Shown here: in pieces, positions 1-64,000 of the stretch
Layout of the letters: each line of letters opens with the position of its first letter
How positions within the stretch are numbered: position 1 is the first letter of the stretch
Assembly: GCA_913047795.1 (NCBI GenBank)
Contig: CAJWTS010000008.1
Location: forward strand, 16,634-80,633
From: an uncultured Verrucomicrobiota bacterium
Lineage (GTDB): Bacteria > Verrucomicrobiota > Kiritimatiellia > CAJWTS01
Direction: 5' to 3'
Length of the DNA stretch: 64,000 bases
Program-made: the position numbers and the translations under genes
Notes under the pieces: model-generated
What the model was told of the DNA's origin: nothing
Seen by the model: the letters and a program-made list of their open reading frames with translations, nothing else
Database searches by the model: none

Positions 1-561
1 CGCGATCTCGGGCATGCGCCTTACCTCCGCCCCCTGGTCACGTTCAAATACCGCGATCTCGATCGCCCGCTCAAGACGAGCCCGGTCAACCGTATCCGTG
101 CGGTTGTGCAACGCGCGCAACTGCTCGAGCATGGCAACCAACTCCGGCATGTCTTTCGCTTCGAGATCGGCCCGCAATTCGTCGTTTCGCGGCACCTCGG
201 ACATGCGGTACCGCAGAAGTATGCTTTCCAGGTACAGGCCCGATCCGCCGCAGAGAACGGGTCGCACGCCGCGCGCGTGCATGGCGTTGTAGACGTCAAC
301 GAAGTCCTGCTGAAAACGGAAGACGCTATAGGGTTCCCCGACATCGACGATGTCGACCAGGTGACAGACCACCCGCGACCCGCCGGAACCGTATAGGTCG
401 CGATCCTTGCCGGTCCCGATGTCCATGCCGCGATAGACCTGGCGCGAGTCCGCACTGATGACTTCCCCACCCAGCTCCCGCGCGACCTCGACTGCCAACG
501 CGGACTTACCACTCGCCGTCGGCCCCAGGATGCATACCATCGGCGACGCTCCTGCCGTCAT
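1..561 (-). CDS. miaA: tRNA dimethylallyltransferase MiaA, N-terminal ~186 codons; the 3' end runs off the window start
   Basis: Not in the ORF track because there is no stop in the window. My minus-strand translation from the ATG at 561-559 reads MTAGASPMVCILGPTASGKSALAVEVARELGGEVISADSRQVYRGMDIGTGKDR...LCGGSGLYLESIL. It has the P-loop GPTASGKS plus ISADSxQVYRGMDIGT and GGSGLY signatures. The ATG overlaps the stop of the upstream gene (ATGA, 558-561). An alternative ATG lies at 540-538. Confidence 0.85.
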   Translation of the reverse strand, partial: MTAGASPMVCILGPTASGKSALAVEVARELGGEVISADSRQVYRGMDIGTGKDRDLYGSGGSRVVCHLVDIVDVGEPYSVFRFQQDFVDVYNAMHARGVRPVLCGGSGLYLESILLRYRMSEVPRNDELRADLEAKDMPELVAMLEQLRALHNRTDTVDRARLERAIEIAVFERDQGAEVRRMPEIA

Positions 562-1820
562 AACGACTCCGTGCTCGCGCGACGGTAACGATTCTCCTGC
601 TCTTCAAGAAAATCCCGCAATCGATCCAATCGTTCAATCGGCAGGTCATCGAACGTCCACCCGTCCGATGACCAAAGGTCGGTCATGTCCGCCGCCGCCG
701 GGTAGTGGGTCGCAAAATACTCCCGAAGAATGTCCTCGTCCCGTCGCCCGTCATCCGCGTGTGACGCCTTCAGGTACTGCAACGTTCGCAAACCGTCGAG
801 ACGTTCGTGACAGGCCCGCTTGAACCGCTCCGGCTTCGCGTGCGTGCGCCGGAGCGGAGACCACAGATCCGTCGTCTTGAGTTGCTGGCGGAGAAAGGCC
901 GTCACCGACGTTTCATGATCCCCCTGTTGAAGTTCGGGAAAGAGCTTGATCGTGTCACCCAGTTCATCGAATCGTCCGGCGGCATAGAGCGGATAGCGCG
1001 ACCAGTCGCCTTCGACTCCGCGCTGCATCGCCGGGCCGGTACCGAAGGGCACACGCGACGACAGGCGCGTACCGGGATAGGCCGTGTCCGCCAACCAGTG
1101 CAAGACCGGGCCATACTTCGTCAGCTTCTGCAGAAAGTAGAAATCTTCTCCGCTTTCCCTTGGATCGAGTCCGCCGACGGCGCGATAGGCCCGAACCGGG
1201 ACAGAGATAACCGACCCCATGGCCGTGAAAGCGTACGGCGATGCGATACGCCACAGGTTGAGCACATAATAACGCAGATAGATCTCGTAACGCAGCATCG
1301 CGCGATCGACATCCTCATCCCCGCACAACGGGTGTCGGTAAGGCGCCGCCACCCCGACCGCCTGCGGATGCTCCTCGAGCGTCGCGACAACGGATGCGAT
1401 GTATCGCGCTCCAAACGCCGTGTCGGCATCCATGCAAACGATCACATCGTTATCCTCGGCGTCCTCGCAAATGCGGTCCATCAATGTCTTGCGTGCCCAG
1501 CCCACGCCGCATCGCCCAGCGTCCCAGCCCTTTCCGCGACTGCATCGATCGATCACTTCCAATTCGATGGGCCAGTCGCGCCGCAAGTAATCCAATGTCT
1601 CCACGTTACGGCGGCAGATCGCGGCCTGGTCGCCATCGTCCCACCACGCCTCCGGCTGATTGACGCAGAACCAGGTCTTGAACCCAGGATAAGTCTGGCC
1701 AATAAGCGAACGCAGACATCCCGGCAACCAGTCCCGCTCGTCAAGAACCGGCACGGCAACGTGGACTCTCGGCTGGTCCTGTGCAGGAGATTCGGTCATA
1801 CTGAAAATTGCTCGTCGCAT
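558..1820 (-). CDS. Family 2 (GT-A fold) glycosyltransferase
   Basis: 420-aa ORF. The N-terminus has the GT2 pattern VAVPVLDERDWLPGCLRSLIGQTYP and a DxD-type motif (CMDADT). The start is 1820 or the ATG at 1799. Its stop overlaps the miaA start. Confidence 0.8.
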   Translation of the reverse strand: MRRAIFSMTESPAQDQPRVHVAVPVLDERDWLPGCLRSLIGQTYPGFKTWFCVNQPEAWWDDGDQAAICRRNVETLDYLRRDWPIELEVIDRCSRGKGWDAGRCGVGWARKTLMDRICEDAEDNDVIVCMDADTAFGARYIASVVATLEEHPQAVGVAAPYRHPLCGDEDVDRAMLRYEIYLRYYVLNLWRIASPYAFTAMGSVISVPVRAYRAVGGLDPRESGEDFYFLQKLTKYGPVLHWLADTAYPGTRLSSRVPFGTGPAMQRGVEGDWSRYPLYAAGRFDELGDTIKLFPELQQGDHETSVTAFLRQQLKTTDLWSPLRRTHAKPERFKRACHERLDGLRTLQYLKASHADDGRRDEDILREYFATHYPAAADMTDLWSSDGWTFDDLPIERLDRLRDFLEEQENRYRRASTESL

Positions 1821-1852
1821 CGCCTGAGCGCGCGCAATTCGGCTCTTTGATC

Positions 1853-4210
1853 ATGGAGACACATCGTCATGCCATCCTCGCGGCAACCCTGCTCGGCGGG
1901 TTGGCACTCTTGTTGTACGTCAACACGATACACCACGACTTTGCCCTCGACGATTCCATTGTCATCGCGCAGAACCGGTTCACGCAGGAGGGCCTTGCGG
2001 GTGTACCGGAGATCCTCGCGCACGATAGTTTCGAGGGCTGGCGGCCCGGGGGCAGCTCATCCGCCGGCGGCCGCTACCGGCCGCTATCGCTGCTGACGTT
2101 TGCGATGGAGGTCGAATACTTCGGTCTCAACGCGGGCCGGATGCACACATCCAACGTCGTCCTCTACGCTCTGTGCGCGATACTGCTCTTCGTGGTTCTG
2201 CGCACGTTGCTCGGTACGGACCGAACGGCGCTCGCCTTCCTCGCGTCACTGCTCTTCGTGGCACATCCCCTGCACACGGAAGTTGTTGCAAACATCAAGA
2301 GTCGCGACGAACTGCTCTGCCTGATCTTTTTGCTGGCTACGCTTCTTGCTGCGATCCGCTACACGGTCCGGCCGGGCGCGGGTATGCTGCTCGGCACGGC
2401 CCTGTGCTTCGCGCTGGCCCTGCTTGCGAAGGAGATGGCGCTGTCGGGCATCGTCCTTATTCCACTTGCGCTGTGGACATTCGGGAACACGAAGCCGCGT
2501 ACCCTCGGGGCGATCGCGGGCGGTCTCGGTGCAGCATTGCTGGCCTACATCATTATGCGCGGGATGGCGATCGGCTTTCCGGGCGATCGAGCCCCGACTG
2601 ATATTCTCAGCAACCCGTTTGTCAACGCATCCCTCTCTGAACGCTACGCGACCGTGTTTCTCGTTCTGGGCAAGTACCTCGGACTGCTGGTCCTCCCCCA
2701 TCCACTGCTCTGGGACTACTCCTATCGGCACATCGAGGTTGTGGACTGGGCCAGTCCGCTGGCGTTCGTTTCCCTGGTCCTGCATCTTCTTCTCGCGGCC
2801 TATGTCGTTATCCGAATTCGCCTTCGCGACGTCGCCGCCTTCGGTATTCTGTTTTACCTCATCAGCCTGTTCACCGTCTCGAACCTCGTCCTGCCCGTCG
2901 GTGGAATCATGGCGGAGCGATTCCTGTTCATTCCCTCGATTGGGTTCTGTCTCATCGTCGCCCACTTTCTACTCCAGATTGTTCGTGGTGCGTTCCCGGC
3001 CCGGCGCACACGTTCCATCTCCCTGACGATTCTGTTCGGCGCCCTTGTCTTTGCCTACGGCACGAAAACGGTTCTCCGCAATGCCGACTGGAAGGACAAT
3101 CTCACGCTCTTCCGCGCGGACATTCTGTACAACCCGACCAGCGTACGCGCACGCAACGCCCTCGGGGAATCCCTCATGGAAGCCTACCGCACCGCGCGCG
3201 ACCCATCGCGCCGTGCGCAGTTGTACACACAGGCCGTCAGCGAGTTCCGCGCCGCGCTGGATCTTCACCGCGACGCGCGTACCCACGCCTTGCTTGCCAA
3301 CGCCTATCTCGAACACGGTCACCTGCGGGAGGCCACCGAACAATACGAAAAATGCCTCGAAATTGATTCGCAGCATTTCCATGCCGTTAACGCCCTCGCC
3401 GCCATTAAATTCGCGGCAAAGGATTATGTTGCGGCCGGCGCACTCTATGCCCATGCCCGGTCGCTGCGGCCTGAGGATAGCGGACTGGCCCTGAGTCATG
3501 CCGCCACATTGGAGAAACAGGATCGGACTGACGAGGCGATCACTGAATACCTTCATTACCTATCGAATCAATCGGACGATGCAACAACGTGGATCGATCT
3601 GGCGCTGCTCCTCCAGGCCGTGGCGAAACCAGAGGAAGCGCTCGCCGCGGCCGGGCGAGCCCAAGGTACAGGCGTTGATGATCTCGATGATCTAAACCGG
3701 CTCGGCAGCTTTTACGTCGGTGCCGGCCACTATGAGACCGCCGCCAAGACGTTCCATCGCGCCACGATTGTGGCCCCGGGCTCGGTCTCCGCGCACAACA
3801 ACCTGGCCTCCTTGTACGCGATCAGCAATCAGTTCGGCATGGCGTCCTATCATTTCCAGATGGCATTGAGGGCCGAACCGGAATCCACGGTCACCAAACG
3901 GAATCTCTCCAGTATGCTGGTCGTCTGGGGTCGCGAACTCTTCGACGAAGAACGCTATACCAATGCGCTTGTCAAGATGCGCCAGGCGGTGCAGTTCAAT
4001 CCTGAGAACGCTGATGCGATGCTCCTGCTGGGCACTTGCCATTTCCAACTCGGACGCTTTGACACCGCGATCGACGCCTACAGGTACGCCCTGACCCTTG
4101 ACCCGACCAATCGCGAGATCTACCACTGGCTTGCGAGCGTCTATCGTCGCAAAGGCGACATAGACACCGCCAATGCTATCCTTCGCGCGGCGATGCGACT
4201 CTCAAAGTGA
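1853..4210 (+). CDS. Polytopic membrane protein (GT-C/TMTC-like putative glycosyltransferase) with a C-terminal TPR-repeat domain
   Basis: The ORF track starts at TTG 1808; I prefer ATG 1853 (METHRHAIL...). The N-terminal ~450 aa are strongly hydrophobic and multi-pass. The C-terminal ~330 aa are tandem TPR-like repeats (AxxxYxxAL..xP periodicity). It is divergent from the GT2 gene. Confidence 0.7.
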   Translation: METHRHAILAATLLGGLALLLYVNTIHHDFALDDSIVIAQNRFTQEGLAGVPEILAHDSFEGWRPGGSSSAGGRYRPLSLLTFAMEVEYFGLNAGRMHTSNVVLYALCAILLFVVLRTLLGTDRTALAFLASLLFVAHPLHTEVVANIKSRDELLCLIFLLATLLAAIRYTVRPGAGMLLGTALCFALALLAKEMALSGIVLIPLALWTFGNTKPRTLGAIAGGLGAALLAYIIMRGMAIGFPGDRAPTDILSNPFVNASLSERYATVFLVLGKYLGLLVLPHPLLWDYSYRHIEVVDWASPLAFVSLVLHLLLAAYVVIRIRLRDVAAFGILFYLISLFTVSNLVLPVGGIMAERFLFIPSIGFCLIVAHFLLQIVRGAFPARRTRSISLTILFGALVFAYGTKTVLRNADWKDNLTLFRADILYNPTSVRARNALGESLMEAYRTARDPSRRAQLYTQAVSEFRAALDLHRDARTHALLANAYLEHGHLREATEQYEKCLEIDSQHFHAVNALAAIKFAAKDYVAAGALYAHARSLRPEDSGLALSHAATLEKQDRTDEAITEYLHYLSNQSDDATTWIDLALLLQAVAKPEEALAAAGRAQGTGVDDLDDLNRLGSFYVGAGHYETAAKTFHRATIVAPGSVSAHNNLASLYAISNQFGMASYHFQMALRAEPESTVTKRNLSSMLVVWGRELFDEERYTNALVKMRQAVQFNPENADAMLLLGTCHFQLGRFDTAIDAYRYALTLDPTNREIYHWLASVYRRKGDIDTANAILRAAMRLSK

Positions 4211-4380
4211 TGCGGCGCGAAGGTTTCCGGATCATCAACTACGCGACATGCTGTCGCCGGTTCCGCGAATGTACATGTTCATGCACCGTTCGAACCCGCG
4301 ACCGATCTCGCTCACAATCGGATTTCAATCTGCAGTTATGTAGTGTACTGCTTTTCAAGCTGTTTCCATGGTGAGAATCA

Positions 4381-5895
4381 ATGAAGAAGCCGAATATCGT
4401 ATTCATACTGGCGGACGACCTGGGCTGGTGTGACCTTGGCGCCGACGGAAGCTCGTTCCACGAAAGTCCAAACCTCGATCGGATCGCCCACGAGGGCATG
4501 CGCTTCACGCAGGCGTACGCGGCTTGCCAGGTCTGCAGCCCGTCCCGGGCAAGCATACTCACGGGTAAATATCCGACGCGACACGGCGTCACAAGTTGGA
4601 TAGGCGATCCCTCGGGCGAAGCATGGCGCGCCTTGGACAGAAACACAAAGTTGCTGCCACCGGAGTACGAGCATGGCCTTCGTCCCGACGAGATTACCTT
4701 TGCAGAGGTACTGCGTCGGGCGGATTATCGCACCTTTTTTGCGGGGAAATGGCATCTCGGGGAGGACGGTGCCGATCCTGAGAACTTTGGTTTCGAGATC
4801 AATAAGGGTGGCTGGTCCGCCGGTGGGCCGCACGGCGGATATTTCGCGCCGTGGGACAACCCTAAACTGGAGCCTGGTCCGGACGGTGAGTCGCTTCCCA
4901 TTCGGCTAGCGAAGGAGACCGCGTCCTTTATGCGCGACCACAAGGCCGAGCCCTTTCTCGCGTACCTGTCCTTTTACTCCGTTCACGCACCACTACAGAC
5001 ATCTCAGGATCGATGGGACAAATTCCGCAAGAAGGCCGGTTGCCAGGACCCGCCACAAAGTCGCTTCATATTTGACCGCAACCTTCCGGTCCGCCAGGTA
5101 CAGGACTGTCCGATCTATGCGGGCATGATTGAGGCCATGGATGACGCCGTTGGCATTGTGTTGGATGCACTCGACGATCTCGGATTGGCTGAGAATACGA
5201 TCGTCTGCTTCACCTCGGACAACGGAGGCGTGTCATCGGGCGACGCCTACGCCTCGTCGATGCTGCCCCTGCGCGGCGGCAAGGGACGGCAATGGGAAGG
5301 CGGCATACGTGAGCCGCTCTATGTACGGGCACCCGGCACGGTCCAACCCGGGTCGACCTGCGATCTTCCCGTGTCGGGAATCGACTTCTATCCGACCCTG
5401 CTCGACCTGGCCGGATTGACGCCGGCCGAAGAACAGCCGATCGATGGGGCAAGTATGTCTGCCTTACTAAGGGGAAACCCGGATCCGGTCTTCGCAGAAC
5501 GCGATCTATTCTGGCACTACCCGCATTACGGCAACCAGGGCGGCGACCCGTCCTCGACAATTCGAAGCGGCGCATGGAAGCTGATTCACTACTATGAAGA
5601 TGGTCGCGACGAATTGTACGACCTCGAACACGACCCGGGTGAACACACCGACGTCATGGCCCTGAATACATCGACGGCATCCGACCTGCGCCAACGCCTG
5701 GACAGCTGGCTTACCGATACCGGCGCCCGGTTTCCCGTCCCTGATACGGAACACAAGCCCGCCCTGGAAGCCGCCCGCCTTCACAAGCTTGAACACGAAC
5801 TCATGCCCGAACTCGAAGCCCAACATGCCGCCTACCTTGATCCCGACTGGCAGCCCGACGAATCCTGGTGGGGCAGCCAGGTCGTCATCGATTAG
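4381..5895 (+). CDS. Sulfatase (formylglycine-dependent arylsulfatase family)
   Basis: N-terminus reads KPNIVFILADDLGWCDLG. The CxPxR formylglycine motif is CSPSRASILTGKYPTRHG. 504 aa. Confidence 0.9.
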   Translation: MKKPNIVFILADDLGWCDLGADGSSFHESPNLDRIAHEGMRFTQAYAACQVCSPSRASILTGKYPTRHGVTSWIGDPSGEAWRALDRNTKLLPPEYEHGLRPDEITFAEVLRRADYRTFFAGKWHLGEDGADPENFGFEINKGGWSAGGPHGGYFAPWDNPKLEPGPDGESLPIRLAKETASFMRDHKAEPFLAYLSFYSVHAPLQTSQDRWDKFRKKAGCQDPPQSRFIFDRNLPVRQVQDCPIYAGMIEAMDDAVGIVLDALDDLGLAENTIVCFTSDNGGVSSGDAYASSMLPLRGGKGRQWEGGIREPLYVRAPGTVQPGSTCDLPVSGIDFYPTLLDLAGLTPAEEQPIDGASMSALLRGNPDPVFAERDLFWHYPHYGNQGGDPSSTIRSGAWKLIHYYEDGRDELYDLEHDPGEHTDVMALNTSTASDLRQRLDSWLTDTGARFPVPDTEHKPALEAARLHKLEHELMPELEAQHAAYLDPDWQPDESWWGSQVVID

Positions 5896-5974
5896 CGCCG
5901 CAGGATCAGGTCCTATTCTACAACCCCATACGCATGTCGGTCGTTTTAGCGAAAATCCCATCATTTACCCCGAC

Positions 5975-6796
5975 ATGGATGCTCGGATGGGCGACAACAT
6001 CAACGGGCCGTCCCTGATACGGGTCCCCGAGTGGGTCCGCGACCCGCTCGGCCCATATTATCTCTATTTCGCCCATCACCAGGGCACGTACATTCGACTC
6101 GCCTATGCGGACCGCCCGCAGGGTCCATGGCGCCTGCATACACCCGGTGCGCTCGAGTTATCAGACTCGTTCTTCACGTCGCATGTTGCGTCGCCCGATG
6201 TTCATGTCCTGCACGATCGGCAGGAAATTCGTATGTACTATCACGGCTGCTGCCTGCCGGAGCCGCCGTTCCAGTTCACGCGCCTGGCAACATCCGCAGA
6301 CGGTCTGAATTTCACGGCCAACGAAGCGTTATTAGGCGCATCGTACTGGAGAGCCTTTCGCTGGAGGGACTCCTGGTACACCCTTGAAATGCCTGGCGTA
6401 TTCCGACGGTCACCGGACGGCATCTCGGACTTCGAGGAAGGGCCAACCCTTTTTACGCCGGACATGCGTCACGCGGCCGTGCGCCTGAGTGGCGACACCC
6501 TGACGGTATTTTATTCTAACGCTCACGATTGCCCGGAACGCATCCTGTGGTCGAAGATTCATCTCATGGACGACTGGAATCGCTGGCAAGCCGGCGCGCC
6601 GGAGACGCTATTGGCGGCAGAAACGGATTACGAAGGTGCCGACTGCCCGATCGAACGGTCTGAACGCGGCTCGGTCCACGAACGCGTCAATCAACTTCGG
6701 GATCCATGTATCTTCGATGACGAAGGACAGACCTATATTCTCTACTCCATCGCCGGCGAGTCTGGAATCGCGATGGCTGAACTGTTTCTCGATTGA
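5975..6796 (+). CDS. Beta-propeller glycoside-hydrolase-like protein (GH43/GH32-clan-like), function uncertain
   Basis: The ORF 5789-6796 overlaps the sulfatase 3' end, and the first in-frame ATG after that is 5975. Sequence INGPSLIRVPEWVRDPLGPYYLYFAHHQGTYIRLAYADRPQGPW resembles five-bladed propeller hydrolases. The start may lie upstream at a non-ATG codon. Confidence 0.5.
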   Translation: MDARMGDNINGPSLIRVPEWVRDPLGPYYLYFAHHQGTYIRLAYADRPQGPWRLHTPGALELSDSFFTSHVASPDVHVLHDRQEIRMYYHGCCLPEPPFQFTRLATSADGLNFTANEALLGASYWRAFRWRDSWYTLEMPGVFRRSPDGISDFEEGPTLFTPDMRHAAVRLSGDTLTVFYSNAHDCPERILWSKIHLMDDWNRWQAGAPETLLAAETDYEGADCPIERSERGSVHERVNQLRDPCIFDDEGQTYILYSIAGESGIAMAELFLD

Positions 6797-6855
6797 CGCC
6801 CCCGGGGATATAGCGTCATCGCGACGAGAGCGACGGGGTCTGTCCCTGATGGGCG

Positions 6856-9720
6856 CTAGACGGTGCGGAGTAGCTGGACCCAGTGACTTGCCTGGCGGCC
6901 GGTGGCGTCCGCGATCTGGTGGCGACAACTGAATCCGCAGGCCACGAGACCGGCGTCAGCACTGAGATTACGTACCGCCGGAAACAGGCGCCGCTCACCG
7001 ATCACCTGGGAAATGTCGTAGTGCTCTTTCTCATAGCCGAATGATCCCGCCATGCCGCAACAACCGGAATCGACCTCTTCAACAGTCATGCCCGCACGCG
7101 CGAGAATACGATTCATTCCCGCCGTACCATAAAGTGCCTTCTGGTTGCAGTGGCCATGCACCAGCACATCGGTCGAGGCAGCCTCGAACCGCGGATCGAT
7201 CTTACCCGCCTCTAATTCACGATCGAGAAACACGTCAATCATCATCACGTTCGATCGCACACGCTCGGCCAAACCGGCATCGTCAACCAGGTCCGGCAGA
7301 TCGTCGGTCAGCGCAGCCGCACAACTCGGCTCAGTCACCACGATCGGCAGGCCGGCGGAGATGTAGGCGTCCAATGCCTGCAGCGTTCGCGTTCCATCAC
7401 GCTTCGCGTCGCGCAGGAACCCGTGCGAGAGCCGCGGACGCTGACAACAACCGGCGCGCGCCAATATCACCTTGTAGCCACAACCCTCGAGTAGCGCCAC
7501 GCTCGCACGCCCCACCTGCGGTTCGAAATAATTCACGAAGGTGTCGTCGTACAAGACAACCGTGCCGGCGGCTCCTTCCGCCCCGGAGGCACGCCGATCA
7601 AACCAACGCGTCAGCGACAGGCCGGCGTAACCCGGCAATCGACGACGACGGTCAATACCGACGGCAGATTCGAGGATCCGGCGCCCCAGGGAAGACCCCT
7701 GGATTGCATTGACGAGGGGTGCCAGGGGTCCGGCAAGTCGTTCTGCCATACGCGGCGCGTTAACCAACATGCGATCGCGAAGACGCGTGCCATGCTCGTC
7801 GTGATAGGCCTGCAAAACCTCGCTCTTCAACTTCGCCATGTCCACGTTACTGGGGCATTCGGACTTACAGGCCTTACAAGAAAGGCAGAGGTCCAGCACG
7901 TCGAAGAGCTCACGGCTTGCCAGCCCGTCTGCACCCAACTGGCCGGTCATCGCCAGCCGCAACGCGTTGGCACGACCGCGCGTCGTATGGCGTTCGTCAC
8001 GCGTGGCCATGTAACTGGGGCACATCGTGCCGCCAAGTGTCTTGCGGCAGGCCCCGACCCCCGTGCACATTTCGACGGCCGCACCGAAACTCCCATCATC
8101 GCGATAATGGAACATGGGTGCAATGTCATCGATCTCGTACTGGGTCCCATAGCGCAGATTGGTATCCATTGGCGGTGCGTCAACGATCTTACCCGGATTC
8201 ATCAGGTTATCCGGATCAAAGAGTGCCTTAACCTCCTTGAAGGCAGCGTAGACCTGCTTCCCGAAGAAGGTCTCCATATGTGGACTTCGCACGAGACCGT
8301 CACCATGTTCGCCGGACCACGACCCCTCGTACTTCATGACCAACCCGAGGGCGTAGTCGGCAATCACAGTCAGATTTTCGACATCTTCCTCCGTCCGGAG
8401 ATCGAGCATCGGCCGGACGTGAATGACACCAACACTGGCATGCGCATACATCGCAACCGGAACATTCCGCTCCTTACAGAAAGCAAGGACCTGGTCGATA
8501 TACTCGGGCAGAACGGCAATCGGCACTGCGGCATCTTCAATGAACGGCGTCGGCTTGCGGTCACCCTTGACGCCCAGCATCAGGCCCAGACCGTTCTTGC
8601 GCACGGCCCAGACGTCCGCCTGGCGCGGTGCGTCTGTAAAGACAGGAAAGGCATAGCCCATACCGCGCTCGCGTATGTCGTCGATAACCTCCTCGGCTTT
8701 CGCCCGCACACCCGCTTCATCCTCGCCAAACAACTCAACAATCAGAACGGCAGCCGGGTCGCCCTCAAGAAAATGGCACAGCGGCGCGGTGCTGAGATTG
8801 CTGCGGGCCAGGCCGATCACCGTCCGGTCGAGAATCTCGACCGCGGATGGACCGTGCGCCACAATCGGCTCCACCGCGCGAATCGCCTCAAGCAAATCAC
8901 TAAAATGAATCACGGTCACAGCCGTGGCCTCGGGCAAGGGCTCGAGATTGATCCTCGCATCCAACATCGTCGCCAGCGTGCCTTCACTGCCGGTCATCAG
9001 TTTGGACAAGTTCCAGGCCTGACCCGCGGGGAACTCGTCCAGCGAGTAGCCCCCTACGCGTCGCATCACCTTGGGAAAGCGAGCGTCGATCTCCTCCCTG
9101 TTTTCTTCCACGATTCGCCGAACGCCGCGATAAATCCGTCCGCTATCCGACTGAAGCGCGCAAGCCGCCTCGTATTCCTCCGGGGTCATGGCTTTGAACT
9201 CGACGACCTCACCGCGCGCGAGCACAACCCGCATATCGAGAACGTGGTCGATCGTCTTGCCGTACACGATGCTGCGTGTGCCGGACGAGTTGTTGCCGAT
9301 CATGCCGCCCACGTTGGCTCGATTGGCTGTGGCCGGATCCGGCGCGAACTGGAGCCGATGTTCCGTTAGAACGTCATTCAGCTCGTCGCGAACCACGCCG
9401 GGCTGCACACGCACCCAACGCTCTTCCACGTTGAGCTCAAGGATCTGGTTCATGTACTTCGAGAAGTCGAGGACCAGTGACTCACCCACGGTCTGACCCG
9501 CAAGGCTTGTCCCACCACCGCGCGGCAGGATCGTTACCCCATGCTTGGCCGCCGTCTCGATCGCGGCCCGTACATCGTCGTCGTCTTGCGGAGCACAGAC
9601 GGCAACCGGGGTGATCTGGTAGATACTCGCATCGGTCGCGTAGAGGCCCCGTGTAGCGGCGTCCGTCGCAACATCGCCTTTGACACGCGACCGAAGCTCC
9701 GACTCGAACGATCCAGTCAT
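6856..9720 (-). CDS. FAD-linked oxidase fused to an Fe-S/CCG domain (GlcD-GlcF fusion, YdiJ-like 2-hydroxyacid dehydrogenase)
   Basis: 954 aa. FAD_binding_4 motif LPRGGGTSLAGQ. Ferredoxin-type cluster motif CLSCKACKSECP. Cysteine-rich CCG motif DSGCCGMAGSFG. The ATG overlaps the stop of the upstream aminotransferase (ATGA 9717-9720). Confidence 0.85.
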   Translation of the reverse strand: MTGSFESELRSRVKGDVATDAATRGLYATDASIYQITPVAVCAPQDDDDVRAAIETAAKHGVTILPRGGGTSLAGQTVGESLVLDFSKYMNQILELNVEERWVRVQPGVVRDELNDVLTEHRLQFAPDPATANRANVGGMIGNNSSGTRSIVYGKTIDHVLDMRVVLARGEVVEFKAMTPEEYEAACALQSDSGRIYRGVRRIVEENREEIDARFPKVMRRVGGYSLDEFPAGQAWNLSKLMTGSEGTLATMLDARINLEPLPEATAVTVIHFSDLLEAIRAVEPIVAHGPSAVEILDRTVIGLARSNLSTAPLCHFLEGDPAAVLIVELFGEDEAGVRAKAEEVIDDIRERGMGYAFPVFTDAPRQADVWAVRKNGLGLMLGVKGDRKPTPFIEDAAVPIAVLPEYIDQVLAFCKERNVPVAMYAHASVGVIHVRPMLDLRTEEDVENLTVIADYALGLVMKYEGSWSGEHGDGLVRSPHMETFFGKQVYAAFKEVKALFDPDNLMNPGKIVDAPPMDTNLRYGTQYEIDDIAPMFHYRDDGSFGAAVEMCTGVGACRKTLGGTMCPSYMATRDERHTTRGRANALRLAMTGQLGADGLASRELFDVLDLCLSCKACKSECPSNVDMAKLKSEVLQAYHDEHGTRLRDRMLVNAPRMAERLAGPLAPLVNAIQGSSLGRRILESAVGIDRRRRLPGYAGLSLTRWFDRRASGAEGAAGTVVLYDDTFVNYFEPQVGRASVALLEGCGYKVILARAGCCQRPRLSHGFLRDAKRDGTRTLQALDAYISAGLPIVVTEPSCAAALTDDLPDLVDDAGLAERVRSNVMMIDVFLDRELEAGKIDPRFEAASTDVLVHGHCNQKALYGTAGMNRILARAGMTVEEVDSGCCGMAGSFGYEKEHYDISQVIGERRLFPAVRNLSADAGLVACGFSCRHQIADATGRQASHWVQLLRTV

Positions 9721-10823
9721 GAGAGATTACGCAGCGCGCTGACGAGGCGATCGACGTTCTCGATCCGGCAACTGCCACCCATCAGGCCGATGCGCCAGAA
9801 CTTGCCCGCAAAATCCCCCAGGCCCGCGCCAATCTCGATGTTGTGTTCCACCAGCAAGCGACGGCGCACGTCCGCGTCCTCGAAACCGTCCGGAATTCGC
9901 ACCGTGTTCAGCATCGGCGTTCGATATTCAGGCGCGACGAGGAATTCGAATCCGAGCGACTCCAGTTGATCGCGCAGATACTCGTGGGTCACACGGTGGC
10001 GCTCAAATCGTTGCTCCGGCCCCTCCTCCATCACCAGTCGCAATGCTTCGTGCAGCGCATAGATCGACGAGATCGGCGCCGTATGGTGATACACGCGGTC
10101 ACTCCCCCAATACTTGCGCAGCATCGTGATGTCGAGGTACCAGCTTTGCACCTTGCCTTCACGCGCATCGAGCGCCTCCAGGGCGCGCGTACTAAACGAA
10201 ACCGGCGACAGGCCGGGCGGCGCACTAAGACATTTCTGCGTCCCGGAATAGACTGCATCGATTCCCCAGTCATCCACGCGCACGTCCACACCGCCGAGCG
10301 ACGTAACGGCATCGACCAGGTACAGGGCGCCGGCGTCACGCACCAGCGATCCAATCTCCTCCAGCGGCTGCAAGACACCCGTCGAGGTCTCGGCATGCAC
10401 AATCGCGACAATCTTCGGGGCGACAAGATCAAGCGCCTTGCGCACGTCCGCCGGATCAATCGGTTTACCCCAGGGCGCTTCGACTTTCGTCACCGTCGCT
10501 CCACAACGTTCCGCGACGTCACACATCCGGCCGCCAAAGACACCGTTGACGCAGACAAGGACACCGTCCCCGGGCTCGACCAGGTTCGCAACGGTGCTTT
10601 CCATTCCCGCGCTGCCTGTTGCAGACACGGGAAAGGTCATCGCGTTTCCGGTACGAAAAAGGTCACGCAGCATGCTCTGCACGTCGTCCATCAGGGCGAG
10701 AAAGGCCGGATCGAGATGCCCGACAAGGGGCGTCGCCATTGCGGCCAGGACGCGCGGATCCGCATCGCTCGGACCGGGCCCCATCAGCAGGCGCTGGGGC
10801 AGTTCATTCACAGCTTGAGACAT
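9717..10823 (-). CDS. Class V aminotransferase (serine-glyoxylate / alanine-glyoxylate aminotransferase family)
   Basis: 368 aa. LLMGPGPSDADPRVLAAM N-terminus. PLP-lysine context SGTQKCLSAPPG. Confidence 0.85.
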   Translation of the reverse strand: MSQAVNELPQRLLMGPGPSDADPRVLAAMATPLVGHLDPAFLALMDDVQSMLRDLFRTGNAMTFPVSATGSAGMESTVANLVEPGDGVLVCVNGVFGGRMCDVAERCGATVTKVEAPWGKPIDPADVRKALDLVAPKIVAIVHAETSTGVLQPLEEIGSLVRDAGALYLVDAVTSLGGVDVRVDDWGIDAVYSGTQKCLSAPPGLSPVSFSTRALEALDAREGKVQSWYLDITMLRKYWGSDRVYHHTAPISSIYALHEALRLVMEEGPEQRFERHRVTHEYLRDQLESLGFEFLVAPEYRTPMLNTVRIPDGFEDADVRRRLLVEHNIEIGAGLGDFAGKFWRIGLMGGSCRIENVDRLVSALRNLS

Positions 10824-10879
10824 CGTTCTATCGCTCCCTCACATGCTATATTCGGCTGACCGTAGCACGCAGGTATAGA

Positions 10880-12124
10880 ATGACAATTGGAAATCGAGAC
10901 GACCGGCAACTCCCGCACACGATCATGTCCCGGACCATCATGCATCTCGACATGGACGCGTTCTACGCCGCGATCGAGCAACTTGACAATCCCGAACTGG
11001 TTGGCAAACCCGTCATCGTAGGCGCGTCGCCCGACAAGCGGGGTGTCGTCGCGACGGCCTCCTACGAGGCGCGCGCATTCGGCGTCCATTCCGCCATGCC
11101 GTCACGGACAGCGGGTCGACTCTGCCCCAACGGCGTTTTCGTGCCCGTTCGGATGAGCCGCTACGCCGAGGTGTCGGGACAACTCATGGACGTCCTGGAA
11201 AGTTTTACACCGCTCGTCGAGAAAATATCCGTCGACGAGGCATTCATGGATGTGACGGGCGTTCTACATCTGTGGAAGGACGCGCTCAGCCTCGCGCGGG
11301 CGATAAAGGATCGTATCCGCGCCGAATTGAAGCTGACAGGGTCGATCGGCGTGGCGCCCAACAAGTTCCTGGCCAAGCTTTCCAGTGATATGGATAAACC
11401 CGACGGCCTGACGGTCGCGCCGACCATCGAGAAGGAGATCATCGCCTTTCTTGCACCGCTGCCGGTCGGTCGACTCTGGGGCGTAGGAGGCAAGACCAAC
11501 GAGCGCCTGAACAGCCTGGGAATACACACGGTCGAACATATTCAACAACGGCCCATGGAAGAGCTGCGCACCATTCTTGGCGAACGGATGGCGGCGCATC
11601 TCAGCGCGCTGGCGCACGGTCGCGATGAACGAAGCGTGGAAACCGGAAACGAGGAAAAAAGCATCTCGAACGAAATGACCTACGGCGAAGACTGTCGCGA
11701 CCCGGCACGGGTGCGCGAGACGCTCCTGCGGTTGGCCGAGAAGGTTTCGCACCGTCTGCGCCGATCGGGCAAACTGGCCACTACCGCGCAGATCAAGCTC
11801 CGCTTCTCCGACTTCCGTACCATCACGCGCCAACTACCACTGCAACCGGCCACCGACAATGATCGCTCGCTCTTAAACGCAGCCGTCGAACTCTTTGAGA
11901 AGGAGAACGTACGAGAACCGATCCGACTCGTCGGCTTTGGCGTATCCAACCTGAGCCGACCCGGACAGGCGCGTGACGAGGAACAACAGCTGCTTTTCCC
12001 CGCTTTGGATTCCGACCTGCAGGACGAGAAAGACACGAAACTGGATCACGCGCTCGATGAAATTCGCGAACGATTCGGAACCGGCAGTGTGGGTCGCGCG
12101 GGTGGGAAGGGCCGGAACCGGTGA
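10880..12124 (+). CDS. dinB: DNA polymerase IV (Y-family)
   Basis: IMHLDMDAFYAAIEQLDNPELVGKPVIVG...GVVATASYEARAFGVHSAMP. The track ORF start at 10619 overlaps the divergent aminotransferase. Plausible starts are ATG 10880 or ATG 10925. Confidence 0.9.
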   Translation: MTIGNRDDRQLPHTIMSRTIMHLDMDAFYAAIEQLDNPELVGKPVIVGASPDKRGVVATASYEARAFGVHSAMPSRTAGRLCPNGVFVPVRMSRYAEVSGQLMDVLESFTPLVEKISVDEAFMDVTGVLHLWKDALSLARAIKDRIRAELKLTGSIGVAPNKFLAKLSSDMDKPDGLTVAPTIEKEIIAFLAPLPVGRLWGVGGKTNERLNSLGIHTVEHIQQRPMEELRTILGERMAAHLSALAHGRDERSVETGNEEKSISNEMTYGEDCRDPARVRETLLRLAEKVSHRLRRSGKLATTAQIKLRFSDFRTITRQLPLQPATDNDRSLLNAAVELFEKENVREPIRLVGFGVSNLSRPGQARDEEQQLLFPALDSDLQDEKDTKLDHALDEIRERFGTGSVGRAGGKGRNR

Positions 12125-12141
12125 TGTGGGTGCCGGGAGCG

Positions 12142-13083
12142 TCATCCGAAACAGGATCTGATGATCTGCATCGCCTGATCCTTGTAACCGGCGGCTCCCG
12201 CCGTATCGCCCCCGCGGCCCTGTCGAATCACGATGTACTTCTGAATCTCGTAGAGCAGATAAAAGACGCGCCGTATACCGGCAGCGTCTGACTCGTCGCG
12301 CCGCGTGCCGTAACCCTCCCAGAACGCCGGCTCCGAAATGCCACAGTAATCCAGGACGGCAAACTCGATCTCCGGATCGCCCCAGACGGCGCGGTCCCAA
12401 TCAACAAGACCCGACAGGCGTCCATTATCGACGAGAATGTTCTGCGCCCAGACGTCCATGTGCAGCAGACTCGCGGGCACATCGCGATCAAAACAGCCCA
12501 TGTTCCGGTCGAGCAGTTCAATCATTTGTGTGGCCTCATAACGGTCGTAGTGCGCCACGCTGACGATATCCTCGACCAACCGCCGCCACATATCTTGGAA
12601 CGCGTCGTTCCAGCTGGCCTGGGGTTCCATTGGGGCGTGAGCGCCCAGATAACCGTAGCGGTCCCGGGTAATCGCGTGGACCTGGGCGAGGGATTCCCCG
12701 ACCCCACGCAACACGGCATCCCGGTCGTAAAACCCCGCATCCGATATCGGTGCGCCGGGCAGCCGCTCCATCACGATGAAGTCGCTGTCGATCCGTTCGC
12801 GACTGTCATCAAAGGCCACGATCGGTGCCACGGGCGCATCCGTATGCTCAAGGATGAGCGCATGTAATTCGGGTTCCTGCTGCATCATGTCCTTTTCGTA
12901 GAACAGGAAAACGGCATCGGGCGCCGGCGCGACGCGCAGCACGAACTGCCGATCATCGGCATCGACATAGTAGGAGTCGTTGAACTTGCCCGTCGGAATC
13001 GGTCGCATCCGGATCACGGCGGGGGTGTCGTGAAGGACGTCCCGCACGCAGTCCTCCAGAATCTTGATCGTGTGGGCCGACAC
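12142..13083 (-). CDS. Aminoglycoside/small-molecule phosphotransferase (APH) family kinase
   Basis: 313 aa. Kinase catalytic-loop pattern LLHMDVWAQNILV followed by GLVDWDRAVWGDP (HxDxxxxN...DWD). GTG start. Confidence 0.8.
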   Translation of the reverse strand: MSAHTIKILEDCVRDVLHDTPAVIRMRPIPTGKFNDSYYVDADDRQFVLRVAPAPDAVFLFYEKDMMQQEPELHALILEHTDAPVAPIVAFDDSRERIDSDFIVMERLPGAPISDAGFYDRDAVLRGVGESLAQVHAITRDRYGYLGAHAPMEPQASWNDAFQDMWRRLVEDIVSVAHYDRYEATQMIELLDRNMGCFDRDVPASLLHMDVWAQNILVDNGRLSGLVDWDRAVWGDPEIEFAVLDYCGISEPAFWEGYGTRRDESDAAGIRRVFYLLYEIQKYIVIRQGRGGDTAGAAGYKDQAMQIIRSCFG

Positions 13084-13254
13084 CTGTCACCCATACCATT
13101 GAAATAACGCAGAAATCGAACGTAATCAGATGTGGAATCGACCCGAATCGCCTTGCGTCGAACGCATCCCAGGGCTAGCCTCTGAGGTCTCTACAGGCGC
13201 CGAACGAGTCCTGCCTTGCTGGCCAAATCCAGCCTTCGCCTGCTCGGATCAATA

Positions 13255-13833
13255 ATGCCCCCGCCCCTACAGATTCACTTACCCGCCTGGCTGGACGCTG
13301 AAACGGGCCATGATTCGGTGACGTTCGCAACGGTCGAGGAACGCATGCAATATGCGATCAAACTAGCCCGGCTGAACGTCGAAAACGGTACGGGCGGGCC
13401 TTTTGGAGCAGCTATTTTTGAACGATTAAGCGGACACCTGGTGGCCGCAGGCGTCAACTGCGTCGTCGGGCAAAACTGTTCGATCGCGCACGCGGAAATG
13501 ATGGCGATCGCGACCGCTCAACAGAAAATCGGCCACTATGATCTGGGCGCCGGCGACAAGGACCATGAACTGGTTACGAGCGTCGAACCCTGTGCCATGT
13601 GCCTCGGTGCCGTACCCTGGTCCGGCGTATCGTCGATCGTCTGTGGCGCGCGCGCGGAAGACGCAGAATCGATCGGATTCAAAGAAGGCGCGAAGCCGAA
13701 AGACTGGATCGGTGAACTTTCTACGCACGGTATAGAAACGCAACGTGATGTATGTCGCGCCGCCGCCGTGCGTGTTCTAACACAATATCTTGAGTCCGGC
13801 GGCATGCTCTACAACGGCACGCGCGACGCGTGA
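13255..13833 (+). CDS. CMP/dCMP-type zinc deaminase (nucleoside/guanine deaminase-like)
   Basis: Zinc motifs HAEMMAI and EPCAMCLGA. GGPFGAAIF as in guanine-deaminase-like members. ATG 13255 is preferred over TTG 13216. Confidence 0.8.
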   Translation: MPPPLQIHLPAWLDAETGHDSVTFATVEERMQYAIKLARLNVENGTGGPFGAAIFERLSGHLVAAGVNCVVGQNCSIAHAEMMAIATAQQKIGHYDLGAGDKDHELVTSVEPCAMCLGAVPWSGVSSIVCGARAEDAESIGFKEGAKPKDWIGELSTHGIETQRDVCRAAAVRVLTQYLESGGMLYNGTRDA

Positions 13834-13908
13834 CAGTTGTCGTCTCGTTAAAAGTCGCCATGACGCCTCGACTACTATAGTATTCACGCCTTATCACCGG
13901 AGGTAACT

Positions 13909-14985
13909 ATGCGAGTACTTGTTACCGGCATGATAGCCGGCATTAATCACGGACCCTTCATCCAGCATGTCATCGACATGGGGCGCAAGGAAGACATCGA
14001 GATCCGGCACTACAACCTGATCGATCAGCTTGAAGCGACCGGTGAAAAAAAACTCGATCGATTGCTCGGCGCGACGGACTACCTGTTCCAGGTTCTGCGT
14101 GAACGCGAATACCGCAAGATCGGTTACGATTTACTGAAGAACGACTGCCAGCATGCCATCATTCACGTGCCCGCCACAATCGAGTGGAACCGAATCAACT
14201 TCAAGCTGAAGGACCACGAGGAGATCGCCGAATACATCAAGCCGGACCTGATCGTCACGCTCATCGACGCAGAATGGCTGATCCGCGATCGCCTGCGTAC
14301 ACCAGGTAAAAGCAACGATTTCATGCGCAGAATGAAGGATCAGGACCACACGATCCACGAGATTCTGAGCTGGATGAACGAGGAGGTCAGTCTCAGTGAA
14401 GATTGGGCGGAGCACCTCGGCGTGCGCCACTACGTCATTCCGGTCAGCCAGCATCCGTTGAGCTTGTACAAACTGGTTCGCGACAAGGACGTGCCGTCTT
14501 TCTACGTATCCTACTCGATGACCCATTCAGACGACGAGATCCGGCGCGAGATCAACGGCACGATCAAGCGACTCGCCGGTTACGGACTCGTGATCGATCC
14601 ACAGGCGATCGAAATAGGCGGCAACTTCGACAACGACCAGGATCGCGAAGCAATATTTTCGTACACCGTGCATCGCGACCTGCACTGGTTCGTCGGCAAA
14701 ACGGACGCCACAGTCGCCGTGCATCCGTACGAGGAACGCCCTCCGCTCTCGACCGGGATGATGGATGAGCTGGGACACGCGCGCGACTACCTCAAGCGGC
14801 GCTACATGATTTTTCCACCGAAGAACCTGAGCCCATTCACGACCGACAGCTACATCGAAAAAGGATGCATCTTTCGGACATCCGACGAGTTCTTCACCGC
14901 GCTGGACAAGGACGGATACAAGCCGTTCGAATACTCGCCCGCCGTGACGGAATTCGAATGGACCGGCCCGGCGAGTCTGTCGTAG
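13909..14985 (+). CDS. Hypothetical two-domain protein: N-terminal kinase-like Rossmann domain without a Walker A lysine, and a C-terminal nucleoside 2-deoxyribosyltransferase/DNPH1-like domain (tentative)
   Basis: 358-aa ORF with a GGAGG Shine-Dalgarno 6 nt upstream. The N-terminus is MRVLVTGMIAGINHG. The C-terminal pattern is FYVSYSM...HRDLHWFVGKTDATVAVHPYEERPPLSTGMMDELGHA. GC is visibly lower than in the neighbours. Confidence 0.55.
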   Translation: MRVLVTGMIAGINHGPFIQHVIDMGRKEDIEIRHYNLIDQLEATGEKKLDRLLGATDYLFQVLREREYRKIGYDLLKNDCQHAIIHVPATIEWNRINFKLKDHEEIAEYIKPDLIVTLIDAEWLIRDRLRTPGKSNDFMRRMKDQDHTIHEILSWMNEEVSLSEDWAEHLGVRHYVIPVSQHPLSLYKLVRDKDVPSFYVSYSMTHSDDEIRREINGTIKRLAGYGLVIDPQAIEIGGNFDNDQDREAIFSYTVHRDLHWFVGKTDATVAVHPYEERPPLSTGMMDELGHARDYLKRRYMIFPPKNLSPFTTDSYIEKGCIFRTSDEFFTALDKDGYKPFEYSPAVTEFEWTGPASLS

Positions 14986-15029
14986 TCCCTCCCGCTCTCG
15001 CGACAGACAAGCGCTGCGCTTCCTCCCGC

Positions 15030-15056
15030 CCGGATTGCGAATGCTGACGAATCCGG
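15030..15056 (+). terminator. Weak hairpin between convergent genes (possible terminator)
   Basis: CCGGATT (15030-15036) pairs with AATCCGG (15050-15056) around a 13-nt loop, followed by TT. It is short with a large loop, so support is weak. Confidence 0.2.
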
Positions 15057-15089
15057 TTCACGCCTGAGACCTCGCAACCAACGTGGGTC

Positions 15090-17888
15090 TTACCGCGGTT
15101 TCACAGCGACGATGCGACCGCTGTTGTAGCCCTTCAGCTCCATCAGGGCCGCTTCCGGAAAGGTCGCGATGATCGCGCCATCGCGAACGGTACGCAACAA
15201 CGTGACCCCCTTGTGTTTGCGAACCCATGCGCTGAAGTCGAAATTCTCAGGCTCCATCGTTCCGGACACGATGACGACCGCCGGTTGGGCCGCGGCGACC
15301 ACCTCGTCAATCATTCGTGAATAAGAACGTCGCGAGCTGAAATCGGGAAGGACCACAATGTCGTACGGGGGTCGTATGTCCTTGCCGACGCCCGGCGACA
15401 CACCGTCCGTAATGATCAGCCAGCGAAACCCGCGTGTGGTCATGGACAAGCGTACTGTTCTCGCGCTCGCCGCAAATCGTTCCGGCAACTTGTCCGGAAC
15501 AGGGAGCGCATTGACGTCCAAATCCTGCCACTCGTAGAGCAGACCGGTCGATATGGGACGCAGCGGAATCTCTTTCTCGCCGGCGAATTCGACGAGCCGC
15601 CGGTAACCGGTCTCGTAAGCGGTTGCCCAGCCCATGCCCGCCACCGCTTGCTTCAGCAAATAGCTGTCCCCAATCTCGTCCAGCAACTTGTCCGGTGTGG
15701 CCGGAACCACGGGCAGGTAACAAGGTCCCAACGCCATGCGTTCGCCAAGTCCGACCAGACCCTCCGTGCCGGCGCCCGGCGCCGATCCGGCGATAATCGC
15801 GGTATCCACCGATGTCCCGCCGATGCTGCGCACAACCGAGAAGACGAGCCGTTCGCCGGTGAAATAGTCGCCCGCGTTGATCGCCAGGGTGCGGCCGTGC
15901 TGGGACACGACCGCCATCGTTGGGTAGCGCCCGGCGGCCATGCAGACAACGGTTCGGGTCCGGTCCGGCGTTTTGACCAGGTTGAGCAAGGGCAGACAGA
16001 TGAGTAGGATGGGCACGACGTACGCCAGGTTCGCCACGCCCGGACGTCGATGCAGCGACGGCCAGACCCGGTAGAGGATGCCCTGCACCTTCGATCGGGA
16101 TCCGGCGATCACCAGCATCCCGGCCAGGACGACGTAGTAGCCGATCATCCAACTCAGTGGCGGCCGTGGCGTTGCAGGAAACGGAAAGACGGTCGCTCCA
16201 CTCCAGGCCAACCAAAAAAAGAACTGTCCGACAAGTGTCACCGCAGCACCAAGCGGCATCGCCAGAACATTTCCAACAACCGGGATCAAGCCCACCAGTC
16301 CCGTCAGCATTCCGAGCTGAACCAGTATCCCGATCGCGGGGATGGCCAGCAGATTCACAAAGACGCCCGCAATCGGAAATTGGCCGAAGAACCAGGCCGA
16401 CAGCGGCAGCATCATCCCGAACTGAATGGCGAGTTGCGCGCTCAGAAACATGCGCAGTACCGGCGGAACGCGTTCCAGGCCGAGATTCCAAAGCGCGGGG
16501 TGTTTCTCATTGAGACGGGAACCCGTAACCAGCAAAACCCATAACAAACCGACCACGGCCAGCGTATTGGGTAGGAAAAGAAAGATCGCGAGATCATGCG
16601 AGAGCAGGAGGATCAGAATCGCGAACCATGCAATGGCAAACAGGAGCGCGTATCCGCGCAGCCCGGATAACCAACGCTCGATCGGTGGCGAGACCAGAAC
16701 CAGGGATAACACCGCTCCGAACGAAAGCTGGAAACTCGGCGAGAACAGGATGATCGGACTTCCCACCAGGATAATGAGCGACGATATCGCGAGCCCGGCA
16801 TACGTCGCCCGCGCCAGGTTCACGTGGAAATACGAGAAAGCGACGATGATCACGGAATTCATGATCACGGCTCGAACGCTCGACGGTCGAGCCCCCGTCA
16901 GCAAGGCAAACAGAACAAGGAACAGCACCAACACCGGCGCAAATGAGGATGCGCGCATGCCGGTCATGCGGAAAAGCGTGTAGAGCAAGAGGGAGACGAT
17001 ACTGACGTGCAGTCCGGACACGGCCAGGACGTGACCGACGCCGGCATGACGAAACGCGTCGACAATCTCGATCCCGCGAAACTCGACCCCTTCAACCGCG
17101 CGGCGCGTACCGAGCGTTGCCGCCGCAACCAGGCCACTGGCCGGTGCGTGTATCGTCTGCTTATAAGTCAGGAGAAACCTGCGCTTCGTCTCCAGGGCAA
17201 TCTCGGTCAGGAAGTTACCCCGCGACTCCTCCACGATCTTGGTGCCGAAGACATGGCAGCGAAATCGCGCAACGAGGTTGTGCTGGGCCAGGAACGAGGC
17301 GAAATCGAATTCGCCCGGATTTCGACTCGCCTCGACAGGGCGGTACTTCGCCTTGACCTCGACCCGGTAACCGTAGGCTTCCGGAGTCACCAGGCGGTCG
17401 AATTGCTTCCGTGTCGCCGGTGATGTTTTCGCGTAGGCATACACGCGCAGGGCAATCTCTTCCGGATCCACGCCGATCCACTCGCGGTCCGTATCGAGTC
17501 GGATCTTGTCTACGCGGATACGCAGATCGCCCTGGCCGGAACCGCGCAACTCGGGTTCAGCGGAGATCACACCGCGAAACTGGATGGGGTCACCCGCTGA
17601 CAGCGAATCCAGCAGGTACGGCAACGTGCCCACCTCGGACGGCCCGATGCGGTCCATGGCGCGCCAATAGCCGAGCGGCATGGCACACAACGCTGCCGCG
17701 AGGATAACGAAAGATACCCGCCACTCCTTCCAGTCGCGTTCGCGCCACATCATGATCACGCTCAGTGCTGCCCCGGCAACAGACGCCGCGCCCAGCACAA
17801 AGCCGGAGATCGGCACGCGACAGTTCGTCGCCAACACAATGCCGCCGATGAAACCCAGGGACAACGTAACAAAGCGCGTCACCATCAT
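15090..17888 (-). CDS. comEC: ComEC/Rec2-family DNA internalisation channel protein with a degenerate C-terminal domain
   Basis: The true start is MMVTRFVTLSL at 17888; the track ORF extends falsely to 18347 across the upstream gene. It has an N-terminal DUF4131-like segment and a long polytopic competence domain (HAGVGHVLAVSGLHVSIV). The C-terminal ~330 aa lack an HxHxDH motif. Confidence 0.85.
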   Translation of the reverse strand: MMVTRFVTLSLGFIGGIVLATNCRVPISGFVLGAASVAGAALSVIMMWRERDWKEWRVSFVILAAALCAMPLGYWRAMDRIGPSEVGTLPYLLDSLSAGDPIQFRGVISAEPELRGSGQGDLRIRVDKIRLDTDREWIGVDPEEIALRVYAYAKTSPATRKQFDRLVTPEAYGYRVEVKAKYRPVEASRNPGEFDFASFLAQHNLVARFRCHVFGTKIVEESRGNFLTEIALETKRRFLLTYKQTIHAPASGLVAAATLGTRRAVEGVEFRGIEIVDAFRHAGVGHVLAVSGLHVSIVSLLLYTLFRMTGMRASSFAPVLVLFLVLFALLTGARPSSVRAVIMNSVIIVAFSYFHVNLARATYAGLAISSLIILVGSPIILFSPSFQLSFGAVLSLVLVSPPIERWLSGLRGYALLFAIAWFAILILLLSHDLAIFLFLPNTLAVVGLLWVLLVTGSRLNEKHPALWNLGLERVPPVLRMFLSAQLAIQFGMMLPLSAWFFGQFPIAGVFVNLLAIPAIGILVQLGMLTGLVGLIPVVGNVLAMPLGAAVTLVGQFFFWLAWSGATVFPFPATPRPPLSWMIGYYVVLAGMLVIAGSRSKVQGILYRVWPSLHRRPGVANLAYVVPILLICLPLLNLVKTPDRTRTVVCMAAGRYPTMAVVSQHGRTLAINAGDYFTGERLVFSVVRSIGGTSVDTAIIAGSAPGAGTEGLVGLGERMALGPCYLPVVPATPDKLLDEIGDSYLLKQAVAGMGWATAYETGYRRLVEFAGEKEIPLRPISTGLLYEWQDLDVNALPVPDKLPERFAASARTVRLSMTTRGFRWLIITDGVSPGVGKDIRPPYDIVVLPDFSSRRSYSRMIDEVVAAAQPAVVIVSGTMEPENFDFSAWVRKHKGVTLLRTVRDGAIIATFPEAALMELKGYNSGRIVAVKPR

Positions 17889-19840
17889 TGCCAGTCGTTC
17901 TCCTGGAGCCCGTCCTTCTCCGGCAGTTCGATCTGTGGAAAGAAAGCATTGTTGCTCTTTTCGATCGACGTGCGACGGAACGCCGGATGCAATACGACGA
18001 GTAGAATGCCCACCAGGATCGCGACCAGCGTTACAATCAAGAGCTTCTTGCCGCCTTCGCGCATCACGGTCTTCGGACGCACGGACCGGTCTTCCGTCCA
18101 GGCCACGTCCTGGCCGAGCCCATTCATGCGGGAGACCATGTAGCGTACGAAATGAACGAAATTTCCCTCGGCGACGCGACCGAGCAGGCGATGCGGATAC
18201 TGCGAGTTCGTGTCGGGACGACAGACGGCGGCGGCACTGTGTCCGCCATCCGCTTCGGATCCAATCTCCGGCATCATGGAGCCTAGATTCATGGCCAGGT
18301 CCGCCTGGTTCAGACGGCGCGCTACCATCAGCGAACTTCCATAACAATAGAACAGGTAATCGGCCTCGGGCACGGTCTCACTAAAATACTCGCAGGCGCG
18401 TCCAATGCTCAGGCGCGGCATACCCGGCTCGGTCTGGACCGCAAGAACCATCAAGATACGAACGTAGTCGTCCGTCTCGTCGCGGCCGCGTGCAGGCCGG
18501 GGTGCGTCGCTGCCGGGCCCGTAGGCCTGGCCTCCGGCGTCGGCGCCCGCGCGCGCCGCGCGCCGCAGGTTCATGACAAAGACGTTTTCGTTCAGACGCG
18601 GCTCCATCTCCTTGATCTGGGTCTCCTCGCGATCCGCCACCGCACCCCATCCCCGGGCGCGCATACGCTCCATTGCGTCGTCGCTCTCGATGGAATCCAG
18701 CGCCAGCTGCGCCAGTTCGACCTTGCACGCGTTGCCTTTGATCAGGCCCGTCATCAACACGCCCAGGTCGGTCCGGTTCGTGACGAAATCCTCGCCGTGG
18801 GCCGCGGCACGAAGTGTGCGTACGCCGGGACCATCCCAGGCCTGATTCTCGATCAAACTCTCGTAGACCATATCCGTTCCGCACTTCAACGCATCTTCGG
18901 GCAATTCCTCGCCCTGCAGCGGACCGCTCAAGGCGAACATTCCGAGCAAACCGTCCGCGACGAGTTTCTCGAGCATGGCATGCTGCTCCGGCGTGTAGGG
19001 GTGGTGATCCTCGAAACGTTCAACGTGAACGCCATGTTCCGCCAGTGCACGGACGTCTTCATCAAAATGCGGAAAGGCGCCGATCGGAAGATCGGCCATC
19101 AATACATCCGACTGGCCGTACTGCGAAAGCGCGTTCAGGCGTTCATGGTAATTGATGAATACAAAACGAAAATCACGCCCGTAGAGCGCCTCTGCGCCGG
19201 TCGCCCGCGCCTGGCCTTGCATGGCATGGGCATAGAGCACCGCGCTGGAGACGGTATCCATGTCGCCGCCAGTCTCGTGCATGTCACGGACCATCTCCAG
19301 GAGTTCCACGAGGTCGCCATCGGGGCCCTCTGTCTGTTCGCGGATCAGGTCGCGGGCCTCGACCTCGGAGGGCGCGCCCTTCTTCGCATCGGTCAACGTC
19401 GCACCGAGGCTGTCGATGGCGGGCATGATGCCATCCAGCTCTTTCAAGGCCTCACGACGAAGTTGGTCTGCGCGTCGCTGACGAGCGCCGGGCATCACCG
19501 GGATACCGAAAGTGGCAAAATCGTCGGCGAGCCGCAGATCTGGGAACCGATAGTAGTCGTCCTTATCAAACCCTTCGGGCGGCCGGGCGGCCGTACCGCA
19601 ACAGGCGACCAGCCGACCCACGATCAGTTTCTGGAACGCCTGCACGTAGGTGTCGGGCTCAGGATGGCGCAGGAGCTGACGCAGGAGTGTGCCGACGCGT
19701 TTATCGACATGGAAATTGCCGTCGTCCCAGAATGCGTCAAAATGAAACAGCCCTTTTACGCGGATAACGGCTTCGGCAAAGGTGCCGCCCCAGCCGTGAA
19801 TGACGATCAATTTCAGGCGATCAGGCTTGGATGAATTCAT
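17885..19840 (-). CDS. DHH/DHHA1-like phosphoesterase with a C-terminal transmembrane anchor (tentative)
   Basis: 651 aa. DHH triad in ERFEDHHPYT. KCGTDMVYESL resembles DHH motif IV. DGGHSAAAV resembles the DHHA1 GGGH motif. The C-terminal TM segment is LLIVTLVAILVGILLVVL. Its stop overlaps the comEC start (ATGA 17885-17888). Confidence 0.55.
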   Translation of the reverse strand: MNSSKPDRLKLIVIHGWGGTFAEAVIRVKGLFHFDAFWDDGNFHVDKRVGTLLRQLLRHPEPDTYVQAFQKLIVGRLVACCGTAARPPEGFDKDDYYRFPDLRLADDFATFGIPVMPGARQRRADQLRREALKELDGIMPAIDSLGATLTDAKKGAPSEVEARDLIREQTEGPDGDLVELLEMVRDMHETGGDMDTVSSAVLYAHAMQGQARATGAEALYGRDFRFVFINYHERLNALSQYGQSDVLMADLPIGAFPHFDEDVRALAEHGVHVERFEDHHPYTPEQHAMLEKLVADGLLGMFALSGPLQGEELPEDALKCGTDMVYESLIENQAWDGPGVRTLRAAAHGEDFVTNRTDLGVLMTGLIKGNACKVELAQLALDSIESDDAMERMRARGWGAVADREETQIKEMEPRLNENVFVMNLRRAARAGADAGGQAYGPGSDAPRPARGRDETDDYVRILMVLAVQTEPGMPRLSIGRACEYFSETVPEADYLFYCYGSSLMVARRLNQADLAMNLGSMMPEIGSEADGGHSAAAVCRPDTNSQYPHRLLGRVAEGNFVHFVRYMVSRMNGLGQDVAWTEDRSVRPKTVMREGGKKLLIVTLVAILVGILLVVLHPAFRRTSIEKSNNAFFPQIELPEKDGLQENDWQ

Positions 19841-19961
19841 ACCGGAATGGCTGCCGAGACCTCCTCGGCCAATAGCAGATGCCCGTAGGACACGGACACT
19901 TTCAGACCGATCTGCGCAGATTATCCTTTATTCTTTCGCTCGACGAATACTAAATAGGGAT

Positions 19962-20357
19962 ATGCGCAAACGGCATCTTCTCCCCATCATCTGTGGGCTG
20001 GCGGCACTCATGCTGACCTCCTGCGGCAAGGAACCGCCTGTAATAAACTTTGGCGGTTCCTGGAATTCCGCTCAGTGGGGTGCCATGCGGGTCGTGCAAA
20101 CGGGCGATCATGTGGCCGGGACGTACGAGTACCAGGACGGCCGGATCGAAGGCACCGTAAGCGAGAACAAACTCACATTCTCCTGGTGGCAGAACGTGCC
20201 CCCCGGCGCGTCGTTCGACGCGGCAGGCAAGAAGGATCGCGGCAACGGCTATCTCATCCTCGCGAACAACAAGAACAGCTTCGAGGGACAATGGCGCTTC
20301 GACGGCGACATCCAGTGGCGCGACGTCTGGAGCGCGCTGCGCAAGAAGGGGAATTGA
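19962..20357 (+). CDS. Small lipoprotein, unknown function
   Basis: MRKRHLLPIICGLAALMLTSCGK has a signal peptide with lipobox L-T-S-C. 131 aa from ATG 19962. The track start 19800 overlaps the divergent upstream gene. Confidence 0.6.
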   Translation: MRKRHLLPIICGLAALMLTSCGKEPPVINFGGSWNSAQWGAMRVVQTGDHVAGTYEYQDGRIEGTVSENKLTFSWWQNVPPGASFDAAGKKDRGNGYLILANNKNSFEGQWRFDGDIQWRDVWSALRKKGN

Positions 20358-20387
20358 AATTTCTCCTCCTTCCGATTTCCTTTTGCC

Positions 20388-21443
20388 TTAGCTGACTCGC
20401 ACTTCCTTGCCCACTTTCGCCGACTGGTAAATGCCGTCCAGCATCTGCTGCACCATGAGCCCGTCTTCGGCGGGAGCCAGATTCGGGCCGCCGTTCAGAA
20501 CGTGATCGATCACGCCGCGCATCTTGACGTCCCAGATATCGATTTCCGGAAGATAGGCGGGCGTGACGTCGACCATGTGGCCATAGTCATCGGTGTAGAT
20601 CTTGATCGGGTCGAGCGTGGCGCCGGCCTTCTCGCCATGGATCTTGTAGTTGAAACCCTCTTCCTGGTTGTGCATCGCGAAGCTGACCTCGAGCGCGAGA
20701 ATCGAGTTGTCCGCAAAGCGAATCTGACCGACCGCAAGGTCGTCCACGTTGTAGGTCTTGGTGTCCCAGCCCGGCCACATGCATTTTATGTCGCGCGCCT
20801 TCTTCGGGTCGTCGCCAATAAAGGTCCAGGCGTTGCCGCTGACCGCAACCGGCTTCGGGCGTCCGATGGCATACCAGGCCTGCTCAAGCGCGTGCACCCC
20901 AACATCGATCAGGCCACCACCGCCCTGTAATTCCTTGCGACCGAAGACGCCCCAGTTGGGAATGCCGCGACGACGGTAGTAGGAAACGCGGGTGAACATG
21001 ATTTTTCCGAAGCGGCCGGCAGCGATCGCCTCTTTGAGAAACTGCACGCGCGCCTCGAAGCGATGCTGGAAGCCGACCACCAACTTACGGCGCAGCTTCT
21101 TTGACCGCGCAACCATGGCCTTGCATTCGCGTGCATTCATGGCCATCGGCTTTTCGACAAACACGTGACTACCGGCCTGCATGGCGTCCATGGCCGGCTT
21201 GTAGTGCAGAAAGTTGGGCGTACAGACGTCGACTAACGGTGGCTTCAACTCGCGTAGCATCTTGCGGTAATCAGAATAGGTCGGAATATCGTATGCTTCG
21301 GCCCAGTGCTTGCGCGAAGCGGGCGCAACGTCCGACATGCCGATAATCTCGACGTCGTCATACTTACTGAACAAGCCGGCGTGATGTCCGGCGATGCCGC
21401 CGCCGCCGATGAATGCGATCTTCAGAGTCTTCTTCTTAGCCAT
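20388..21443 (-). CDS. Gfo/Idh/MocA family NAD(P)-dependent oxidoreductase
   Basis: KIAFIGGGGIAGHHA Rossmann N-terminus, then HVFVEKPMA. 351 aa. Confidence 0.85.
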   Translation of the reverse strand: MAKKKTLKIAFIGGGGIAGHHAGLFSKYDDVEIIGMSDVAPASRKHWAEAYDIPTYSDYRKMLRELKPPLVDVCTPNFLHYKPAMDAMQAGSHVFVEKPMAMNARECKAMVARSKKLRRKLVVGFQHRFEARVQFLKEAIAAGRFGKIMFTRVSYYRRRGIPNWGVFGRKELQGGGGLIDVGVHALEQAWYAIGRPKPVAVSGNAWTFIGDDPKKARDIKCMWPGWDTKTYNVDDLAVGQIRFADNSILALEVSFAMHNQEEGFNYKIHGEKAGATLDPIKIYTDDYGHMVDVTPAYLPEIDIWDVKMRGVIDHVLNGGPNLAPAEDGLMVQQMLDGIYQSAKVGKEVRVS

Positions 21444-21625
21444 GCGGATCTCCGTTGTTATCCGGTTAATGAAAAGTTCGCGCTTTATGGGCGAGGATCA
21501 GCCGGGCGTCAAGACCATTGCCGATCTTTTGCATGCCCATCGTATGTGCCGGGAACCACCGGAAATCGGTCGCTTGACTTAGCCCTTTCGGTAAAGCCGC
21601 TGTTACGCGGTGGCTTGCGATGCGC

Positions 21626-21654
21626 TTGACCTGCGGCTTGGAGTCTGGGAGAAT
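21626..21654 (+). promoter_or_regulatory. Sigma70-like promoter candidate
   Basis: TTGACC (21626-21631), a 17-nt spacer, then GAGAAT (21649-21654), about 10 nt upstream of ATG 21664. This is pattern match only, and promoter consensus in this lineage is unknown. Confidence 0.2.
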
Positions 21655-21663
21655 CACGGCTCG

Positions 21664-22059
21664 ATGGAACTAACATTCTACAAAACCGTGTTGGGCCTCC
21701 ACGTTCTATGCATGGCGGGCGTCTTCGGCGGACTCATCGCGGCCTGCGCTGTTGCACGCGGCGACGGCGATTCGGCGGCCGCCAATGGACGCGCGGCCAT
21801 GCGGCCGCTCAACATTCTACTGCTGGTTGGATTCTTAATGGGCCTGGTGCTCTTTGTGCACCTGACGCGATCCGACACTGCGCCCGCGCATGTACACGCC
21901 GCGATCGGAATAAAGATGCTGCTGTTTGTCGCCCTGGGGGCATTCATGGGAATGGGATCCTCCGCATTCAAGAAGGGCAACGCAGCACGCGGGCGACTGA
22001 TGCAGATACTCGGTCTCGTGATCTGCACGATCGCAGCCCTTGTCGGCGTAAGCATCTGA
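21664..22059 (+). CDS. Small integral membrane protein (about 4 TM), unknown function
   Basis: MELTFYKTVLGLHVLCMAGVFGGLIAACAV..., with four hydrophobic segments. 131 aa from ATG 21664. Confidence 0.5.
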   Translation: MELTFYKTVLGLHVLCMAGVFGGLIAACAVARGDGDSAAANGRAAMRPLNILLLVGFLMGLVLFVHLTRSDTAPAHVHAAIGIKMLLFVALGAFMGMGSSAFKKGNAARGRLMQILGLVICTIAALVGVSI

Positions 22060-22103
22060 TCGACACGCGATCCGAATCGGCGACTTAACAACGGTGAAAA
22101 CTC

Positions 22104-24131
22104 ATGCATGAGCTACGCTTTCGCCAGATTCATCTCGATTTCCACACATCGCCCGCGATTGCCGAAATCGGCAGCCGGTTCGATAAGAAGCAGTGGCAGA
22201 CGGCACTTCAGGACGGCCACGTCGATTCCGTCACCTGCTTCGGCGTCTGCCATCACGGCTGGAACTACAACGACACGACCGTTGGCGAACGACACCCGCA
22301 TCTCGATTTCGACCTGCTGCGTGCGCAGTACGACGCCTGCAAAGAAATCGACGTCAACGTACCGATCTACATCACCGCCGGCGTGAGCAACCGCGTTGCG
22401 GAGGCACATCCCGAATGGCGCGAGATTGCACCGAACGGAAGCTACGCGGCGTGGACTTCCAGCACGCTTGACGCGGGGTTCAAGTCCCTCTGCTTTAACA
22501 GCCCCTACACCGACTATCTCTGCGAACTGATTCACGAGATTGTCGAACAATATCCCGCATGTGACGGCATCTTCCTGGATATCATTTCGCAGGCGCAATG
22601 CTGCTGCGTATTCTGCATGCGCAGCATGGTCGACGGCGGACTGGATCCAACCGACGAGGCCGACCGAACGGAGATGTCGCGGCGATCACTGGAACGCTAC
22701 TATCGCATGGCGACGGAAGCCTGCCGCAGCACGAACCCCGACATGCCGGTGTTCCACAACAGCGGACATATCACGCGCGGAAAGCGCGACCTGCTGAAGT
22801 ACTTCAGCCATCTTGAACTGGAGTCGCTTCCCACCGGCGGCTGGGGCTACGATCACTTTCCCGTCTCGGCCAAGTATTGCCATCGCCTTGAACACGACTT
22901 CATGGGCATGACCGGCAAGTTCCATACAACCTGGGGCGAATTCGGGGGCTACAAACACCCTAATGCGCTGCGCTACGAATGCGCGGCCATGCTCGCGTTT
23001 GGATCAAAATGCAGTATCGGCGACCAACTGCATCCATGCGGCGAGATGGACATGTCCACCTACGGAATCATTGGGGCGGCCTACGCCGAGGTGGAGGCCA
23101 AGGAGCCGTTCTGTATCAACACGGACAACATCGCCGATGTTGCCCTACTCTCCGCATCAGCCGTGGATCCGACCGGTCCGCGGATGGACACCGCGGATGA
23201 CGGCGCGGCGCGCATCCTGCTCGAAGGGCACGTGCTCTTCGACGTCATCGATACGGATATGCCCTTTGATCGCTATCGCGTCTTGCTCCTGCCCGACGAC
23301 GTGCGTGTCGATGACGAACTGATCGCCAAAATCAATGCATTCCTCGCCGGCGGCGGCAAACTTTTCCTGAGCGGGAAGAGTGGCTGGACGCGCGACGACC
23401 AGCCGGCCTGCGACATCGGCGCGATGTGGGAAGGCGAAAGCCCGTATCAGCCGGACTTCATTCAACCGATACCGGAATTGGCACCCGATTTCGCGGCTGA
23501 CCCGATCGTGATGTACCTGCCCTCGCAACGGATCAGGGTCACGGATACGACCCGTGGAACATCGCTGGGCAAAATCTACGACCCGTATTTCAACCGCAGC
23601 TGGGAGCATTTCTGCAGCCATCAGCATGCGCCCCCAAAACCAAATCCATCCGGCTATGACTGTGCGGTGTTAAACGGCAATACGATGTACCTCGCCCATC
23701 CGGTGTTCACGCATTATCGCGCCACCGGCGCCGTGGCGCATCGCGACTATGCCTTGAAGGCGCTGCGCATGTTACTCGGCGATGACGAACGCTTATCGGT
23801 CAATCTGCCGTCGACCGGGCGCGTGACGCTGATGGATCAGCCCGCGGAGAATCGTTATGTCCTGCATCTGCTACACGCTAATACGATCACCCGTGGCGGA
23901 CCCATGGAGCTTTCCGGCGGTAATCTCTCGCGTGCGACCCAGTCCGTAGAAGTCATCGAAGATATCGTACCACTGCATGATACCCGCGTCGCATTGCAAC
24001 TCGACAGCCCGATCACGAAAGTGACGATCGAACCGCAGGGCACCGAAATCCCGTTCGAGATGGACGGCGATCGCATTAGGCTGACTGTTGATTCGTTTGC
24101 CTGCCACCAGATGGTGGTGCTGTGGCGGTAG
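22104..24131 (+). CDS. GH42-like putative glycoside hydrolase (TIM barrel plus beta-galactosidase-trimerisation-like domain)
   Basis: 675 aa. The N-terminal LRFRQIHLDFHTSP...VDSVTCFGVCHHGW pattern recurs in proteins usually annotated this way. The family assignment is from memory. Confidence 0.6.
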   Translation: MHELRFRQIHLDFHTSPAIAEIGSRFDKKQWQTALQDGHVDSVTCFGVCHHGWNYNDTTVGERHPHLDFDLLRAQYDACKEIDVNVPIYITAGVSNRVAEAHPEWREIAPNGSYAAWTSSTLDAGFKSLCFNSPYTDYLCELIHEIVEQYPACDGIFLDIISQAQCCCVFCMRSMVDGGLDPTDEADRTEMSRRSLERYYRMATEACRSTNPDMPVFHNSGHITRGKRDLLKYFSHLELESLPTGGWGYDHFPVSAKYCHRLEHDFMGMTGKFHTTWGEFGGYKHPNALRYECAAMLAFGSKCSIGDQLHPCGEMDMSTYGIIGAAYAEVEAKEPFCINTDNIADVALLSASAVDPTGPRMDTADDGAARILLEGHVLFDVIDTDMPFDRYRVLLLPDDVRVDDELIAKINAFLAGGGKLFLSGKSGWTRDDQPACDIGAMWEGESPYQPDFIQPIPELAPDFAADPIVMYLPSQRIRVTDTTRGTSLGKIYDPYFNRSWEHFCSHQHAPPKPNPSGYDCAVLNGNTMYLAHPVFTHYRATGAVAHRDYALKALRMLLGDDERLSVNLPSTGRVTLMDQPAENRYVLHLLHANTITRGGPMELSGGNLSRATQSVEVIEDIVPLHDTRVALQLDSPITKVTIEPQGTEIPFEMDGDRIRLTVDSFACHQMVVLWR

Positions 24132-24299
24132 ATATTTGCCGCCGTCTCGTTTGACTGAATCGTCCTGTCAGTAGCGCGAGGCATGGCGCAGGCATGCGCA
24201 TGAATTTCCCGTGCGTTTCTCCATTGTGCGGACTCAGCACTCACCTTGCCCGGCTCCCGGCCCGGGACGAACCGTGCTTGAAGCTGCGCAACCAACGTC

Positions 24300-24719
24300 T
24301 CAACGCAACGCATCGGGAAGCGTCACGACGAAGTCCCTGATCTCGTCCCGCACGCGACGGTAATGCGGCAAGGCATCTTCTTCGGTCGTCGCATCGGCCG
24401 CAAGCCTGGGCGGATCGTCGAAACCGCGATGGATCACAGTGGCACCCGCCGGAAAAACCGGACAGGTTTCGTGAGCATGCCCACAGACCGTTACGACGTG
24501 CGAGAGATCCACGCCATCAAGTTCATCGAGTGCCTTGCTCTGGTATCCCGAGATATCGATACCGATCTCGCCCATGACCTTGACGGCGAGCGGGTTCAGG
24601 CCATGCTTCTCGATTCCAGCCGAATAGGCCTCGATCATATCGCCCCGTAGTTCGCGGCAGAGACCCTCTGCCATCTGGCTGCGGCATGAGTTTCCCGTGC
24701 ATAGAAACAGCAATCGCAT
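24300..24719 (-). CDS. arsC: Arsenate reductase, LMW-PTP (thioredoxin-coupled) type
   Basis: MRLLFLCTGNSCRSQMAEG has the CX5R(S/T) P-loop, with downstream Cys residues (VTVCGHAHETCP). The start is ATG 24719, or 24731 as in the track. Confidence 0.85.
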   Translation of the reverse strand: MRLLFLCTGNSCRSQMAEGLCRELRGDMIEAYSAGIEKHGLNPLAVKVMGEIGIDISGYQSKALDELDGVDLSHVVTVCGHAHETCPVFPAGATVIHRGFDDPPRLAADATTEEDALPHYRRVRDEIRDFVVTLPDALR

Positions 24720-24922
24720 GTGATCACGCATGGTTGTTTTCCTGATTCTGATTGGCCGCGAACCCGGAGAATAGCACCCCTACCTGCTCCGGGCGAATAC
24801 GCATCGAAGACCCGCGTAGCTTCGCAGCCCGTCTGTGGCCCGCATAATTTTCTTTATGCCCACGACCACGAGTGTCATTATCGCCTCACACTCAAACCCT
24901 ATCCCGATCGAGGCTCACAGAT

Positions 24923-25603
24923 ATGAAACGCTCCGAAATCAACCAGGCCATTCGCGAAGCACTTGAACTTCTCGAGAATCACAACTTTGCCCTCCCGCCG
25001 TTCGCGTACTGGGAACCCGAAGACTGGCAATCGAAGGGCAAGGAGGCGGACGAGATTCGTTCGCGGGCCCTGGGTTGGGACGTGACCGACTTCGGCTCCG
25101 GCACGTTTGACGACCTCGGCCTGACCGTCGTGACCATCCGCAATGGGAAACTGGACGCGCCCGACAACGTCAAGATTTACGCAGAAAAAATGCTGATCGT
25201 TAAGGAGAACCAGGTCACCCCGTTTCATTTTCACTTCTCGAAGACCGAGGATATCATCAATCGCAGTGGCGGCGACCTCCTGGTGAAGCTGTACAATTCG
25301 GAGAAGGAAGGCGGCTTCGCGGATACAGACGTCACGGTTGGATGCGACGGCGTCGAGCGAACCGTGCCCGCCGGCGGAGAGCTCGTACTCCGCCGCGGCG
25401 AGAGCATCACGCTCATTCCCGGCGTATACCACGAGTTCCGAGGCGTTGAGGGACACGGCACCGTGCTGGTTGGCGAAGTCTCGTCCTGCAACGACGACAA
25501 CGTCGACAACCGTTTCTATACGGAACTTCCGCGCTTCCCCGAGATCGAAGAAGACGAGGCGCCGCTGCGCCTCTTATGTAACGAATACCCGGCGGCGGAG
25601 TAG
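24923..25603 (+). CDS. D-lyxose/D-mannose ketol-isomerase family cupin
   Basis: MKRSEINQAI...FALPPFAYW...GWDVTDFGSG.F...EKMLIVKENQVTPFHFH..K.EDIINRSGG. 226 aa from ATG 24923. Confidence 0.8.
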   Translation: MKRSEINQAIREALELLENHNFALPPFAYWEPEDWQSKGKEADEIRSRALGWDVTDFGSGTFDDLGLTVVTIRNGKLDAPDNVKIYAEKMLIVKENQVTPFHFHFSKTEDIINRSGGDLLVKLYNSEKEGGFADTDVTVGCDGVERTVPAGGELVLRRGESITLIPGVYHEFRGVEGHGTVLVGEVSSCNDDNVDNRFYTELPRFPEIEEDEAPLRLLCNEYPAAE

Positions 25604-25646
25604 CGGCCCCACTGCGCCGGAAGCTGCCGGCGGTTAAACAACCTTC

Positions 25647-26537
25647 ATGCCGCTGATCCCCCTACCGAGCCTTCTAGAGTCCGCGCGCGCGGGCCGCTAC
25701 GCCGTCGGCTACTTCGAAAGCTGGGATCTGGAATCGCTGCAGGCCGTGATCGATGCCGCCGAAGCCTGCGCGGCACCGGTCATCGTTGGATTCAACGGTG
25801 AGTTTCTGGCCAACCCTGAACGAGTCGCCCCGGAGCGCCTGTCGATCTTTGGCGCTGCCGGTCGGGCGGCATGCGAAGCGGCGGCCGTCCCTTGCAGCCT
25901 GATCTTCAACGAATGCCCGGCGCTCCAATCCGTCTACGAGGCGACGGAGGCAGGCTTCAATGTTGTGATGTATGTCGATCCGGATATCGAACGAGAAACA
26001 TTGATCGAGCGCGTCCGCGCACTTACGGCGCACGCCCACGCTCGCGACATCGGGGTCGAGGCGGAATTCGACGAGTTGCCCATGCACCATCCCGCGGACC
26101 AGGCCCATACCACGGATCCGGTCGAGGCGGCTCAGTTTGTCGATGCGACAGGCGTCGACGCGCTGGCCGTATCGGTCGGCAACGTTCACATCATGACCGA
26201 CGGCAACACCGCCGTGGACGCGGACGCCGTCACGCGATTGGCGGACGCGGTACCTGTCTATCTTGTCCTGCACGGCGGGACCGGCGTGGAAGCCGATTCT
26301 CTGCGCGAAGCCGTCGCGGCCGGCATCACCAAGGTCAACTACGGGACCGTGCTCAAGCAGGCCTACCTGCGTGCCACGACCCAGGCCCTCGAGGCGACGG
26401 CGGCCATCGAGAACCCCCACGACCGCTTGGGTAGCGGCCGGCCGACTGATATCCAGACAGCCGGTCGAGCAGCCGTCACAGCCGAAGTCGTCCGCCTGAT
26501 GGATGGCCTGGGCTGCTGCGGGCAAGTAGACTTGTAA
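25647..26537 (+). CDS. Class II ketose-bisphosphate aldolase family protein, atypical active site
   Basis: YAVGYFESWDLESLQAVIDAAE..APVIV, SVGNVHIM and LVLHGGTG match the family. The usual HLDH(H/G) segment reads LIFNEC. Confidence 0.7.
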   Translation: MPLIPLPSLLESARAGRYAVGYFESWDLESLQAVIDAAEACAAPVIVGFNGEFLANPERVAPERLSIFGAAGRAACEAAAVPCSLIFNECPALQSVYEATEAGFNVVMYVDPDIERETLIERVRALTAHAHARDIGVEAEFDELPMHHPADQAHTTDPVEAAQFVDATGVDALAVSVGNVHIMTDGNTAVDADAVTRLADAVPVYLVLHGGTGVEADSLREAVAAGITKVNYGTVLKQAYLRATTQALEATAAIENPHDRLGSGRPTDIQTAGRAAVTAEVVRLMDGLGCCGQVDL

Positions 26538-26616
26538 CCGCCAGATGCCTGTTGTACACATGGCCGTTCGCGCAGCAGCGCGCAACCACGGTTGCCGAAC
26601 CCGATAGCTCATCACC

Positions 26617-28017
26617 ATGGCCAAACTCATAAGAATGCCCGACCTGGGAACGACCGTCGACAGTCTCGTTATCAACGCATGGTTGATCGAGCCCGGTCAG
26701 TCGGTCGAACTCGGGCAGCCGCTCGCGGAGATCGAGACCGACAAGGCCGTCAACGAACTCGAAAGCGTGGCAGCGGGCACCTTGCTCAAGATCGTCGCTG
26801 AGACCGGCGCCGAGGTGCAAACGGGCGACGTCATCGCCGTGATCGGAGAACCGGGCGAAGACATCGAAGCCGCGCTGCAGGGAGAGACAACCCCCGCCGT
26901 GCCGCCGAGCGCGCCAGTCCGTCGCGAACCTGCGCAGCCCGAACCCGTCGCGAGTCCGGCGCCGAGCGGAGAGCGCGTTATCGTCCAGGGCGTCAGACCG
27001 GAAAACGACGCGCCCGCAATCTATACCTACGCGCCCGATACGCAACCTGACTGTGCCGGCTACGAGACACCGTTCCTGCTTAACCTCTACCAGGAAATGC
27101 AGCGCATTCGGCGCTTCGAAGAACGCGTACGCCTGCTCTTCCTCGAGGGCATCATGCCGGGCACGATCCATCAATGTGACGGACAGGAGGCCTGCGCGGT
27201 CGGCGTCTGCGCAACGCTTCAGGACGGCGACGTGATCACCTCAACGCATCGTCCACACGGTCACGCCGTCGCGCGCGGACTACCGATAAAGGAGTTGATG
27301 TCCGAGCTGTTCGGTCGAGACGACGGTTGCTGCCGGGGCAAGGGCGGATCGATGCATTTCGGCGATTTGGCGCGCGGCATGGTTCCTGCCATCGCCACCG
27401 TGGGCAGCAATGTTCCGATCACCGCCGGCGTCGGCCTGGCTTTCAAACTGCGTGCCGAAGAGCGCGTGGCCGTCAGTTTCTTTGGCGATGGTGCAACAAA
27501 TGAAGGCGCCTTCCACGAAGGGCTTAACCTGGCGGCGGTATGGGGACTGCCCTGTATCTTCGTCTGCGAAAACAATTACTACGGGGCCTCGACACCCGTG
27601 CATCAATCGATGGCCGCCAAGGACATTGCCGATCGCGCGGCCGCCTACGGAATCGAGGGTAAAATCGTTGATGGCAATGATGTGCTGGCCGTCTACGAAG
27701 CCGTCGGCGCAGCCGTCGCCAACGCACGCGCGGGCGGTGGTCCGGCATTCCTGGAGCTCAAGACGTATCGACTCTGCGGGCATTCGCGCCGCGACGCGCG
27801 CGACTATCAACCGGACGAAGAGAAGGAATTCTGGCAGGGACGCGAACCGATCAGTCGACTGCGCCAGAGCATGCTCAACGCCGGGCTCGCCGAACAGGAC
27901 GCCTTCGATCAAGTTGACGCACAGGTCGAGGCCGAGCTCGACGCGGCGATCGAACATGCGCAGGCCGCACCCTTTCCCGACGGCGCCGACGCCCTGGAGC
28001 ACGTCTGGGCCCCATGA
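26617..28017 (+). CDS. 2-oxoacid dehydrogenase E1 alpha subunit (TPP-dependent) with an N-terminal lipoyl domain
   Basis: aa 1-80 form a lipoyl domain with IETDKAV (Lys43, nt 26743-26745). A Pro/Ala-rich linker follows. The E1 alpha core has GKGGSMH and the TPP motif GDGATNEGAFHEGLNLAAVWGLPCIFVCENN. Confidence 0.85.
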   Translation: MAKLIRMPDLGTTVDSLVINAWLIEPGQSVELGQPLAEIETDKAVNELESVAAGTLLKIVAETGAEVQTGDVIAVIGEPGEDIEAALQGETTPAVPPSAPVRREPAQPEPVASPAPSGERVIVQGVRPENDAPAIYTYAPDTQPDCAGYETPFLLNLYQEMQRIRRFEERVRLLFLEGIMPGTIHQCDGQEACAVGVCATLQDGDVITSTHRPHGHAVARGLPIKELMSELFGRDDGCCRGKGGSMHFGDLARGMVPAIATVGSNVPITAGVGLAFKLRAEERVAVSFFGDGATNEGAFHEGLNLAAVWGLPCIFVCENNYYGASTPVHQSMAAKDIADRAAAYGIEGKIVDGNDVLAVYEAVGAAVANARAGGGPAFLELKTYRLCGHSRRDARDYQPDEEKEFWQGREPISRLRQSMLNAGLAEQDAFDQVDAQVEAELDAAIEHAQAAPFPDGADALEHVWAP

Positions 28018-29033
28018 GCCGCCACCTGTCTATCGCCGAGTCCCTGCGCGAAGCCATCATCGAAGAGATGGAACGGGACGGGTCTGTCTTCTGCATGGGT
28101 GAGGACATTGGTATTCCCGGCGGTTGGGGCGGTGCCTTCACCGTGACGCTCGGCCTCGAAGAACGCTTTCGCAATCGCGTCATCGATACACCGATTTCGG
28201 AGAACGGATTCGTGGGAGCGGGTGTTGGCGCGGCGATGATGGGCCTGCGTCCCATTGTCGATCTTCAATACGCTGATTTCATCTTCTGTGCCATGGATCA
28301 GGTTGTGGGCAACGCCGCCAAGATGCGCTACATGTCCGGCGGAAAACTCAGTGTTCCGATGGTCCTGCGCGCCCCGGTCGGCATCACCGGACGTGGGGCA
28401 CAGCACGCGGGCAACCCGGAGTCGTACTTCATGGGCACGGCGGGTCTCAAGATCGTTACCGTCTCAACGGCTTACGACGCCAAGGGACTGCTCAAGTCCG
28501 CGGTTCGCGACAACAACCCGGTCCTGTTTTTTGAACATAAATTGCTATACGGGTCCAAAGGTGCCCGTGCGGAATCCGGGGCAGTGGATGGATCCAGCGA
28601 CGTCCCGGACGGCGAATATACGATCCCGATCGGCGAAGCCGCCCTACGACGCGAAGGTGGCGACGTCACGATCATCGGCTGGCTCTTGATGGCGCATTTC
28701 GCGGCGCAGGCCGGCGACTTGCTCGCCAAAGAGGGGATTGAGGCTGAGGTTATTGATCTGCGCAGCCTCGTGCCGATGGATTTTGACGCGATTGCCGCCT
28801 CGGTTAAGAAGACCGGGCGCCTCGTCATCGCCGAAGAGGGCCCCGCACGCGGCGGCATCGCCGCCGAGATCGCTGCGCGGTGCGCCGAAGAGCTGGCTGA
28901 TTATCTCGATGCACCGATCCGGCGCGTCGCCTCGCCCAATGTTCCCCCGCCCTTCTCACCACCGATGGAGGCCTTTTATCGGCCCGATGCGGCGCGCATT
29001 GCTGACGCAGCCAGGGAGAGCGTCGCGGGTTGA
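28014..29033 (+). CDS. 2-oxoacid dehydrogenase E1 beta subunit
   Basis: REAIIEEMERDGSVFCMGEDIG...GGAF..T.GL...FG..RVIDTPISENGF. 339 aa. ATGA overlap with the alpha subunit (28014-28017). Confidence 0.9.
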   Translation: MSRHLSIAESLREAIIEEMERDGSVFCMGEDIGIPGGWGGAFTVTLGLEERFRNRVIDTPISENGFVGAGVGAAMMGLRPIVDLQYADFIFCAMDQVVGNAAKMRYMSGGKLSVPMVLRAPVGITGRGAQHAGNPESYFMGTAGLKIVTVSTAYDAKGLLKSAVRDNNPVLFFEHKLLYGSKGARAESGAVDGSSDVPDGEYTIPIGEAALRREGGDVTIIGWLLMAHFAAQAGDLLAKEGIEAEVIDLRSLVPMDFDAIAASVKKTGRLVIAEEGPARGGIAAEIAARCAEELADYLDAPIRRVASPNVPPPFSPPMEAFYRPDAARIADAARESVAG

Positions 29034-29101
29034 GGCCGGCAGGGAACGGATCCTGTTTTCCAGGAGAACCGCGACGTCCCCGGTGCACGAGCGAGGTGAG
29101 C

Positions 29102-29149
29102 GCGGTATATACCCGGAGCCGGTCTACCCGATGCGATAGTATATACCGC
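29102..29149. repeat. Pair of palindromic GTATATACC-core sites (perfect 11-bp inverted repeat GCGGTATATAC / GTATATACCGC)
   Basis: The arms are 29102-29112 and 29139-29149 with a 26-nt spacer. The core GGTATATACC is itself palindromic. The repeat lies between the E1 beta stop (29033) and the DUF1805 start (29166). Confidence 0.6.
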
Positions 29150-29165
29150 TGAAAGACGTGGTCCT

Positions 29166-29510
29166 ATGCATACAGAAAACAGACTGCCACATGCTGAGCA
29201 GCGAACGCTGCAGACGCCGCATGGCGCGGTGATCGGATCGAGCTTTAGCTGGCCGGGTGGACAGTACTGCGCCATTCACACGGCGAGGGGCGTGCTCGGC
29301 TGCGGGATTTACGACATCGGGGTTGCCAACGAATTTGACATGGCTTTCGCGATCGCAAAGGGCACGCCGGAAAAACCGTTGCGTGTGCCGAAAGATCTGT
29401 ACGACGCGAACGTGGTGGCCGTCAGCGACGCCGCTGCGCGGTTGGGCATCACGCCCGGCATGACGGGCCTGCAGGCCCTGGAGCAGTTCCTGAGGGCGGA
29501 AGCCACCTGA
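29166..29510 (+). CDS. DUF1805 (YunC-like) protein
   Basis: 114 aa. WPGGQYCAIHTARGVLGCGIYDI...AKG...PL..P.DL resembles the YunC family. Assignment is from memory. Confidence 0.65.
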   Translation: MHTENRLPHAEQRTLQTPHGAVIGSSFSWPGGQYCAIHTARGVLGCGIYDIGVANEFDMAFAIAKGTPEKPLRVPKDLYDANVVAVSDAAARLGITPGMTGLQALEQFLRAEAT

Positions 29511-29748
29511 CACCCGCTGGATTCTGTGCGCATCAGCGTCGATACGCCGCCACGCACAGGTGGTGGAGACGCGGCTTGTATACAGCCGTCGCGTTTCGCA
29601 TTCGGCCTCCCGATTTCGAAGGTCTTTGGCGCGGACGATAGGGGTCTTAATGAAAGTGTCCTGACAACTTGTCGTTGGCTTTCGTGCGGCATAGACTAAG
29701 CTGCACGATCCGGAATGGATCTGAATTTGTAACCGTCATGGAGTTCTT

Positions 29749-30693
29749 ATGGCGCCATACCGCCTTAAACATCGGATCGAGTATTGGGCAATGCGGGGAT
29801 TCGGCTTTCTGCTTGCCCACACGCCCTATCCAGTAGCGCTCTTCATCGGGTGGCAACTGGCATGGTTCTCTCACTACGTGCTCAGGTACCGACGCGAGGT
29901 AGCCTATGCCCGCATCCGCGAAGTCTTTCCTGATGCAGACGAACGCAGGGTGAAGCACATTGCCTGGTTGGGGTGGCGTGATTTTGTTTTCAATGCGGTC
30001 GAAATGTTTCGATTGCCCCGCGTGGATCAGAAATGGATTGAAAAACACGTGATCGATTGGGAGCAGACGCGGGACGTCATACAGCGGCACTGCAAATCCG
30101 GTCAAGGCGCAGTGGTTGCTTCGCCGCATATCGGGGCCGCGGAGTTGGCGGCCGTCTGTCTTCAGAGGTTCGATACGCCGATATTCTTGATTACCGGAAA
30201 ACAGAAAAACCCGCTAACCGATGCCCGGCTGAATGAAATGCGTTCTTCAACCGGCATGTCCTATGTTCAGGTCGGATCGTCCATGCTGAAGGCCGTCATT
30301 CGACGTCTTCGCGATGGTGGGATATTGGCTTTCCAGGCAGATCTCCGCGTCGCCAAAGGTGGCATCGAAGTCGACCTGCTCGGAACCACGGCCAGCGTGG
30401 CACCCGGAATGGCGATGTTCGCGAATCAGACCAATGTTCCCATTCTGCCCATGCTTGTCACCCGCCATGGTTGGACACGACATAAGATGGAGTTCCAGGA
30501 TCCCATTCTTCCCGACCCGGATTCTCCGAAGAAAGAGGATCAGAAACGGTTGACGCGAGAAATGTTCGTCATGGTTGATAAGGCTGTCAGAGACTTTCCG
30601 GAACAATGGTTCTGGTACAATAAGAGCTGGATTCTGGCACCCGTTCCCGACGAACAGTCCGAACCGGCAGAAGCCAAGCAAACGAATCCGTGA
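29749..30693 (+). CDS. Lysophospholipid/lipid A acyltransferase (LpxL/HtrB family)
   Basis: 314 aa with an N-terminal membrane helix. ASPHIGAAE is an HX4(D/E) acyltransferase motif. The C-terminus has the typical PEQWFWYNKSW. Confidence 0.75.
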   Translation: MAPYRLKHRIEYWAMRGFGFLLAHTPYPVALFIGWQLAWFSHYVLRYRREVAYARIREVFPDADERRVKHIAWLGWRDFVFNAVEMFRLPRVDQKWIEKHVIDWEQTRDVIQRHCKSGQGAVVASPHIGAAELAAVCLQRFDTPIFLITGKQKNPLTDARLNEMRSSTGMSYVQVGSSMLKAVIRRLRDGGILAFQADLRVAKGGIEVDLLGTTASVAPGMAMFANQTNVPILPMLVTRHGWTRHKMEFQDPILPDPDSPKKEDQKRLTREMFVMVDKAVRDFPEQWFWYNKSWILAPVPDEQSEPAEAKQTNP

Positions 30694-31544
30694 AATACCC
30701 CTCCGTTCAATCGAGGACGGTCCTCGTCACCGGATGCTCCTCCGGAATCGGCCTGGCCACCGCCCTCTATCTGAAAAACAACGGTTGGCAGGTCTTCCCC
30801 ACCGCGCGAAAAGATGCCGACCTCGCGATGCTGCAGGAGAAGGGCTTCACGGCCATCGCCTGTGATGTAGCTGATCCGCCCTCGGTGGAAAAGGCTGTGG
30901 AAGCAACGTTGGCAGCGAGCAGCGGGCAGTTGGGCGCCGTGGTCAACAACGCGGGGATCGCCCAGATGGGCGCAGTCGAAGACTTGAGCCGCGAAGCCCT
31001 GGTGCGCCAATTTGAGACGAACGTCTTTGGTCCCCACGAACTCACGCATAAGCTGATTCCGGTATTTCGAAGCCAGGGCTGGGGCAGGATCGTGAACGTC
31101 AGTTCCGTCTATGGACTCATCGCGGCGCCCATGTTCGGTGCGTATTGTGCCTCGAAGTACGCCATGGAAGCGCTCTCGGATGCGATGCGCATTGAGTTGC
31201 GAGCCTGTGGTGTTGCCGTGAGCCTGATCGAGCCGGGCCCGATTCTCACGGCGTTCCGAAAGAATGCGGCCAACCACTCGACCCGGAATCTCGATCTAAG
31301 TGCGGGCCGATACGCTCAAAAATACGAACGGAAATTGAGCAACGTAGATCCGCAAATGGATACCCCAAAACCCTTCAGCAAGCCGCCGGAAGCGGTAGCC
31401 AGGAAGATTCTTCACGCCGTGGAATCCAACCGTCCACGCATTCGCTATACCGTGACCTTTCCGGCACAGATGGCCGCGATCCTGCGACGTGTCTTACCCC
31501 CAACCTGGCTGGATGCTCTCCTGGCAAAAAGCGCGCGGGAGTAA
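30690..31544 (+). CDS. Short-chain dehydrogenase/reductase (SDR)
   Basis: VLVTGCSSGIGLATA (TGxxxGIG), NNAG, and YCASKYAMEA (YxxxK). The GTG start overlaps the upstream stop (GTGA 30690-30693). Confidence 0.85.
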   Translation: MKYPSVQSRTVLVTGCSSGIGLATALYLKNNGWQVFPTARKDADLAMLQEKGFTAIACDVADPPSVEKAVEATLAASSGQLGAVVNNAGIAQMGAVEDLSREALVRQFETNVFGPHELTHKLIPVFRSQGWGRIVNVSSVYGLIAAPMFGAYCASKYAMEALSDAMRIELRACGVAVSLIEPGPILTAFRKNAANHSTRNLDLSAGRYAQKYERKLSNVDPQMDTPKPFSKPPEAVARKILHAVESNRPRIRYTVTFPAQMAAILRRVLPPTWLDALLAKSARE

Positions 31545-31596
31545 AGCGGCCCTCCAGGGCTACATGAGCCGCGGCCTCAGTGAGCTTTAGACCGTC

Positions 31597-33846
31597 CTAG
31601 CCTGGAGCAACCAAGACGTCGACGTCCTTCCGGCGCGATTCAGGGGAGACCTTCAATTCGACGAGTTTTCCCGCCTTCATGCTGCCTTCGACGACCGTCT
31701 TGTAAGGCGCGTGCATTTTGAACTCCACATCCCAGTCGCTGGGCCAGGCCGGAAACAGATAAATCTTGCGCCCGTCCGTCTGCATGAGCATCGCTTGAAG
31801 TGTCTTGAGCAGGACGCCCCCGTGACATTGATCCGGGGTCCAGTCGTAGTTGGGCCCCCAGAAGGCCGGGAAGCGCGAGTCCGCATTCTTGTTCCGCGCG
31901 CGGCCCACAACACTCTCGCGAACCTGTTCGCTGAGCCCAAGATAGGCCATGAAAATATCATCCTGTCGCCACCCGTGATTGCCTCTGTCCCATCGGTGCT
32001 TTAGCCCTTCGATTCCCAATTCCAAACCGGGCTTGCCGATCGCAACCTGTCGAAAAGGAAACACAGCGTAGAGTTCGGGGTTTTCACAGTTTCGCTTGTC
32101 GGAAAACTGCTCCGCGGGGGCCAGCATGGTCGTGCCGTCAACTTCTCGCGTGGGAAGGTCGGGCACCTTCTTCTTGAGGGCCGTCCAGAATGCTATCTGC
32201 TCGGCCGAAGGGAGTTCGCTTTCCAACGACAAGAGTCGATCCGTCACCGCATGTAAGCCGGCGACTTCGGGCATGGGATTCGTGCAATCCCACCACGTCT
32301 CCAGGGCCTGGGCTGGATGCATGATGAGCTTGCCGCCCGCGTCCGTCCCGTAGTGTTGATCATAGAACGTCAGGATATCGTGGGCCACCGGCAGCAGCAT
32401 GTCGCTCAAGAATGCCTCATCGAGCGTATGCTCATAATAGTCCAGCAACATGTAAACGAACTCCAGGCCCGCCACCCATTCCCATTTATGCCAGGGGCTG
32501 GCCTGGATCTTGTCGGATCGCTCCTCAAAAGGCGTCCACCCGTAGACTTCATTGAACATGTCTCCCCAGAAAAAGATACATTCCGGCACGTATACGCCGT
32601 CGTGATCCGTATGGCGACGGGTTCGATGCCGGAACAGGGGCATCAGATCTTCGCCATACATCTTGAACAGGGGCTGCATCAACTCAAAGTCTCCGGAACT
32701 GCACATGCTGGTGTAGGGAAGGCGCGTATTCTGCCACCAGTAGCCTGGCCCCCATCGCCGGTAATCCGCGTCGCCGGGTTCACCGGCGTGCGCCACGTTA
32801 AAGATCGAGCCGTTAAATTTGATGGGGTATTGCCCGCGTCCCGCGCAAGCATTCATGAAGCGCTGGAGCGCATACATGCGCGCGACCGTGGACGCATCGT
32901 CCTGATCCGCCGTGGTGTCCGTGACATGTATCCAACTCCGGTGCCAGAAATCGCTCCACCACTGCTCATGCGCGGCGCGGCGGCGATCGACAGGAATGCG
33001 CGTGCTGGCGGCAGTCGCCGTATCCACGGCTTCCAGCCACTGTTGCGGCGTACTCGCATGCTCGGTCAGCACGCAAATGCTGAACCGATGCGTCGACGAG
33101 CTGGGAGATCGAAGGTGCCGATCATCCAGTCGTTCTGCGTGCCCGACTGATATCACGGCACCGAATGTTCTATGCAGCAAAGGATCGCCTCGTTCGAAAT
33201 CCTCGACACCCTGCGTCTTCGCATGCGCTGTGGGCCCTACCGACTTAATGTTGTGGTGGTACCAGCCGATACGCCCGTTCAGACCGGACAAGACGGTATC
33301 GGGCTCCACAAGGGTGGGCCCTGGCGGAGGAGGGTCGTCGGGCGTGAAGACACATGGATGCAAGACGTCGCTGGTCTCAAGGCTCGGAAGCACGTAGGGT
33401 TCTTTCCGCCACAATTCGATCGAAGCCGTGGCTTGAATCTCGGTCGCGCTCTCGATATCGACGTGAATTTCAGGATGATTGGCGTCGACCCAGAGACGCA
33501 GCCTGGTCTCCGTGGCACCCTCGCCAACTTGTATGTTTATCGTCCCGTCGAGGAGTGACAGGGCCTGACTGAAAGCCGTGGCCGCACCAGGCGGAACAGG
33601 GTCCATCTGGATTCGAATCTTACCCACCTTGAGCAAGCGGCCGTTGTCACCCCAGCTATCCGTCCTGGAAACGTAAAAAACAAGGTCACCACTATCTTCG
33701 ATCCATGCGTTGAGCCCAATCTCGCCATTTCCCAGCGGCATTGAACCGCTGTGATCCCTGCCCGGGCTGTCCCATACAACGCTATACGTGTCCATCGTGT
33801 TCCCCAACCTGTCGCATGCGCCCGCTTGATTCGTGATCGAAAGCAT
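31597..33846 (-). CDS. GH95-like / DUF5703-type putative glycoside hydrolase
   Basis: 749 aa. The N-terminal SMPLGNGEIGLNAW...VSRTDSWGDNGRLLKVG resembles the PLGNGxLG N-domain of GH95-like proteins. An alternative start is ATG 33795. Confidence 0.55.
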   Translation of the reverse strand: MLSITNQAGACDRLGNTMDTYSVVWDSPGRDHSGSMPLGNGEIGLNAWIEDSGDLVFYVSRTDSWGDNGRLLKVGKIRIQMDPVPPGAATAFSQALSLLDGTINIQVGEGATETRLRLWVDANHPEIHVDIESATEIQATASIELWRKEPYVLPSLETSDVLHPCVFTPDDPPPPGPTLVEPDTVLSGLNGRIGWYHHNIKSVGPTAHAKTQGVEDFERGDPLLHRTFGAVISVGHAERLDDRHLRSPSSSTHRFSICVLTEHASTPQQWLEAVDTATAASTRIPVDRRRAAHEQWWSDFWHRSWIHVTDTTADQDDASTVARMYALQRFMNACAGRGQYPIKFNGSIFNVAHAGEPGDADYRRWGPGYWWQNTRLPYTSMCSSGDFELMQPLFKMYGEDLMPLFRHRTRRHTDHDGVYVPECIFFWGDMFNEVYGWTPFEERSDKIQASPWHKWEWVAGLEFVYMLLDYYEHTLDEAFLSDMLLPVAHDILTFYDQHYGTDAGGKLIMHPAQALETWWDCTNPMPEVAGLHAVTDRLLSLESELPSAEQIAFWTALKKKVPDLPTREVDGTTMLAPAEQFSDKRNCENPELYAVFPFRQVAIGKPGLELGIEGLKHRWDRGNHGWRQDDIFMAYLGLSEQVRESVVGRARNKNADSRFPAFWGPNYDWTPDQCHGGVLLKTLQAMLMQTDGRKIYLFPAWPSDWDVEFKMHAPYKTVVEGSMKAGKLVELKVSPESRRKDVDVLVAPG

Positions 33847-33977
33847 GTGGCCGCACTGACATCACAAGTTGACGCATCTGGCGACGCAAAGTAGCCTTAA
33901 TCTTTCCCATGGGAGCCCGCTTGAACCATCATTCTCATCCTGTCAGATCTTGACGTGAGCCGGGACTCATTACCAAC

Positions 33978-36260
33978 ATGAGCGTCGACTATCACCTCTA
34001 TTCGATAAAGCGAAGCGACTACGCTGTCAACGAAGAGAACAGGGCCAGGGCGATTCAACGTGGCCTGGTCTCGGCACCGTGGTACACGCCCCCTGTTGAA
34101 CGGGAGGTCATGCGCGAATTGCTGATTCGCCGTGATGGTCCGGCCATCCGGGACACGCTCATCTGGTTTGGCTTGCTGATCGCATCGGGCATCTGCGGCT
34201 TTCTCCTATGGGGCACATGGTGGGCCATCATTCCATTTGCCGTTTATGGCGTCGTCTACGGCACGTCGTCGGATTCCCGCTGGCACGAATGCCTTCATGG
34301 TTCAGCCTTTAAGACGGACTGGATGAACAACGTTCTCTATGAAATCGCTTCATTCATGGTGGTGCGGGAGGCGACCCCCTGGCGCTGGAGTCATATGCGC
34401 CACCATAGCGATACGATCGTTGCCGGCAGCGATCCGGAAATCCTGCCCCGCCCGCCCGACATCAAGGGTCTTCTACAACAATTCGTCATCTGGCCCAGTG
34501 CGAAGGCGGAATTCCGGAAAATGTTCCTGCACGCGTCAGGAAGACTCACGGAAGCCGAAAAGATTTACGTGCCGAAAAACTCCTACCCGCGTGTGTTTCT
34601 AACATCGCGCATCTATCTGCTCATCTACGGAACCACGATTGCCCTCGCGCTGGCAACGCGCAGCTGGCTTCCACTCATGTACATCGGCTTGCCCAGTTTC
34701 TACGGTGCGTGGCTGATGCCGTTTTACGGATACACCCAGCATTTGGGTTTGGCGGAGAACGTCCTGGATCACCGACTCAATACCCGCTCCGTGAACATGT
34801 GCCTGGTCAATCGTTACCTCTACTGGAACATGAACTATCACCTGGAGCACCATATGTTTCCCCTGGTGCCGTACCATGCCCTGCCCAAGCTCCAGCAGCT
34901 GCTCAAGAATGACATCCCCAAACCGCATCCAAGCATCTACGCGGCCTTCAAGGATATCGTTCCCGCCATCTTGCGACAGGCGAAAGAGCCCACCTACTGC
35001 ATCACCCCGGACATCCCGAAGTCGGCGTTGGATTCCGCACAGGACGTTTCAACTGTGACACTGGTGTCGAACCAGGCGCCCGATGCCGAGGGATGGCTGG
35101 AGGTTGGTGACGCGGATCAACTGGACCGGGAAGACGTGCTTCGCTTTGACCATGATACCAGCACCTACGCCATCTACCGTACGGATGATGATGCCTACTA
35201 TGCGTCCGATGGTCTTTGCACGCATGGCCACACGCATCTGGCGACGGGCCTGGTCAGGGGGCAGCAGATCGAATGTCCCAAGCACAATGGCCGCTTTGAT
35301 GTCACAACCGGCGAACCCGCCCGCCCGCCGGTGTGCGTCGCCCTGAAGACTTACCCGGTGCGCATTGAAAACGGCACGTTATTCATGCAGGTGGGCGCCA
35401 ATGGAGATAACGATTCTACAGGCCGGATGCCCGCCCGGAATTTTCGCGTGGTCAGCAACGATAACGTGGCGACCTTCATCAAGGAACTGGTCCTTGAGCC
35501 ACTGGACACGCGTACGCCTTTTCAGTATCAGCCCGGTGAATACGTTCAACTCGACATACCGCCCTATGAAATGGCCTTTCCCGAGATCAACGTCAACGAT
35601 CCCTACAAGGCGATCTGGGATCGTAATGAACTATTTAAATGCAGGGCGTCGAATCTCGCACCCACACGTCGAAATTTCTCCATGGCGAGCAACCCGGCCA
35701 CGGAAGACCTGGTCCGTTTCAACGTTCGCATCTCCACACCCCCGCTGGGAGTCGACTGCAGTGCGGGCGTTGGGTCGTCGTATCTCTTTCGCTTGAAGGC
35801 AGGCGACGAGGTCACCGCCATCGGCCCCTTTGGCGATTTTTACCCGCAAGAGACCGAGAGAGAGATGATCTACCTGGGCGGCGGCGCGGGCATGGCACCC
35901 TTGAGATCGCATATCTCGCATTTGTTCGACACCCTGAAGACCACTCGCAAGGTGAGCTACTGGTACGGTGCCCGATCGCTACAGGAGATTTTCTATCAAG
36001 ACTATTTCGAAGCCCTGGACCAGCAACATCCACATTTTACTTTCAAAGCCGCACTCTCGGAACCTCTCGAGGAAGATCACTGGACGGGCGACGTGGGACT
36101 TATTCACGAAGTCATGCGAACCCAGTACCTTGCCCGGCATCCTGATCCGACGCAGATCGAGTACTACCTTTGCGGTCCGCCCCAGATGGTGCAAGCGGCC
36201 AGGCAATTGCTAAGTGAACTGAACGTACCGGAAGACCAGATCGCGTTTGATGAGTTTTAA
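33978..36260 (+). CDS. Tri-domain fusion: membrane fatty-acid desaturase + Rieske [2Fe-2S] + NqrF-like FAD/NAD(P)H reductase
   Basis: His boxes HECLH (aa 103-107), WRWSHMRHHSDT and HLEHHMFP. Rieske motif CTHGH-x16-CPKH (nt 35217-35285). Reductase motifs RRNFSMAS and GGGAGMAP, with a YYLCGPPQM...AFDEF C-terminus. Confidence 0.85.
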   Translation: MSVDYHLYSIKRSDYAVNEENRARAIQRGLVSAPWYTPPVEREVMRELLIRRDGPAIRDTLIWFGLLIASGICGFLLWGTWWAIIPFAVYGVVYGTSSDSRWHECLHGSAFKTDWMNNVLYEIASFMVVREATPWRWSHMRHHSDTIVAGSDPEILPRPPDIKGLLQQFVIWPSAKAEFRKMFLHASGRLTEAEKIYVPKNSYPRVFLTSRIYLLIYGTTIALALATRSWLPLMYIGLPSFYGAWLMPFYGYTQHLGLAENVLDHRLNTRSVNMCLVNRYLYWNMNYHLEHHMFPLVPYHALPKLQQLLKNDIPKPHPSIYAAFKDIVPAILRQAKEPTYCITPDIPKSALDSAQDVSTVTLVSNQAPDAEGWLEVGDADQLDREDVLRFDHDTSTYAIYRTDDDAYYASDGLCTHGHTHLATGLVRGQQIECPKHNGRFDVTTGEPARPPVCVALKTYPVRIENGTLFMQVGANGDNDSTGRMPARNFRVVSNDNVATFIKELVLEPLDTRTPFQYQPGEYVQLDIPPYEMAFPEINVNDPYKAIWDRNELFKCRASNLAPTRRNFSMASNPATEDLVRFNVRISTPPLGVDCSAGVGSSYLFRLKAGDEVTAIGPFGDFYPQETEREMIYLGGGAGMAPLRSHISHLFDTLKTTRKVSYWYGARSLQEIFYQDYFEALDQQHPHFTFKAALSEPLEEDHWTGDVGLIHEVMRTQYLARHPDPTQIEYYLCGPPQMVQAARQLLSELNVPEDQIAFDEF

Positions 36261-36377
36261 CCACAGCCCCCTGCGAAAGCGTGAGGATAAGGCCCGTCGC
36301 AGAGGGTCGGATTCGGGATCCATTTTGGGAAACAGCAGGCGCACAGCGCCAGCATCAACACCTGGACGGGAGTCAAT

Positions 36378-37181
36378 ATGTCGAAACTGACCATTCACGA
36401 TCTACGCCAAGCCAAGAAAGAGGGCCGCCAGTTCACGGAAATTCGGACGGGTGACGTCAACGAAGCCGTTGCCTGCGCGGAGGCCGGCGTCGAAATCATC
36501 ATGTGCATGCGAGATGAACTTCCTGCTATTCGCGCCGCCGTGCCGGATGTGTTCATTGTTGCCGCCCACCCACTGGATCAGCCCCACGTGGCCGGCCCGG
36601 ACCAGGCCGTCGGGGCCGGGTTCGAGTTGATGAACCTGGGCGCCGATGCCGTGTATTCCAGCATGAGCATGAAAGTCGTTGAAGCCATGAGTCGCGAGTA
36701 CATCCCCGTGATTGGTCACGTCGGGTTCGTCCCCTATCGCGCCACCTGGATCGGCGGCATTCGTGCCGTCGGCAAGACCAGCACCGAAGCTTTGGACGTT
36801 TACAAGGCGGCCAAGGCCTATCAGGACGCAGGCGCTCTCGGGATCGAAATCGAAATTGTGCCCACCAGGGTAACCGAAGAAATCGGCAATCGACTGGAGA
36901 TCATACTCATGTCAATGGGCAGCGGAACAGGCGGCACGGTGCAATACTTGTTCGCGACGGATGTACTGGGAACAAACGCGGGACATGTACCGCGCCACGC
37001 CAAAGTGTACGGAAATCTGGGCGTAGAGGAAGCGCGGCTGCAACAGCTGCGTGTCGACGCCTTTCGAGCGTTGAGTGATGACGTCCACAGTGGCGCCTAT
37101 CCCGAAGACAAGCACACGCTGGAGATCGATGAGAACGAATTTGCATCTTTCTTGAACGACCTCGAATCGGTCGACAGCTAG
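36378..37181 (+). CDS. PanB-like (ketopantoate hydroxymethyltransferase fold) protein, diverged
   Basis: IPVIGHVGFVPYR, IEIEIVP, MSMGSGTGG..QYLF..DVLG, VPRHAKVY and GAYPEDKHT parallel PanB blocks. The N-terminal GDSLG block is absent. Confidence 0.6.
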   Translation: MSKLTIHDLRQAKKEGRQFTEIRTGDVNEAVACAEAGVEIIMCMRDELPAIRAAVPDVFIVAAHPLDQPHVAGPDQAVGAGFELMNLGADAVYSSMSMKVVEAMSREYIPVIGHVGFVPYRATWIGGIRAVGKTSTEALDVYKAAKAYQDAGALGIEIEIVPTRVTEEIGNRLEIILMSMGSGTGGTVQYLFATDVLGTNAGHVPRHAKVYGNLGVEEARLQQLRVDAFRALSDDVHSGAYPEDKHTLEIDENEFASFLNDLESVDS

Positions 37182-37377
37182 TCTGCAACGCGCGCGGCGC
37201 AGGATCCCATACCGATTCCACGATGGATGGATTGCGGTAATCGACATTGAACTCACGCTTCGTTTTTCACATGCTGTGCCCGTCCCGATTGAAAGCGGGC
37301 CGGAGGGACCCGGTTCGTAACGCCCTGTACTGGACGTGCCGCTCCATTTCAACGAGTGATCGCCCCGAGGAGCGACC

Positions 37378-38220
37378 TTGCAAGCAACACAACTCACGGA
37401 CGAGCAGTTAGCATTCTTCGATACGTTCGGGTATCTCTCCTTTCCCGGACTGCTCGCGGATTGCGTCGAGAGGATCATCAGCGAGTTCGAAGCCGTCTGG
37501 GCCGCCCAGGGCGGTGGTCACCACGGCGCGTCCCATGATGGCGAACAGCGTTCCTGTATCGTGCCCTTCCCCGATCAGAGCAAATATCTCAGCGCCCTGC
37601 TCGACGACCCGCGCATCCATGACATTGCCGCCGCCATCTGCGGCGACGATTTCAACTACACCAGCGGCGACGGCAACTTCTATGCCGGCGACACCAACTG
37701 GCACTCCGACGGTTGGGGTGCCGATCGGGTCCCGAGCATAAAGATCGCCTACTATCTCGATCCCCTGACGCGCGACAGCGGGTCATTACGCGTCATACCC
37801 GGCAGCCATCGCTGCGGCGAGACCTTTGCCGATGCCGTGCACCGCGAGATCAGGGAGAGTGGAACAGCCTGGGGCCTGACCGGCCGCGACGTCCCAGCCA
37901 CGGCACTGGAGACCGTGCCCGGCGACATCGTCGCCTTCAACCACAACCTGAAGCACGCCGCGTTCGGAGGCACCGCGCGGCGGCGCATGTTCACGATGAA
38001 CTTTTCGCGCCGCTACCCGGAGGACCGGCTCGACGAGTTGCGGCATGACCTCGGCCAGGAGGCGCGCTTCTGGATTGACCGCATTCACGGAGACGCCATG
38101 ATCCGCACCGCCGGACCGGAGCGCATGGTCCACCTCGAACAGGTGATGGCCAACGACACGCACCTGGCCGATCTGACGCGTGAACTCAAGAAGACGATGA
38201 AAGAACCGGCGCGCGGTTGA
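37378..38220 (+). CDS. Phytanoyl-CoA dioxygenase (PhyH) family Fe(II)/2-oxoglutarate oxygenase
   Basis: LTDEQLAFFDTFGYLSFPGLL N-terminus. WHSDG (HxD) and a distal His in NHNLKHAAFGG. TTG start. Confidence 0.75.
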   Translation: MQATQLTDEQLAFFDTFGYLSFPGLLADCVERIISEFEAVWAAQGGGHHGASHDGEQRSCIVPFPDQSKYLSALLDDPRIHDIAAAICGDDFNYTSGDGNFYAGDTNWHSDGWGADRVPSIKIAYYLDPLTRDSGSLRVIPGSHRCGETFADAVHREIRESGTAWGLTGRDVPATALETVPGDIVAFNHNLKHAAFGGTARRRMFTMNFSRRYPEDRLDELRHDLGQEARFWIDRIHGDAMIRTAGPERMVHLEQVMANDTHLADLTRELKKTMKEPARG

Positions 38221-38232
38221 CGCCGATAGCCG

Positions 38233-39027
38233 TCAGCCTGCCGACCGCCGCCGGGGCACATTCGGGAATACGATTTCGCGGCGCGCAGGCGTCAAGCGCG
38301 ACATCAGTTCGTCCGACGGCTCATATCCGAAGCGGTGACGGTAGATTTCGGGTACATATCGAAAAATGACCATGCGGCGTTCGCCGGAATTCGTGCGCTC
38401 GGACGCTCCGTGGCACAGCGCGTCGTTGATCACCAGGGCATCGCCGGCCTTCAAGTGAACTTCCATCGCTTCGTCGACGAGCTGCCCCGCCCCATCCGAG
38501 ATGCCGCCGCTTGCATCCTGCTGCGGATGCGGGAGATGGGACTTGTGGCTACCGGGAACCACCACCGTTGCACCATCGCCCGGCCCGACGTCGGTCAGGG
38601 CGACCATCAGCGATAACATGCAGCAACACCACCCACCCCGGTCGTGGCCGGCACGGACGCGCGAATCGACAACATGCCCCCCGGAGTGGACTCCGATGTA
38701 CCCACCCGCCTCGCGAATATTCAGAAATCCTTCATTAAGGAATGGCCTCTGGCCGCTGCCAAGGAAATGCCGTACCCGCCCAATCCATGCCGGATGGTCA
38801 ATCAGCCGCTCAAAGATTTCCCCGCCTTCAATGATATCCTGCAGGTTTGTTCCGTCCTTCACCCCATAGGTATGGACGTAGGTCCGGTCGTGCCACGCAC
38901 CGGATTCCAGTTTCGGTAGCGCGTCGATACAATCGTTGATCGCGCGCACATGCTCCGCATCGATCGCCTGCTCAACAATCGTGTAGCCACGCAGGTCGAA
39001 TAAATACTCTTCCGTCGGCGACGGCAT
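38233..39027 (-). CDS. Phytanoyl-CoA dioxygenase (PhyH) family oxygenase
   Basis: YLFDLRGYTIVEQAI...; GVHSGGH...; VVPGSHKS. 264 aa. Confidence 0.75.
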   Translation of the reverse strand: MPSPTEEYLFDLRGYTIVEQAIDAEHVRAINDCIDALPKLESGAWHDRTYVHTYGVKDGTNLQDIIEGGEIFERLIDHPAWIGRVRHFLGSGQRPFLNEGFLNIREAGGYIGVHSGGHVVDSRVRAGHDRGGWCCCMLSLMVALTDVGPGDGATVVVPGSHKSHLPHPQQDASGGISDGAGQLVDEAMEVHLKAGDALVINDALCHGASERTNSGERRMVIFRYVPEIYRHRFGYEPSDELMSRLTPARREIVFPNVPRRRSAG

Positions 39028-39273
39028 GGCTCACTCCCCGGATGAATCAGGATCCACGATTCTCGTACGCATCGGCTGAAGATGCCGAACGGAGCACAGG
39101 AAGGCAAGTAGAACACAGCGCGATACAATGGAGAAGCTTCGGGGACGCCGAACACCTCAGATCGAATACGGCCGGTGCCTGGTCCGGGTCGGCGGGCCCC
39201 GCGGACAGGACCGCGCCTCGACTCCGTCTCTGCGCTTGCCATCCCTGAGTGCGGGCCCCATATTCAGCAAACC

Positions 39274-40035
39274 ATGCGAAAAAGCAAAACCCTCGCGCGC
39301 GTTCGTGACGGAAACGTCGTTCGAGCCTGCGTACTCGGCCACTACATACCCGCCTACGTCGCCCATGCGGCCCGCGCTGGATATGACTGCATCTGGTTGG
39401 ACCTGGAACACCGCGCCATGCCGATCAGGGAAATCCAGGCACTGCTCGCCTACGCGCACCTCTATGATATCGACATCATGCTGCGTCCGCCGACCCTCGA
39501 TAAGACCGGACTCTACCGCTACCTTGAGGAAGGGGCCGCCGGTCTGCTGATTCCCCAGGTGTGCAACGTGGAGAAGGCCAGGATGCTCGTGGACGCGGTC
39601 AAATTCCCACCAATCGGCGACCGCGGCATCGACAACGCGGGACTCGATGCCGACTTCTATCTTCATGATGACGATGAATATGTGGCCTGGGCCAACCGGG
39701 AAACCTTTCTCTGCGTCCAGATCGAATCACCTGAAGGCGTACACAACGCCGAGGCGATCGCCGCCGTAGAAGGCGTCGATATGCTTTTCGTCGGGCCCGG
39801 CGATCTCGGACTGCGCCTGCGGCAAAGCGGTGAGATGACGCTGGACGACGCATGGGAGATCGTGGCCTCCGCCTGCCACAAGCATAAAAAGGCCTTCGGA
39901 GGCCCGGCGATGCCCCTCGAAGAAATGACAAAACGCCGCGCGCTGGGCGCACAGTTGCTCGTTAACATTGGCGAATTTCATAGCTTTGCGGTTGGGCTGC
40001 AGGAGCATATTCGGGATTTCGATGAACTTGATTGA
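39274..40035 (+). CDS. HpcH/HpaI family (class II, pyruvate-specific) aldolase
   Basis: GYDCIWLDLEHRAM...VKFPPIGDRG...LCVQIESPEGV.NAEAIAAVEGVDMLFVGPGDL. ATG 39274; the track start 39175 is an upstream extension. Confidence 0.8.
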   Translation: MRKSKTLARVRDGNVVRACVLGHYIPAYVAHAARAGYDCIWLDLEHRAMPIREIQALLAYAHLYDIDIMLRPPTLDKTGLYRYLEEGAAGLLIPQVCNVEKARMLVDAVKFPPIGDRGIDNAGLDADFYLHDDDEYVAWANRETFLCVQIESPEGVHNAEAIAAVEGVDMLFVGPGDLGLRLRQSGEMTLDDAWEIVASACHKHKKAFGGPAMPLEEMTKRRALGAQLLVNIGEFHSFAVGLQEHIRDFDELD

Positions 40036-40140
40036 CGCGCAGCGCGAGAGCCCTTCGCACGGATACCGAACAGGGGCCCGGAAGCGATGAAATTCGTGGG
40101 GCATCGATAACGAAACGTACAGACTCGGAGTAAAAAAACG

Positions 40141-40893
40141 ATGCAGACAGTTAAAGTCGGCGTGGCGGACTATGGTATGAACGTCTGGGATGGCGCCTGC
40201 CTCGATACGGAACGGCGGCTCCGGGACTTGAAAGCGATCGGCTACGAGGGGCTTGAACGGCTCACGGCCGCCGACACCTCGGACGCCATGTACAAGGCGG
40301 CGCGATTTCGTGCGCTCGGCATGGATTTCGCCACCTGCCTGGGACCCACGCCGGAAATGGGTATCCGCTGGACGGCCGCCTTTGGAAAACGTTACGTGTG
40401 GACCGATTCCAGCGCGACAGACTTCGACGTCTTCTGCCGGCAGGTCAATCACCAGGCCGCAGTCTGTGCCGACTGGGGCATTCGGGTCGGGCTACACAAT
40501 CATCTTGGCAGCCCCGTCGAATCCCAGCAGGAACTGGAAGCATTCATGGCCGCATGTCCGGACTGCGATCTCGTTTTCGACACCGCGCACCTCGCGGCGG
40601 CCGATGGAGATCCACTTGCGATCGTGGCGGCATACGGCGACCGCATGGTGATGGTGCATGTAAAGGACTGGTTGGTCACCAACCCGGAAATCGGGTTGGA
40701 CCAGTGGTACAACCGTGGCCGCTTCTGCGAGCTGGGTGCCGGCAATATCGGTATGGACAACGCGGCCGTTGTCCAGGCGCTGCTCGCAGGCGGCTACGAA
40801 GGCTGGATCTGCGTCGAGCACGATACCCACCTGCGCGATCCGCTGGCAGACCTGGCGCACAGCCGCGAATACCTGCGCAAGGCGGGCGTCTGA
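40141..40893 (+). CDS. Sugar phosphate isomerase/epimerase (xylose-isomerase-like TIM barrel)
   Basis: 250 aa. GYEGLE..., VGLHNHLGSPVE, FDTAHLAAA, VHVKD and ICVEHD blocks are typical of the AP_endonuc_2 / xylose-isomerase-like fold. Confidence 0.75.
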   Translation: MQTVKVGVADYGMNVWDGACLDTERRLRDLKAIGYEGLERLTAADTSDAMYKAARFRALGMDFATCLGPTPEMGIRWTAAFGKRYVWTDSSATDFDVFCRQVNHQAAVCADWGIRVGLHNHLGSPVESQQELEAFMAACPDCDLVFDTAHLAAADGDPLAIVAAYGDRMVMVHVKDWLVTNPEIGLDQWYNRGRFCELGAGNIGMDNAAVVQALLAGGYEGWICVEHDTHLRDPLADLAHSREYLRKAGV

Positions 40894-40948
40894 GAATACC
40901 CGGGGTCGGGGCGAGGCCGCGGTGGACCTGCTAACATCGACGGTCCGC

Positions 40949-42796
40949 ATGCTTAAGAACCCCATCATCGCCTTCTTACTCCTGCTCGCGCTCGCCAGTG
41001 CGGGACGGGTTGCGGACCGCAGACTCGCCCGCGCCGATCGCCTCCGGTGGCTTGTGGAACGAGAACATCTCTGGGAGGTGCGCGATGCCATTCTGCGATT
41101 CCACCTCGATCGTGAGCGGTTTCCGAACGGATTCGATGAGTTGGTCGACAGCTACCTGCCGAAATCGTTGACTCTGTGCAGGCCGGCGCATGCGCACGCG
41201 CCACAAACCCCGTTGCTCTGGGATCCGGGTACAGGGGTGCTGAGTTGGCCGGGACCGTTTCCGATCCGCGGACTGGTTCGTCATGACCAACCCTTGCGAC
41301 TGAATGTGACGGCGCCGCAGATCCACCGCGACCCGATAACCGGTGAAGCCCTTCGTGACGCGACCGATCAGGCCGTGCAGCCCGACCTGCTGGACGTCGT
41401 GGTTGAGGCCGAGCATTTTCAGTTCCTGACCTACGGCTGGGAAATCGGGCATGCCGCGGACGCCGCCGGAGGCGCCTTCATCCATCTAAAAGAGGGACGG
41501 GGCGACCTCGACAAGGCCGGACTCGAACTCCACGCCGACCGACGCGCGGGTGACGTATACAACATCACACGCGACAACCGGCTGATCGAGACACGCTGCT
41601 GGTTCGACGCTCCGCAGAGCGGCACCTACAACGTTTGGGTTCGGACCATGGCGCACCGCTCGAATTGTTCAAACATAATCAACATCTTCTTCAACAGCGG
41701 CGTTCGGCGCGCGGTCGGTCATAACGGGTCGACACCCTACTCATGGCTCTGGCATCAGGCACAGTCGGTACAGCTCAAACAGGGCCTGAACACACTCGGC
41801 TTCGGGGTCGCCCAGGACGACGTCAAGGTCGACCAGGTTCTGCTGACAAGAGCAACCGTCGCACGTCCGCCGGGAACTCGATTTTACGTTGGCGACGAAC
41901 CGCTCGCGTCAATCGCCACGGCAAAGCCACCATTGGCCGTGCTCAGCTTGAGCAGTGATACGCTCGCCATCGGATCCACCAACGATCCGTCCGTTGAAAT
42001 CTACGTGCTCAACAACCGGTTGGATCTTCAAAAGGCGTCGCTGGAACTGACACTCGATCTGCCCGGGGACCGGACACGACGAAGGTTGCTGCCGCTGACC
42101 GCGACGGATCACCGGTTGCTGCGGTTCCCCTACGCCCCGGAATTGCCCCGTCCGCTCGAGAAACGCGAATACCTGCTGCGCTGCCGCCTGCTACACAACG
42201 ACGTCTGCGTCCAGTCGAGGACACTGGTTCTATTCCACAACTACGACTGGCGCATACTCGGGCCACTACCGTTCATCGAAGCCGCCACGGAGGTGGCTCC
42301 CGAATCGACGAGGCGCCCCACGAACCCCTGCACAATCGGAGGCAATGCATACCGCTGGTCGCGCTACGACGAAAGAAATACGGATCACTTCGGCGTAATG
42401 GACCTTGGCAAGATGTTCTCCGGCCGAACCTACAGCGCCATGCCCAACGCGACGGCCTACGCTTACACGGAAGTCTTTGCGGAGGCAGCGGGCGAGTATC
42501 TGCTGAAGGGGATGGGTGACGACGATCTCGTCGTCTGGATCAATGCTGAAAGGGTGCTGGCGATCACCAAGGACGGAACCGTAATCCGCACCGCCCTGGA
42601 CAGGCCGGTCACGCTCCTCGAGGGGCGGAATCACGTACTCTATCGAATCAACCAGCGACAAGGTCAGTGGCAGGCCGGCGTACGCATTCGCACGTTGATG
42701 GATCGGCCCGCCATGGTGCTTGGCATTCCCTATGCCGAGCAGACAGTCAGTACATGGGATGACTCGCCTCCGGAAAACCCGGTCGACATTCCCTGA
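40949..42796 (+). CDS. Secreted hypothetical protein with carbohydrate-binding-module-like beta-sandwich domains
   Basis: ATG 40949 gives the signal-peptide-like MLKNPIIAFLLLLALASAG. The central VVEAEHFQFLTYGWEI...GTYNVWVR and the C-terminal GMGDDDLVVWINAERV segments resemble CBM/PA14-type sandwiches. The track start 40715 overlaps the previous gene. Confidence 0.5.
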   Translation: MLKNPIIAFLLLLALASAGRVADRRLARADRLRWLVEREHLWEVRDAILRFHLDRERFPNGFDELVDSYLPKSLTLCRPAHAHAPQTPLLWDPGTGVLSWPGPFPIRGLVRHDQPLRLNVTAPQIHRDPITGEALRDATDQAVQPDLLDVVVEAEHFQFLTYGWEIGHAADAAGGAFIHLKEGRGDLDKAGLELHADRRAGDVYNITRDNRLIETRCWFDAPQSGTYNVWVRTMAHRSNCSNIINIFFNSGVRRAVGHNGSTPYSWLWHQAQSVQLKQGLNTLGFGVAQDDVKVDQVLLTRATVARPPGTRFYVGDEPLASIATAKPPLAVLSLSSDTLAIGSTNDPSVEIYVLNNRLDLQKASLELTLDLPGDRTRRRLLPLTATDHRLLRFPYAPELPRPLEKREYLLRCRLLHNDVCVQSRTLVLFHNYDWRILGPLPFIEAATEVAPESTRRPTNPCTIGGNAYRWSRYDERNTDHFGVMDLGKMFSGRTYSAMPNATAYAYTEVFAEAAGEYLLKGMGDDDLVVWINAERVLAITKDGTVIRTALDRPVTLLEGRNHVLYRINQRQGQWQAGVRIRTLMDRPAMVLGIPYAEQTVSTWDDSPPENPVDIP

Positions 42797-42858
42797 GAAC
42801 GATATTGAACGTTCGCGAGCCCATACGTAGACTCGAATCTCAAGATGATGACCCCACG

Positions 42859-43647
42859 ATGAACCGCCTCAAAAAATTGCTCGGCGACGGATCGGTCGCC
42901 GTCGGCGTACAACTGCGCTTCGGCTCGCCCGCGATCGCTGAATTGGCGGGCAAGGCAGGGTTCGACTGGATCTTGCTCGATACCGAACACGCGCCGCAGA
43001 CACCGCCCGGGGTCCAGGCGCAGTTACAGGCCATCGGCAACTCGCAGGCAACTCCCATCGTGCGGCTCGGAAAGAATGACCCCGCCTTGATCCGACTCTA
43101 TCTGGACATGGGTGCCGCAGGCATCGCTGTGCCCTTTATCAGTACAGCTGAAGAAGCCAAGATCGGGGCCGACGCCAGTCGGTATCCGCCGCGCGGCACA
43201 CGTGGCTGGGGTCCGCACCGGGCGGCGACCTACGGCCTCGAGGAAGAAGCGTACACGACCCATGCCAATGACGACGTCATGTATATACCGATCATAGAAA
43301 CGAAACAGGCCGTCGAGAATATCGAGGCCATCATGGCCGTCGACGGCGTGGATGCCTGCATCGTGGGGCCATTCGACCTGAGTTTTTCGCTGGGCATCCC
43401 GAAGCAGTTCGAGCATACCGACTACCTGGCAGCCGTCGAACGTATACGTGAAGCGGCGGTAAGCGCCGGCAAATCCACGAGCCTCAGCCTGCGGGGTGCG
43501 TTCGATAATCGGCAGGGCCCGACACACCATGCTGATCCCGGCGCGCAGTTACTGCTTTGCGGAGGTGACGAACCTTTCCTTGGACAAGCCTTTCGCGAGT
43601 CGGTAAGGCGATACGCCCACCTGAAACACAAGGGAGGTCAAACGTGA
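42859..43647 (+). CDS. HpcH/HpaI family aldolase (second copy)
   Basis: GFDWILLDTEHAPQ...YPPRGTRGWGP...IPIIETKQAVENIEAIMAVDGVDACIVGPFDL. ATG 42859. Confidence 0.8.
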   Translation: MNRLKKLLGDGSVAVGVQLRFGSPAIAELAGKAGFDWILLDTEHAPQTPPGVQAQLQAIGNSQATPIVRLGKNDPALIRLYLDMGAAGIAVPFISTAEEAKIGADASRYPPRGTRGWGPHRAATYGLEEEAYTTHANDDVMYIPIIETKQAVENIEAIMAVDGVDACIVGPFDLSFSLGIPKQFEHTDYLAAVERIREAAVSAGKSTSLSLRGAFDNRQGPTHHADPGAQLLLCGGDEPFLGQAFRESVRRYAHLKHKGGQT

Positions 43648-43768
43648 CGCCGTCGCAAAACGATCGACGTCAATTTGCCCGGCGGATTCCACGGAGTCGT
43701 CGGGCTGAAACGGGTGATCCTGGCAATCAGCGCTGGTCGCCATGAACCAGATGGAAACATTTTGATCG

Positions 43769-44530
43769 ATGCTTAAAATTGATCTGGCGAACAAGGTTGC
43801 GGTGGTGACCGGGGCGAGCGGAGAACTCGGTCGCGTGATCGCGCGAACGCTGGCCGACTGCGGTGCGGCGGTAGCGGCACATTATTTTCAAGGTGAAGAC
43901 CGGGCAGATACCGTGGTGAACGATATCACCACGGCCGGCGGCCGTGCCATCGCCGTGCAGGCGGATGTCAGCGACCAGGCATCCGTGCTCGCAATGCGCG
44001 ACGCGATCAGCACACAGTTGGGCGCCCCGGATATCATTGTGAACAACGCGGTGCATCAATACGACTGGACATCGGTACTGGATCAGGATCCCGCCGATTA
44101 CGAAAGCCAGTTCCGTACCTGCACGCTGCACAATGTCCTGATGGTCAAGGCCTTCGTGCCCGCCATGATCGAGAAGCAGTGGGGACGAGTGATTGCCATC
44201 AACACGGAGTGCACGATGCAAAGCAGTCCAACGATGTCAGCCTACGTTTCGGGCAAGGGCGGGCAGGACCGGCTGCTGCGCGTGCTGGCGAAAGAAATCG
44301 GCGAGCATCAAATCACGGTCAACCAGGTTGCGCCGGGCTGGATGATCAGCGACAGGTACCGCGCGACGCCCGAAGACGATGCAGGCTACCGTGCGGGGGT
44401 CCCCTTGCGGCGGCGCGGATACGACCAGGACATAGCTAACGCGGTCGCCTTTACGGCATCCGACCTTGCAGCGTTCATCACCGGTGCGTACATTCCAGTC
44501 TGTGGCGGAAACGTGATGCCAACCGTATAG
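43769..44530 (+). CDS. SDR family oxidoreductase (FabG-like)
   Basis: VAVVTGASGELGRVIA, NNAV, and YVSGKGG (YxxxK). 253 aa. Confidence 0.85.
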   Translation: MLKIDLANKVAVVTGASGELGRVIARTLADCGAAVAAHYFQGEDRADTVVNDITTAGGRAIAVQADVSDQASVLAMRDAISTQLGAPDIIVNNAVHQYDWTSVLDQDPADYESQFRTCTLHNVLMVKAFVPAMIEKQWGRVIAINTECTMQSSPTMSAYVSGKGGQDRLLRVLAKEIGEHQITVNQVAPGWMISDRYRATPEDDAGYRAGVPLRRRGYDQDIANAVAFTASDLAAFITGAYIPVCGGNVMPTV

Positions 44531-44566
44531 CGATCGTTCGACTAACGGACCGGAGACTGAACGAGA

Positions 44567-45214
44567 TTGAAACTAACCGCCGGACAAACCTTCGTACTCA
44601 TCGGCGATTCGATCACCGAGGCCGGGCGCGACATGACCGGCGAAGATACGCCCTGGTCGCCGGGCACCGGCTTCGGCAGCGGTTATGTCAATTTTCTGAA
44701 CGCATTGATGCTCAGCGACTCTCCCGATGCAGGGGTGCGCATGATCAATCAGGGTCTCGGCGGCCACACCACTCGGGATCTCAAGGCGCGCTGGCAGAGC
44801 GATGTCCTTGATCTCGATCCGGACTGGCTGTCGGTCGCGATCGGCGTCAACGATGTCTGGCGACAATTCGACGTGCCCTTGCGTAAAGAAACGCATGTCT
44901 ATGCAGAGGAGTACGAACGGACCTACGACGAGTTACTCGAAAAAACGCGCGGGCAACTCGCGGGCCTGATCCTGATCAGTCCGTTTGTCATGGAGCCGCA
45001 TCGCGAGAATCCCATGCGCGCCACGATGGATCACTACGGTCGCATCGTTGAAACCCTGGCCCGGAAACACAACGCGTATTTTGTTGATGCGCAGGCGGAA
45101 CTGGACAAACTGATGCAACACATTCCCGCCACGGCATTGGCCTGGGACCGCATCCACATCAACAGCGTCGGGCACATGGCGCTAGCCCGCGCCGTCTACA
45201 AAATCATCGCCTGA
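44567..45214 (+). CDS. SGNH/GDSL-type hydrolase (esterase)
   Basis: FVLIGDSITEAG (block I), GVNDVW (block III) and WDRIHIN (block V DxxH). TTG start. Confidence 0.75.
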   Translation: MKLTAGQTFVLIGDSITEAGRDMTGEDTPWSPGTGFGSGYVNFLNALMLSDSPDAGVRMINQGLGGHTTRDLKARWQSDVLDLDPDWLSVAIGVNDVWRQFDVPLRKETHVYAEEYERTYDELLEKTRGQLAGLILISPFVMEPHRENPMRATMDHYGRIVETLARKHNAYFVDAQAELDKLMQHIPATALAWDRIHINSVGHMALARAVYKIIA

Positions 45215-45300
45215 TTGCGTGCGCCGGACATCGCCCAATCGGGCTCTTGACGTAGCGGGCATTCCAGCACAGGATTCCACACCTTCAGAAGAGGCACTAA

Positions 45301-46110
45301 ATGACCACACCAACACATCCGATCCATCTGACCGACGAAGACGTGACGTTCTTCGACCGGGAAGGCTATTTCATCTATCATCATCAACTCTTCGCTCAAG
45401 AGCAGCTCAAACGGCTGCAGGCTTTTTTTGATCAGATGCTGGCCGATCTGCCCGAGGGCGCGCGCCCCGAGAGCATGGACACCCCGCACTTTGCCTTTCC
45501 GGCGCTGTTCGAGTGGCTGCTCGCTGACGAAGTCTTGGATTTCGTCGAGCGGTTTATCGGTTCGGACATTCTCTTGTGGTCGAGTCATTTTTTATGCAAG
45601 CCGCCCGGCGTCGGCCTGGCCGTGCCATGGCATGAAGACTCCTCCTACTGGGGCGACGCGCTCAGCGAGCACAAGGTCGTAACCGTGTGGGTGGGTGTCG
45701 ACGACTCGCAACCGGAAAACGGATGCATGCGCGTCATACCCGGATCCCATTCAAACGGTTTCTCGGAATACGAAGACGTCGACCGCAGCACGAATGTTTT
45801 TCCCACGCGCATCAAACCCGGCGAGATGGACGAGTCCGCGGCCGTCGATCTGGCGATCATGGCCGGCGAGTGTCACGTCCATCACGCCAAGATGATCCAC
45901 GGGTCGAACCCGAATACGAGTGACAGACGCCGCTGCGGCTACACGATGCGCTACATGCCGGCCGACGTGAAACATAACGTCGACGAACAGGGCGGCCAGC
46001 ACGCGGTCTACCTTGCACGTGGTGAGAATCTCGCTGGAAACGAACTGGGTGATCCGACAAAACTTTTCGAACCCGGCCAGGACCGATGGCGCGGCGGCGC
46101 AGGGCACTAA
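45301..46110 (+). CDS. Phytanoyl-CoA dioxygenase (PhyH) family oxygenase (third copy)
   Basis: LTDEDVTFFDREGYFIY, VPWHEDSSYW (HxD), RVIPGSH and HHAKMIHGS. 269 aa. Confidence 0.8.
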   Translation: MTTPTHPIHLTDEDVTFFDREGYFIYHHQLFAQEQLKRLQAFFDQMLADLPEGARPESMDTPHFAFPALFEWLLADEVLDFVERFIGSDILLWSSHFLCKPPGVGLAVPWHEDSSYWGDALSEHKVVTVWVGVDDSQPENGCMRVIPGSHSNGFSEYEDVDRSTNVFPTRIKPGEMDESAAVDLAIMAGECHVHHAKMIHGSNPNTSDRRRCGYTMRYMPADVKHNVDEQGGQHAVYLARGENLAGNELGDPTKLFEPGQDRWRGGAGH

Positions 46111-46119
46111 GATTCACGG

Positions 46120-46806
46120 ATGCACAGCACGAGTATTCTGAGCGCTGAGTCGTTTGACATCAGCGTCGGCGGCCGGCCTGTCTCGCATGCCGATTTTTTT
46201 AACGACTTGACGCGCAACCGACGCCTGGGACTGGTGGCTCCCAACCGGGTTGAAGGTGCCGGGGCCGCCGGCCTGCTGCTCGCCTACGTGACCGCGTTCT
46301 ACGACGAATATCGCGCGGACGGTGGCGATTTTTATGCCTATCCCGACTATTTCGTATTCCAACAGGCCTCTCCTCCGGCGGATTACGGCATGTGTGATGT
46401 CTCGCCGCAGCATAAATGTGTTTCCGTAGGCAAGCATGCCGACCCATTGCTGCAGGCGATTACGGATCGCGGTGCCAACATACTCATCGTCCCCGACGGT
46501 CCCGGGGGCGAGCACGAATTCGAAGCCGTAGCGTTGGCGAGCGCGCGTCGCAACATCGACACCTGCTACGCCTATTCGGCCGACGGCGTGGTGGCCGATC
46601 CGGACGTCACCGTACGCTGCACGCGCTCACCGCTCGACGAATGGGTGCAGGCCATGTTCGATTCGATCAAGGACGATCCGGACGCCGCCGCACAGGGGGC
46701 GGCCTGGCTCAAGCGCACGCGAAGTGCGGACGTGCTGGAGCAGTCCTATCGCCGCATCAACCTGGACGACGCCCTGGCGCGGCTGGCGTCAGTCGCCCAG
46801 GTCTGA
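46120..46806 (+). CDS. Hypothetical protein (no family recognised)
   Basis: 228-aa ORF beginning 9 nt after the PhyH stop. Its composition is non-repetitive, unlike the antisense shadow ORFs. I recognise no motif. Confidence 0.5.
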   Translation: MHSTSILSAESFDISVGGRPVSHADFFNDLTRNRRLGLVAPNRVEGAGAAGLLLAYVTAFYDEYRADGGDFYAYPDYFVFQQASPPADYGMCDVSPQHKCVSVGKHADPLLQAITDRGANILIVPDGPGGEHEFEAVALASARRNIDTCYAYSADGVVADPDVTVRCTRSPLDEWVQAMFDSIKDDPDAAAQGAAWLKRTRSADVLEQSYRRINLDDALARLASVAQV

Positions 46807-46907
46807 ACCGACCGTAGCCTGCCCGCTCATCCGCAACGGACGACATGGATTATTACCCCTGAAAGTCGGGCAAACTATCTGCCGGCGCCAGGAAACCGTA
46901 GCGGAAA

Positions 46908-49628
46908 CTACAGTGCCTCTATCCGAATGGGGCAAACCTTGAGCTCCGCCGTTTCAGTCACCGGGTCATACCCCGACCCCGTCAGCAGGTTGATCGGCGT
47001 GTCTCCGAAACTGAAACTGCAGAAGACCGTGCCGCGCGGGGACTGCTCGGTTGCCTCGACCTTGATCTTGATCGATCCGCGCGCGCTCGAAATCCGGCAA
47101 CTCTCGCCATCCACCAGACCCCAGGCATCGACGTCGGCGGGATGGACCTCAAGTGTCTCTTCAGACAGCAGGTAGTCGATACCCGACGAACGGCCGGTCT
47201 GCGTGCGCGTGTGATAGGACTCCAGGCGGCGCCCCGTGGTCAACCAAACAGGAAAATCGTCATCGATAACCTCTGCCGGGTCGCGGTAACCGATCACCTT
47301 GAAGAGGCCGCGCCCGTTCTTGAATTCCTTTTGATGCAGGATGGGCGTTCCCGGATGATCCTTTTCGGGCACCGGCCACGCATACTCGCCCCGGTCGATG
47401 CGATCCCAGTCGAGCCCGGCATAAATTGGCGAGACGCTACAGAGTTCGTTAAAGACTTCTTTCGCCGACTCGAACTCAAAACCCGGAATGCCCATGCGCT
47501 GCGCGATCTGGGAGACGATCCACCAGTCCGGTCGCGCCTCACCTGCCGGTGAAACCGCCGCGCGCAAACGCTGCACCCGTCGTTCGGTGTTGGTGCATAC
47601 GCCATCGGTTTCCGCCCAACCCGTGGCCGGCAGCACCACGTCCGCCAACTCGCCGGTCTCCGTTAGAAAGATGTCGATGACAACCAGGTGCTCCAGGCTC
47701 CGAAGCGCGTGTTCGCAGTGCTTGCGATCCGGATCTGAAACCACCGTGTTCTCGCCGTCGATCAGCATGGCGTGAATCGACTCTCCGCAACGGTTCAGGG
47801 CGGTCACTTTCGTAACGCCTTTTTCGGCGTCGATTTCGCGTCCGTAAAGCCGTGAAAACTTCTCGGCATTGGCGGGGGCGCTGCAAAGCTGGAAACCGGG
47901 AAAATTGGATGGCACAGCACCGCAATCACCCGCCCCCTGGATATTGTTCTGTCCGCGCATCGGGTTCACACCGGTGCCTTCGCGGCCGATGTTGCCGGTC
48001 ATCAGGGCCAGGTTACAAAGGCTCTGCACGTTATCGACGCCGCAGATATGCTCCGTGATTCCAAGCGTGTAATAGATCGCACCCATGCCGGCACTGCCAA
48101 ACCAGATCGCCGCTTTCTCGATATCCGCGGCAGGCACACCCGTGATGCCTTCCGCCCACTCCGGCGGAAACGCCTGCACGTGTTCCAGAAACGCCTCACC
48201 GTCCGCGGTCCGCGTATCCATAAAACCCTGATCCACGAGACCTTCGCGGGCGATCACGTGCGCCATGCCGAGCAGGAGCGCCACGTCCGATCCGACACGG
48301 ATCGGAAGGTAGAGATCCGCCAAATGTGCCAGGGGTATCTTGCGCGGATCGGCCACGATCATGCGCGAACCACGCGCGAGCGCCTTCTTGAGTTCGGTCG
48401 CAGCGACCGGATGGCACTCCGTCATGTTGGTTCCGATGCAGAAAATGACATCCGGCTTCGACATGTCGACAAGCGGGTTCGACATGGCTCCGCGGCCAAT
48501 CGTGGCGGCCAGACCGGCCACCGTCGGTGCGTGTCAAGCACGGCTGCAGTTGTCGATGTAGTTGGTACCTGTTCCGGCCCGAACAAATTTTTGCATCGTG
48601 TAGGCCGCCTCGTGTGGAGCGCGTCCCGATGCGACCCCGTAAAGGCTGTACCGCCCGTGCTTCTCCAGGGCCTTGCTGAACCCGCCGGCCGCACGATCGA
48701 GAGCCTCGTCCCAACTTGCCGCGTGCAAATTTCCGTCTTCACCCCGCAGGAGCGGCGTCTTCAATCGTTCCTCGTGCTGAACAAAATCAAAAGCGAACTG
48801 ACCCTTCACGCACAACGCGCCCTTGTTCGCCGGCCCGTCCATGGCGGGCTGCACCCCCACCAGTCGATCGCCCTTGGTCAGCAGGTCGACGGAACAGCCC
48901 ACGCCGCAGTAGGGACAGATCGTGCGCGTCTTCTTTAGTTCCGCCTTATCCTCTTCGGCACGCATCGCCTTGCGATCGCCCAGGGCACCGGTCGGACAGG
49001 TCTGCACGCATTGGCCGCAGAACGTGCACGCCGATTCTTTCAGACGTCCATTAAACTCGGTGGTGATCTGGGTCTCGAAGCCACGATTCATGATATTGAT
49101 CGCGTGATCGCCTTCCTGCTCGGCACAGACCCGCACGCAACGGTAGCAGGAGATACAGAGATCGTAGTCGCGCAGGATAAAGGGATTGTCATCGTCGGTA
49201 TTGGACGTACCGGACTGGGCACCCTTGAACCGGCCGGCCTGGGCATCGTATTCCTCAACCAGGGTCTTCAGTTCCTGGGACGCATAGCCACGCAGGGGAT
49301 CGACGTCGACCTCGCGGTTCTCGGATACGACCATCTCCAGCAACGTCTTGCGGTGGGCGTCCAGTGCTTCATTGCGCGTGCGGACGACCATGCCCGGCTC
49401 CGCCCGCGTGGTACAAGACGCGACAGGGTTGCGGCTGCCTTCGAGTTCGACCACGCACATGCGGCAGCCGCCGAAGGCTTCGAGCCGGTCGTCGTAACAG
49501 AGTGTGGGAATCTTCGCGCCATGGCGCCGCGCCACCTGGAAAATCGTTTCGCCGTCGTGAAACTCGACCGCGTCGCCGTCGATGGTGACCGTACCGGCGA
49601 CGACCATATCTCTGAGTTGATCGTGCAT
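46908..49628 (-). CDS. fdhA: Selenocysteine-containing formate dehydrogenase alpha subunit (NuoG-like N-terminus plus molybdopterin domain); in-frame TGA = Sec365
   Basis: Track ORFs 48534-49628 and 46908-48521 are in the same frame, joined by TGA at 48536-48534. The read-through gives NYIDNCSRA-U-HAPTVAGLAATIGRGAMSN, matching the E. coli FdhF Sec context (CARV-U-HGPSVAGL...GNGAMSN). The N-terminus has 2Fe-2S and 4Fe-4S Cys motifs (CISCYRCVRVC, CTFCGQCVQTCP, CPYCGVGC). Confidence 0.9.
48504..48522 (-). promoter_or_regulatory. Bacterial SECIS-like hairpin, 11 nt downstream of the UGA
   Basis: The mRNA reads UGA CAC GCA CCG AC-GGUGGCC-GGUCU-GGCCGCC. It forms a 7-bp stem (one G-U pair) with apical loop GGUCU, the same GGUCU(G) element as the E. 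coli fdhF SECIS apex. Confidence 0.7.
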
Positions 49629-49680
49629 GACTGGGCTGGATGGGATGACCGACTATGTCCGTTACAGAATACGCATCTTC

Positions 49681-51351
49681 TCAAGAACCGAAGTGTTTTT
49701 CAACCTGATCCGGGAAATACTTGAGCAGGCTGTCCGTCACCAGCGGCGCCGCCATTCCGAGGCCGCAGGCGCTGGTCGCGCGCATGGTGCGGCCCATGTC
49801 TTCCACCTCGGCCCTCCAGTCTGCGAGACTCTCACATCCGCCGTTGCCACGTAGCCGCTCCGCGATCCGGTGCGTTCCGATCCGGCACGGGAAACACTTG
49901 CCACAGGACTCGTGCGCAAAGAAAGCCATGGCATCCGCCGCAACCTCGACCATGTTGCGGCTGTCGTCGAACACGATAATCCCGCCCGCGCCGAGAAACG
50001 ACCCCTTGGAGCGAACGCTGGGTTCGTCGAGCGTAACGTCCATGTCCTCGCCGGCCAGAAACCCGCCGGAAAGGCCCGCCATTGTAACGGCCTGAATCGT
50101 GCGCCCCTGCAACGCGCCGCCGGCCCAGTCGTGCAGAAGTGTTTTGAGTGGAAAGCCGATCGGCACCTCGTAGTTGCCGGGGCGCTGCACATCCCCGGAC
50201 AGGCAGATGAGTTTGGTGCCCGCGTGATCCTCGCAACCGAGCCCGCGATACCAGTCCGCGCCGTTACAAACGATAGGACCGACGGAGGCCAGAGTCTCGA
50301 CATTGTTGACCGCGGTCGGCTTCTGATCGTAACCATGCGTCACGGGGTATGGAGGACGGTTGCGCGGAAAGGGGTGTTTTCCTTCGAGGCTGTTCAGCAA
50401 CGATCCCTCTTCTCCGCAGATGTAGGCGCCCGCGCCACGACGCAAATAGATGTCGAAAGCTATTCCGGATCGAAGAATGTCCTCGCCGAGAAAGCCGGCC
50501 GCGCGGGCCTCGACAATGGCCTGCTCAAGTCGTTCAAACGTTTCCGGGTACTCGTAGCGAAGATAGACGAAGCCCTGCTGCGCGCCGCAAGCGTAGGCGG
50601 CAATGATCATGCCTTCGAGCAAGGCGTGTGGATCGTGATCCATGATCGCGCGATCCTTGAAACAACCCGGCTCGCCTTCGTCCGCGTTGCAGACGATTGT
50701 TTTCGGATGTCCCTCGGCCTCGGCAACGGCCGACCACTTGGCGCCCGTCGGAAACCCGGCACCGCCGCGTCCGGCCAACCCGCTGTCACCGACCAACTTG
50801 AGCGTCTGTTCAGGCGTCATTTCCCCCATGACCCGCAGGAGCCCCTCGTAACCGCCGGTACGCCGATACCCTTCCAGCGACGCACGGTCAGGTTCGCGGA
50901 TCGCCGCAAAAACACATTCCTCGAGTCCGCCCGGATTGGCAACCGGCAGGGGACTCACGCGCCGCTCGAGCACGTCGACCGTTGCGCCGACCCAGACCTG
51001 ATCGCCCCGCAAGACGGGAATCGGCTCATCGCATCGTCCCGCGCAGGGCATCGCGGTTGCGCCATCCGACTGCATGCTTTCGAGCAGTTCGCAGGCACCA
51101 CGCAACCGGCAAACGTTGCCGGTACAGACGCGCGCGGCGTCGCGACCGCCCGGGGTTCGGGCGAAATGATGATAAAACGTAACCGTGCCGAACAATTCCG
51201 CCAAAGGAATACGCAGTCCCTCGGAAACGGCACGCAGTGCGTCATCGGAAAGATAGCCGTCGCGATCGTGGAACGCGTGCAAAACCGGCAACAGTGGGGC
51301 CGGCTCGTCTCGCCACGTGGCAACAAGATCTTGATTGGCAGTTATCGTCAT
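49681..51351 (-). CDS. NAD-reducing formate dehydrogenase diaphorase subunit (NuoE-like plus NuoF-like fusion; FdsB/HoxF type)
   Basis: The N-terminal NuoE-like 2Fe-2S motif is CTGNVCRLRG...CAGRCDE. The NuoF core has GRGGAGFPTGAKW, an FMN/NAD site, and the 4Fe-4S motif ESCGKCFPCRIG. 556 aa. Confidence 0.9.
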   Translation of the reverse strand: MTITANQDLVATWRDEPAPLLPVLHAFHDRDGYLSDDALRAVSEGLRIPLAELFGTVTFYHHFARTPGGRDAARVCTGNVCRLRGACELLESMQSDGATAMPCAGRCDEPIPVLRGDQVWVGATVDVLERRVSPLPVANPGGLEECVFAAIREPDRASLEGYRRTGGYEGLLRVMGEMTPEQTLKLVGDSGLAGRGGAGFPTGAKWSAVAEAEGHPKTIVCNADEGEPGCFKDRAIMDHDPHALLEGMIIAAYACGAQQGFVYLRYEYPETFERLEQAIVEARAAGFLGEDILRSGIAFDIYLRRGAGAYICGEEGSLLNSLEGKHPFPRNRPPYPVTHGYDQKPTAVNNVETLASVGPIVCNGADWYRGLGCEDHAGTKLICLSGDVQRPGNYEVPIGFPLKTLLHDWAGGALQGRTIQAVTMAGLSGGFLAGEDMDVTLDEPSVRSKGSFLGAGGIIVFDDSRNMVEVAADAMAFFAHESCGKCFPCRIGTHRIAERLRGNGGCESLADWRAEVEDMGRTMRATSACGLGMAAPLVTDSLLKYFPDQVEKHFGS

Positions 51352-51464
51352 CTTCCAGAATATGAAACTCGCGTCGTAGCCTAGTCGGGCGCTCCGGCCC
51401 TAGCAAGCCATTAACCCCTGACCCGCGCCTCCGCGGGCTGCAAAGGGGGTAGACACCCCACATC

Positions 51465-51490
51465 AATACTGCTACAAGACGTGCAGTATT
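51465..51490. repeat. Perfect 8-bp inverted repeat AATACTGC-N10-GCAGTATT in the fdh/cysC divergent intergenic region
   Basis: The arms are 51465-51472 and 51483-51490. The repeat lies 35 nt upstream of the cysC ATG (51525). Confidence 0.5.
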
Positions 51491-51524
51491 CGTTCCGCGA
51501 ATAAGAGAATCAGGAGTCACCCAA

Positions 51525-52088
51525 ATGGCATCGCAACGCGGATTTACATTGTGGTTCAGCGGACTTTCCGGAGCGGGCAAAACGACGCTTTCGAACGAGG
51601 TCGAGAAGGAACTACGGCGTCTTGATATGAACGTCGAGCATCTGGACGGCGATATCGTCCGTAAATACCTCTCGCGCGATCTCGGATTCACGAAGGAAGA
51701 TCGCGCCAAGAATATCGAGCGTGTGACCTTTGTCGCCAGCCTGCTGACGAAGTACGGCGTCGCCACGCTGGTCTCGTTCATCTCGCCCTATCGCAACAAA
51801 CGCCGTGAGGCGCGCGAAATGATCGGCACTTTCATCATGGTCTATGTCAAGTGCCCGGTCGACGTCTGCGAAACACGCGATGTCAAGGGCCTCTACGAAA
51901 AGGCGCGCCGCGGCGAGATCGAGTACTTCACCGGCGTGACGGATCCGTACGAAGAACCGGAAGACGCCGAGATCGTCGTCGAGACGGACAAGTTGAACCC
52001 CACCCAATGCGTCGAGACGATCCTCGATTACCTCGAGAAGAACGGCTACATCGACCGCGGGCTTGATTTCGCCAACCTGATGGAATAG
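51525..52088 (+). CDS. cysC: Adenylyl-sulfate (APS) kinase
   Basis: GFTLWFSGLSGAGKTTLS P-loop, LDGDIVR, and SFISPYR. 187 aa. Confidence 0.9.
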   Translation: MASQRGFTLWFSGLSGAGKTTLSNEVEKELRRLDMNVEHLDGDIVRKYLSRDLGFTKEDRAKNIERVTFVASLLTKYGVATLVSFISPYRNKRREAREMIGTFIMVYVKCPVDVCETRDVKGLYEKARRGEIEYFTGVTDPYEEPEDAEIVVETDKLNPTQCVETILDYLEKNGYIDRGLDFANLME

Positions 52089-52193
52089 CGCCGTGGTGAG
52101 ACCAGGGAGGACCGTATTCTTCCGGAGCGGAACCTGTGGACAGAACGCGTCTCCACATGCCCGCACCTGGGCTCCACGCCTTACCAGGCGCGA

Positions 52194-55100
52194 CTACGAC
52201 AGCGGGAATTTTAACGTGCGAATTTCAAACGGGCGCAGGTCCATCCGGATCTCACCGTCACGGATCTCGACGGCATCGCCATCTTCCTCGAGCAGGTTGC
52301 AGTCTCGCGCGGATGCGAACGGTAACGATGTGCGCAACACCGCCGGGCCGCGTCCGCCATGCGCCTCGTAGAGCCGGACAATCAACGAATCGCCGTCTTC
52401 GGCAATCTTGACGGCCTCGATCACGACGCCCGGCCGATCGACGGCAAACCATGAATCGGCATCCGCCGTCTGCGTGGGCCGTCCTGATCGCACCACCAAC
52501 GGCACGTTGAAGTCGTACGCGGCCTCGATCACACCGGCGTGCTGAAACGATCCAGCATGCGGGAACAGGGCATACGAAAACCGGTGCGCGCCTTCGTCCG
52601 CCACGGGGTCGGGCGCGGTCGGACCACGCAGCAAGCTCAGTCGCATGACGCCGCCGTACACATCGTGGCCGTACTTGCAGTCATTGAGTAGTGCGACGCC
52701 ATAACCCGCCTCCGACAGATCCACCCATTTCTGTCCGCAGACCTCGAAGCGCGCCATGTCCCAACTCGTGTTGTAGTGGGTCGGGCGCTCGGCATGCCCG
52801 TATTGGATCTCGTACGTTGCCCGCGCGGAGCGCACGTTCACCGGGAACGCGGCCTTCAGAAAGCGATGCCGCTCATGCCAGTCGACCTGCGTGTGAAAAT
52901 CCAGACGCGGCGACCCGGCCTGCAAGACGATCGTTTGCTCGAGCGTCGATTGACCAAAGGCGCGCCGGACGCGCACAACGACCCGCAGCGGCCCGGACTC
53001 CAGAACGTCGAGCGCCGTGAGGCCGCCCACGTTCTCGACCTTTTCCTTATAGAAGAGGTCCACATCCCACGCGTCCCACGCGTTTGGCAGATCCTCGTGC
53101 AACTGCAACAGGTTCCCCTGCTCGCCCGGTGTCAGCACCTGCCGGTCGGCACGCCGATCGTGGATCTCCGCAAGATTGCCATCGGCGTTGATCACCACGC
53201 GCAGCAACCCATTGTCCAATTCAATGCAGCCGTCGCCCTCTGTCACGCCGACGGGCGCCATGCCGTCCGGCAAACCGGTCGCTGCCGAATCGACAACCGC
53301 GTAGCCGCAGGACGGTACAGAGACGTAGATTGGCGCCCCCTTCAGGCCATCAATCACCTCGCGACGCTCGTGCCCCAGCGTATTGCAAACCGTGACCGCA
53401 TCACCGGCCGTGATCAACTGCGCCAATGCGTCGTCGCGCACCTGTTCGCCAAGCGCGTGAATGGTCGCGTAGTCGTTGTCACTGTCCCGGTAGACCCAAT
53501 TGATCGACGAGCCGGGAATGATGTCGTGAAACTGGTTGAGCAGCAGCAGCTTCCAGGCGCGATCCAACGCGCCGACTCGGCCGCGACGCGCCTCCGCATC
53601 CGCGCGCAGGTGGGTGTCATATACAGCCCGGTCCGGCGCCTGCGGCGTGATCGAGTCACCATCGGCGCCCCCATTGAGGACGCAATCCACGGCATCGAAG
53701 AACTCGGCGTCGCGTAACAGGCATTCGCCCTTGCGATTGCCGCGCTTGTTGCGCGCCTGGGTCGTGAGGGTCGCGCGGTGCAGTTCGAGATAAAGCTCCC
53801 CTACCCACACGGGCGGATCCACGGCATCGGCCTCGGCCTTCGGGAAAAAGTCCGACACCTTTTCCAGTTCCACGCGCGGCAATCCCTCAAAGTCTTTCAG
53901 ACGGCGCGCAAATTCCAGCATGCCGCGCGTCGGCCCACCACCCCCGTCGCCGTAGCCGTAGGCGTAGAGCGAACGTGTCGCGCGGTCGTTCTCACGAAAA
54001 CGCGTCGCCGCACCCATCACCTCCGAAGGGTTGAAACGGCCGTTGTAGGTATCCGCCGGGGGGAAATGCGTCAGGATGCGCGTGCCGTCGATTCCCTCCC
54101 AGAGGAAGGTGTGGTGCGGAAACGAGTTGAACTGGTTCCACGAAATTTTCTGGGTCAGAAAATAGCGAATGCCGGACTGGGCCATGATCTGCGGCAATGC
54201 GGCGCTATAACCAAAGACATCCGGGATCCAGAGGTCGATTGTATCGACACCAAACTCGTCCTTGAAGAATCGCTTGCCGTGCAGGATCTGGCGCACGAGC
54301 GACTCGCCGGACGTCACATTGCAATCGGCCTCGATCCACATGGAGCCGATGGCCTCCCATTGCCCCCGCTGAATCGCCGCGCGAATGTCTTCGTAGATCG
54401 TGGGGTAATGCGCCTTCATCCAGCTATACTGTTGCGCCTGCGAACATCCGAAGATGTACTCGGGGTACTCCTTCATGTATTCGATCGCCGTCGAGAACGT
54501 GCGTGCGCACTTGCGCACCGTCTCGCGCAGGGGCCAGAGCCAGGCTGTGTCGATATGCGCATGCCCGATCGCCGACACGGTGTGCGCCGTTTCGCTGTTC
54601 GTGCGACGCATGACATCGACCAAGCATTGCCGCGCTGCCGGAATCGTCGATCGATCCCCGGGCATCAACGCATTCACGGCCGCATTGAGCGCGTACATAA
54701 CCTGCCCATGACGCGGGCCATCTTCGGGCAAGGCATTGAGCGCATCGGCACAGAGCACGAAGTCGTGATAGAGCGCCCAGGCATCGACATCCACCCGTGC
54801 GATTTCGGCCTGCTTCAGCGTGAGCCACGCCGGGCAATCGTAATCAGGAAGCAGCAGTGGCGCATCGTAATTCGTGTCGGTGCGGGGATTACTGGCCGCT
54901 TCAACGTGCAGCAACACATCTTCGCCGCCGATCGCGGAATCGATCAACGGCGCATCGTGGCGGACGAGATTCACCGCACCGCGAGGACGTCCGTCACGCC
55001 AGATCATGCCCTCCACGCCAAAGCCTTCGCCCCAGCCCGCGAATCCAAGATCGATCAGGGTGACGACGCGACCACCCGCCCACTGCGCGGGCACCTGACC

Positions 55101-55376
55101 ACTGAATCGAAACCAGGTGGTATCCCAGGCGCCGCCCCAGGTCAGACCGATCTCCACCGACTCATAGTCCGCCGCCAGGGCCACGTCCGGACCAACCGGC
55201 TCGCCACCCACCACGTAACGCGCGACTTCGAGCGGTTCCCGGGCCTCGTAGAGGAGCGGTTCGATGACGCGCGTGATTGTATTCTTTATGCGTTCGCGTG
55301 TGACTGAAGGATGTTTAAGCATATCGATTGCTCCGTTCGCGAAACGCACCACGCGCATCGCGACAAGTCCGGTCAC
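52194..55376 (-). CDS. GH38 alpha-mannosidase
   Basis: VSAIGHAHIDTAWLWPLRETVRKCARTFS...EYIFGCSQAQQY...GQWE.IGSMWIEADCN.TSGESLVRQ. 1060 aa. An alternative start is ATG 55322. Confidence 0.9.
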   Translation of the reverse strand: MTGLVAMRVVRFANGAIDMLKHPSVTRERIKNTITRVIEPLLYEAREPLEVARYVVGGEPVGPDVALAADYESVEIGLTWGGAWDTTWFRFSGQVPAQWAGGRVVTLIDLGFAGWGEGFGVEGMIWRDGRPRGAVNLVRHDAPLIDSAIGGEDVLLHVEAASNPRTDTNYDAPLLLPDYDCPAWLTLKQAEIARVDVDAWALYHDFVLCADALNALPEDGPRHGQVMYALNAAVNALMPGDRSTIPAARQCLVDVMRRTNSETAHTVSAIGHAHIDTAWLWPLRETVRKCARTFSTAIEYMKEYPEYIFGCSQAQQYSWMKAHYPTIYEDIRAAIQRGQWEAIGSMWIEADCNVTSGESLVRQILHGKRFFKDEFGVDTIDLWIPDVFGYSAALPQIMAQSGIRYFLTQKISWNQFNSFPHHTFLWEGIDGTRILTHFPPADTYNGRFNPSEVMGAATRFRENDRATRSLYAYGYGDGGGGPTRGMLEFARRLKDFEGLPRVELEKVSDFFPKAEADAVDPPVWVGELYLELHRATLTTQARNKRGNRKGECLLRDAEFFDAVDCVLNGGADGDSITPQAPDRAVYDTHLRADAEARRGRVGALDRAWKLLLLNQFHDIIPGSSINWVYRDSDNDYATIHALGEQVRDDALAQLITAGDAVTVCNTLGHERREVIDGLKGAPIYVSVPSCGYAVVDSAATGLPDGMAPVGVTEGDGCIELDNGLLRVVINADGNLAEIHDRRADRQVLTPGEQGNLLQLHEDLPNAWDAWDVDLFYKEKVENVGGLTALDVLESGPLRVVVRVRRAFGQSTLEQTIVLQAGSPRLDFHTQVDWHERHRFLKAAFPVNVRSARATYEIQYGHAERPTHYNTSWDMARFEVCGQKWVDLSEAGYGVALLNDCKYGHDVYGGVMRLSLLRGPTAPDPVADEGAHRFSYALFPHAGSFQHAGVIEAAYDFNVPLVVRSGRPTQTADADSWFAVDRPGVVIEAVKIAEDGDSLIVRLYEAHGGRGPAVLRTSLPFASARDCNLLEEDGDAVEIRDGEIRMDLRPFEIRTLKFPLS

Positions 55377-55521
55377 GATAGCCGTCCTCGCCTCCTATTC
55401 AACACCGAAGTTCGCCTATCGGCCTTTGCCATTGCAGTCGCTTTCTGCTCAACGGCACCCACCAAAGTGCTGCAGCCGACAGCAACCTCGCTTCACGGTT
55501 TGGCTGCGGCTAAGCTTGGCC

Positions 55522-55908
55522 ATGAACGTGAGAGCCGCATTCATATACCTATTCAACGTCCTCGTGCATAATCGGCCCGTCCTCCTCCTGATCGGGTGGC
55601 TAAACCGTCGATGGCATTTCCTGACGACGATATTCGTGACGTATCCCGCAACAGAGGACTATGCCAGGGCTTACGAAACGCCAAGAGGTCGTGAGATCAT
55701 GCGGTGGTCGCCGTGGCTTGTGGAATTCTACCGTCAGAATGGGAAACTCGGACTCTCTACCGTTATTTCCTCAACCGAGGATCAATTCCGAGACCCCGAG
55801 AACGCCGGCAAGCTACAGGCAATGGTGAACGAAGCTCACGTGATCGGCGACCTTGTCGGAGCTTCGCAGGCGTTCTGCCTGGGATTCTCAATGCACACCG
55901 CATTGTGA
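55522..55908 (+). CDS. COG5322-like (predicted amino-acid dehydrogenase / acyl-ACP-reductase-like) N-terminal part
   Basis: FLTTIFVTYPATEDYARAY...KLQAMVNEAHVIGDLVGASQAFCLGFS resembles the N-terminal half of this family. It stops at TGA 55906-55908. The track ORF start 55264 overlaps the GH38 gene. Confidence 0.5.
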   Translation: MNVRAAFIYLFNVLVHNRPVLLLIGWLNRRWHFLTTIFVTYPATEDYARAYETPRGREIMRWSPWLVEFYRQNGKLGLSTVISSTEDQFRDPENAGKLQAMVNEAHVIGDLVGASQAFCLGFSMHTAL

Positions 55909-56411
55909 AAGGCTCCGTTGAGGCGCGGGTGACCGTCGAGACCATCGTGCGAGCCGAGGAAGCGCTTCGCGCCTCCGTCGGCATGAACAAAGACACGCCA
56001 CTTGTGCTTCTGGGGGCAAATGGTTTCATTGGCCGCAGAGCCAGCCGCAGGCTGGACCACCGGACAATCTACTCGGCTGATCCGACCCTTCAGCCCATCG
56101 AGACCGATAAACAATGGCGACGGGATCTCCAGGGCCTCCCTGTCATTGTCCTCAACCTCGCAACACCAGACGCACTACGCAAAATCGTGACGGACCTGTG
56201 GCGGGAAGCGGTCGTGCTCAATGAAGTCTATCCAGAGCCCAACGCAACAACCTGTGCAGCCCTACGGGCTGCCGGGTGTGCTGTCTATCATATCACCGGG
56301 CTGCGAGCTCTAGCCATTCCGCCATTTCCAAACGTGTACCGCAATGGAATTCTCTGTTGCGCTGGACGCATGTGCGAATCAATGGAACCAATAATCACGA
56401 AACTGAACTGA
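55905..56411 (+). CDS. COG5322-like NAD(P)-binding C-terminal part (split or frameshifted continuation)
   Basis: The GTG at 55905 overlaps the previous stop (GTGA). VETIVRAEEALRASVGMNKDTPLVLLGANGFIGRRASRRL is a Rossmann GxGxxG segment, and ...VIVLNLATP... follows. Confidence 0.5.
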   Translation: MKGSVEARVTVETIVRAEEALRASVGMNKDTPLVLLGANGFIGRRASRRLDHRTIYSADPTLQPIETDKQWRRDLQGLPVIVLNLATPDALRKIVTDLWREAVVLNEVYPEPNATTCAALRAAGCAVYHITGLRALAIPPFPNVYRNGILCCAGRMCESMEPIITKLN

Positions 56412-56456
56412 TGAGCATGGCGAACAAGACGCCTCAACGGACCCTGCCCCTTCGCA

Positions 56457-56486
56457 AGCAAGATTGCTTTCGTAAGCAAGTTTGCT
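56457..56486. promoter_or_regulatory. Two tandem 12-bp palindromes AGCAAgaTTGCT / AGCAAgtTTGCT (candidate operator pair)
   Basis: The sites are 56457-56468 and 56475-56486, with centres 18 bp apart. They lie 48-77 nt upstream of ATG 56534. Confidence 0.45.
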
Positions 56487-56533
56487 ATTATGAAGTGGAG
56501 CGCTGGTCAACAGGCCATTCGGACGGAGAATAG

Positions 56534-57457
56534 ATGAAGAAACTTGCAACGCTCATAACCAAGATATTCGTCTTGATCGTCGTTCTGTCTGCTGGAAGGC
56601 ACCTCCATGCCCAGACTTCGCACATCGATTCACTCAGTAGTGACGGGATACTCGTTTGGACAACGGAGGAGACCAACATATTCTGTGGCCTGGAATACAC
56701 AACCGACCTCACGGGACCCTGGTCGCATCAAATTGGGTTTTACTGGAATCAGTTTGTCACACACCAAACCAATATCTCCTATGTCGGAATACCAGAGGGA
56801 ATGGACAGACTGTTTATGCGCATTGCCTGTTCCTACGACAGCTTTCTTGGTGAACCATATGATGTTGATTCAAATGGAATCCCGGCCTTTGTAACCTCTG
56901 ACTACATCGACCTTGAGAAAATCGGTCGCATTTCAAGACTTCGATCCGGCACAGGGCACGACTATTCAGACGACTTTGAGTCGTGTAGATCCATGAAGCA
57001 CTATTATGAACCTGCCGTCACGAACTGGTCAGATATCCGGGTGTTCTCTCCCGTTGAAGGAACGCTGTACAACGTCGCCGAAGAGTCTGCCGGTGCCCAG
57101 GCCTGGATACAGTCTTCCAACTACCCCGCCTTTTTCTTCATTCTTTTCCACGTCGCCCTCGCGAATTCATTACATCCTGGCGACCCAGTCGCGGCGGGTG
57201 AACAAATTGGAACGCACATCGGCAATGAAACGACTTCCGACATCGCCGTTGGAGTGAATACTCCCACAGGCTGGAAACTGGTATCCTTCTTTGACGTCAT
57301 GACCAACACCCTTTTCGCCGACTACACCAACCGGGGTGTGAATGCGCGCAGCGATCTGATTATTTCCGAAGCAGAACGTAATGCAGATCCCCTGGTATGC
57401 GCTGGCGAGACCTTTGCCGGTCCAGGTAACCTCACGAACTGGGTACTCCTTGATTAG
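56534..57457 (+). CDS. Secreted hypothetical protein
   Basis: MKKLATLITKIFVLIVVLSAGRHLHAQ is a signal peptide. 307 aa. GC is clearly lower than the window average. I recognise no confident family. Confidence 0.6.
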   Translation: MKKLATLITKIFVLIVVLSAGRHLHAQTSHIDSLSSDGILVWTTEETNIFCGLEYTTDLTGPWSHQIGFYWNQFVTHQTNISYVGIPEGMDRLFMRIACSYDSFLGEPYDVDSNGIPAFVTSDYIDLEKIGRISRLRSGTGHDYSDDFESCRSMKHYYEPAVTNWSDIRVFSPVEGTLYNVAEESAGAQAWIQSSNYPAFFFILFHVALANSLHPGDPVAAGEQIGTHIGNETTSDIAVGVNTPTGWKLVSFFDVMTNTLFADYTNRGVNARSDLIISEAERNADPLVCAGETFAGPGNLTNWVLLD

Positions 57458-57483
57458 ACCAGAGGAAGGCAGGGAAACAGCTG

Positions 57484-58362
57484 ATGCAGGACTTTAAAAT
57501 CGCACTTGTGCAACACGCCAGTCCACTGAGGAAGAAATCTCAGAATCTGGAGACCCTGATTGCATGGACACACAAGGCCAAGAAAGCGCGTGCCGACTTT
57601 GTCGTCTTCCCAGAGTTGAACATTACCGGACATGGCGGGCACGCCTCCATGATCCAGCATGCTGAGTCCATACCCGGTGGACCGGCTTGTCAAACCGTCA
57701 TGGAGTTGGCGCGTGACCTCGACATCTTCATCTGCGCGGGAATAGCCGAGCTGGACATGGAAACACCGTACAACTGCCAGTTCATCGTCGGCCCCGACGG
57801 CTTCGTCGGAAAACAACGGAAAGTCCATCTTTCCGGCGACGAGTACTTCTATTTTCGGCACGGAACAGATTTGCCGGTATTTCAGTTGCCGTTCGCCAAG
57901 GTTGGCATTGTTATCTGTTTCGACAATGGGATACCCGAGGTCGCAAGAACGCATGCCGTCAAGGGTGCCGAGGTCAGCCTGGGCGTGCATGCCGCCAGAG
58001 TCGGGAAGTGGCCAACCACGCCGGCGCAGAGAAAACTGACGATGAAATACTGGCTGAACCAATGGCGATTGATACATCCTGCACGCGCCCAGGATAACGG
58101 CTGTTATGTTTGTCTCAACAATACGATCGGACAGTCTGCGCGGGGCATCAGGGGAGTCGAAGCCAACCATATCGGCGGGCTGATGGTCTATGGTCCGGAC
58201 GGCAGACTCGTCGCGGAGAACAATGCCATTCGCATGAAGGAAGAGATGCTGGTTGTGCCTCTGGAAGCTGCACCCCTACACCAACGGCGCACGGCTGAGT
58301 GCTTCAATATACGCGTAAGGCGACCCGAATCCTTCGGGCCGTTGACGCAGCCAACAGACTAG
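57484..58362 (+). CDS. Carbon-nitrogen hydrolase (nitrilase superfamily) protein
   Basis: The Glu-Lys-Cys triad contexts are VVFPELNITG, KQRKVHL and VGIVICFDNGIPE. 292 aa. Confidence 0.85.
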   Translation: MQDFKIALVQHASPLRKKSQNLETLIAWTHKAKKARADFVVFPELNITGHGGHASMIQHAESIPGGPACQTVMELARDLDIFICAGIAELDMETPYNCQFIVGPDGFVGKQRKVHLSGDEYFYFRHGTDLPVFQLPFAKVGIVICFDNGIPEVARTHAVKGAEVSLGVHAARVGKWPTTPAQRKLTMKYWLNQWRLIHPARAQDNGCYVCLNNTIGQSARGIRGVEANHIGGLMVYGPDGRLVAENNAIRMKEEMLVVPLEAAPLHQRRTAECFNIRVRRPESFGPLTQPTD

Positions 58363-58500
58363 CCTGCCAACATCATAATCCGATTCCCGCTGCGGGGATG
58401 AAACAAACCAGACCGCTTAGCATGGAAAACCGATACAAGCCACACCCATCGCCCGGATATTTTCCCTGAACAACTGCACAGAATTCACAGCCAGATACCG

Positions 58501-59262
58501 TTGAATAAGTACGACCAGTCCTACTACCGTGGTGAAGAGGACGGAGAGGCGGTACGCAAGGGCTCCGACCTTGTCCACCGGTTCGACAGCCACTGGTGGT
58601 CCAACCGTTTCTATAGCCGGCTCTGCCGGTCTGCGCTGGGGCGATCCGGAGGCGCGCGTTTACTGGAGCTGGGATCGGCGCATGGATACATCCTTCAATC
58701 GCTCAGCGCTCGTTTCGAAACCTACGGCCTCGATCTATCCGAGTATGCCGTCGGCGTCTGCCACGACATCAGCCCCAGATCTGAGGTCGTTGTCACCGAC
58801 ATCGAGTCCGGAATCGAAAACGCATTCGAGGGCAAGTCGTTCGACTGCATCCTGGCCAAATACGTGCTAGAACACCTCGCAGATCCGGGCGCCGTGATAC
58901 AGGCTTGTCATCGACGCCTCAACGACGGTGGAACCTTGATTTTCTCCGTACCGAACACAAGCTCTCTGCTGCGCAAATGCAAGGGCGGCGACTGGATCGG
59001 GACGCGCGATACCACCCATGTCTCCCTGCTGCGCCCGGAAGAGTGGTACGCCCATTTGACGTCGGCCGGATTCCTGATTCGCAAGGCCTTCTCGGACGGC
59101 TTCTGGGATGTGCCGTACCTTAAAGGGATTCCTGCTGTGCTACAGCTGCCGGTGTTCGGCTGCTTGAGCATGATCGAGATCCTGACCTGCATTCCCTTCA
59201 TCCCGGTGCGTTGGGGTGAAAACCTGATCGTGATCGCGCAGAAAGCGCGCGACACGGCGTGA
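58501..59262 (+). CDS. Class I SAM-dependent methyltransferase
   Basis: Motif I is LLELGSAHGYIL. Downstream blocks are FDCILAKYVLEHL and LNDGGTLIFSVPN. TTG start. Confidence 0.8.
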   Translation: MNKYDQSYYRGEEDGEAVRKGSDLVHRFDSHWWSNRFYSRLCRSALGRSGGARLLELGSAHGYILQSLSARFETYGLDLSEYAVGVCHDISPRSEVVVTDIESGIENAFEGKSFDCILAKYVLEHLADPGAVIQACHRRLNDGGTLIFSVPNTSSLLRKCKGGDWIGTRDTTHVSLLRPEEWYAHLTSAGFLIRKAFSDGFWDVPYLKGIPAVLQLPVFGCLSMIEILTCIPFIPVRWGENLIVIAQKARDTA

Positions 59263-59269
59263 ATCGTCG

Positions 59270-60430
59270 TTGGATCGGTGTCCGGATTCGGTTACTTTCG
59301 GAGGTCGAACGAAAGGCCGACGACCGATAAAGATTCAACGTTTCATCTACTCGCGCTTGCTCGACCGCATCATTGGCCTCCCGCTCTGCCGCCTGCTCGG
59401 GCGACGCCCCGCCCCGCAGAACGGCTCGGTCGATCCCGCCGCCATTCGCCGCGTACTGGTTATTCGGCCAGGCGGTATCGGTGATATGGTCCTGGTCCTG
59501 CCGCTGATCAACGCACTCGGCCGCCTCGCTCCGCAAGCCACCATCACGCTCGTCGCCGAGGCACGCAACGCGGCGATCGCGCAACCACAGGTAGACAACG
59601 TGCGGCTCTACGATCGCTCGCCCGCCAGCCTCTGGGCGCATCTGCGAGCCACGCCGTACGACGTCGTGATCGATACCGAACAGTTCCACTACCTCAGTGC
59701 CGTGGCGACCCACCTGGCCCGGTCGCCGGTGAAGATCGGCTTCGACACGTTCGGACGTGGTCGGTTGTACACCCACCCGGCCCACTACGACGTGAACGCT
59801 TACGAAGCACAAAACTTTCTGGGCCTGCTCAAGCCGCTTAGTGGCGAATTGACGTTCGAGGAGGACGTGCCGTTCATGCGGTTGCCGGAAGCGGCACGTG
59901 CCCGCGCGGAGCAAAACACGCAACGTTTCGGCACGCGGAAACCCGTCGGGATCTGCATGGGCGCGTCCGTACGGCGCAAGCACTGGGATCGTGCCAAGTT
60001 CGAGTCGGTCGCCCGCCGGCTCGTCGACGACGGACACCCGGTCGTTATTCTCGGGGGCCGTGAGGACCGTGAAGCGGGCCGGACGCTGGCCGCCCGAATC
60101 GGCGACGGGGTCGCCAATTACTGCGGCACACTCGACCTCGCGGCTTCGTCGGCGATGATTGAACGATGTTGCGCGTTCTTGAGTTGTGACTCCGCCTTGA
60201 TGCATATTGCCTATGCTCTCGGCGTGCCGACCCTGAGCCTCTACGGCCCGGGCTCGGCTCGTAAGTGGGCGCCGCGCGGCGCGCGGCATCGTGTTATTTC
60301 GAAAGACTTCGCGTGTAGTCCCTGTATGACGTTCGGGCGCATCGCCCGCTGCGATCACGCGTTCGCCTGTATGCGCACCATTGAGCCCGATGACGTTGTA
60401 GCGCAGTTGAAGAAAGTTATCCAGACATGA
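59270..60430 (+). CDS. Family 9 glycosyltransferase (LPS heptosyltransferase-like)
   Basis: IRRVLVIRPGGIGDMVLVLPLINAL..., and C-terminal SCDSALMHIAYALGVPTLSLYGP. TTG is the only in-frame start. Confidence 0.8.
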   Translation: MDRCPDSVTFGGRTKGRRPIKIQRFIYSRLLDRIIGLPLCRLLGRRPAPQNGSVDPAAIRRVLVIRPGGIGDMVLVLPLINALGRLAPQATITLVAEARNAAIAQPQVDNVRLYDRSPASLWAHLRATPYDVVIDTEQFHYLSAVATHLARSPVKIGFDTFGRGRLYTHPAHYDVNAYEAQNFLGLLKPLSGELTFEEDVPFMRLPEAARARAEQNTQRFGTRKPVGICMGASVRRKHWDRAKFESVARRLVDDGHPVVILGGREDREAGRTLAARIGDGVANYCGTLDLAASSAMIERCCAFLSCDSALMHIAYALGVPTLSLYGPGSARKWAPRGARHRVISKDFACSPCMTFGRIARCDHAFACMRTIEPDDVVAQLKKVIQT

Positions 60431-60669
60431 GCCAACCGAACGGATGGCTCATCACGAGCGACCGGCAGCACCACGACACACTCGGTGTCACAAACCTTCG
60501 CATCCAGACGCCCGCCCCGGATCGGCTCTGCAACGAGGGTACGGGCCAATGGACAAACCTCTGGAACAGGCCAGCGCATGCAGCAATCACGTCCGCGCTG
60601 CTGCATCGATTCATGCCATCGGAACTGATGCACGAACCCACACGCATGCCACGCATCTGTGACGCCTGA
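60427..60669 (+). pseudogene. 80-codon remnant resembling a sulfatase N-terminus with a destroyed CxPxR site
   Basis: QPNGWLITSDRQHHDTLG...IQTPAPDRLCNEG....TNLWNRPAHAAITSALLHRFMPSE parallels PNILLITSDQHRxDxLG...TPNLDRLAxEG..FTNAY..xPVCxPSRASLLTGRYPS. Cys is replaced by His and PSR by AIT. The ATG overlaps the GT9 stop, and the ORF ends 5 nt before the GH3 start. Confidence 0.45.
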
Positions 60670-60674
60670 TCGAG

Positions 60675-61766
60675 ATGAAGGTCGAATCACTATCGGTTGA
60701 GAACAAGGTCGGCATGCTGCTCATGGCGCCGCTCTACGCCGACTCGGCTGAGGATCTGGTGGCGCGATTCCGATGTGGCTCGCTCCTGACCTGGGGCGGC
60801 GGATTCGGTGATACGGCTCCGGATTCCATCGAGAAGGTCTGCGCCATGAACAACCGGATACAGGACGCGTCGCTACGCCACCGTGGGATTCCGGTCTGGC
60901 TGCACGGCTGCCCTTGCGCCGCACTGGACGGCCGGCAGGATCGCTGGCTGTACAAAGCCGTCACGGCCGGCGTCGAACCGGAACGCGTTGAACATGCCGC
61001 CAGCCTGCTTGGTCGACGGTGGCGTGCGCTTGGCATTCACAATACCCCTGAACCGACGCTGAATGTATTTCTCTTCGACACGGGAATTCTCCGCCAGACC
61101 CGCATCTCGGACGACGCCGAAACGGTACGCGTCTATGGAAATGCGTTTAATCGCGGTACACTTGCCGCTCAATGCGGCACCATGGCCCAGCACTTCCCCG
61201 CACACGGCGCAACGCCACTGGACAGTCACGACGCCTACCCCGTGGTTGAACTCGCGCGTGACGAACTTTGGCCCGACCACATGTTGCCGTACCAGGAATG
61301 TTTCGACGACGGATGCACCACGATCTGCACCGCGCACCTCGCCTGCCCCGCTCTCGATTCGGACCCCAATCACATCGCTACAACCTCGAGACCCATCCTG
61401 ACCGACGTCTTACGCGGGGAAATGAACTTCGATGGCATCACGATCGCCGATGCAATCGAAATGAAGGGCTTCCAGAAAAATGGTCCGATCGAAAAGATCG
61501 TTGTCGATGCGGTCAATGCCGGCTGCGATTCAATCTGCATGGTCGCGATCGACAACGTCGAACCCGTGTTCAACAGCCTGCTCGCGGCCGTGAAATCGGG
61601 CGCGATCCCCGATAAACGCCTCGACGAAGCCGTGCAGCGCAACATGGACTTCCTGCGCTGGCTTGATATTGCCGACGACCCTCATGTCGACGCGACCGCG
61701 GCCGCGCGCGTGATCGAAGAGCTGGACCATGACCCGGCGGCGACAGTCCTTACCGGGGAGATCTAG
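60675..61766 (+). CDS. GH3 family glycoside hydrolase (NagZ-like beta-N-acetylhexosaminidase type, single domain)
   Basis: LSVENKVGMLLM N-terminus. QHFPAHGATPLDSHDAYPVV corresponds to KHFPGHG..D.H. GITIADAIEMKG holds the nucleophile Asp context. 363 aa. Confidence 0.8.
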   Translation: MKVESLSVENKVGMLLMAPLYADSAEDLVARFRCGSLLTWGGGFGDTAPDSIEKVCAMNNRIQDASLRHRGIPVWLHGCPCAALDGRQDRWLYKAVTAGVEPERVEHAASLLGRRWRALGIHNTPEPTLNVFLFDTGILRQTRISDDAETVRVYGNAFNRGTLAAQCGTMAQHFPAHGATPLDSHDAYPVVELARDELWPDHMLPYQECFDDGCTTICTAHLACPALDSDPNHIATTSRPILTDVLRGEMNFDGITIADAIEMKGFQKNGPIEKIVVDAVNAGCDSICMVAIDNVEPVFNSLLAAVKSGAIPDKRLDEAVQRNMDFLRWLDIADDPHVDATAAARVIEELDHDPAATVLTGEI

Positions 61767-63481
61767 CCTGCCTGTTTCTCACGAAAGAGCCGGGCCATCG
61801 CTTCAAGGCTCGGCTTCGGACGGCGGTCGCGCGTCACGACGCCATAGGTCGAGACCGTCATGAAACGCACAAAATCGAAGCCGCCCGGCCAGGGGTGATC
61901 GGCGAAGCACCAGATCAGGGCTCCGCAGATATAGGGCGCATGCATCGCCTCGAATTCGGCCGCGAGCGCGGCAACCTGGGTTGCCTCCCCGAAGGCACCA
62001 TTGGTCACACCCGGCAAGGCGGGATGGCCGAACTCCGCCACCAGAATCGGCTTCTCCGGGTAGCACGCATGCAATTTCTCCAATTCGTCGGCCCACCACG
62101 CCGTCGCGTCCTGCAAGGTGAATTCTTCGTTGCCGCCCTTGTGCATGCGACCCCAGGCGGGGTAGGCGTTGATCGCGATCAGGTCGTCATCTTCGAAGGA
62201 TCGAACCTCCGTCCAGTGATTCGAGACATGTACCACCAGTCGGCTCGAATCGAGGGATCGCGCGATCGCCACCAATTCGCGATTGCCCTCGACGACGCCC
62301 GGTGCGTGCTCGGCGTTCTCATTGCTAACCGACCAGATCATGACGCTCGGATGATTCACGTCGCGCTCGATCATCGTTCCGAGTTGTCGCTTCGCCGCGG
62401 CAAACTTCGCGTCGTGGTTCTCCTCGTCCCATTTGCCGGTCCACCAGTAGAGCGGGACCTCGGCCATGACGAGCAGGCCCAATTCGTCACATAGATCCAG
62501 TTCATGCGAATCGTGCGGGTAGTGGCAAAGCCGCACGAAATTCGATCCGGAGGCCTTCATTAATTCCAGGTCGCTTCGCGTCATCTCCGGGTCCGGTGTC
62601 ATATTGCACCCGGCGCCATCCTCGTGACGGTTGAACCCCGTGACGTAGATCGGCTCACCGTTCAACAACAGAACACCCTTGCCCACTTCGACCGTACGGA
62701 ATCCGATACGCAAACCAATGGTGTCCACGACTTCGCCCGATCGCTGCACGGCAATCGTCGCATTGTAGAGACGCGGCGAATCAGGCGACCACGGTTCGAC
62801 GTCCCCAAGCGTGCCACTCATCTCCATCGTCACCTCGCCACCGGCATCGATGTTGACGGCGTCGGCCGTCAACTCGAGAGCCGCCTCGTCAATGCACAGC
62901 GAGGCGGCGACGGACGACGACGTCTCGCTGTTGTTACACACGGTTACGTGTGCGCGTATTCTACCGTCCGCTTCACAGACAGTTGCGATGGAGCCGAGAT
63001 GGACACGGTCGGTGACAATCAACGAGACGGATCGCAAGATCCCACCGAAGGTCCGCCAGCCGCGCAGATTCCCTGGAACATCGCCGGGATTCGAGGTGTT
63101 ATCGGCGTAGACCACGACACTGTTTGCGCCACCGCATTGCAGCACGTCGGAGACATCACACTCAAACGGCAGGTACGGGTCGGCATTCTTGCCCACGCAC
63201 TCGCCGTTCATCCAGACGCGCGCGTGATTATTGACGCCTTCAAAACGCAGCACGACGCGGCGCCCGTCCCAGGAAACCGGTGCGTCCAGGCGGCGCCGAT
63301 ACCAACCCCCGCCCTCGTAGAAATCCATCTCGGGGATGTTCTGGCTGAAATCGGACGGGACAGCCACTTCGCACCAGGCATCATCGTCGAAACCGGCGGC
63401 ATGATAGCCGTTCCGGTCACCTTCTCCGTAAGGATCCGGCTGAAATCGCCAGGTGCCGTCGAGCAAGGTGGTATCGCGCAT
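61763..63481 (-). CDS. GH2 family glycoside hydrolase (beta-glucuronidase/beta-galactosidase-like)
   Basis: LDGTWRFQPDP...WYRR......VVLRFEGVNNHARVWMNGECVG is the sugar-binding domain. NHPSVMIWSVSNE holds the acid/base Glu. 572 aa. Confidence 0.85.
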   Translation of the reverse strand: MRDTTLLDGTWRFQPDPYGEGDRNGYHAAGFDDDAWCEVAVPSDFSQNIPEMDFYEGGGWYRRRLDAPVSWDGRRVVLRFEGVNNHARVWMNGECVGKNADPYLPFECDVSDVLQCGGANSVVVYADNTSNPGDVPGNLRGWRTFGGILRSVSLIVTDRVHLGSIATVCEADGRIRAHVTVCNNSETSSSVAASLCIDEAALELTADAVNIDAGGEVTMEMSGTLGDVEPWSPDSPRLYNATIAVQRSGEVVDTIGLRIGFRTVEVGKGVLLLNGEPIYVTGFNRHEDGAGCNMTPDPEMTRSDLELMKASGSNFVRLCHYPHDSHELDLCDELGLLVMAEVPLYWWTGKWDEENHDAKFAAAKRQLGTMIERDVNHPSVMIWSVSNENAEHAPGVVEGNRELVAIARSLDSSRLVVHVSNHWTEVRSFEDDDLIAINAYPAWGRMHKGGNEEFTLQDATAWWADELEKLHACYPEKPILVAEFGHPALPGVTNGAFGEATQVAALAAEFEAMHAPYICGALIWCFADHPWPGGFDFVRFMTVSTYGVVTRDRRPKPSLEAMARLFREKQAG

Positions 63482-63633
63482 GGCGCTGTAGTTCCCACGA
63501 ATCGGCTTCCAGGTCCAGCGGATTGTGAGGTGGTGGACGGTTATTGCGTCGCCCGCCCTGTTACCGTTACTCTGCGTCGCACGTATCGGCAGCGAGTCAT
63601 CACCTACGGACCCTGATCCTCTACTCTGAACTC

Positions 63634-64000
63634 ATGCGGCGACTCGGCATCATCGGCGGCGAAACGCATATCGGCGAAGTGACCGCCCTCGGTGGTAAGC
63701 GGCTCGATATCCGTGGCGCCTGTGCGGCATCGGAGGCGGCACGCGCAAATCTCGAGGCCCTCGGCTGTCCGATTCTGCCATCCATCGATGAGCTTCTCGC
63801 AACAGGCCTTGACATCGTCGCCGTGGCCGACGCGAACGATGCGCGCGCGGAAGCCGTGATCCCCGCACTCGAATACGGATGTGACGTTATCGTCGATAAG
63901 CCGCTCTGCCTCGCGCCCGACGAGCAGGACCGTATCGAGACGCTGCTCGCAGAGAATTCCGAGCGGCGGTTGCTGATGTTGTTAACGCTGCGCGGCGAAC
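63634..64000 (+). CDS. Gfo/Idh/MocA family oxidoreductase, N-terminal 122 codons (runs off the window end)
   Basis: Not in the ORF track because there is no stop. My translation from ATG 63634 is MRRLGIIGGETHIGEV...LDIVAVADANDARAEAVIPALEYGCDVIVDKPLCLAPDEQDRIETLLAE. This is a Rossmann N-terminus with the family's V.VDKPL block. Confidence 0.7.
   Translation, partial: MRRLGIIGGETHIGEVTALGGKRLDIRGACAASEAARANLEALGCPILPSIDELLATGLDIVAVADANDARAEAVIPALEYGCDVIVDKPLCLAPDEQDRIETLLAENSERRLLMLLTLRGE

What the first reader, a model, noticed from the sequence alone, without database searches (positions are those of the whole stretch)
26617..29033. E1 alpha subunit carrying its own lipoyl domain, with no E2 or E3 anywhere nearby
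The E1 alpha ORF begins with an 80-aa lipoyl domain that has the canonical lipoylation context IETDKAV (Lys43). A Pro/Ala-rich swinging-arm linker (TTPAVPPSAPVRREPAQPEPVASPAPS) follows, then a normal TPP-binding E1 alpha core. E1 beta follows with an ATGA overlap. In canonical 2-oxoacid dehydrogenase complexes the lipoyl domain belongs to E2. The exceptions I recall are a lipoyl domain on E1 beta in Zymomonas PDH and on E3 in some bacteria. This window has no E2 catalytic (acyltransferase) domain and no E3. The flanking genes are a D-lyxose isomerase, an atypical class II aldolase-family gene and a DUF1805 gene, all on the same strand. This could be an acetoin/ketose-cleaving type E1 that uses an in-cis lipoyl acceptor and borrows E2 and E3 from elsewhere, or a different chemistry.
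Basis: partly seen in the sequence, partly recalled or inferred. Interest (0 to 1): 0.6.

Follow-up and report, generated by a model that had tools for sequence, protein, structure and literature searches.

The report
Lipoyl arm fused to E1 alpha
A thiamine-dependent E1 enzyme in a sugar operon carries its own lipoic-acid swinging arm, left over from a neighbouring E2 gene whose catalytic core was deleted; this loss has happened many times in bacteria, and the pathway it serves has not been described.

Summary
Window 26617-28017 encodes one 466-aa protein: a lipoyl domain (Lys43 in ETDKAV), a 44-77 residue disordered Pro/Ala linker, and a TPP-binding E1 alpha core. E1 beta follows with an ATGA overlap. 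There is no E2 core or E3 on this contig.

The fusion is not rare. At least 113 database clusters share it, all with the lipoyl lysine intact.

The E1 belongs to a widespread, uncharacterised sugar cassette: a class II aldolase-like protein with Asn-Glu in place of the catalytic Asp-His, E1 alpha/beta, a lipoyl carrier and a LyxI cupin. A PfkB kinase or a RuBisCO-like protein is often present too. This scan has already reported the cassette on other DNA.

Across the E1 clade the carrier is very labile. I found a graded series: full E2, E2 with a truncated core fused to E1 alpha, lipoyl+PSBD, an 80-aa free lipoyl protein, and lipoyl-E1 alpha. A single origin of the fusion is rejected (AU p = 5e-5).

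The genome has only two E2 cores (PDH, and an E1ab-E2-E3 set), both with their own lipoyl domains. It also has LipA, a LipB/LplA-type enzyme and E3. The most likely mechanism is an in-cis acyl acceptor that is off-loaded and re-oxidised by housekeeping E2/E3. CoA-independent release is not excluded, and the substrate is unknown.

The parts
26617..28017 (+). Lipoyl-E1 alpha fusion gene (466 aa, P0001)
   Evidence: ORF, translation. Pfam Biotin_lipoyl 5-76 and E1_dh 160-454. AF2 model has mean pLDDT 83.9.
26629..26847 (+). Lipoyl domain (residues 5-77). The lipoyl-lysine codon for Lys43 is at 26743-26745.
   Evidence: Pfam 8e-20. T41-D42-K43 are invariant in the 47-sequence alignment, and the lysine is present in 113 of 113 fused homologues. 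The module is 47% identical over 121 aa to the N-terminus of the upstream-type E2 of L027.
26887..27018 (+). Disordered Pro/Ala-rich linker (residues 91-134, within a 77-residue inter-domain stretch). It contains no E3-binding (PSBD) domain.
   Evidence: pLDDT below 50 for residues 91-134. No PF02817 hit. In fused homologues the linker has a median of 72 aa (range 19-157) and is Ala/Pro rich.
27094..27978 (+). TPP-binding E1 alpha core (E1_dh, residues 160-454), with a GDG...ENN thiamine-diphosphate motif
   Evidence: Pfam 3.3e-86. The best solved relatives are human PDH E1 alpha (7.9e-69) and Thermus 2-oxoacid DH alpha. It scores below the curated PDH E1 alpha equivalog cut-offs.
28014..29033 (+). 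E1 beta (339 aa, P0002), translationally coupled by an ATGA overlap
   Evidence: Transket_pyr 5-180 and Transketolase_C 207-329. The overlap is read directly.
25647..26537 (+). Class II FBP-aldolase-fold protein (P0004) with Asn-Glu in place of the catalytic Asp and the Zn-ligand His. It is a conserved partner in the cassette.
   Evidence: Pfam F_bP_aldolase 2e-50. It scores below every NCBIfam cut-off. LIFNEC aligns to IHLDHG of 3Q94 and to WDH of YdjI. The 'NE' pair is present in all 39 cassette homologues aligned. The gene lies next to E1 alpha in most related loci.
24872..25603 (+). D-lyxose/D-mannose-isomerase-family cupin (P0003). It is a conserved partner in the cassette.
   Evidence: Pfam Lyx_isomer 1.3e-96. 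NCBIfam LyManIsomGneg scores 267 bits, below the 350-bit cut-off. Homologues at 51-58% identity end the cassette in L054, L060, L061, L069, L079, L089, L102, L143, L157, L163, L171, L175, L179 and L187.
29166..29510 (+). DUF1805 protein (P0005). It is a same-strand neighbour and probably not part of the module.
   Evidence: Pfam DUF1805 2.7e-10. No homologue in any of 160 related loci. No solved relative and no informative literature.
22104..24131 (+). GHL6-family putative glycoside hydrolase (P0008), giving upstream sugar context
   Evidence: Pfam GHL6 3e-27 and Glyco_hydro_42M. It is separated from the cassette by a minus-strand LMW phosphatase gene.

Best explanation
The gene is a derived, E2-core-less form of a widespread but uncharacterised sugar-catabolic E1/E2 module. 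In the ancestral arrangement a small E2 (lipoyl domain, E3-binding domain, acyltransferase core) lay directly upstream of E1 alpha. Deletion of the E3-binding domain and the core left the lipoyl domain and its flexible linker joined in frame to E1 alpha. This origin is well supported.

The working mechanism is inferred. LyxI and the aldolase-like protein prepare a keto-sugar or keto-sugar phosphate. The E1 alpha2beta2 enzyme attacks its carbonyl with thiamine diphosphate and cleaves the adjacent C-C bond, as acetoin dehydrogenase E1 does. The resulting acyl group, probably acetyl or another short acyl, is passed reductively onto the lipoyl-lysine 43 of the enzyme's own N-terminal arm. Covalent tethering replaces the E2 scaffold. 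The acyl-dihydrolipoyl arm is then unloaded to CoA by the catalytic core of a housekeeping E2 acting in trans: the PDH E2 on contig C11, or the E2 on C16. The reduced arm is re-oxidised by the housekeeping dihydrolipoyl dehydrogenase, much as the free H protein of the glycine cleavage system is served by E3 without a stable complex.
For: Architecture.

Graded series of carrier forms among relatives:
- lipoyl-PSBD-core, then E1 alpha as the next gene (L027, L036, L039)
- a single ORF with lipoyl, PSBD, a core truncated at model position 164 of 232 (no DHR motif), and E1 alpha (L034)
- lipoyl-PSBD-E1 alpha (P0021 and nine others)
- lipoyl+PSBD as a separate 151-aa gene (L032)
- an 80-aa lipoyl gene, separated from E1 alpha by one in-frame stop codon in L033
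- lipoyl-E1 alpha (window, L122, L123)

The window's N-terminal module aligns to the upstream-type E2 over 121 aa at 47% identity, running past the lipoyl domain into the linker.

On trees built from the E1 core only, every fused form falls in the clade whose carrier lies upstream of E1 alpha. Fused and full-E2 rows interleave: 12-15 changes on 282 rows, and at least 10 forced by well-supported branches on 74 rows. A single origin is rejected (delta lnL 767, p-AU 5e-5).

The arm is under selection. The lipoyl lysine is kept in 113 of 113 fused proteins, and median lipoyl-domain identity is 49% against 58% for the core.

Where the cassette still has an E2, the DHRxx(D/N)G motif is intact in 68 of 76 cases, so acyl-CoA is the usual output.

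The genome has PDH aceE-aceF-lpd, a second E1ab-E2-E3 set, LipA, a LipB/LplA-type enzyme and GcvH. All 17 genomes with E2-less cassettes that I tested hold at least one E2 core elsewhere.
Against: No experiment or expression data bear on the mechanism. Most aerobic bacteria have an E2 elsewhere, so one search does not discriminate between models. The window protein has no E3-binding domain, so any use of E3 or of a foreign E2 core must rely on free diffusion. Repeated, independent loss of the core (at least 34 carrier-state changes) could equally mean the core is simply unnecessary for this chemistry. The substrate is unknown. This genome also lacks the PfkB kinase, RuBisCO-like protein and TIM-barrel partners found in most related cassettes. 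The direction of change (loss rather than gain of the core) rests on outgroup rooting and on the L034 intermediate, not on a rooted test.
Confidence: 0.6

Rival explanations
1. E2-independent chemistry. E1 alpha/beta, the tethered lipoyl arm and E3 form a complete oxidative C-C-cleaving enzyme. The acyl-dihydrolipoyl thioester is resolved without CoA, by hydrolysis, by phosphorolysis, or by attack from a hydroxyl of the sugar-derived acyl group. The lipoyl arm then serves mainly as the oxidant.
For: The E2 core has been lost many times independently in both halves of the E1 clade: 22 lipoyl-only, 12 lipoyl+PSBD and 115 fused rows, with at least 34 state changes. Some of these losses are in small genomes of about 0.9-1.3 Mb (G309, G310). 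The window protein has no PSBD to dock on another complex. The same genome holds two other E2-less lipoyl systems in which the arm evidently hands acyl groups to non-E2 partners: an E1a-E1b-lipoyl-KASIII fusion on C22, and a lipoyl-PSBD protein with ketosynthases on C19.
Against: Where an E2 is present in the cassette, its catalytic motif is conserved (68 of 76). This argues that acyl-CoA is the normal product. No conserved thioesterase or alternative acyltransferase accompanies the E2-less forms: DUF1805 and the LpxL-like gene are not conserved. Discarding a thioester wastes energy.
Confidence: 0.25
2. An ordinary complex with a relocated domain. A lipoyl-less E2 catalytic core dedicated to this E1 is encoded elsewhere in the genome.
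For: One relative shows that this can happen. The genome of L030 (stand-alone 85-aa lipoyl gene upstream of E1 alpha) has an isolated 222-aa E2 core with no lipoyl domain on another contig. The window's genome is only 93.5% complete.
Against: The Pfam PF00198 search, and tblastn with four divergent E2 queries including that lipoyl-less core, find only the C11 and C16 E2 genes. Both are full length with their own lipoyl domains, and both sit in complete E1-E2-E3 operons.
Confidence: 0.05
3. The lipoyl domain is a non-functional or purely regulatory remnant, and the E1 works non-oxidatively as a lyase or carboligase. E1 alpha/beta pairs in deoxysugar biosynthesis clusters work this way.
For: This genome has E1 alpha/beta pairs with no lipoyl partner at all: C6 next to a Zn-ADH, and C9 inside a sugar-nucleotide modification cluster. 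So E1 alpha/beta does occur without a lipoyl acceptor.
Against: The lipoyl lysine and the TDK motif are invariant in 113 of 113 fused proteins down to about 45% identity. The domain folds with high confidence. A remnant would decay.
Confidence: 0.05
4. An assembly or gene-calling artefact has joined a small lipoyl gene to E1 alpha.
For: Close relatives exist in which the two are separate genes, sometimes split by a single stop codon (L033, L143, L192).
Against: The open frame is continuous through a 77-residue linker. The database lists the identical protein as 5 member sequences on 4 contigs. Independent fused relatives exist.
Confidence: 0.02

Closest known systems
Acetoin dehydrogenase enzyme system AcoA/AcoB/AcoC/AcoL (my own knowledge of Bacillus subtilis, Cupriavidus necator and Pelobacter carbinolicus; many fused homologues are auto-named 'acetoin:DCPIP oxidoreductase subunit alpha' by JGI)
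   Same: It uses a heterotetramer-type TPP E1 alpha/beta that cleaves next to a carbonyl and reductively acylates a lipoyl-lysine. The operon is dedicated to a catabolic substrate and not to central metabolism.
   Different: The window has no AcoC acyltransferase core and no AcoL in the operon. The lipoyl domain sits on E1 alpha. The partners are sugar enzymes (LyxI cupin, a class II aldolase-fold protein lacking the Asp-His pair) and not butanediol or acetoin genes. Activity on acetoin is untested.
PDH E1 beta with an N-terminal lipoyl domain (Zymomonas mobilis / alphaproteobacterial PdhB; NCBIfam NF008854, PRK11892)
   Same: A lipoyl domain and linker are fused to an E1 subunit of an alpha/beta-type E1. 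The window's residues 1-113 match the N-terminal part of this model (1.7e-15).
   Different: There the domain is on beta and is an extra lipoyl domain in a complex that keeps a full E2 and E3. Here it is on alpha and is the only lipoyl domain of the module, with no E2 core. The window's E1 beta matches only model positions 142-460 and scores below the cut-off.
Pyruvate dehydrogenase E1 alpha (human PDHA1, PDB 1NI4; TIGR03182)
   Same: It is the best solved-structure and best NCBIfam match to the core (7.9e-69; 336.5 bits). It has the same fold and the same TPP motif.
   Different: The score is below the equivalog cut-off (393.85). The gene context is different. The N-terminal lipoyl arm is absent from PDH E1 alpha.
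Glycine cleavage system H protein
   Same: It is a lipoyl carrier that is loaded by one enzyme and re-oxidised by dihydrolipoyl dehydrogenase without a stable E2 scaffold. This is a functional analogy for how an arm lacking a PSBD could be serviced.
   Different: The fold family is different (GCV_H, not the E2-type lipoyl domain). The H protein is free-standing. It carries an aminomethyl group, not an acyl group.

Membership tests
Alpha/beta-type TPP-dependent E1 of 2-oxoacid/acetoin dehydrogenase systems | E1_dh domain above Pfam's gathering score | tested here: met
   289.4 bits against a cut-off of 22.
Alpha/beta-type TPP-dependent E1 of 2-oxoacid/acetoin dehydrogenase systems | Thiamine-diphosphate motif GDG(X)~26NN | tested here: met
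   The sequence reads FFGDGATNEGAFHEGLNLAAVWGLPCIFVCENNYYG. G290, G292, E318 and N319 are invariant in 47 homologues.
Alpha/beta-type TPP-dependent E1 of 2-oxoacid/acetoin dehydrogenase systems | Adjacent E1 beta with Transket_pyr and Transketolase_C | tested here: met
   The ATGA coupling is read.
Pyruvate dehydrogenase E1 alpha equivalogs (TIGR03182, TIGR03181) | Score over NCBI's curated cut-off | tested here: not met
   336.5 against 393.85, and 271.6 against 411.35.
Complete 2-oxoacid/acetoin dehydrogenase complex (E1+E2+E3 operon) | E2 with an acyltransferase catalytic domain (PF00198) encoded with the E1 | tested here: not met
   There is no PF00198 on contig C8. The only cores in the genome are on C11 and C16.
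Complete 2-oxoacid/acetoin dehydrogenase complex (E1+E2+E3 operon) | Dihydrolipoyl dehydrogenase (E3) encoded with the E1 | tested here: not met
   TIGR01350 scores over its cut-off only on C11 and C16.
Acetoin dehydrogenase enzyme system (AcoABCL) | E1 cleaves acetoin or methylacetoin | not testable with these tools
   Only automated JGI names point this way. No curated AcoA model appeared among the hits.
E2-type lipoyl domain | Biotin_lipoyl fold with the modifiable Lys in a DKA hairpin | tested here: met
   Pfam 70.9 bits. K43 lies in ETDKAV, and the lysine is kept in 113 of 113 homologues. The beta-barrel is modelled at pLDDT 81-98.
E2-type lipoyl domain | The lysine is actually lipoylated | not testable with these tools
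   The machinery is present: LipA on C14, a LipB/LplA-type enzyme on C18, and GcvH on C61.
Lipoyl-E1 beta fusion PdhB (NF008854) | Lipoyl domain on the N-terminus of E1 beta, and a score over the cut-off | tested here: not met
   The window's E1 beta matches model positions 142-460 only, at 331 bits against a cut-off of 454. The lipoyl domain is on alpha.
Class II fructose/tagatose-bisphosphate aldolase (for neighbour P0004) | Catalytic Asp and first Zn-ligand His (the H-L-D-H block) | tested here: not met
   LIFNEC aligns to IHLDHG. Asn-Glu is conserved in all 39 cassette homologues. The protein scores below every NCBIfam cut-off.

The most novel reading that the evidence does not exclude
E1 alpha/beta with a tethered or free lipoyl domain, plus E3, is a self-sufficient, E2-independent lipoate enzyme. 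It would oxidatively cleave a keto-sugar (phosphate) and release the acyl group without CoA. That would be a new class of lipoate-dependent enzyme, and it would explain why the acyltransferase core has been discarded so many times in this clade.
Probability: 0.25. Interest if true: 0.8.

Novelty: new variant of a known kind. Interest (0 to 1): 0.55.

Why it matters
Textbook lipoate enzymology ties the lipoyl arm to E2. Here a whole clade of sugar-linked E1 enzymes, spread over many phyla (Planctomycetota, Chloroflexota, Actinomycetota, Armatimonadota, Latescibacterota, Dormibacterota and others), keeps the arm but repeatedly discards the E2 core. It ends up with the arm either free or welded to E1 alpha.

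Either housekeeping E2/E3 can service foreign lipoyl domains in vivo, which would mean cross-talk between complexes. Or the acyl-lipoyl intermediate is resolved without CoA, which would be new chemistry.

The fused form is a convenient one-polypeptide-pair reagent for finding the unknown substrate of the cassette: watch the mass of the arm change. These proteins are currently auto-annotated as pyruvate or acetoin dehydrogenase alpha subunits, which is probably misleading for metabolic reconstructions of uncultured bacteria.

Tried and rejected
I could not read the neighbourhoods of most fused database proteins. Only L122, L123 and the window give context for true fusions.
- Six literature searches found no description of a lipoyl-E1 alpha fusion, of E2-less lipoyl carriers with E1 alpha/beta, or of the LyxI/aldolase/E1 cassette (DUF1805). 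One further query failed on a term that was too short. The Pelobacter 'lipoyl carrier' hit concerns an unrelated GcvH-like protein.
- DUF1805 as a functional partner is rejected. It has no homologue in 160 related loci and no solved relative.
- The downstream LpxL-like acyltransferase and SDR as acyl acceptors are rejected. They are not conserved near any relative.
- I looked for a cassette kinase, RuBisCO-like protein or TIM-barrel partner elsewhere in the genome and found none.
- Naming the organism failed. Cluster look-ups gave sources (NCBI, JGI, ENA, Tara, Logan) but no taxon. Earlier notes on this genome point to the PVC group.
- The promoter/terminator scan was no better than shuffles.
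- The first FastTree included lipoyl-domain columns, so I replaced it with core-only trees.
Full report
**Observation.** The window holds ORFs at 26617-28017(+) and 28014-29033(+), overlapping as ATGA. The first encodes 466 aa. Pfam finds Biotin_lipoyl at residues 5-76 (8e-20) and E1_dh at 160-454 (3.3e-86). The second ORF is a normal E1 beta with Transket_pyr and Transketolase_C. Lys43 lies in IETDKAV, and the quoted Pro/Ala linker is present. An AlphaFold2 model built on 47 fused homologues (alignment) gives a confident lipoyl beta-barrel for residues 1-90. It gives pLDDT below 50 for residues 91-134, and a confident E1 core from about residue 140. The 'swinging arm' description therefore holds. 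Upstream on the same strand lie a Lyx_isomer cupin and an F_bP_aldolase-family protein. Downstream lies DUF1805.

**Rest of the genome.** The window is G000:C8. The assembly is 3.5 Mb and 93.5% complete.
- E2 catalytic domains (PF00198) occur only twice, on C11 and C16. Both genes carry their own lipoyl domain.
- C11 is a canonical aceE (886 aa, PDH_E1_M)-aceF-lpd operon. C16 is a fused E1 alpha-beta (775 aa), E2 and E3 set next to aconitase.
- tblastn with four divergent E2 queries, including a lipoyl-less core from a relative, finds nothing further.
- LipA (C14), a LipB/LplA-type catalytic domain (C18) and GcvH (C61) are present.

So the 'E2 lacking its own lipoyl domain elsewhere' scenario is not met in what is assembled. 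E2, E3 and the lipoylation machinery that could serve the fused arm do exist.

**How common the fusion is.** A search of 5.8 billion proteins returned the lipoyl+E1_dh architecture in nearly all of the best 120 clusters (45-64% identity). Ten of them also carry an E3-binding domain between the two parts, and one is fused on to E1 beta as well. That search was length-limited and used a fused query, so fused forms are over-sampled. In 113 of 113 fused proteins the lipoyl lysine sits in a TDK motif. Median identity to the window is 49% for the lipoyl domain and 58% for the core. Linkers have a median of 72 aa (range 19-157) and are Ala/Pro rich. The arm is clearly under purifying selection.

**The cassette.** I mapped the window's proteins onto 80 species-representative genome loci and 80 metagenome loci that encode relatives of the E1 alpha. 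I then clustered their neighbours and ran Pfam on representatives. Two recurring layouts emerged.
- Type A: PfkB kinase, class II aldolase-like, E1 alpha, E1 beta, lipoyl carrier, LyxI (full length, or a 181-aa cupin). It is found in Chloroflexota, Actinomycetota, Dormibacterota, Latescibacterota and Armatimonadota. It often comes with a SorC-type regulator, an Aldolase_II+SDR fusion, an aldo-keto reductase, or a GH38 alpha-mannosidase.
- Type B: RuBisCO-like protein, carrier, E1 alpha, E1 beta, and a xylose-isomerase-like TIM barrel. It occurs mainly in Planctomycetota and allies.

The window has LyxI, aldolase-like, lipoyl-E1 alpha and E1 beta. Its closest metagenome relatives share this: L122 has the aldolase-like gene directly before a fused lipoyl-E1 alpha, and L143 has LyxI upstream. 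The aldolase-like protein has Asn-Glu where class II aldolases have the catalytic Asp and first zinc-ligand His (LIFNEC against IHLDHG of 3Q94). All 39 cassette homologues that I aligned share 'NE'. It is therefore a distinct subfamily and probably not a retro-aldolase.

This genome has no PfkB, RuBisCO-like or TIM-barrel partner anywhere. DUF1805 and the downstream LpxL-like and SDR genes are found in none of the related loci. Earlier reports of this scan describe the same cassette on other DNA, including E2-less versions next to alpha-mannosidases. I treated those reports as leads and re-derived the points I use here.

**Origin of the fusion.** I classified the carrier at each locus and checked examples with Pfam. 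This gives a graded series:
1. Full E2 (lipoyl, PSBD, core) directly upstream of E1 alpha: L027, L036, L039.
2. One ORF with lipoyl, PSBD, a core truncated at model position 164 of 232 with no DHR motif, and E1 alpha: L034.
3. Lipoyl-PSBD-E1 alpha (P0021), or lipoyl-PSBD as a separate 151-aa gene (L032).
4. A free lipoyl protein of about 80 aa upstream of E1 alpha: L030, L033, L038, L127, L143, L150, L192. In L033 it is in the same frame as E1 alpha, separated by one stop codon.
5. Lipoyl-E1 alpha: the window, L122, L123.

The same loss of the core occurs where the carrier lies downstream of E1 beta: 83-aa lipoyl genes in Nanopelagicales-like contigs, and 170-aa lipoyl+PSBD genes in Dormibacterota. 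The window's N-terminal module aligns to the upstream-type E2 of L027 over 121 aa at 47% identity, running past the lipoyl domain into the linker.

On a tree of 282 E1 cores with the lipoyl columns removed, the carrier state changes at least 34 times. All fused forms fall inside the 'carrier upstream' clade (175 rows, support 97). The window sits in a well-supported group of 11 rows (support 99): four fused proteins, and seven 335-aa unfused ones whose carrier I could not read. An IQ-TREE analysis of 74 rows shows fused and full-E2 rows interleaved, with at least 10 changes forced by well-supported branches. An AU test rejects a single clade of fused forms (delta lnL 767, p = 5e-5). I named that group after seeing the tree, but the margin is large.

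With the downstream-E2 clades as outgroup, and with L034 as an intermediate, repeated loss of the core from an upstream E2 is the simplest reading. The root itself is not tested.

**Distribution.** The only other genome of the window's order that is held lacks the gene. Of 300 sampled genomes of its phylum, two have a close E1 alpha and neither is fused. GC content is slightly raised over the gene. The cassette is therefore patchy, and was probably acquired horizontally.

**Mechanism.** Shown: the architecture, the conservation of the arm, the absence of a dedicated E2 or E3, and the presence of housekeeping E2, E3 and lipoylation genes. Inferred from established E1 chemistry: the alpha2beta2 E1 cleaves next to a carbonyl of a sugar-derived ketone and reductively acylates its own Lys43 arm. 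The tether replaces the PSBD/E2 scaffold.

What happens next is open. E2 genes that survive in the cassette keep the DHRxx(D/N)G motif in 68 of 76 cases, so acyl-CoA appears to be the normal product. I therefore favour off-loading by a housekeeping E2 core and re-oxidation by Lpd. All 17 E2-less genomes that I tested do have an E2 core elsewhere, but that is weak evidence. One of them has an isolated lipoyl-less core.

The rival is that the core is dispensable because the thioester is resolved without CoA. The sheer number of independent losses supports this. So do two other E2-less lipoyl systems in this same genome: an E1a-E1b-lipoyl-KASIII fusion on C22, and a lipoyl-PSBD protein with ketosynthases and E1ab on C19. 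The substrate cannot be named from sequence. Sugar context in the window includes GHL6, a GFO/IDH/MocA oxidoreductase and a DUF5703/GH95-like protein.

**Comparison with known systems.** The core is closest to PDH E1 alpha structures but scores below NCBI's equivalog cut-offs. The system works most like acetoin dehydrogenase E1, but it lacks AcoC and AcoL and sits among sugar genes. The curated lipoyl-E1 beta family (NF008854) is the nearest known E1-lipoyl fusion. There the domain is on the other subunit, in a complex that keeps its E2 (and my own knowledge of Zymomonas PdhB). I found no paper describing a lipoyl-E1 alpha fusion or this cassette.

**Verdict.** This is a real feature and a common one in metagenomes, and I found no description of it in the papers searched. 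It is best seen as one recurrent end-state of E2-core loss in an uncharacterised sugar-linked E1 module. I class it as a new variant of a known kind. Interest is moderate, and would be higher if the E2-independent reading proves true.

Noticed in passing
G000:C22:5492-8962 (+), outside the window (L111 5492-8962): A single 1156-aa ORF joins E1_dh, Transket_pyr, Transketolase_C, a lipoyl domain and a KASIII/FabH-like ketosynthase (ACP_syn_III and ACP_syn_III_C). This suggests direct hand-off of an acyl group from a lipoyl arm to a ketosynthase, with no E2 or CoA. Glutamate synthase follows it.
   Followed up: partly
G000:C19:16259-21925 (+), outside the window (L108 6260-11926): A stand-alone 167-aa lipoyl + E3-binding protein is followed by a FabG-like SDR, two ketoacyl-synthase genes, E1 alpha, E1 beta and a GT2. 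It is another E2-core-less lipoyl system, this one in a lipid or polyketide-like cluster.
   Followed up: partly
window 25647-26537 (+): The class II aldolase-fold protein has Asn-Glu in place of the catalytic Asp and Zn-ligand His. The substitution is conserved in all 39 cassette homologues aligned, so this is a distinct subfamily and probably not an aldolase.
   Followed up: partly
L034 6771-8960 (Rhodospirillales MAG, PLTC01000121.1): One ORF carries lipoyl, E3-binding, a truncated E2 core (model positions 10-164 of 232, no DHR motif) and E1 alpha. It looks like a frozen intermediate of core loss. L106 (Spirochaetes) also reads as an E2-E1 alpha single frame.
   Followed up: partly
L205 7532-8200 (-) = G301:C19, the genome of L030: An isolated 222-aa E2 catalytic core has no lipoyl domain and no E1, E3 or lipoyl gene nearby. 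Elsewhere in the same genome the cassette has a stand-alone 85-aa lipoyl gene.
   Followed up: partly
G000:C6:65131-67086 (-) and G000:C9:66364-68591 (-): Two further E1 alpha/beta pairs have no lipoyl carrier. One lies next to a Zn-dependent alcohol dehydrogenase and an MFS transporter. The other lies inside a sugar-nucleotide modification cluster (C-methyltransferase, epimerase/dehydratase, acetaldehyde dehydrogenase).
   Followed up: partly
L033 6583-7929 and many loci (L123, L125, L126, L130, L135, L140, L145, L150, L158, L186): A RuBisCO-like protein (form IV-type hit to RuBisCO_large) lies immediately upstream of the lipoyl carrier and E1 alpha in the Planctomycetota-type cassettes, with a xylose-isomerase-like TIM barrel nearby. 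It seems to take the place that the kinase and aldolase-like pair hold in the other layout.
   Followed up: no
window 24300-24731 (-): A low-molecular-weight phosphotyrosine-phosphatase-family gene sits on the opposite strand, between the GHL6 gene and the LyxI-aldolase-E1 block.
   Followed up: no
window 31597-33846 (-) and 33978-36260 (+): A DUF5703 / GH95-like protein and a fused FA_desaturase-Rieske-NAD_binding oxygenase lie just downstream. Together they give the neighbourhood an unusual-sugar flavour.
   Followed up: no

Follow-up and report, generated by a model that had tools for sequence, protein, structure and literature searches.

The window, as we call the whole 64,000-nucleotide stretch analyzed here from an uncultured Verrucomicrobiota bacterium, contains a single stop-free ORF that carries FA_desaturase, Rieske, and FNR/NqrF-type modules, as a sequence-only reading of this DNA had described (Table 1). 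A divergent gene for a GH139 glycoside hydrolase lies on its 5' side and a gene for a PanB-like protein on its 3' side. No plus-strand terminator was found in the 117-nt gap between the fused gene and the PanB-like gene, and the two are probably cotranscribed. A promoter-like element upstream of the fused gene was not reported by the consensus promoter scan of the window, and neither Rfam families nor tRNA genes were detected in the window.

Table 1. Positions of the fused oxygenase gene, its modules, and its neighbors in the window
Feature	Position	Strand	Basis
Divergent GH139 glycoside hydrolase gene (2-O-methyl-L-fucosidase family)	31597..33846	-	PDB matches, kept residues
Promoter-like element TTGACG-17 nt-TAGCCT (putative)	33869..33897	+	Kept in the L083 relative
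Fused MocD-type di-iron oxygenase, MocE-type Rieske domain, and NqrF-type FAD/NADH reductase, 760 aa	33978..36260	+	Pfam/NCBIfam profiles, database matches
Membrane di-iron oxygenase domain, aa 1-360	33978..35057	+	Pfam FA_desaturase, MocD homology
His box 1, HECLH, aa 103-107	34284..34298	+	H103, E104, H107 invariant
His box 2, HMRHH, aa 139-143, within WRWSHMRHHSDT	34392..34406	+	Invariant
His box 3, HLEHH, aa 288-292	34839..34853	+	Invariant
Rieske [2Fe-2S] domain, MocE family, aa 373-472	35094..35393	+	Pfam, NCBIfam, fold match
FNR-type FAD/NADH module derived from NqrF, aa 490-760	35445..36257	+	TIGR01941, PDB homology
PanB-like gene, 267 aa	36378..37181	+	Weak PanB profile match; partner of split and fused oxygenases

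Pfam profile searches recovered FA_desaturase (PF00487, aa 80-319, E=6e-34), Rieske (aa 373-460, E=1e-14), FAD_binding_6 (aa 563-622, weakly), and NAD_binding_1 (aa 633-742, E=2e-16), the families that had been named from the sequence, and the motifs HECLH, HMRHH, HLEHH, the Rieske Cys/His pairs, RRNFSMAS, GGGAGMAP (aa 634-641), YYLCGPPQM, and the C-terminal AFDEF all lie where they had been placed. Membership in the PF00487 desaturase/hydroxylase superfamily, for which we looked for a significant profile match and for His boxes HX3-4H, HX2-3HH, and HX2-3HH after hydrophobic hairpins, is supported for the N-terminal domain by the profile, by the three boxes, and by two hairpins at ~aa 57-96 and ~aa 200-250. 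Histidines 103, 107, 139, 142, 143, 185, 255, 265, 288, 291, and 292 are invariant in 121 homologs. The boxes had been likened most closely to those of Delta12/omega acyl-lipid desaturases, a comparison that we do not retain: the best desaturase model, that of the Delta10 desaturase DesB, reaches 29.9 bits where the cutoff is 500, whereas the nearest homologs are MocD-type oxygenases. Indeed, 406 plasmid records match the domain at 47-53% identity over ~95% of its length, a stand-alone MocD-type gene on pSymB of Sinorhizobium meliloti is 48% identical (340 aa, E=2e-113), and the stand-alone homologs, named "hydrocarbon oxygenase," come from rhizobia, Ralstonia, Acidiphilium, and others. A PDB sequence search found no match for this domain, and all that the fold search returned were distant matches, to AlkB and to plastid desaturase-like chains. 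AlkB, the nearest bacterial oxygenase among solved folds (a remote match, TM 0.42-0.50, 19% identity), resembles the fused protein in its membrane di-iron fold class and in its dedicated iron-sulfur donor, the rubredoxin AlkG, to which it is fused in natural AlkB-AlkG proteins (FtAlkB, PDB 8sbb); it differs in that the carrier is a rubredoxin and not a Rieske protein, in its hydrophobic substrate, and in having no fused reductase.

The Rieske ligands, Cys414-x-His416 and Cys433-x-x-His436 (nt 35217-35285), are invariant among homologs. The MocE-family model of NCBIfam (TIGR02377) matches aa 373-472 as an internal domain with 133.8 bits, just below its cutoff of 136.15 bits, and the domain is 58% identical to an S. 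meliloti MocE-like ferredoxin encoded beside a MocD-type gene. Its fold matches are the Rieske ferredoxins of dioxygenases (TM 0.82-0.93). An AF2 model of aa 1-480 (pLDDT 87.8, pTM 0.81) suggests that the oxygenase and Rieske domains hold a defined mutual geometry; the full-length model, built on a 22-sequence alignment, is poor (pLDDT 65.9, pTM 0.48), and many stretches of its oxygenase domain score below 50.

The sequence-only reading knew of no characterized case of a Rieske center as built-in shuttle between an NqrF-type flavin domain and a desaturase di-iron site, but a Rieske center that feeds a desaturase-fold di-iron site is already the design of the split MocD/MocE/MocF system. The names mocD, mocE, and mocF are given to SM_b20818-20 on pSymB of S. 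meliloti in PMC11387232. MocD, MocE, and MocF were proposed as a "ferredoxin oxygenase" for the demethylation of a rhizopine (Bahar et al. 1998, as cited in PMC10107442), and the role of MocDEF in the catabolism of this rhizopine, 3-O-methyl-scyllo-inosamine, rests on genetics. The fused protein shares with this system the membrane di-iron oxygenase family and the MocE-type Rieske carrier, and mocDEF-like operons of rhizobia, Ralstonia, and Acidiphilium also have a PanB-like or TIM-barrel partner downstream and sugar-type regulators close by. In contrast, oxygenase and ferredoxin are separate proteins in the split systems, whose MocF is of the Pyr_redox_2 plus Reductase_C type; no mocA/B/C/R context surrounds the fused gene; and the MocDEF hosts are Proteobacteria, whereas the fused protein is found in Verrucomicrobiota, Acidobacteriota, Chloroflexota, Bacteroidota, and Planctomycetota. 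The window protein combines MocD orthology and a MocE-family Rieske domain with a reductase that is not of the MocF type. What is new is the fusion itself, together with an NqrF-derived FAD/NADH module in place of the glutathione-reductase-type MocF.

That the reductase module reads like NqrF holds up well: the nqrF model TIGR01941 scores 317.6 bits against a 295-bit cutoff, and the C-terminal 271 residues are 48.3% identical to a solved NqrF FAD domain (PDB 7qty_A), with the same FAD/NADH motifs. Database entries for the fused protein are mostly named NqrF, and this naming and the profile score speak for the annotation as subunit F of the Na+-translocating NADH:quinone reductase. We give it practically no credence, and we rejected NqrF as the identity of the whole protein: a full-length match within an nqrABCDEF operon would be expected, but the match is confined to model positions 133-403, the N-terminal membrane helix and plant-type 2Fe-2S domain of NqrF are replaced by 470 aa of oxygenase plus Rieske region, the neighbors are the GH139 and PanB-like genes, and no Nqr subunit family, nqrA-E included, was found among the window ORFs scanned. 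The predicted electron acceptor of the module also differs, being a Rieske center.

The architecture is not rare but common. The best 120 database matches are all the same three-domain protein of about 750-795 aa, and at least 598 species-representative genomes encode it across several phyla; cultured carriers include Rubellicoccus peritrichatus, Winogradskyella sediminis DSM 28134, and Saccharicrinis. Because the architecture is kept across these genomes, the domain junctions are genuine and the fusion is not an assembly artifact; composition is even along the whole gene. The 50%-identity library reduces the three-domain family to one full-length representative and hence gives no family count. 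Our literature searches found no paper characterizing the fused three-domain architecture.

The surroundings of the fused gene were surveyed at 80 genome loci. A xylose-isomerase-related TIM-barrel gene lies immediately 3' at 28 of them, and neighbors include aldose 1-epimerase (17/80), AraC regulators (13 and 9 of the 80), MFS sugar porters (11/80), aldo-keto reductases (9/80), RhaT-like transporters (7/80), and LacI regulators. A glutathione-independent formaldehyde dehydrogenase (713 bits) is encoded 17 nt downstream at locus L068, and another adjoins the operon at L051. This gene context speaks for a role in carbohydrate breakdown with release of C1 units rather than for lipid desaturation. 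It also bears on the earlier idea of a self-sufficient enzyme that desaturates acyl lipids or fatty acids, or hydroxylates lipids, for which one could cite the FA_desaturase match with its three His boxes, the weak DesB match, and a lipid A acyltransferase gene ~3 kb upstream. Yet the His-box pattern is common to the entire superfamily, no lipid genes appear among the neighbors at the 80 loci, and the DesB score and the MocD-type homologs described above argue against it, so that we regard a lipid substrate as very improbable.

Our best reading, which we hold to be reasonably probable, is that the fused protein belongs to the MocD family and uses NADH to O-demethylate a methylated sugar. With three redox modules in one polypeptide it should be self-sufficient, and we picture it as a cytoplasm-facing membrane monooxygenase. 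In the electron path that we infer, NADH would reduce the FAD of the C-terminal NqrF-derived module, which would hand electrons on one at a time to the protein's own Rieske [2Fe-2S] center of MocE type. From there they would reach the di-iron site, which is ligated by His residues of the four-helix membrane domain at the N terminus and would activate O2. By analogy with MocDEF, a small carbohydrate taken up by the cell may then be hydroxylated at the methyl group of a methyl ether, and the hemiacetal so formed would break down to the free sugar and formaldehyde. The PanB-like protein, apparently encoded in the same operon, may handle the C1 or hydroxymethyl unit or act in a later aldol-type step. 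We agree with the sequence-only reading that the sequence does not reveal the substrate or the regiochemistry. A functional analog can be proposed in the cytochrome P450 that demethylates 6-O-methyl-D-galactose with a ferredoxin and a ferredoxin reductase in marine Bacteroidota (PMC6292453, PMC9400963), the only characterized sugar demethylase being this P450, which is specific for 6-O-methyl-galactose (PMC6292453). The P450 depends on O2 and NAD(P)H, frees formaldehyde, and is tied to polysaccharide degradation and formaldehyde detoxification, as the fused protein would be and do; it is, however, nonhomologous, a soluble heme enzyme with separate redox partners.

The PanB-like gene lies 3' of the fused gene in the window and at L083, and 3' of split mocDEF-like genes; it is carried by 275 plasmid records and adjoins mocD in all five that were inspected. 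We considered and rejected a true PanB (ketopantoate hydroxymethyltransferase): PanB profiles score 107 and 83 bits against cutoffs of 272 and 207, and canonical residues are lost. Relative to Escherichia coli PanB, the D45/S46 segment is deleted, a His occupies the D84 position, and neither K112 nor E114 is conserved; E181 and H136 remain. We take D45, S46, D84, K112, E114, and E181 to be the residues with which E. coli PanB (1M3U structure) holds Mg2+ and substrate, and because the Mg2+-binding segment and residues are absent, a C1 role of the PanB-like protein is speculative. PanB chemistry is a reversible transfer of a hydroxymethyl group to a 2-oxo acid, and this chemistry suggests another course, in which the oxygenase would hydroxylate a molecule derived from a sugar at a C-methyl group or a ring carbon and the PanB-like partner would remove the hydroxymethyl by retro-aldol cleavage or transfer, or the TIM-barrel partner would process the oxidized sugar. 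The tight retention of the PanB-like partner with split and fused oxygenases would suit such a C-H hydroxylase, as would the TIM-barrel partner at 28 of the 80 loci and the attack on unactivated C-H bonds by membrane di-iron enzymes of the same fold, of which AlkB is the nearest bacterial oxygenase found. We nevertheless think it unlikely: the metal-binding residues typical of PanB are missing from the PanB-like protein, the formaldehyde dehydrogenase and corrinoid methyltransferase neighbors suit methyl-ether removal more simply, and the sole genetically studied relative demethylates an O-methyl cyclitol.

Under the O-demethylase reading, the GH139 neighbor provides a hint as to the substrate. 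Its product matches PDB 9hmb (E=5e-134) and 9hyq (E=2e-105) and keeps Q411, N412, E561, E641, and D723 of BT0984, for which catalytic and recognition residue roles have been proposed (PMC12282258); N729 is a Cys. Homology to BT0984 and retention of these residues place the gene in GH139. Because the operon faces this homolog of a 2-O-methyl-fucosidase, 2-O-methyl-L-fucose is a tentative candidate substrate of the fused oxygenase here. The same arrangement is present at L083, and a GH139 gene stands beside the fused gene only in the window and in one 79%-identical relative; the 80 other loci with a fused gene all lack GH139. Whether GH139 and such oxygenases are linked more generally was also considered, with a negative outcome apart from one locus: among 80 independent GH139 metagenome loci, none had a fused gene, a Rieske gene, or a PanB-like gene, and one had a MocD-type neighbor. 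At L098, a GH139 gene is preceded at 53 nt by a distant, stand-alone gene of the MocD type.

It is thought that microbes break down plant and algal glycans more slowly when the sugars are methylated. On a broader view, to which we would give somewhat less than even chances, the fused proteins could form a widespread, unrecognized class of self-sufficient membrane di-iron O-demethylases, a non-P450 route by which polysaccharide degraders of soil, freshwater, and the sea remove methyl ethers aerobically from plant and algal sugars and release formaldehyde. Rhamnogalacturonan-II-like glycans might then supply the substrate here, 2-O-methyl-L-fucose, a fixed second step would fall to the PanB-like or TIM-barrel protein, and a cobalamin-dependent demethylase co-encoded in some genomes would serve under anoxic conditions. 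If so, a gap in carbon-cycle biochemistry would be filled by an enzyme that hundreds of genomes from major phyla of carbohydrate degraders encode, the systematic misannotation of the family as NqrF would be corrected, and a compact catalyst for the selective demethylation or hydroxylation of polar molecules would become available. The protein would also be a natural case of direct FAD-to-Rieske-to-di-iron wiring, making the poorly understood MocDEF chemistry experimentally tractable. As for the corrinoid neighbors, MtaA-like URO-D proteins, B12-binding corrinoid proteins, and RACo are encoded in the same operons at L013, L066, and L067; where a corrinoid partner is missing, URO-D-like proteins may have a function different from methyl transfer.

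The open reading frame at 33978-36260 (+) translates without interruption into 760 aa, and a Pfam search placed four domain matches along it (see the table), bearing out the sequence-only reading of three modules in one polypeptide, all of whose motifs lie at the residues it gave. With the NCBIfam models, aa 373-472 matched the MocE family Rieske model (133.8 bits vs a cut-off of 136.15), and aa 490-760 matched the nqrF equivalog over model positions 133-403 only. Hydrophobic hairpins precede His boxes 1-2 (~aa 57-96) and box 3 (~aa 200-250), which is the usual desaturase topology. In this fold, it places the His boxes, and the whole chain beyond aa 320, in the cytoplasm, where NADH is available.

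Features of the fused protein, of the window and of the loci compared with it
Feature	Location	Strand	Remark
His box 1	aa 103-107		HECLH; motif check
His box 2	aa 139-143		HMRHH, inside WRWSHMRHHSDT; motif check
His box 3	aa 288-292		HLEHH; motif check
Rieske ligands	C414-x-H416 + C433-x-x-H436		motif check
Reductase motifs			RRNFSMAS, GGGAGMAP, YYLCGPPQM, terminal AFDEF; motif check
FA_desaturase	aa 80-319		Pfam, E=6e-34
Rieske	aa 373-460		Pfam, E=1e-14
FAD_binding_6			Pfam, weak match
NAD_binding_1	aa 633-742		Pfam
GH139-family gene	31597-33846	-	upstream, divergent; DUF5703_N/GH95-like protein
PanB-like gene	36378-37181	+	117 nt downstream of fused ORF
PhyH-family Fe(II)/2-oxoglutarate dioxygenase genes, three	37378-38220; 38233-39027; 45301-46110	+; -; +	
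HpcH/HpaI aldolase genes, two	39175-40035; 42805-43647		
Formate dehydrogenase alpha subunit	46908-49628	-	Fer2_4, Fe4S4, molybdopterin domains
NuoF-like FMN/Fe-S subunit	49681-51351	-	adjoins formate dehydrogenase alpha gene
L098 MocD-type gene	358-1398		5-kb metagenome contig
L098 GH139 gene	1451-3745		53 nt downstream of MocD-type gene, co-directional
Corrinoid methyltransferase sets	L013 4682-13122; L066 65-5294; L067 5856-17660		

The His boxes had been read as closest to the Delta12/omega acyl-lipid type, which would favor lipid desaturation, the second likeliest rival to the function that we propose below. Against this, the best desaturase model for the N-terminal domain, DesB, reached 29.9 bits vs a 500-bit cut-off, and the closest relatives are of the MocD type: by tblastn, 406 plasmid records from Rhizobium, Sinorhizobium, Ralstonia, Burkholderia, Acidiphilium, and others matched the oxygenase domain with 47-53% identity over ~95% of its length. 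In these records, a "MocE family 2Fe-2S ferredoxin" and then an "FAD-dependent oxidoreductase" come after the MocD-type gene; SM_b20818-20 of Sinorhizobium meliloti 1021 are mocD, mocE, and mocF, adjoining a LacI regulator (PMC11387232). The window domains are 48% identical to the S. meliloti MocD-like protein (E=2e-113) and 58% identical to the MocE-like ferredoxin (E=4e-42). In rhizopine catabolism, mocDEF supplies the "ferredoxin oxygenase complex" (Bahar et al. 1998, quoted in PMC10107442 and PMC5132102). Since the window domains are of orthologous type to the split mocD and mocE genes, electron delivery from a Rieske centre to a desaturase-fold di-iron enzyme is an established design in this family, and the enzyme is of a known kind, the MocDEF-type membrane di-iron oxygenases served by a Rieske carrier.

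The reductase sets the fused protein apart. In the split systems it is a Pyr_redox_2/Reductase_C flavoprotein, whereas the C-terminal module was rightly recognized as NqrF-like, sharing 48.3% identity with NqrF FAD domains of solved structure. The least likely rival, that the protein is NqrF, draws on this similarity but conflicts with the partial model match, in which the membrane helix and the plant-type ferredoxin domain are missing; the identity of the fused family corrects a widespread NqrF misannotation. The MocD and MocE identities together with the different reductase type indicate a combination of MocD, MocE, and a non-orthologous, NqrF-derived reductase. Rieske ferredoxins are usually reduced by glutathione-reductase-type flavoproteins or through a plant-type cluster, and direct FNR-to-Rieske wiring is, to our knowledge, unusual. 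As a separate observation, NqrF-like C-terminal modules also occur in proteins P0437, P0450, P0458, P0466, P0467, and P0508 (556-846 aa), which begin with 280-570 aa that match no identified domain and may be self-sufficient fusions as well.

The fusion is genuine. The best 120 database matches are all 751-795 aa long with the same three domains, at 57-63% identity to the window protein except for two closer relatives (99% and 79%), and among genomes sampled at one per species, at least 598 encode a full-length relative; they belong to Verrucomicrobiota, Acidobacteriota, Chloroflexota, Bacteroidota, Planctomycetota, and a few Proteobacteria. Across an alignment of 22 sequences, the linkers differ but stay unbroken and no metal ligand changes, and composition is even along the gene. 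These observations exclude an assembly chimera or hidden frameshift without recourse to read mapping. The architecture is therefore common; as to its being already characterized, a search of full-text literature, with few subscription journals among it, found no account of the fusion, the NqrF-type swap, the phyletic spread, or the carbohydrate/C1 contexts, which we regard as undescribed on absence of evidence only. Related forms are stand-alone oxygenases (~350-400 aa) and two-domain oxygenase-Rieske proteins (~465-500 aa), many on contigs of >100 kb. Clustering at 50% left one full-length representative of the three-domain form vs several two-domain clusters, down to 32% identity, so the three-domain form is a compact branch, probably younger and horizontally spread.

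AlphaFold2 modeled the full-length protein poorly (pTM 0.48), and aa 1-480 with 121 homologues confidently (mean pLDDT 87.8, pTM 0.81), which suggests that the Rieske domain is docked at a fixed position on the oxygenase. By Foldseek, the Rieske part resembles dioxygenase ferredoxins (TM 0.82-0.93), and the membrane part has remote matches only, to plastid desaturase-like chains and FtAlkB (TM ~0.4-0.5, 13-19% identity). A PDB sequence search with the oxygenase domain found no relative.

Beyond these domain identities and the gene contexts described below, which are observations, we infer an electron order, a chemistry, and a substrate. NADH would reduce the FAD (aa 490-760), which would pass electrons to the Rieske [2Fe-2S] centre (aa 373-472) and on to the di-iron site with its 11 invariant His; there, activated O2 would hydroxylate the methyl-ether group on a sugar taken up by the cell, and the hemiacetal would collapse to formaldehyde and free sugar. 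The split mocDEF system has reportedly been proposed to demethylate 3-O-methyl-scyllo-inosamine. The fused oxygenase offers a testable handle on the aerobic removal of sugar methyl ethers.

Clustering the ORFs of 80 genome loci carrying the fused gene (L001-L080) gave as the commonest unit an AraC regulator (13 and 9 loci), an aldose 1-epimerase (17), the fused oxygenase, and a ~294-aa protein encoded directly downstream in 28 loci (e.g., L043 12253-13137). The latter has no Pfam or NCBIfam match and is 26% identical to a "TIM barrel protein" after split mocDEF on Acidiphilium pACMV1, itself a weak, xylose-isomerase-like AP_endonuc_2 match. Sugar transporters (MFS, 11; RhaT-like, 7) and aldo-keto reductases (9) also occur. 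C1 enzymes of three kinds recur, among them the PanB-like protein treated below. In L068, the gene for a glutathione-independent formaldehyde dehydrogenase (TIGR02819, 713 bits) is 17 nt downstream of the fused gene; such a gene is adjoining and convergent in L051, and two further loci have one within 10 kb. In L013, L066, and L067, several MtaA/CmuA-like URO-D proteins and a B12-binding corrinoid protein, with RACo in two loci, share the operon of the fused gene, which suggests that one substrate is demethylated by an oxic as well as an anoxic route. URO-D genes directly follow the TIM-barrel gene in L070, L075, and L078.

The likeliest rival to ether demethylation is C-H hydroxylation followed by removal of the hydroxymethyl group by the PanB-like protein. 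A PanB-like gene is present in 275 plasmid records, directly after mocD-mocE-mocF in all five compared by position (R. johnstonii, S. meliloti, M. huakuii, A. tumefaciens, and S. sojae), and these copies are 41-46% identical to that of the window, where no + strand terminator was found in the 117-nt gap. Aligned with E. coli PanB, the partner lacks a ~21-aa GDS-motif segment, has His for D84, lacks K112 and E114, and keeps H136 and E181, residues whose roles we take to be those in PDB 1M3U. With the GDS segment, D84, K112, and E114 not kept, canonical ketopantoate hydroxymethyltransferase, the annotation that homology gives the window gene, was rejected; the partner seems to represent a separate subfamily, as yet unnamed, that accompanies MocD-type oxygenases.

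Upstream, the divergent gene product matches PDB 9hmb (E=5e-134) and 9hyq (E=2e-105), which are GH139 2-O-methyl-L-fucosidases (J Biol Chem 2025, PMC12282258). It retains Q411, N412, E561 (acid), E641, and D723 of the reference protein BT0984, with Cys at N729, a position in the proposed proton relay; the catalytic acid is absent from the crystallised Verrucomicrobium homologue. A GH139 gene was found in none of the 80 other fused-gene loci. Conversely, no fused, Rieske, or PanB-like gene was present in 80 metagenomic GH139 loci (52-67% identity, 952 kb), and one, L098, has a stand-alone MocD-type gene, whose 346-aa product is 29% identical to the window domain with the same His boxes. L098 thus pairs the two families a second time, independently of the window. 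As the pairing is otherwise absent from both sets, 2-O-methyl-fucose is a lead drawn from two independent adjacencies and not a repeated association; many GH139 carriers are likely anaerobes, in which no oxygenase would be expected. In L083 (79% identical), the GH139/oxygenase/PanB-like arrangement recurs with a pectate-lyase-like gene, and in L084 (63% identical) the fused gene sits amid beta-helix and glycosidase genes. A TTGACG-17 nt-TAGCCT element between the GH139 and oxygenase genes (33869-33897, +), conserved in L083, may be the oxygenase promoter.

Other window genes are typical of carbohydrate catabolism: SDRs, GFO/IDH/MocA, D-lyxose isomerase, xylose-isomerase-like TIM barrels, GHL6, GH38, GH2, GH3, and a sulfatase, together with the PhyH-type dioxygenases and HpcH/HpaI aldolases of the table. 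The formate dehydrogenase, ~10.6 kb downstream of the fused gene, has an in-frame TGA (48534-48536) inside NCSRA*HAPTVAGL, a classic selenocysteine position; this codon and the NuoF-like neighbour make it probably NAD-linked and selenocysteine-containing, and C1 units released nearby could be oxidised by this enzyme. Three PhyH genes within 10 kb of the oxygenase are interleaved with the two HpcH/HpaI aldolase genes. Long ORFs without a Pfam match lie at 17885-19840 (-), 651 aa, and 40715-42796 (+), 693 aa; the latter overlaps the end of a xylose-isomerase-like gene, so that its start is uncertain. Finally, the gene at 26617-28017 (+) fuses an N-terminal Biotin_lipoyl domain to E1_dh of the 2-oxoacid dehydrogenase E1 alpha type; the next gene (28014-29033) is of the E1 beta type.
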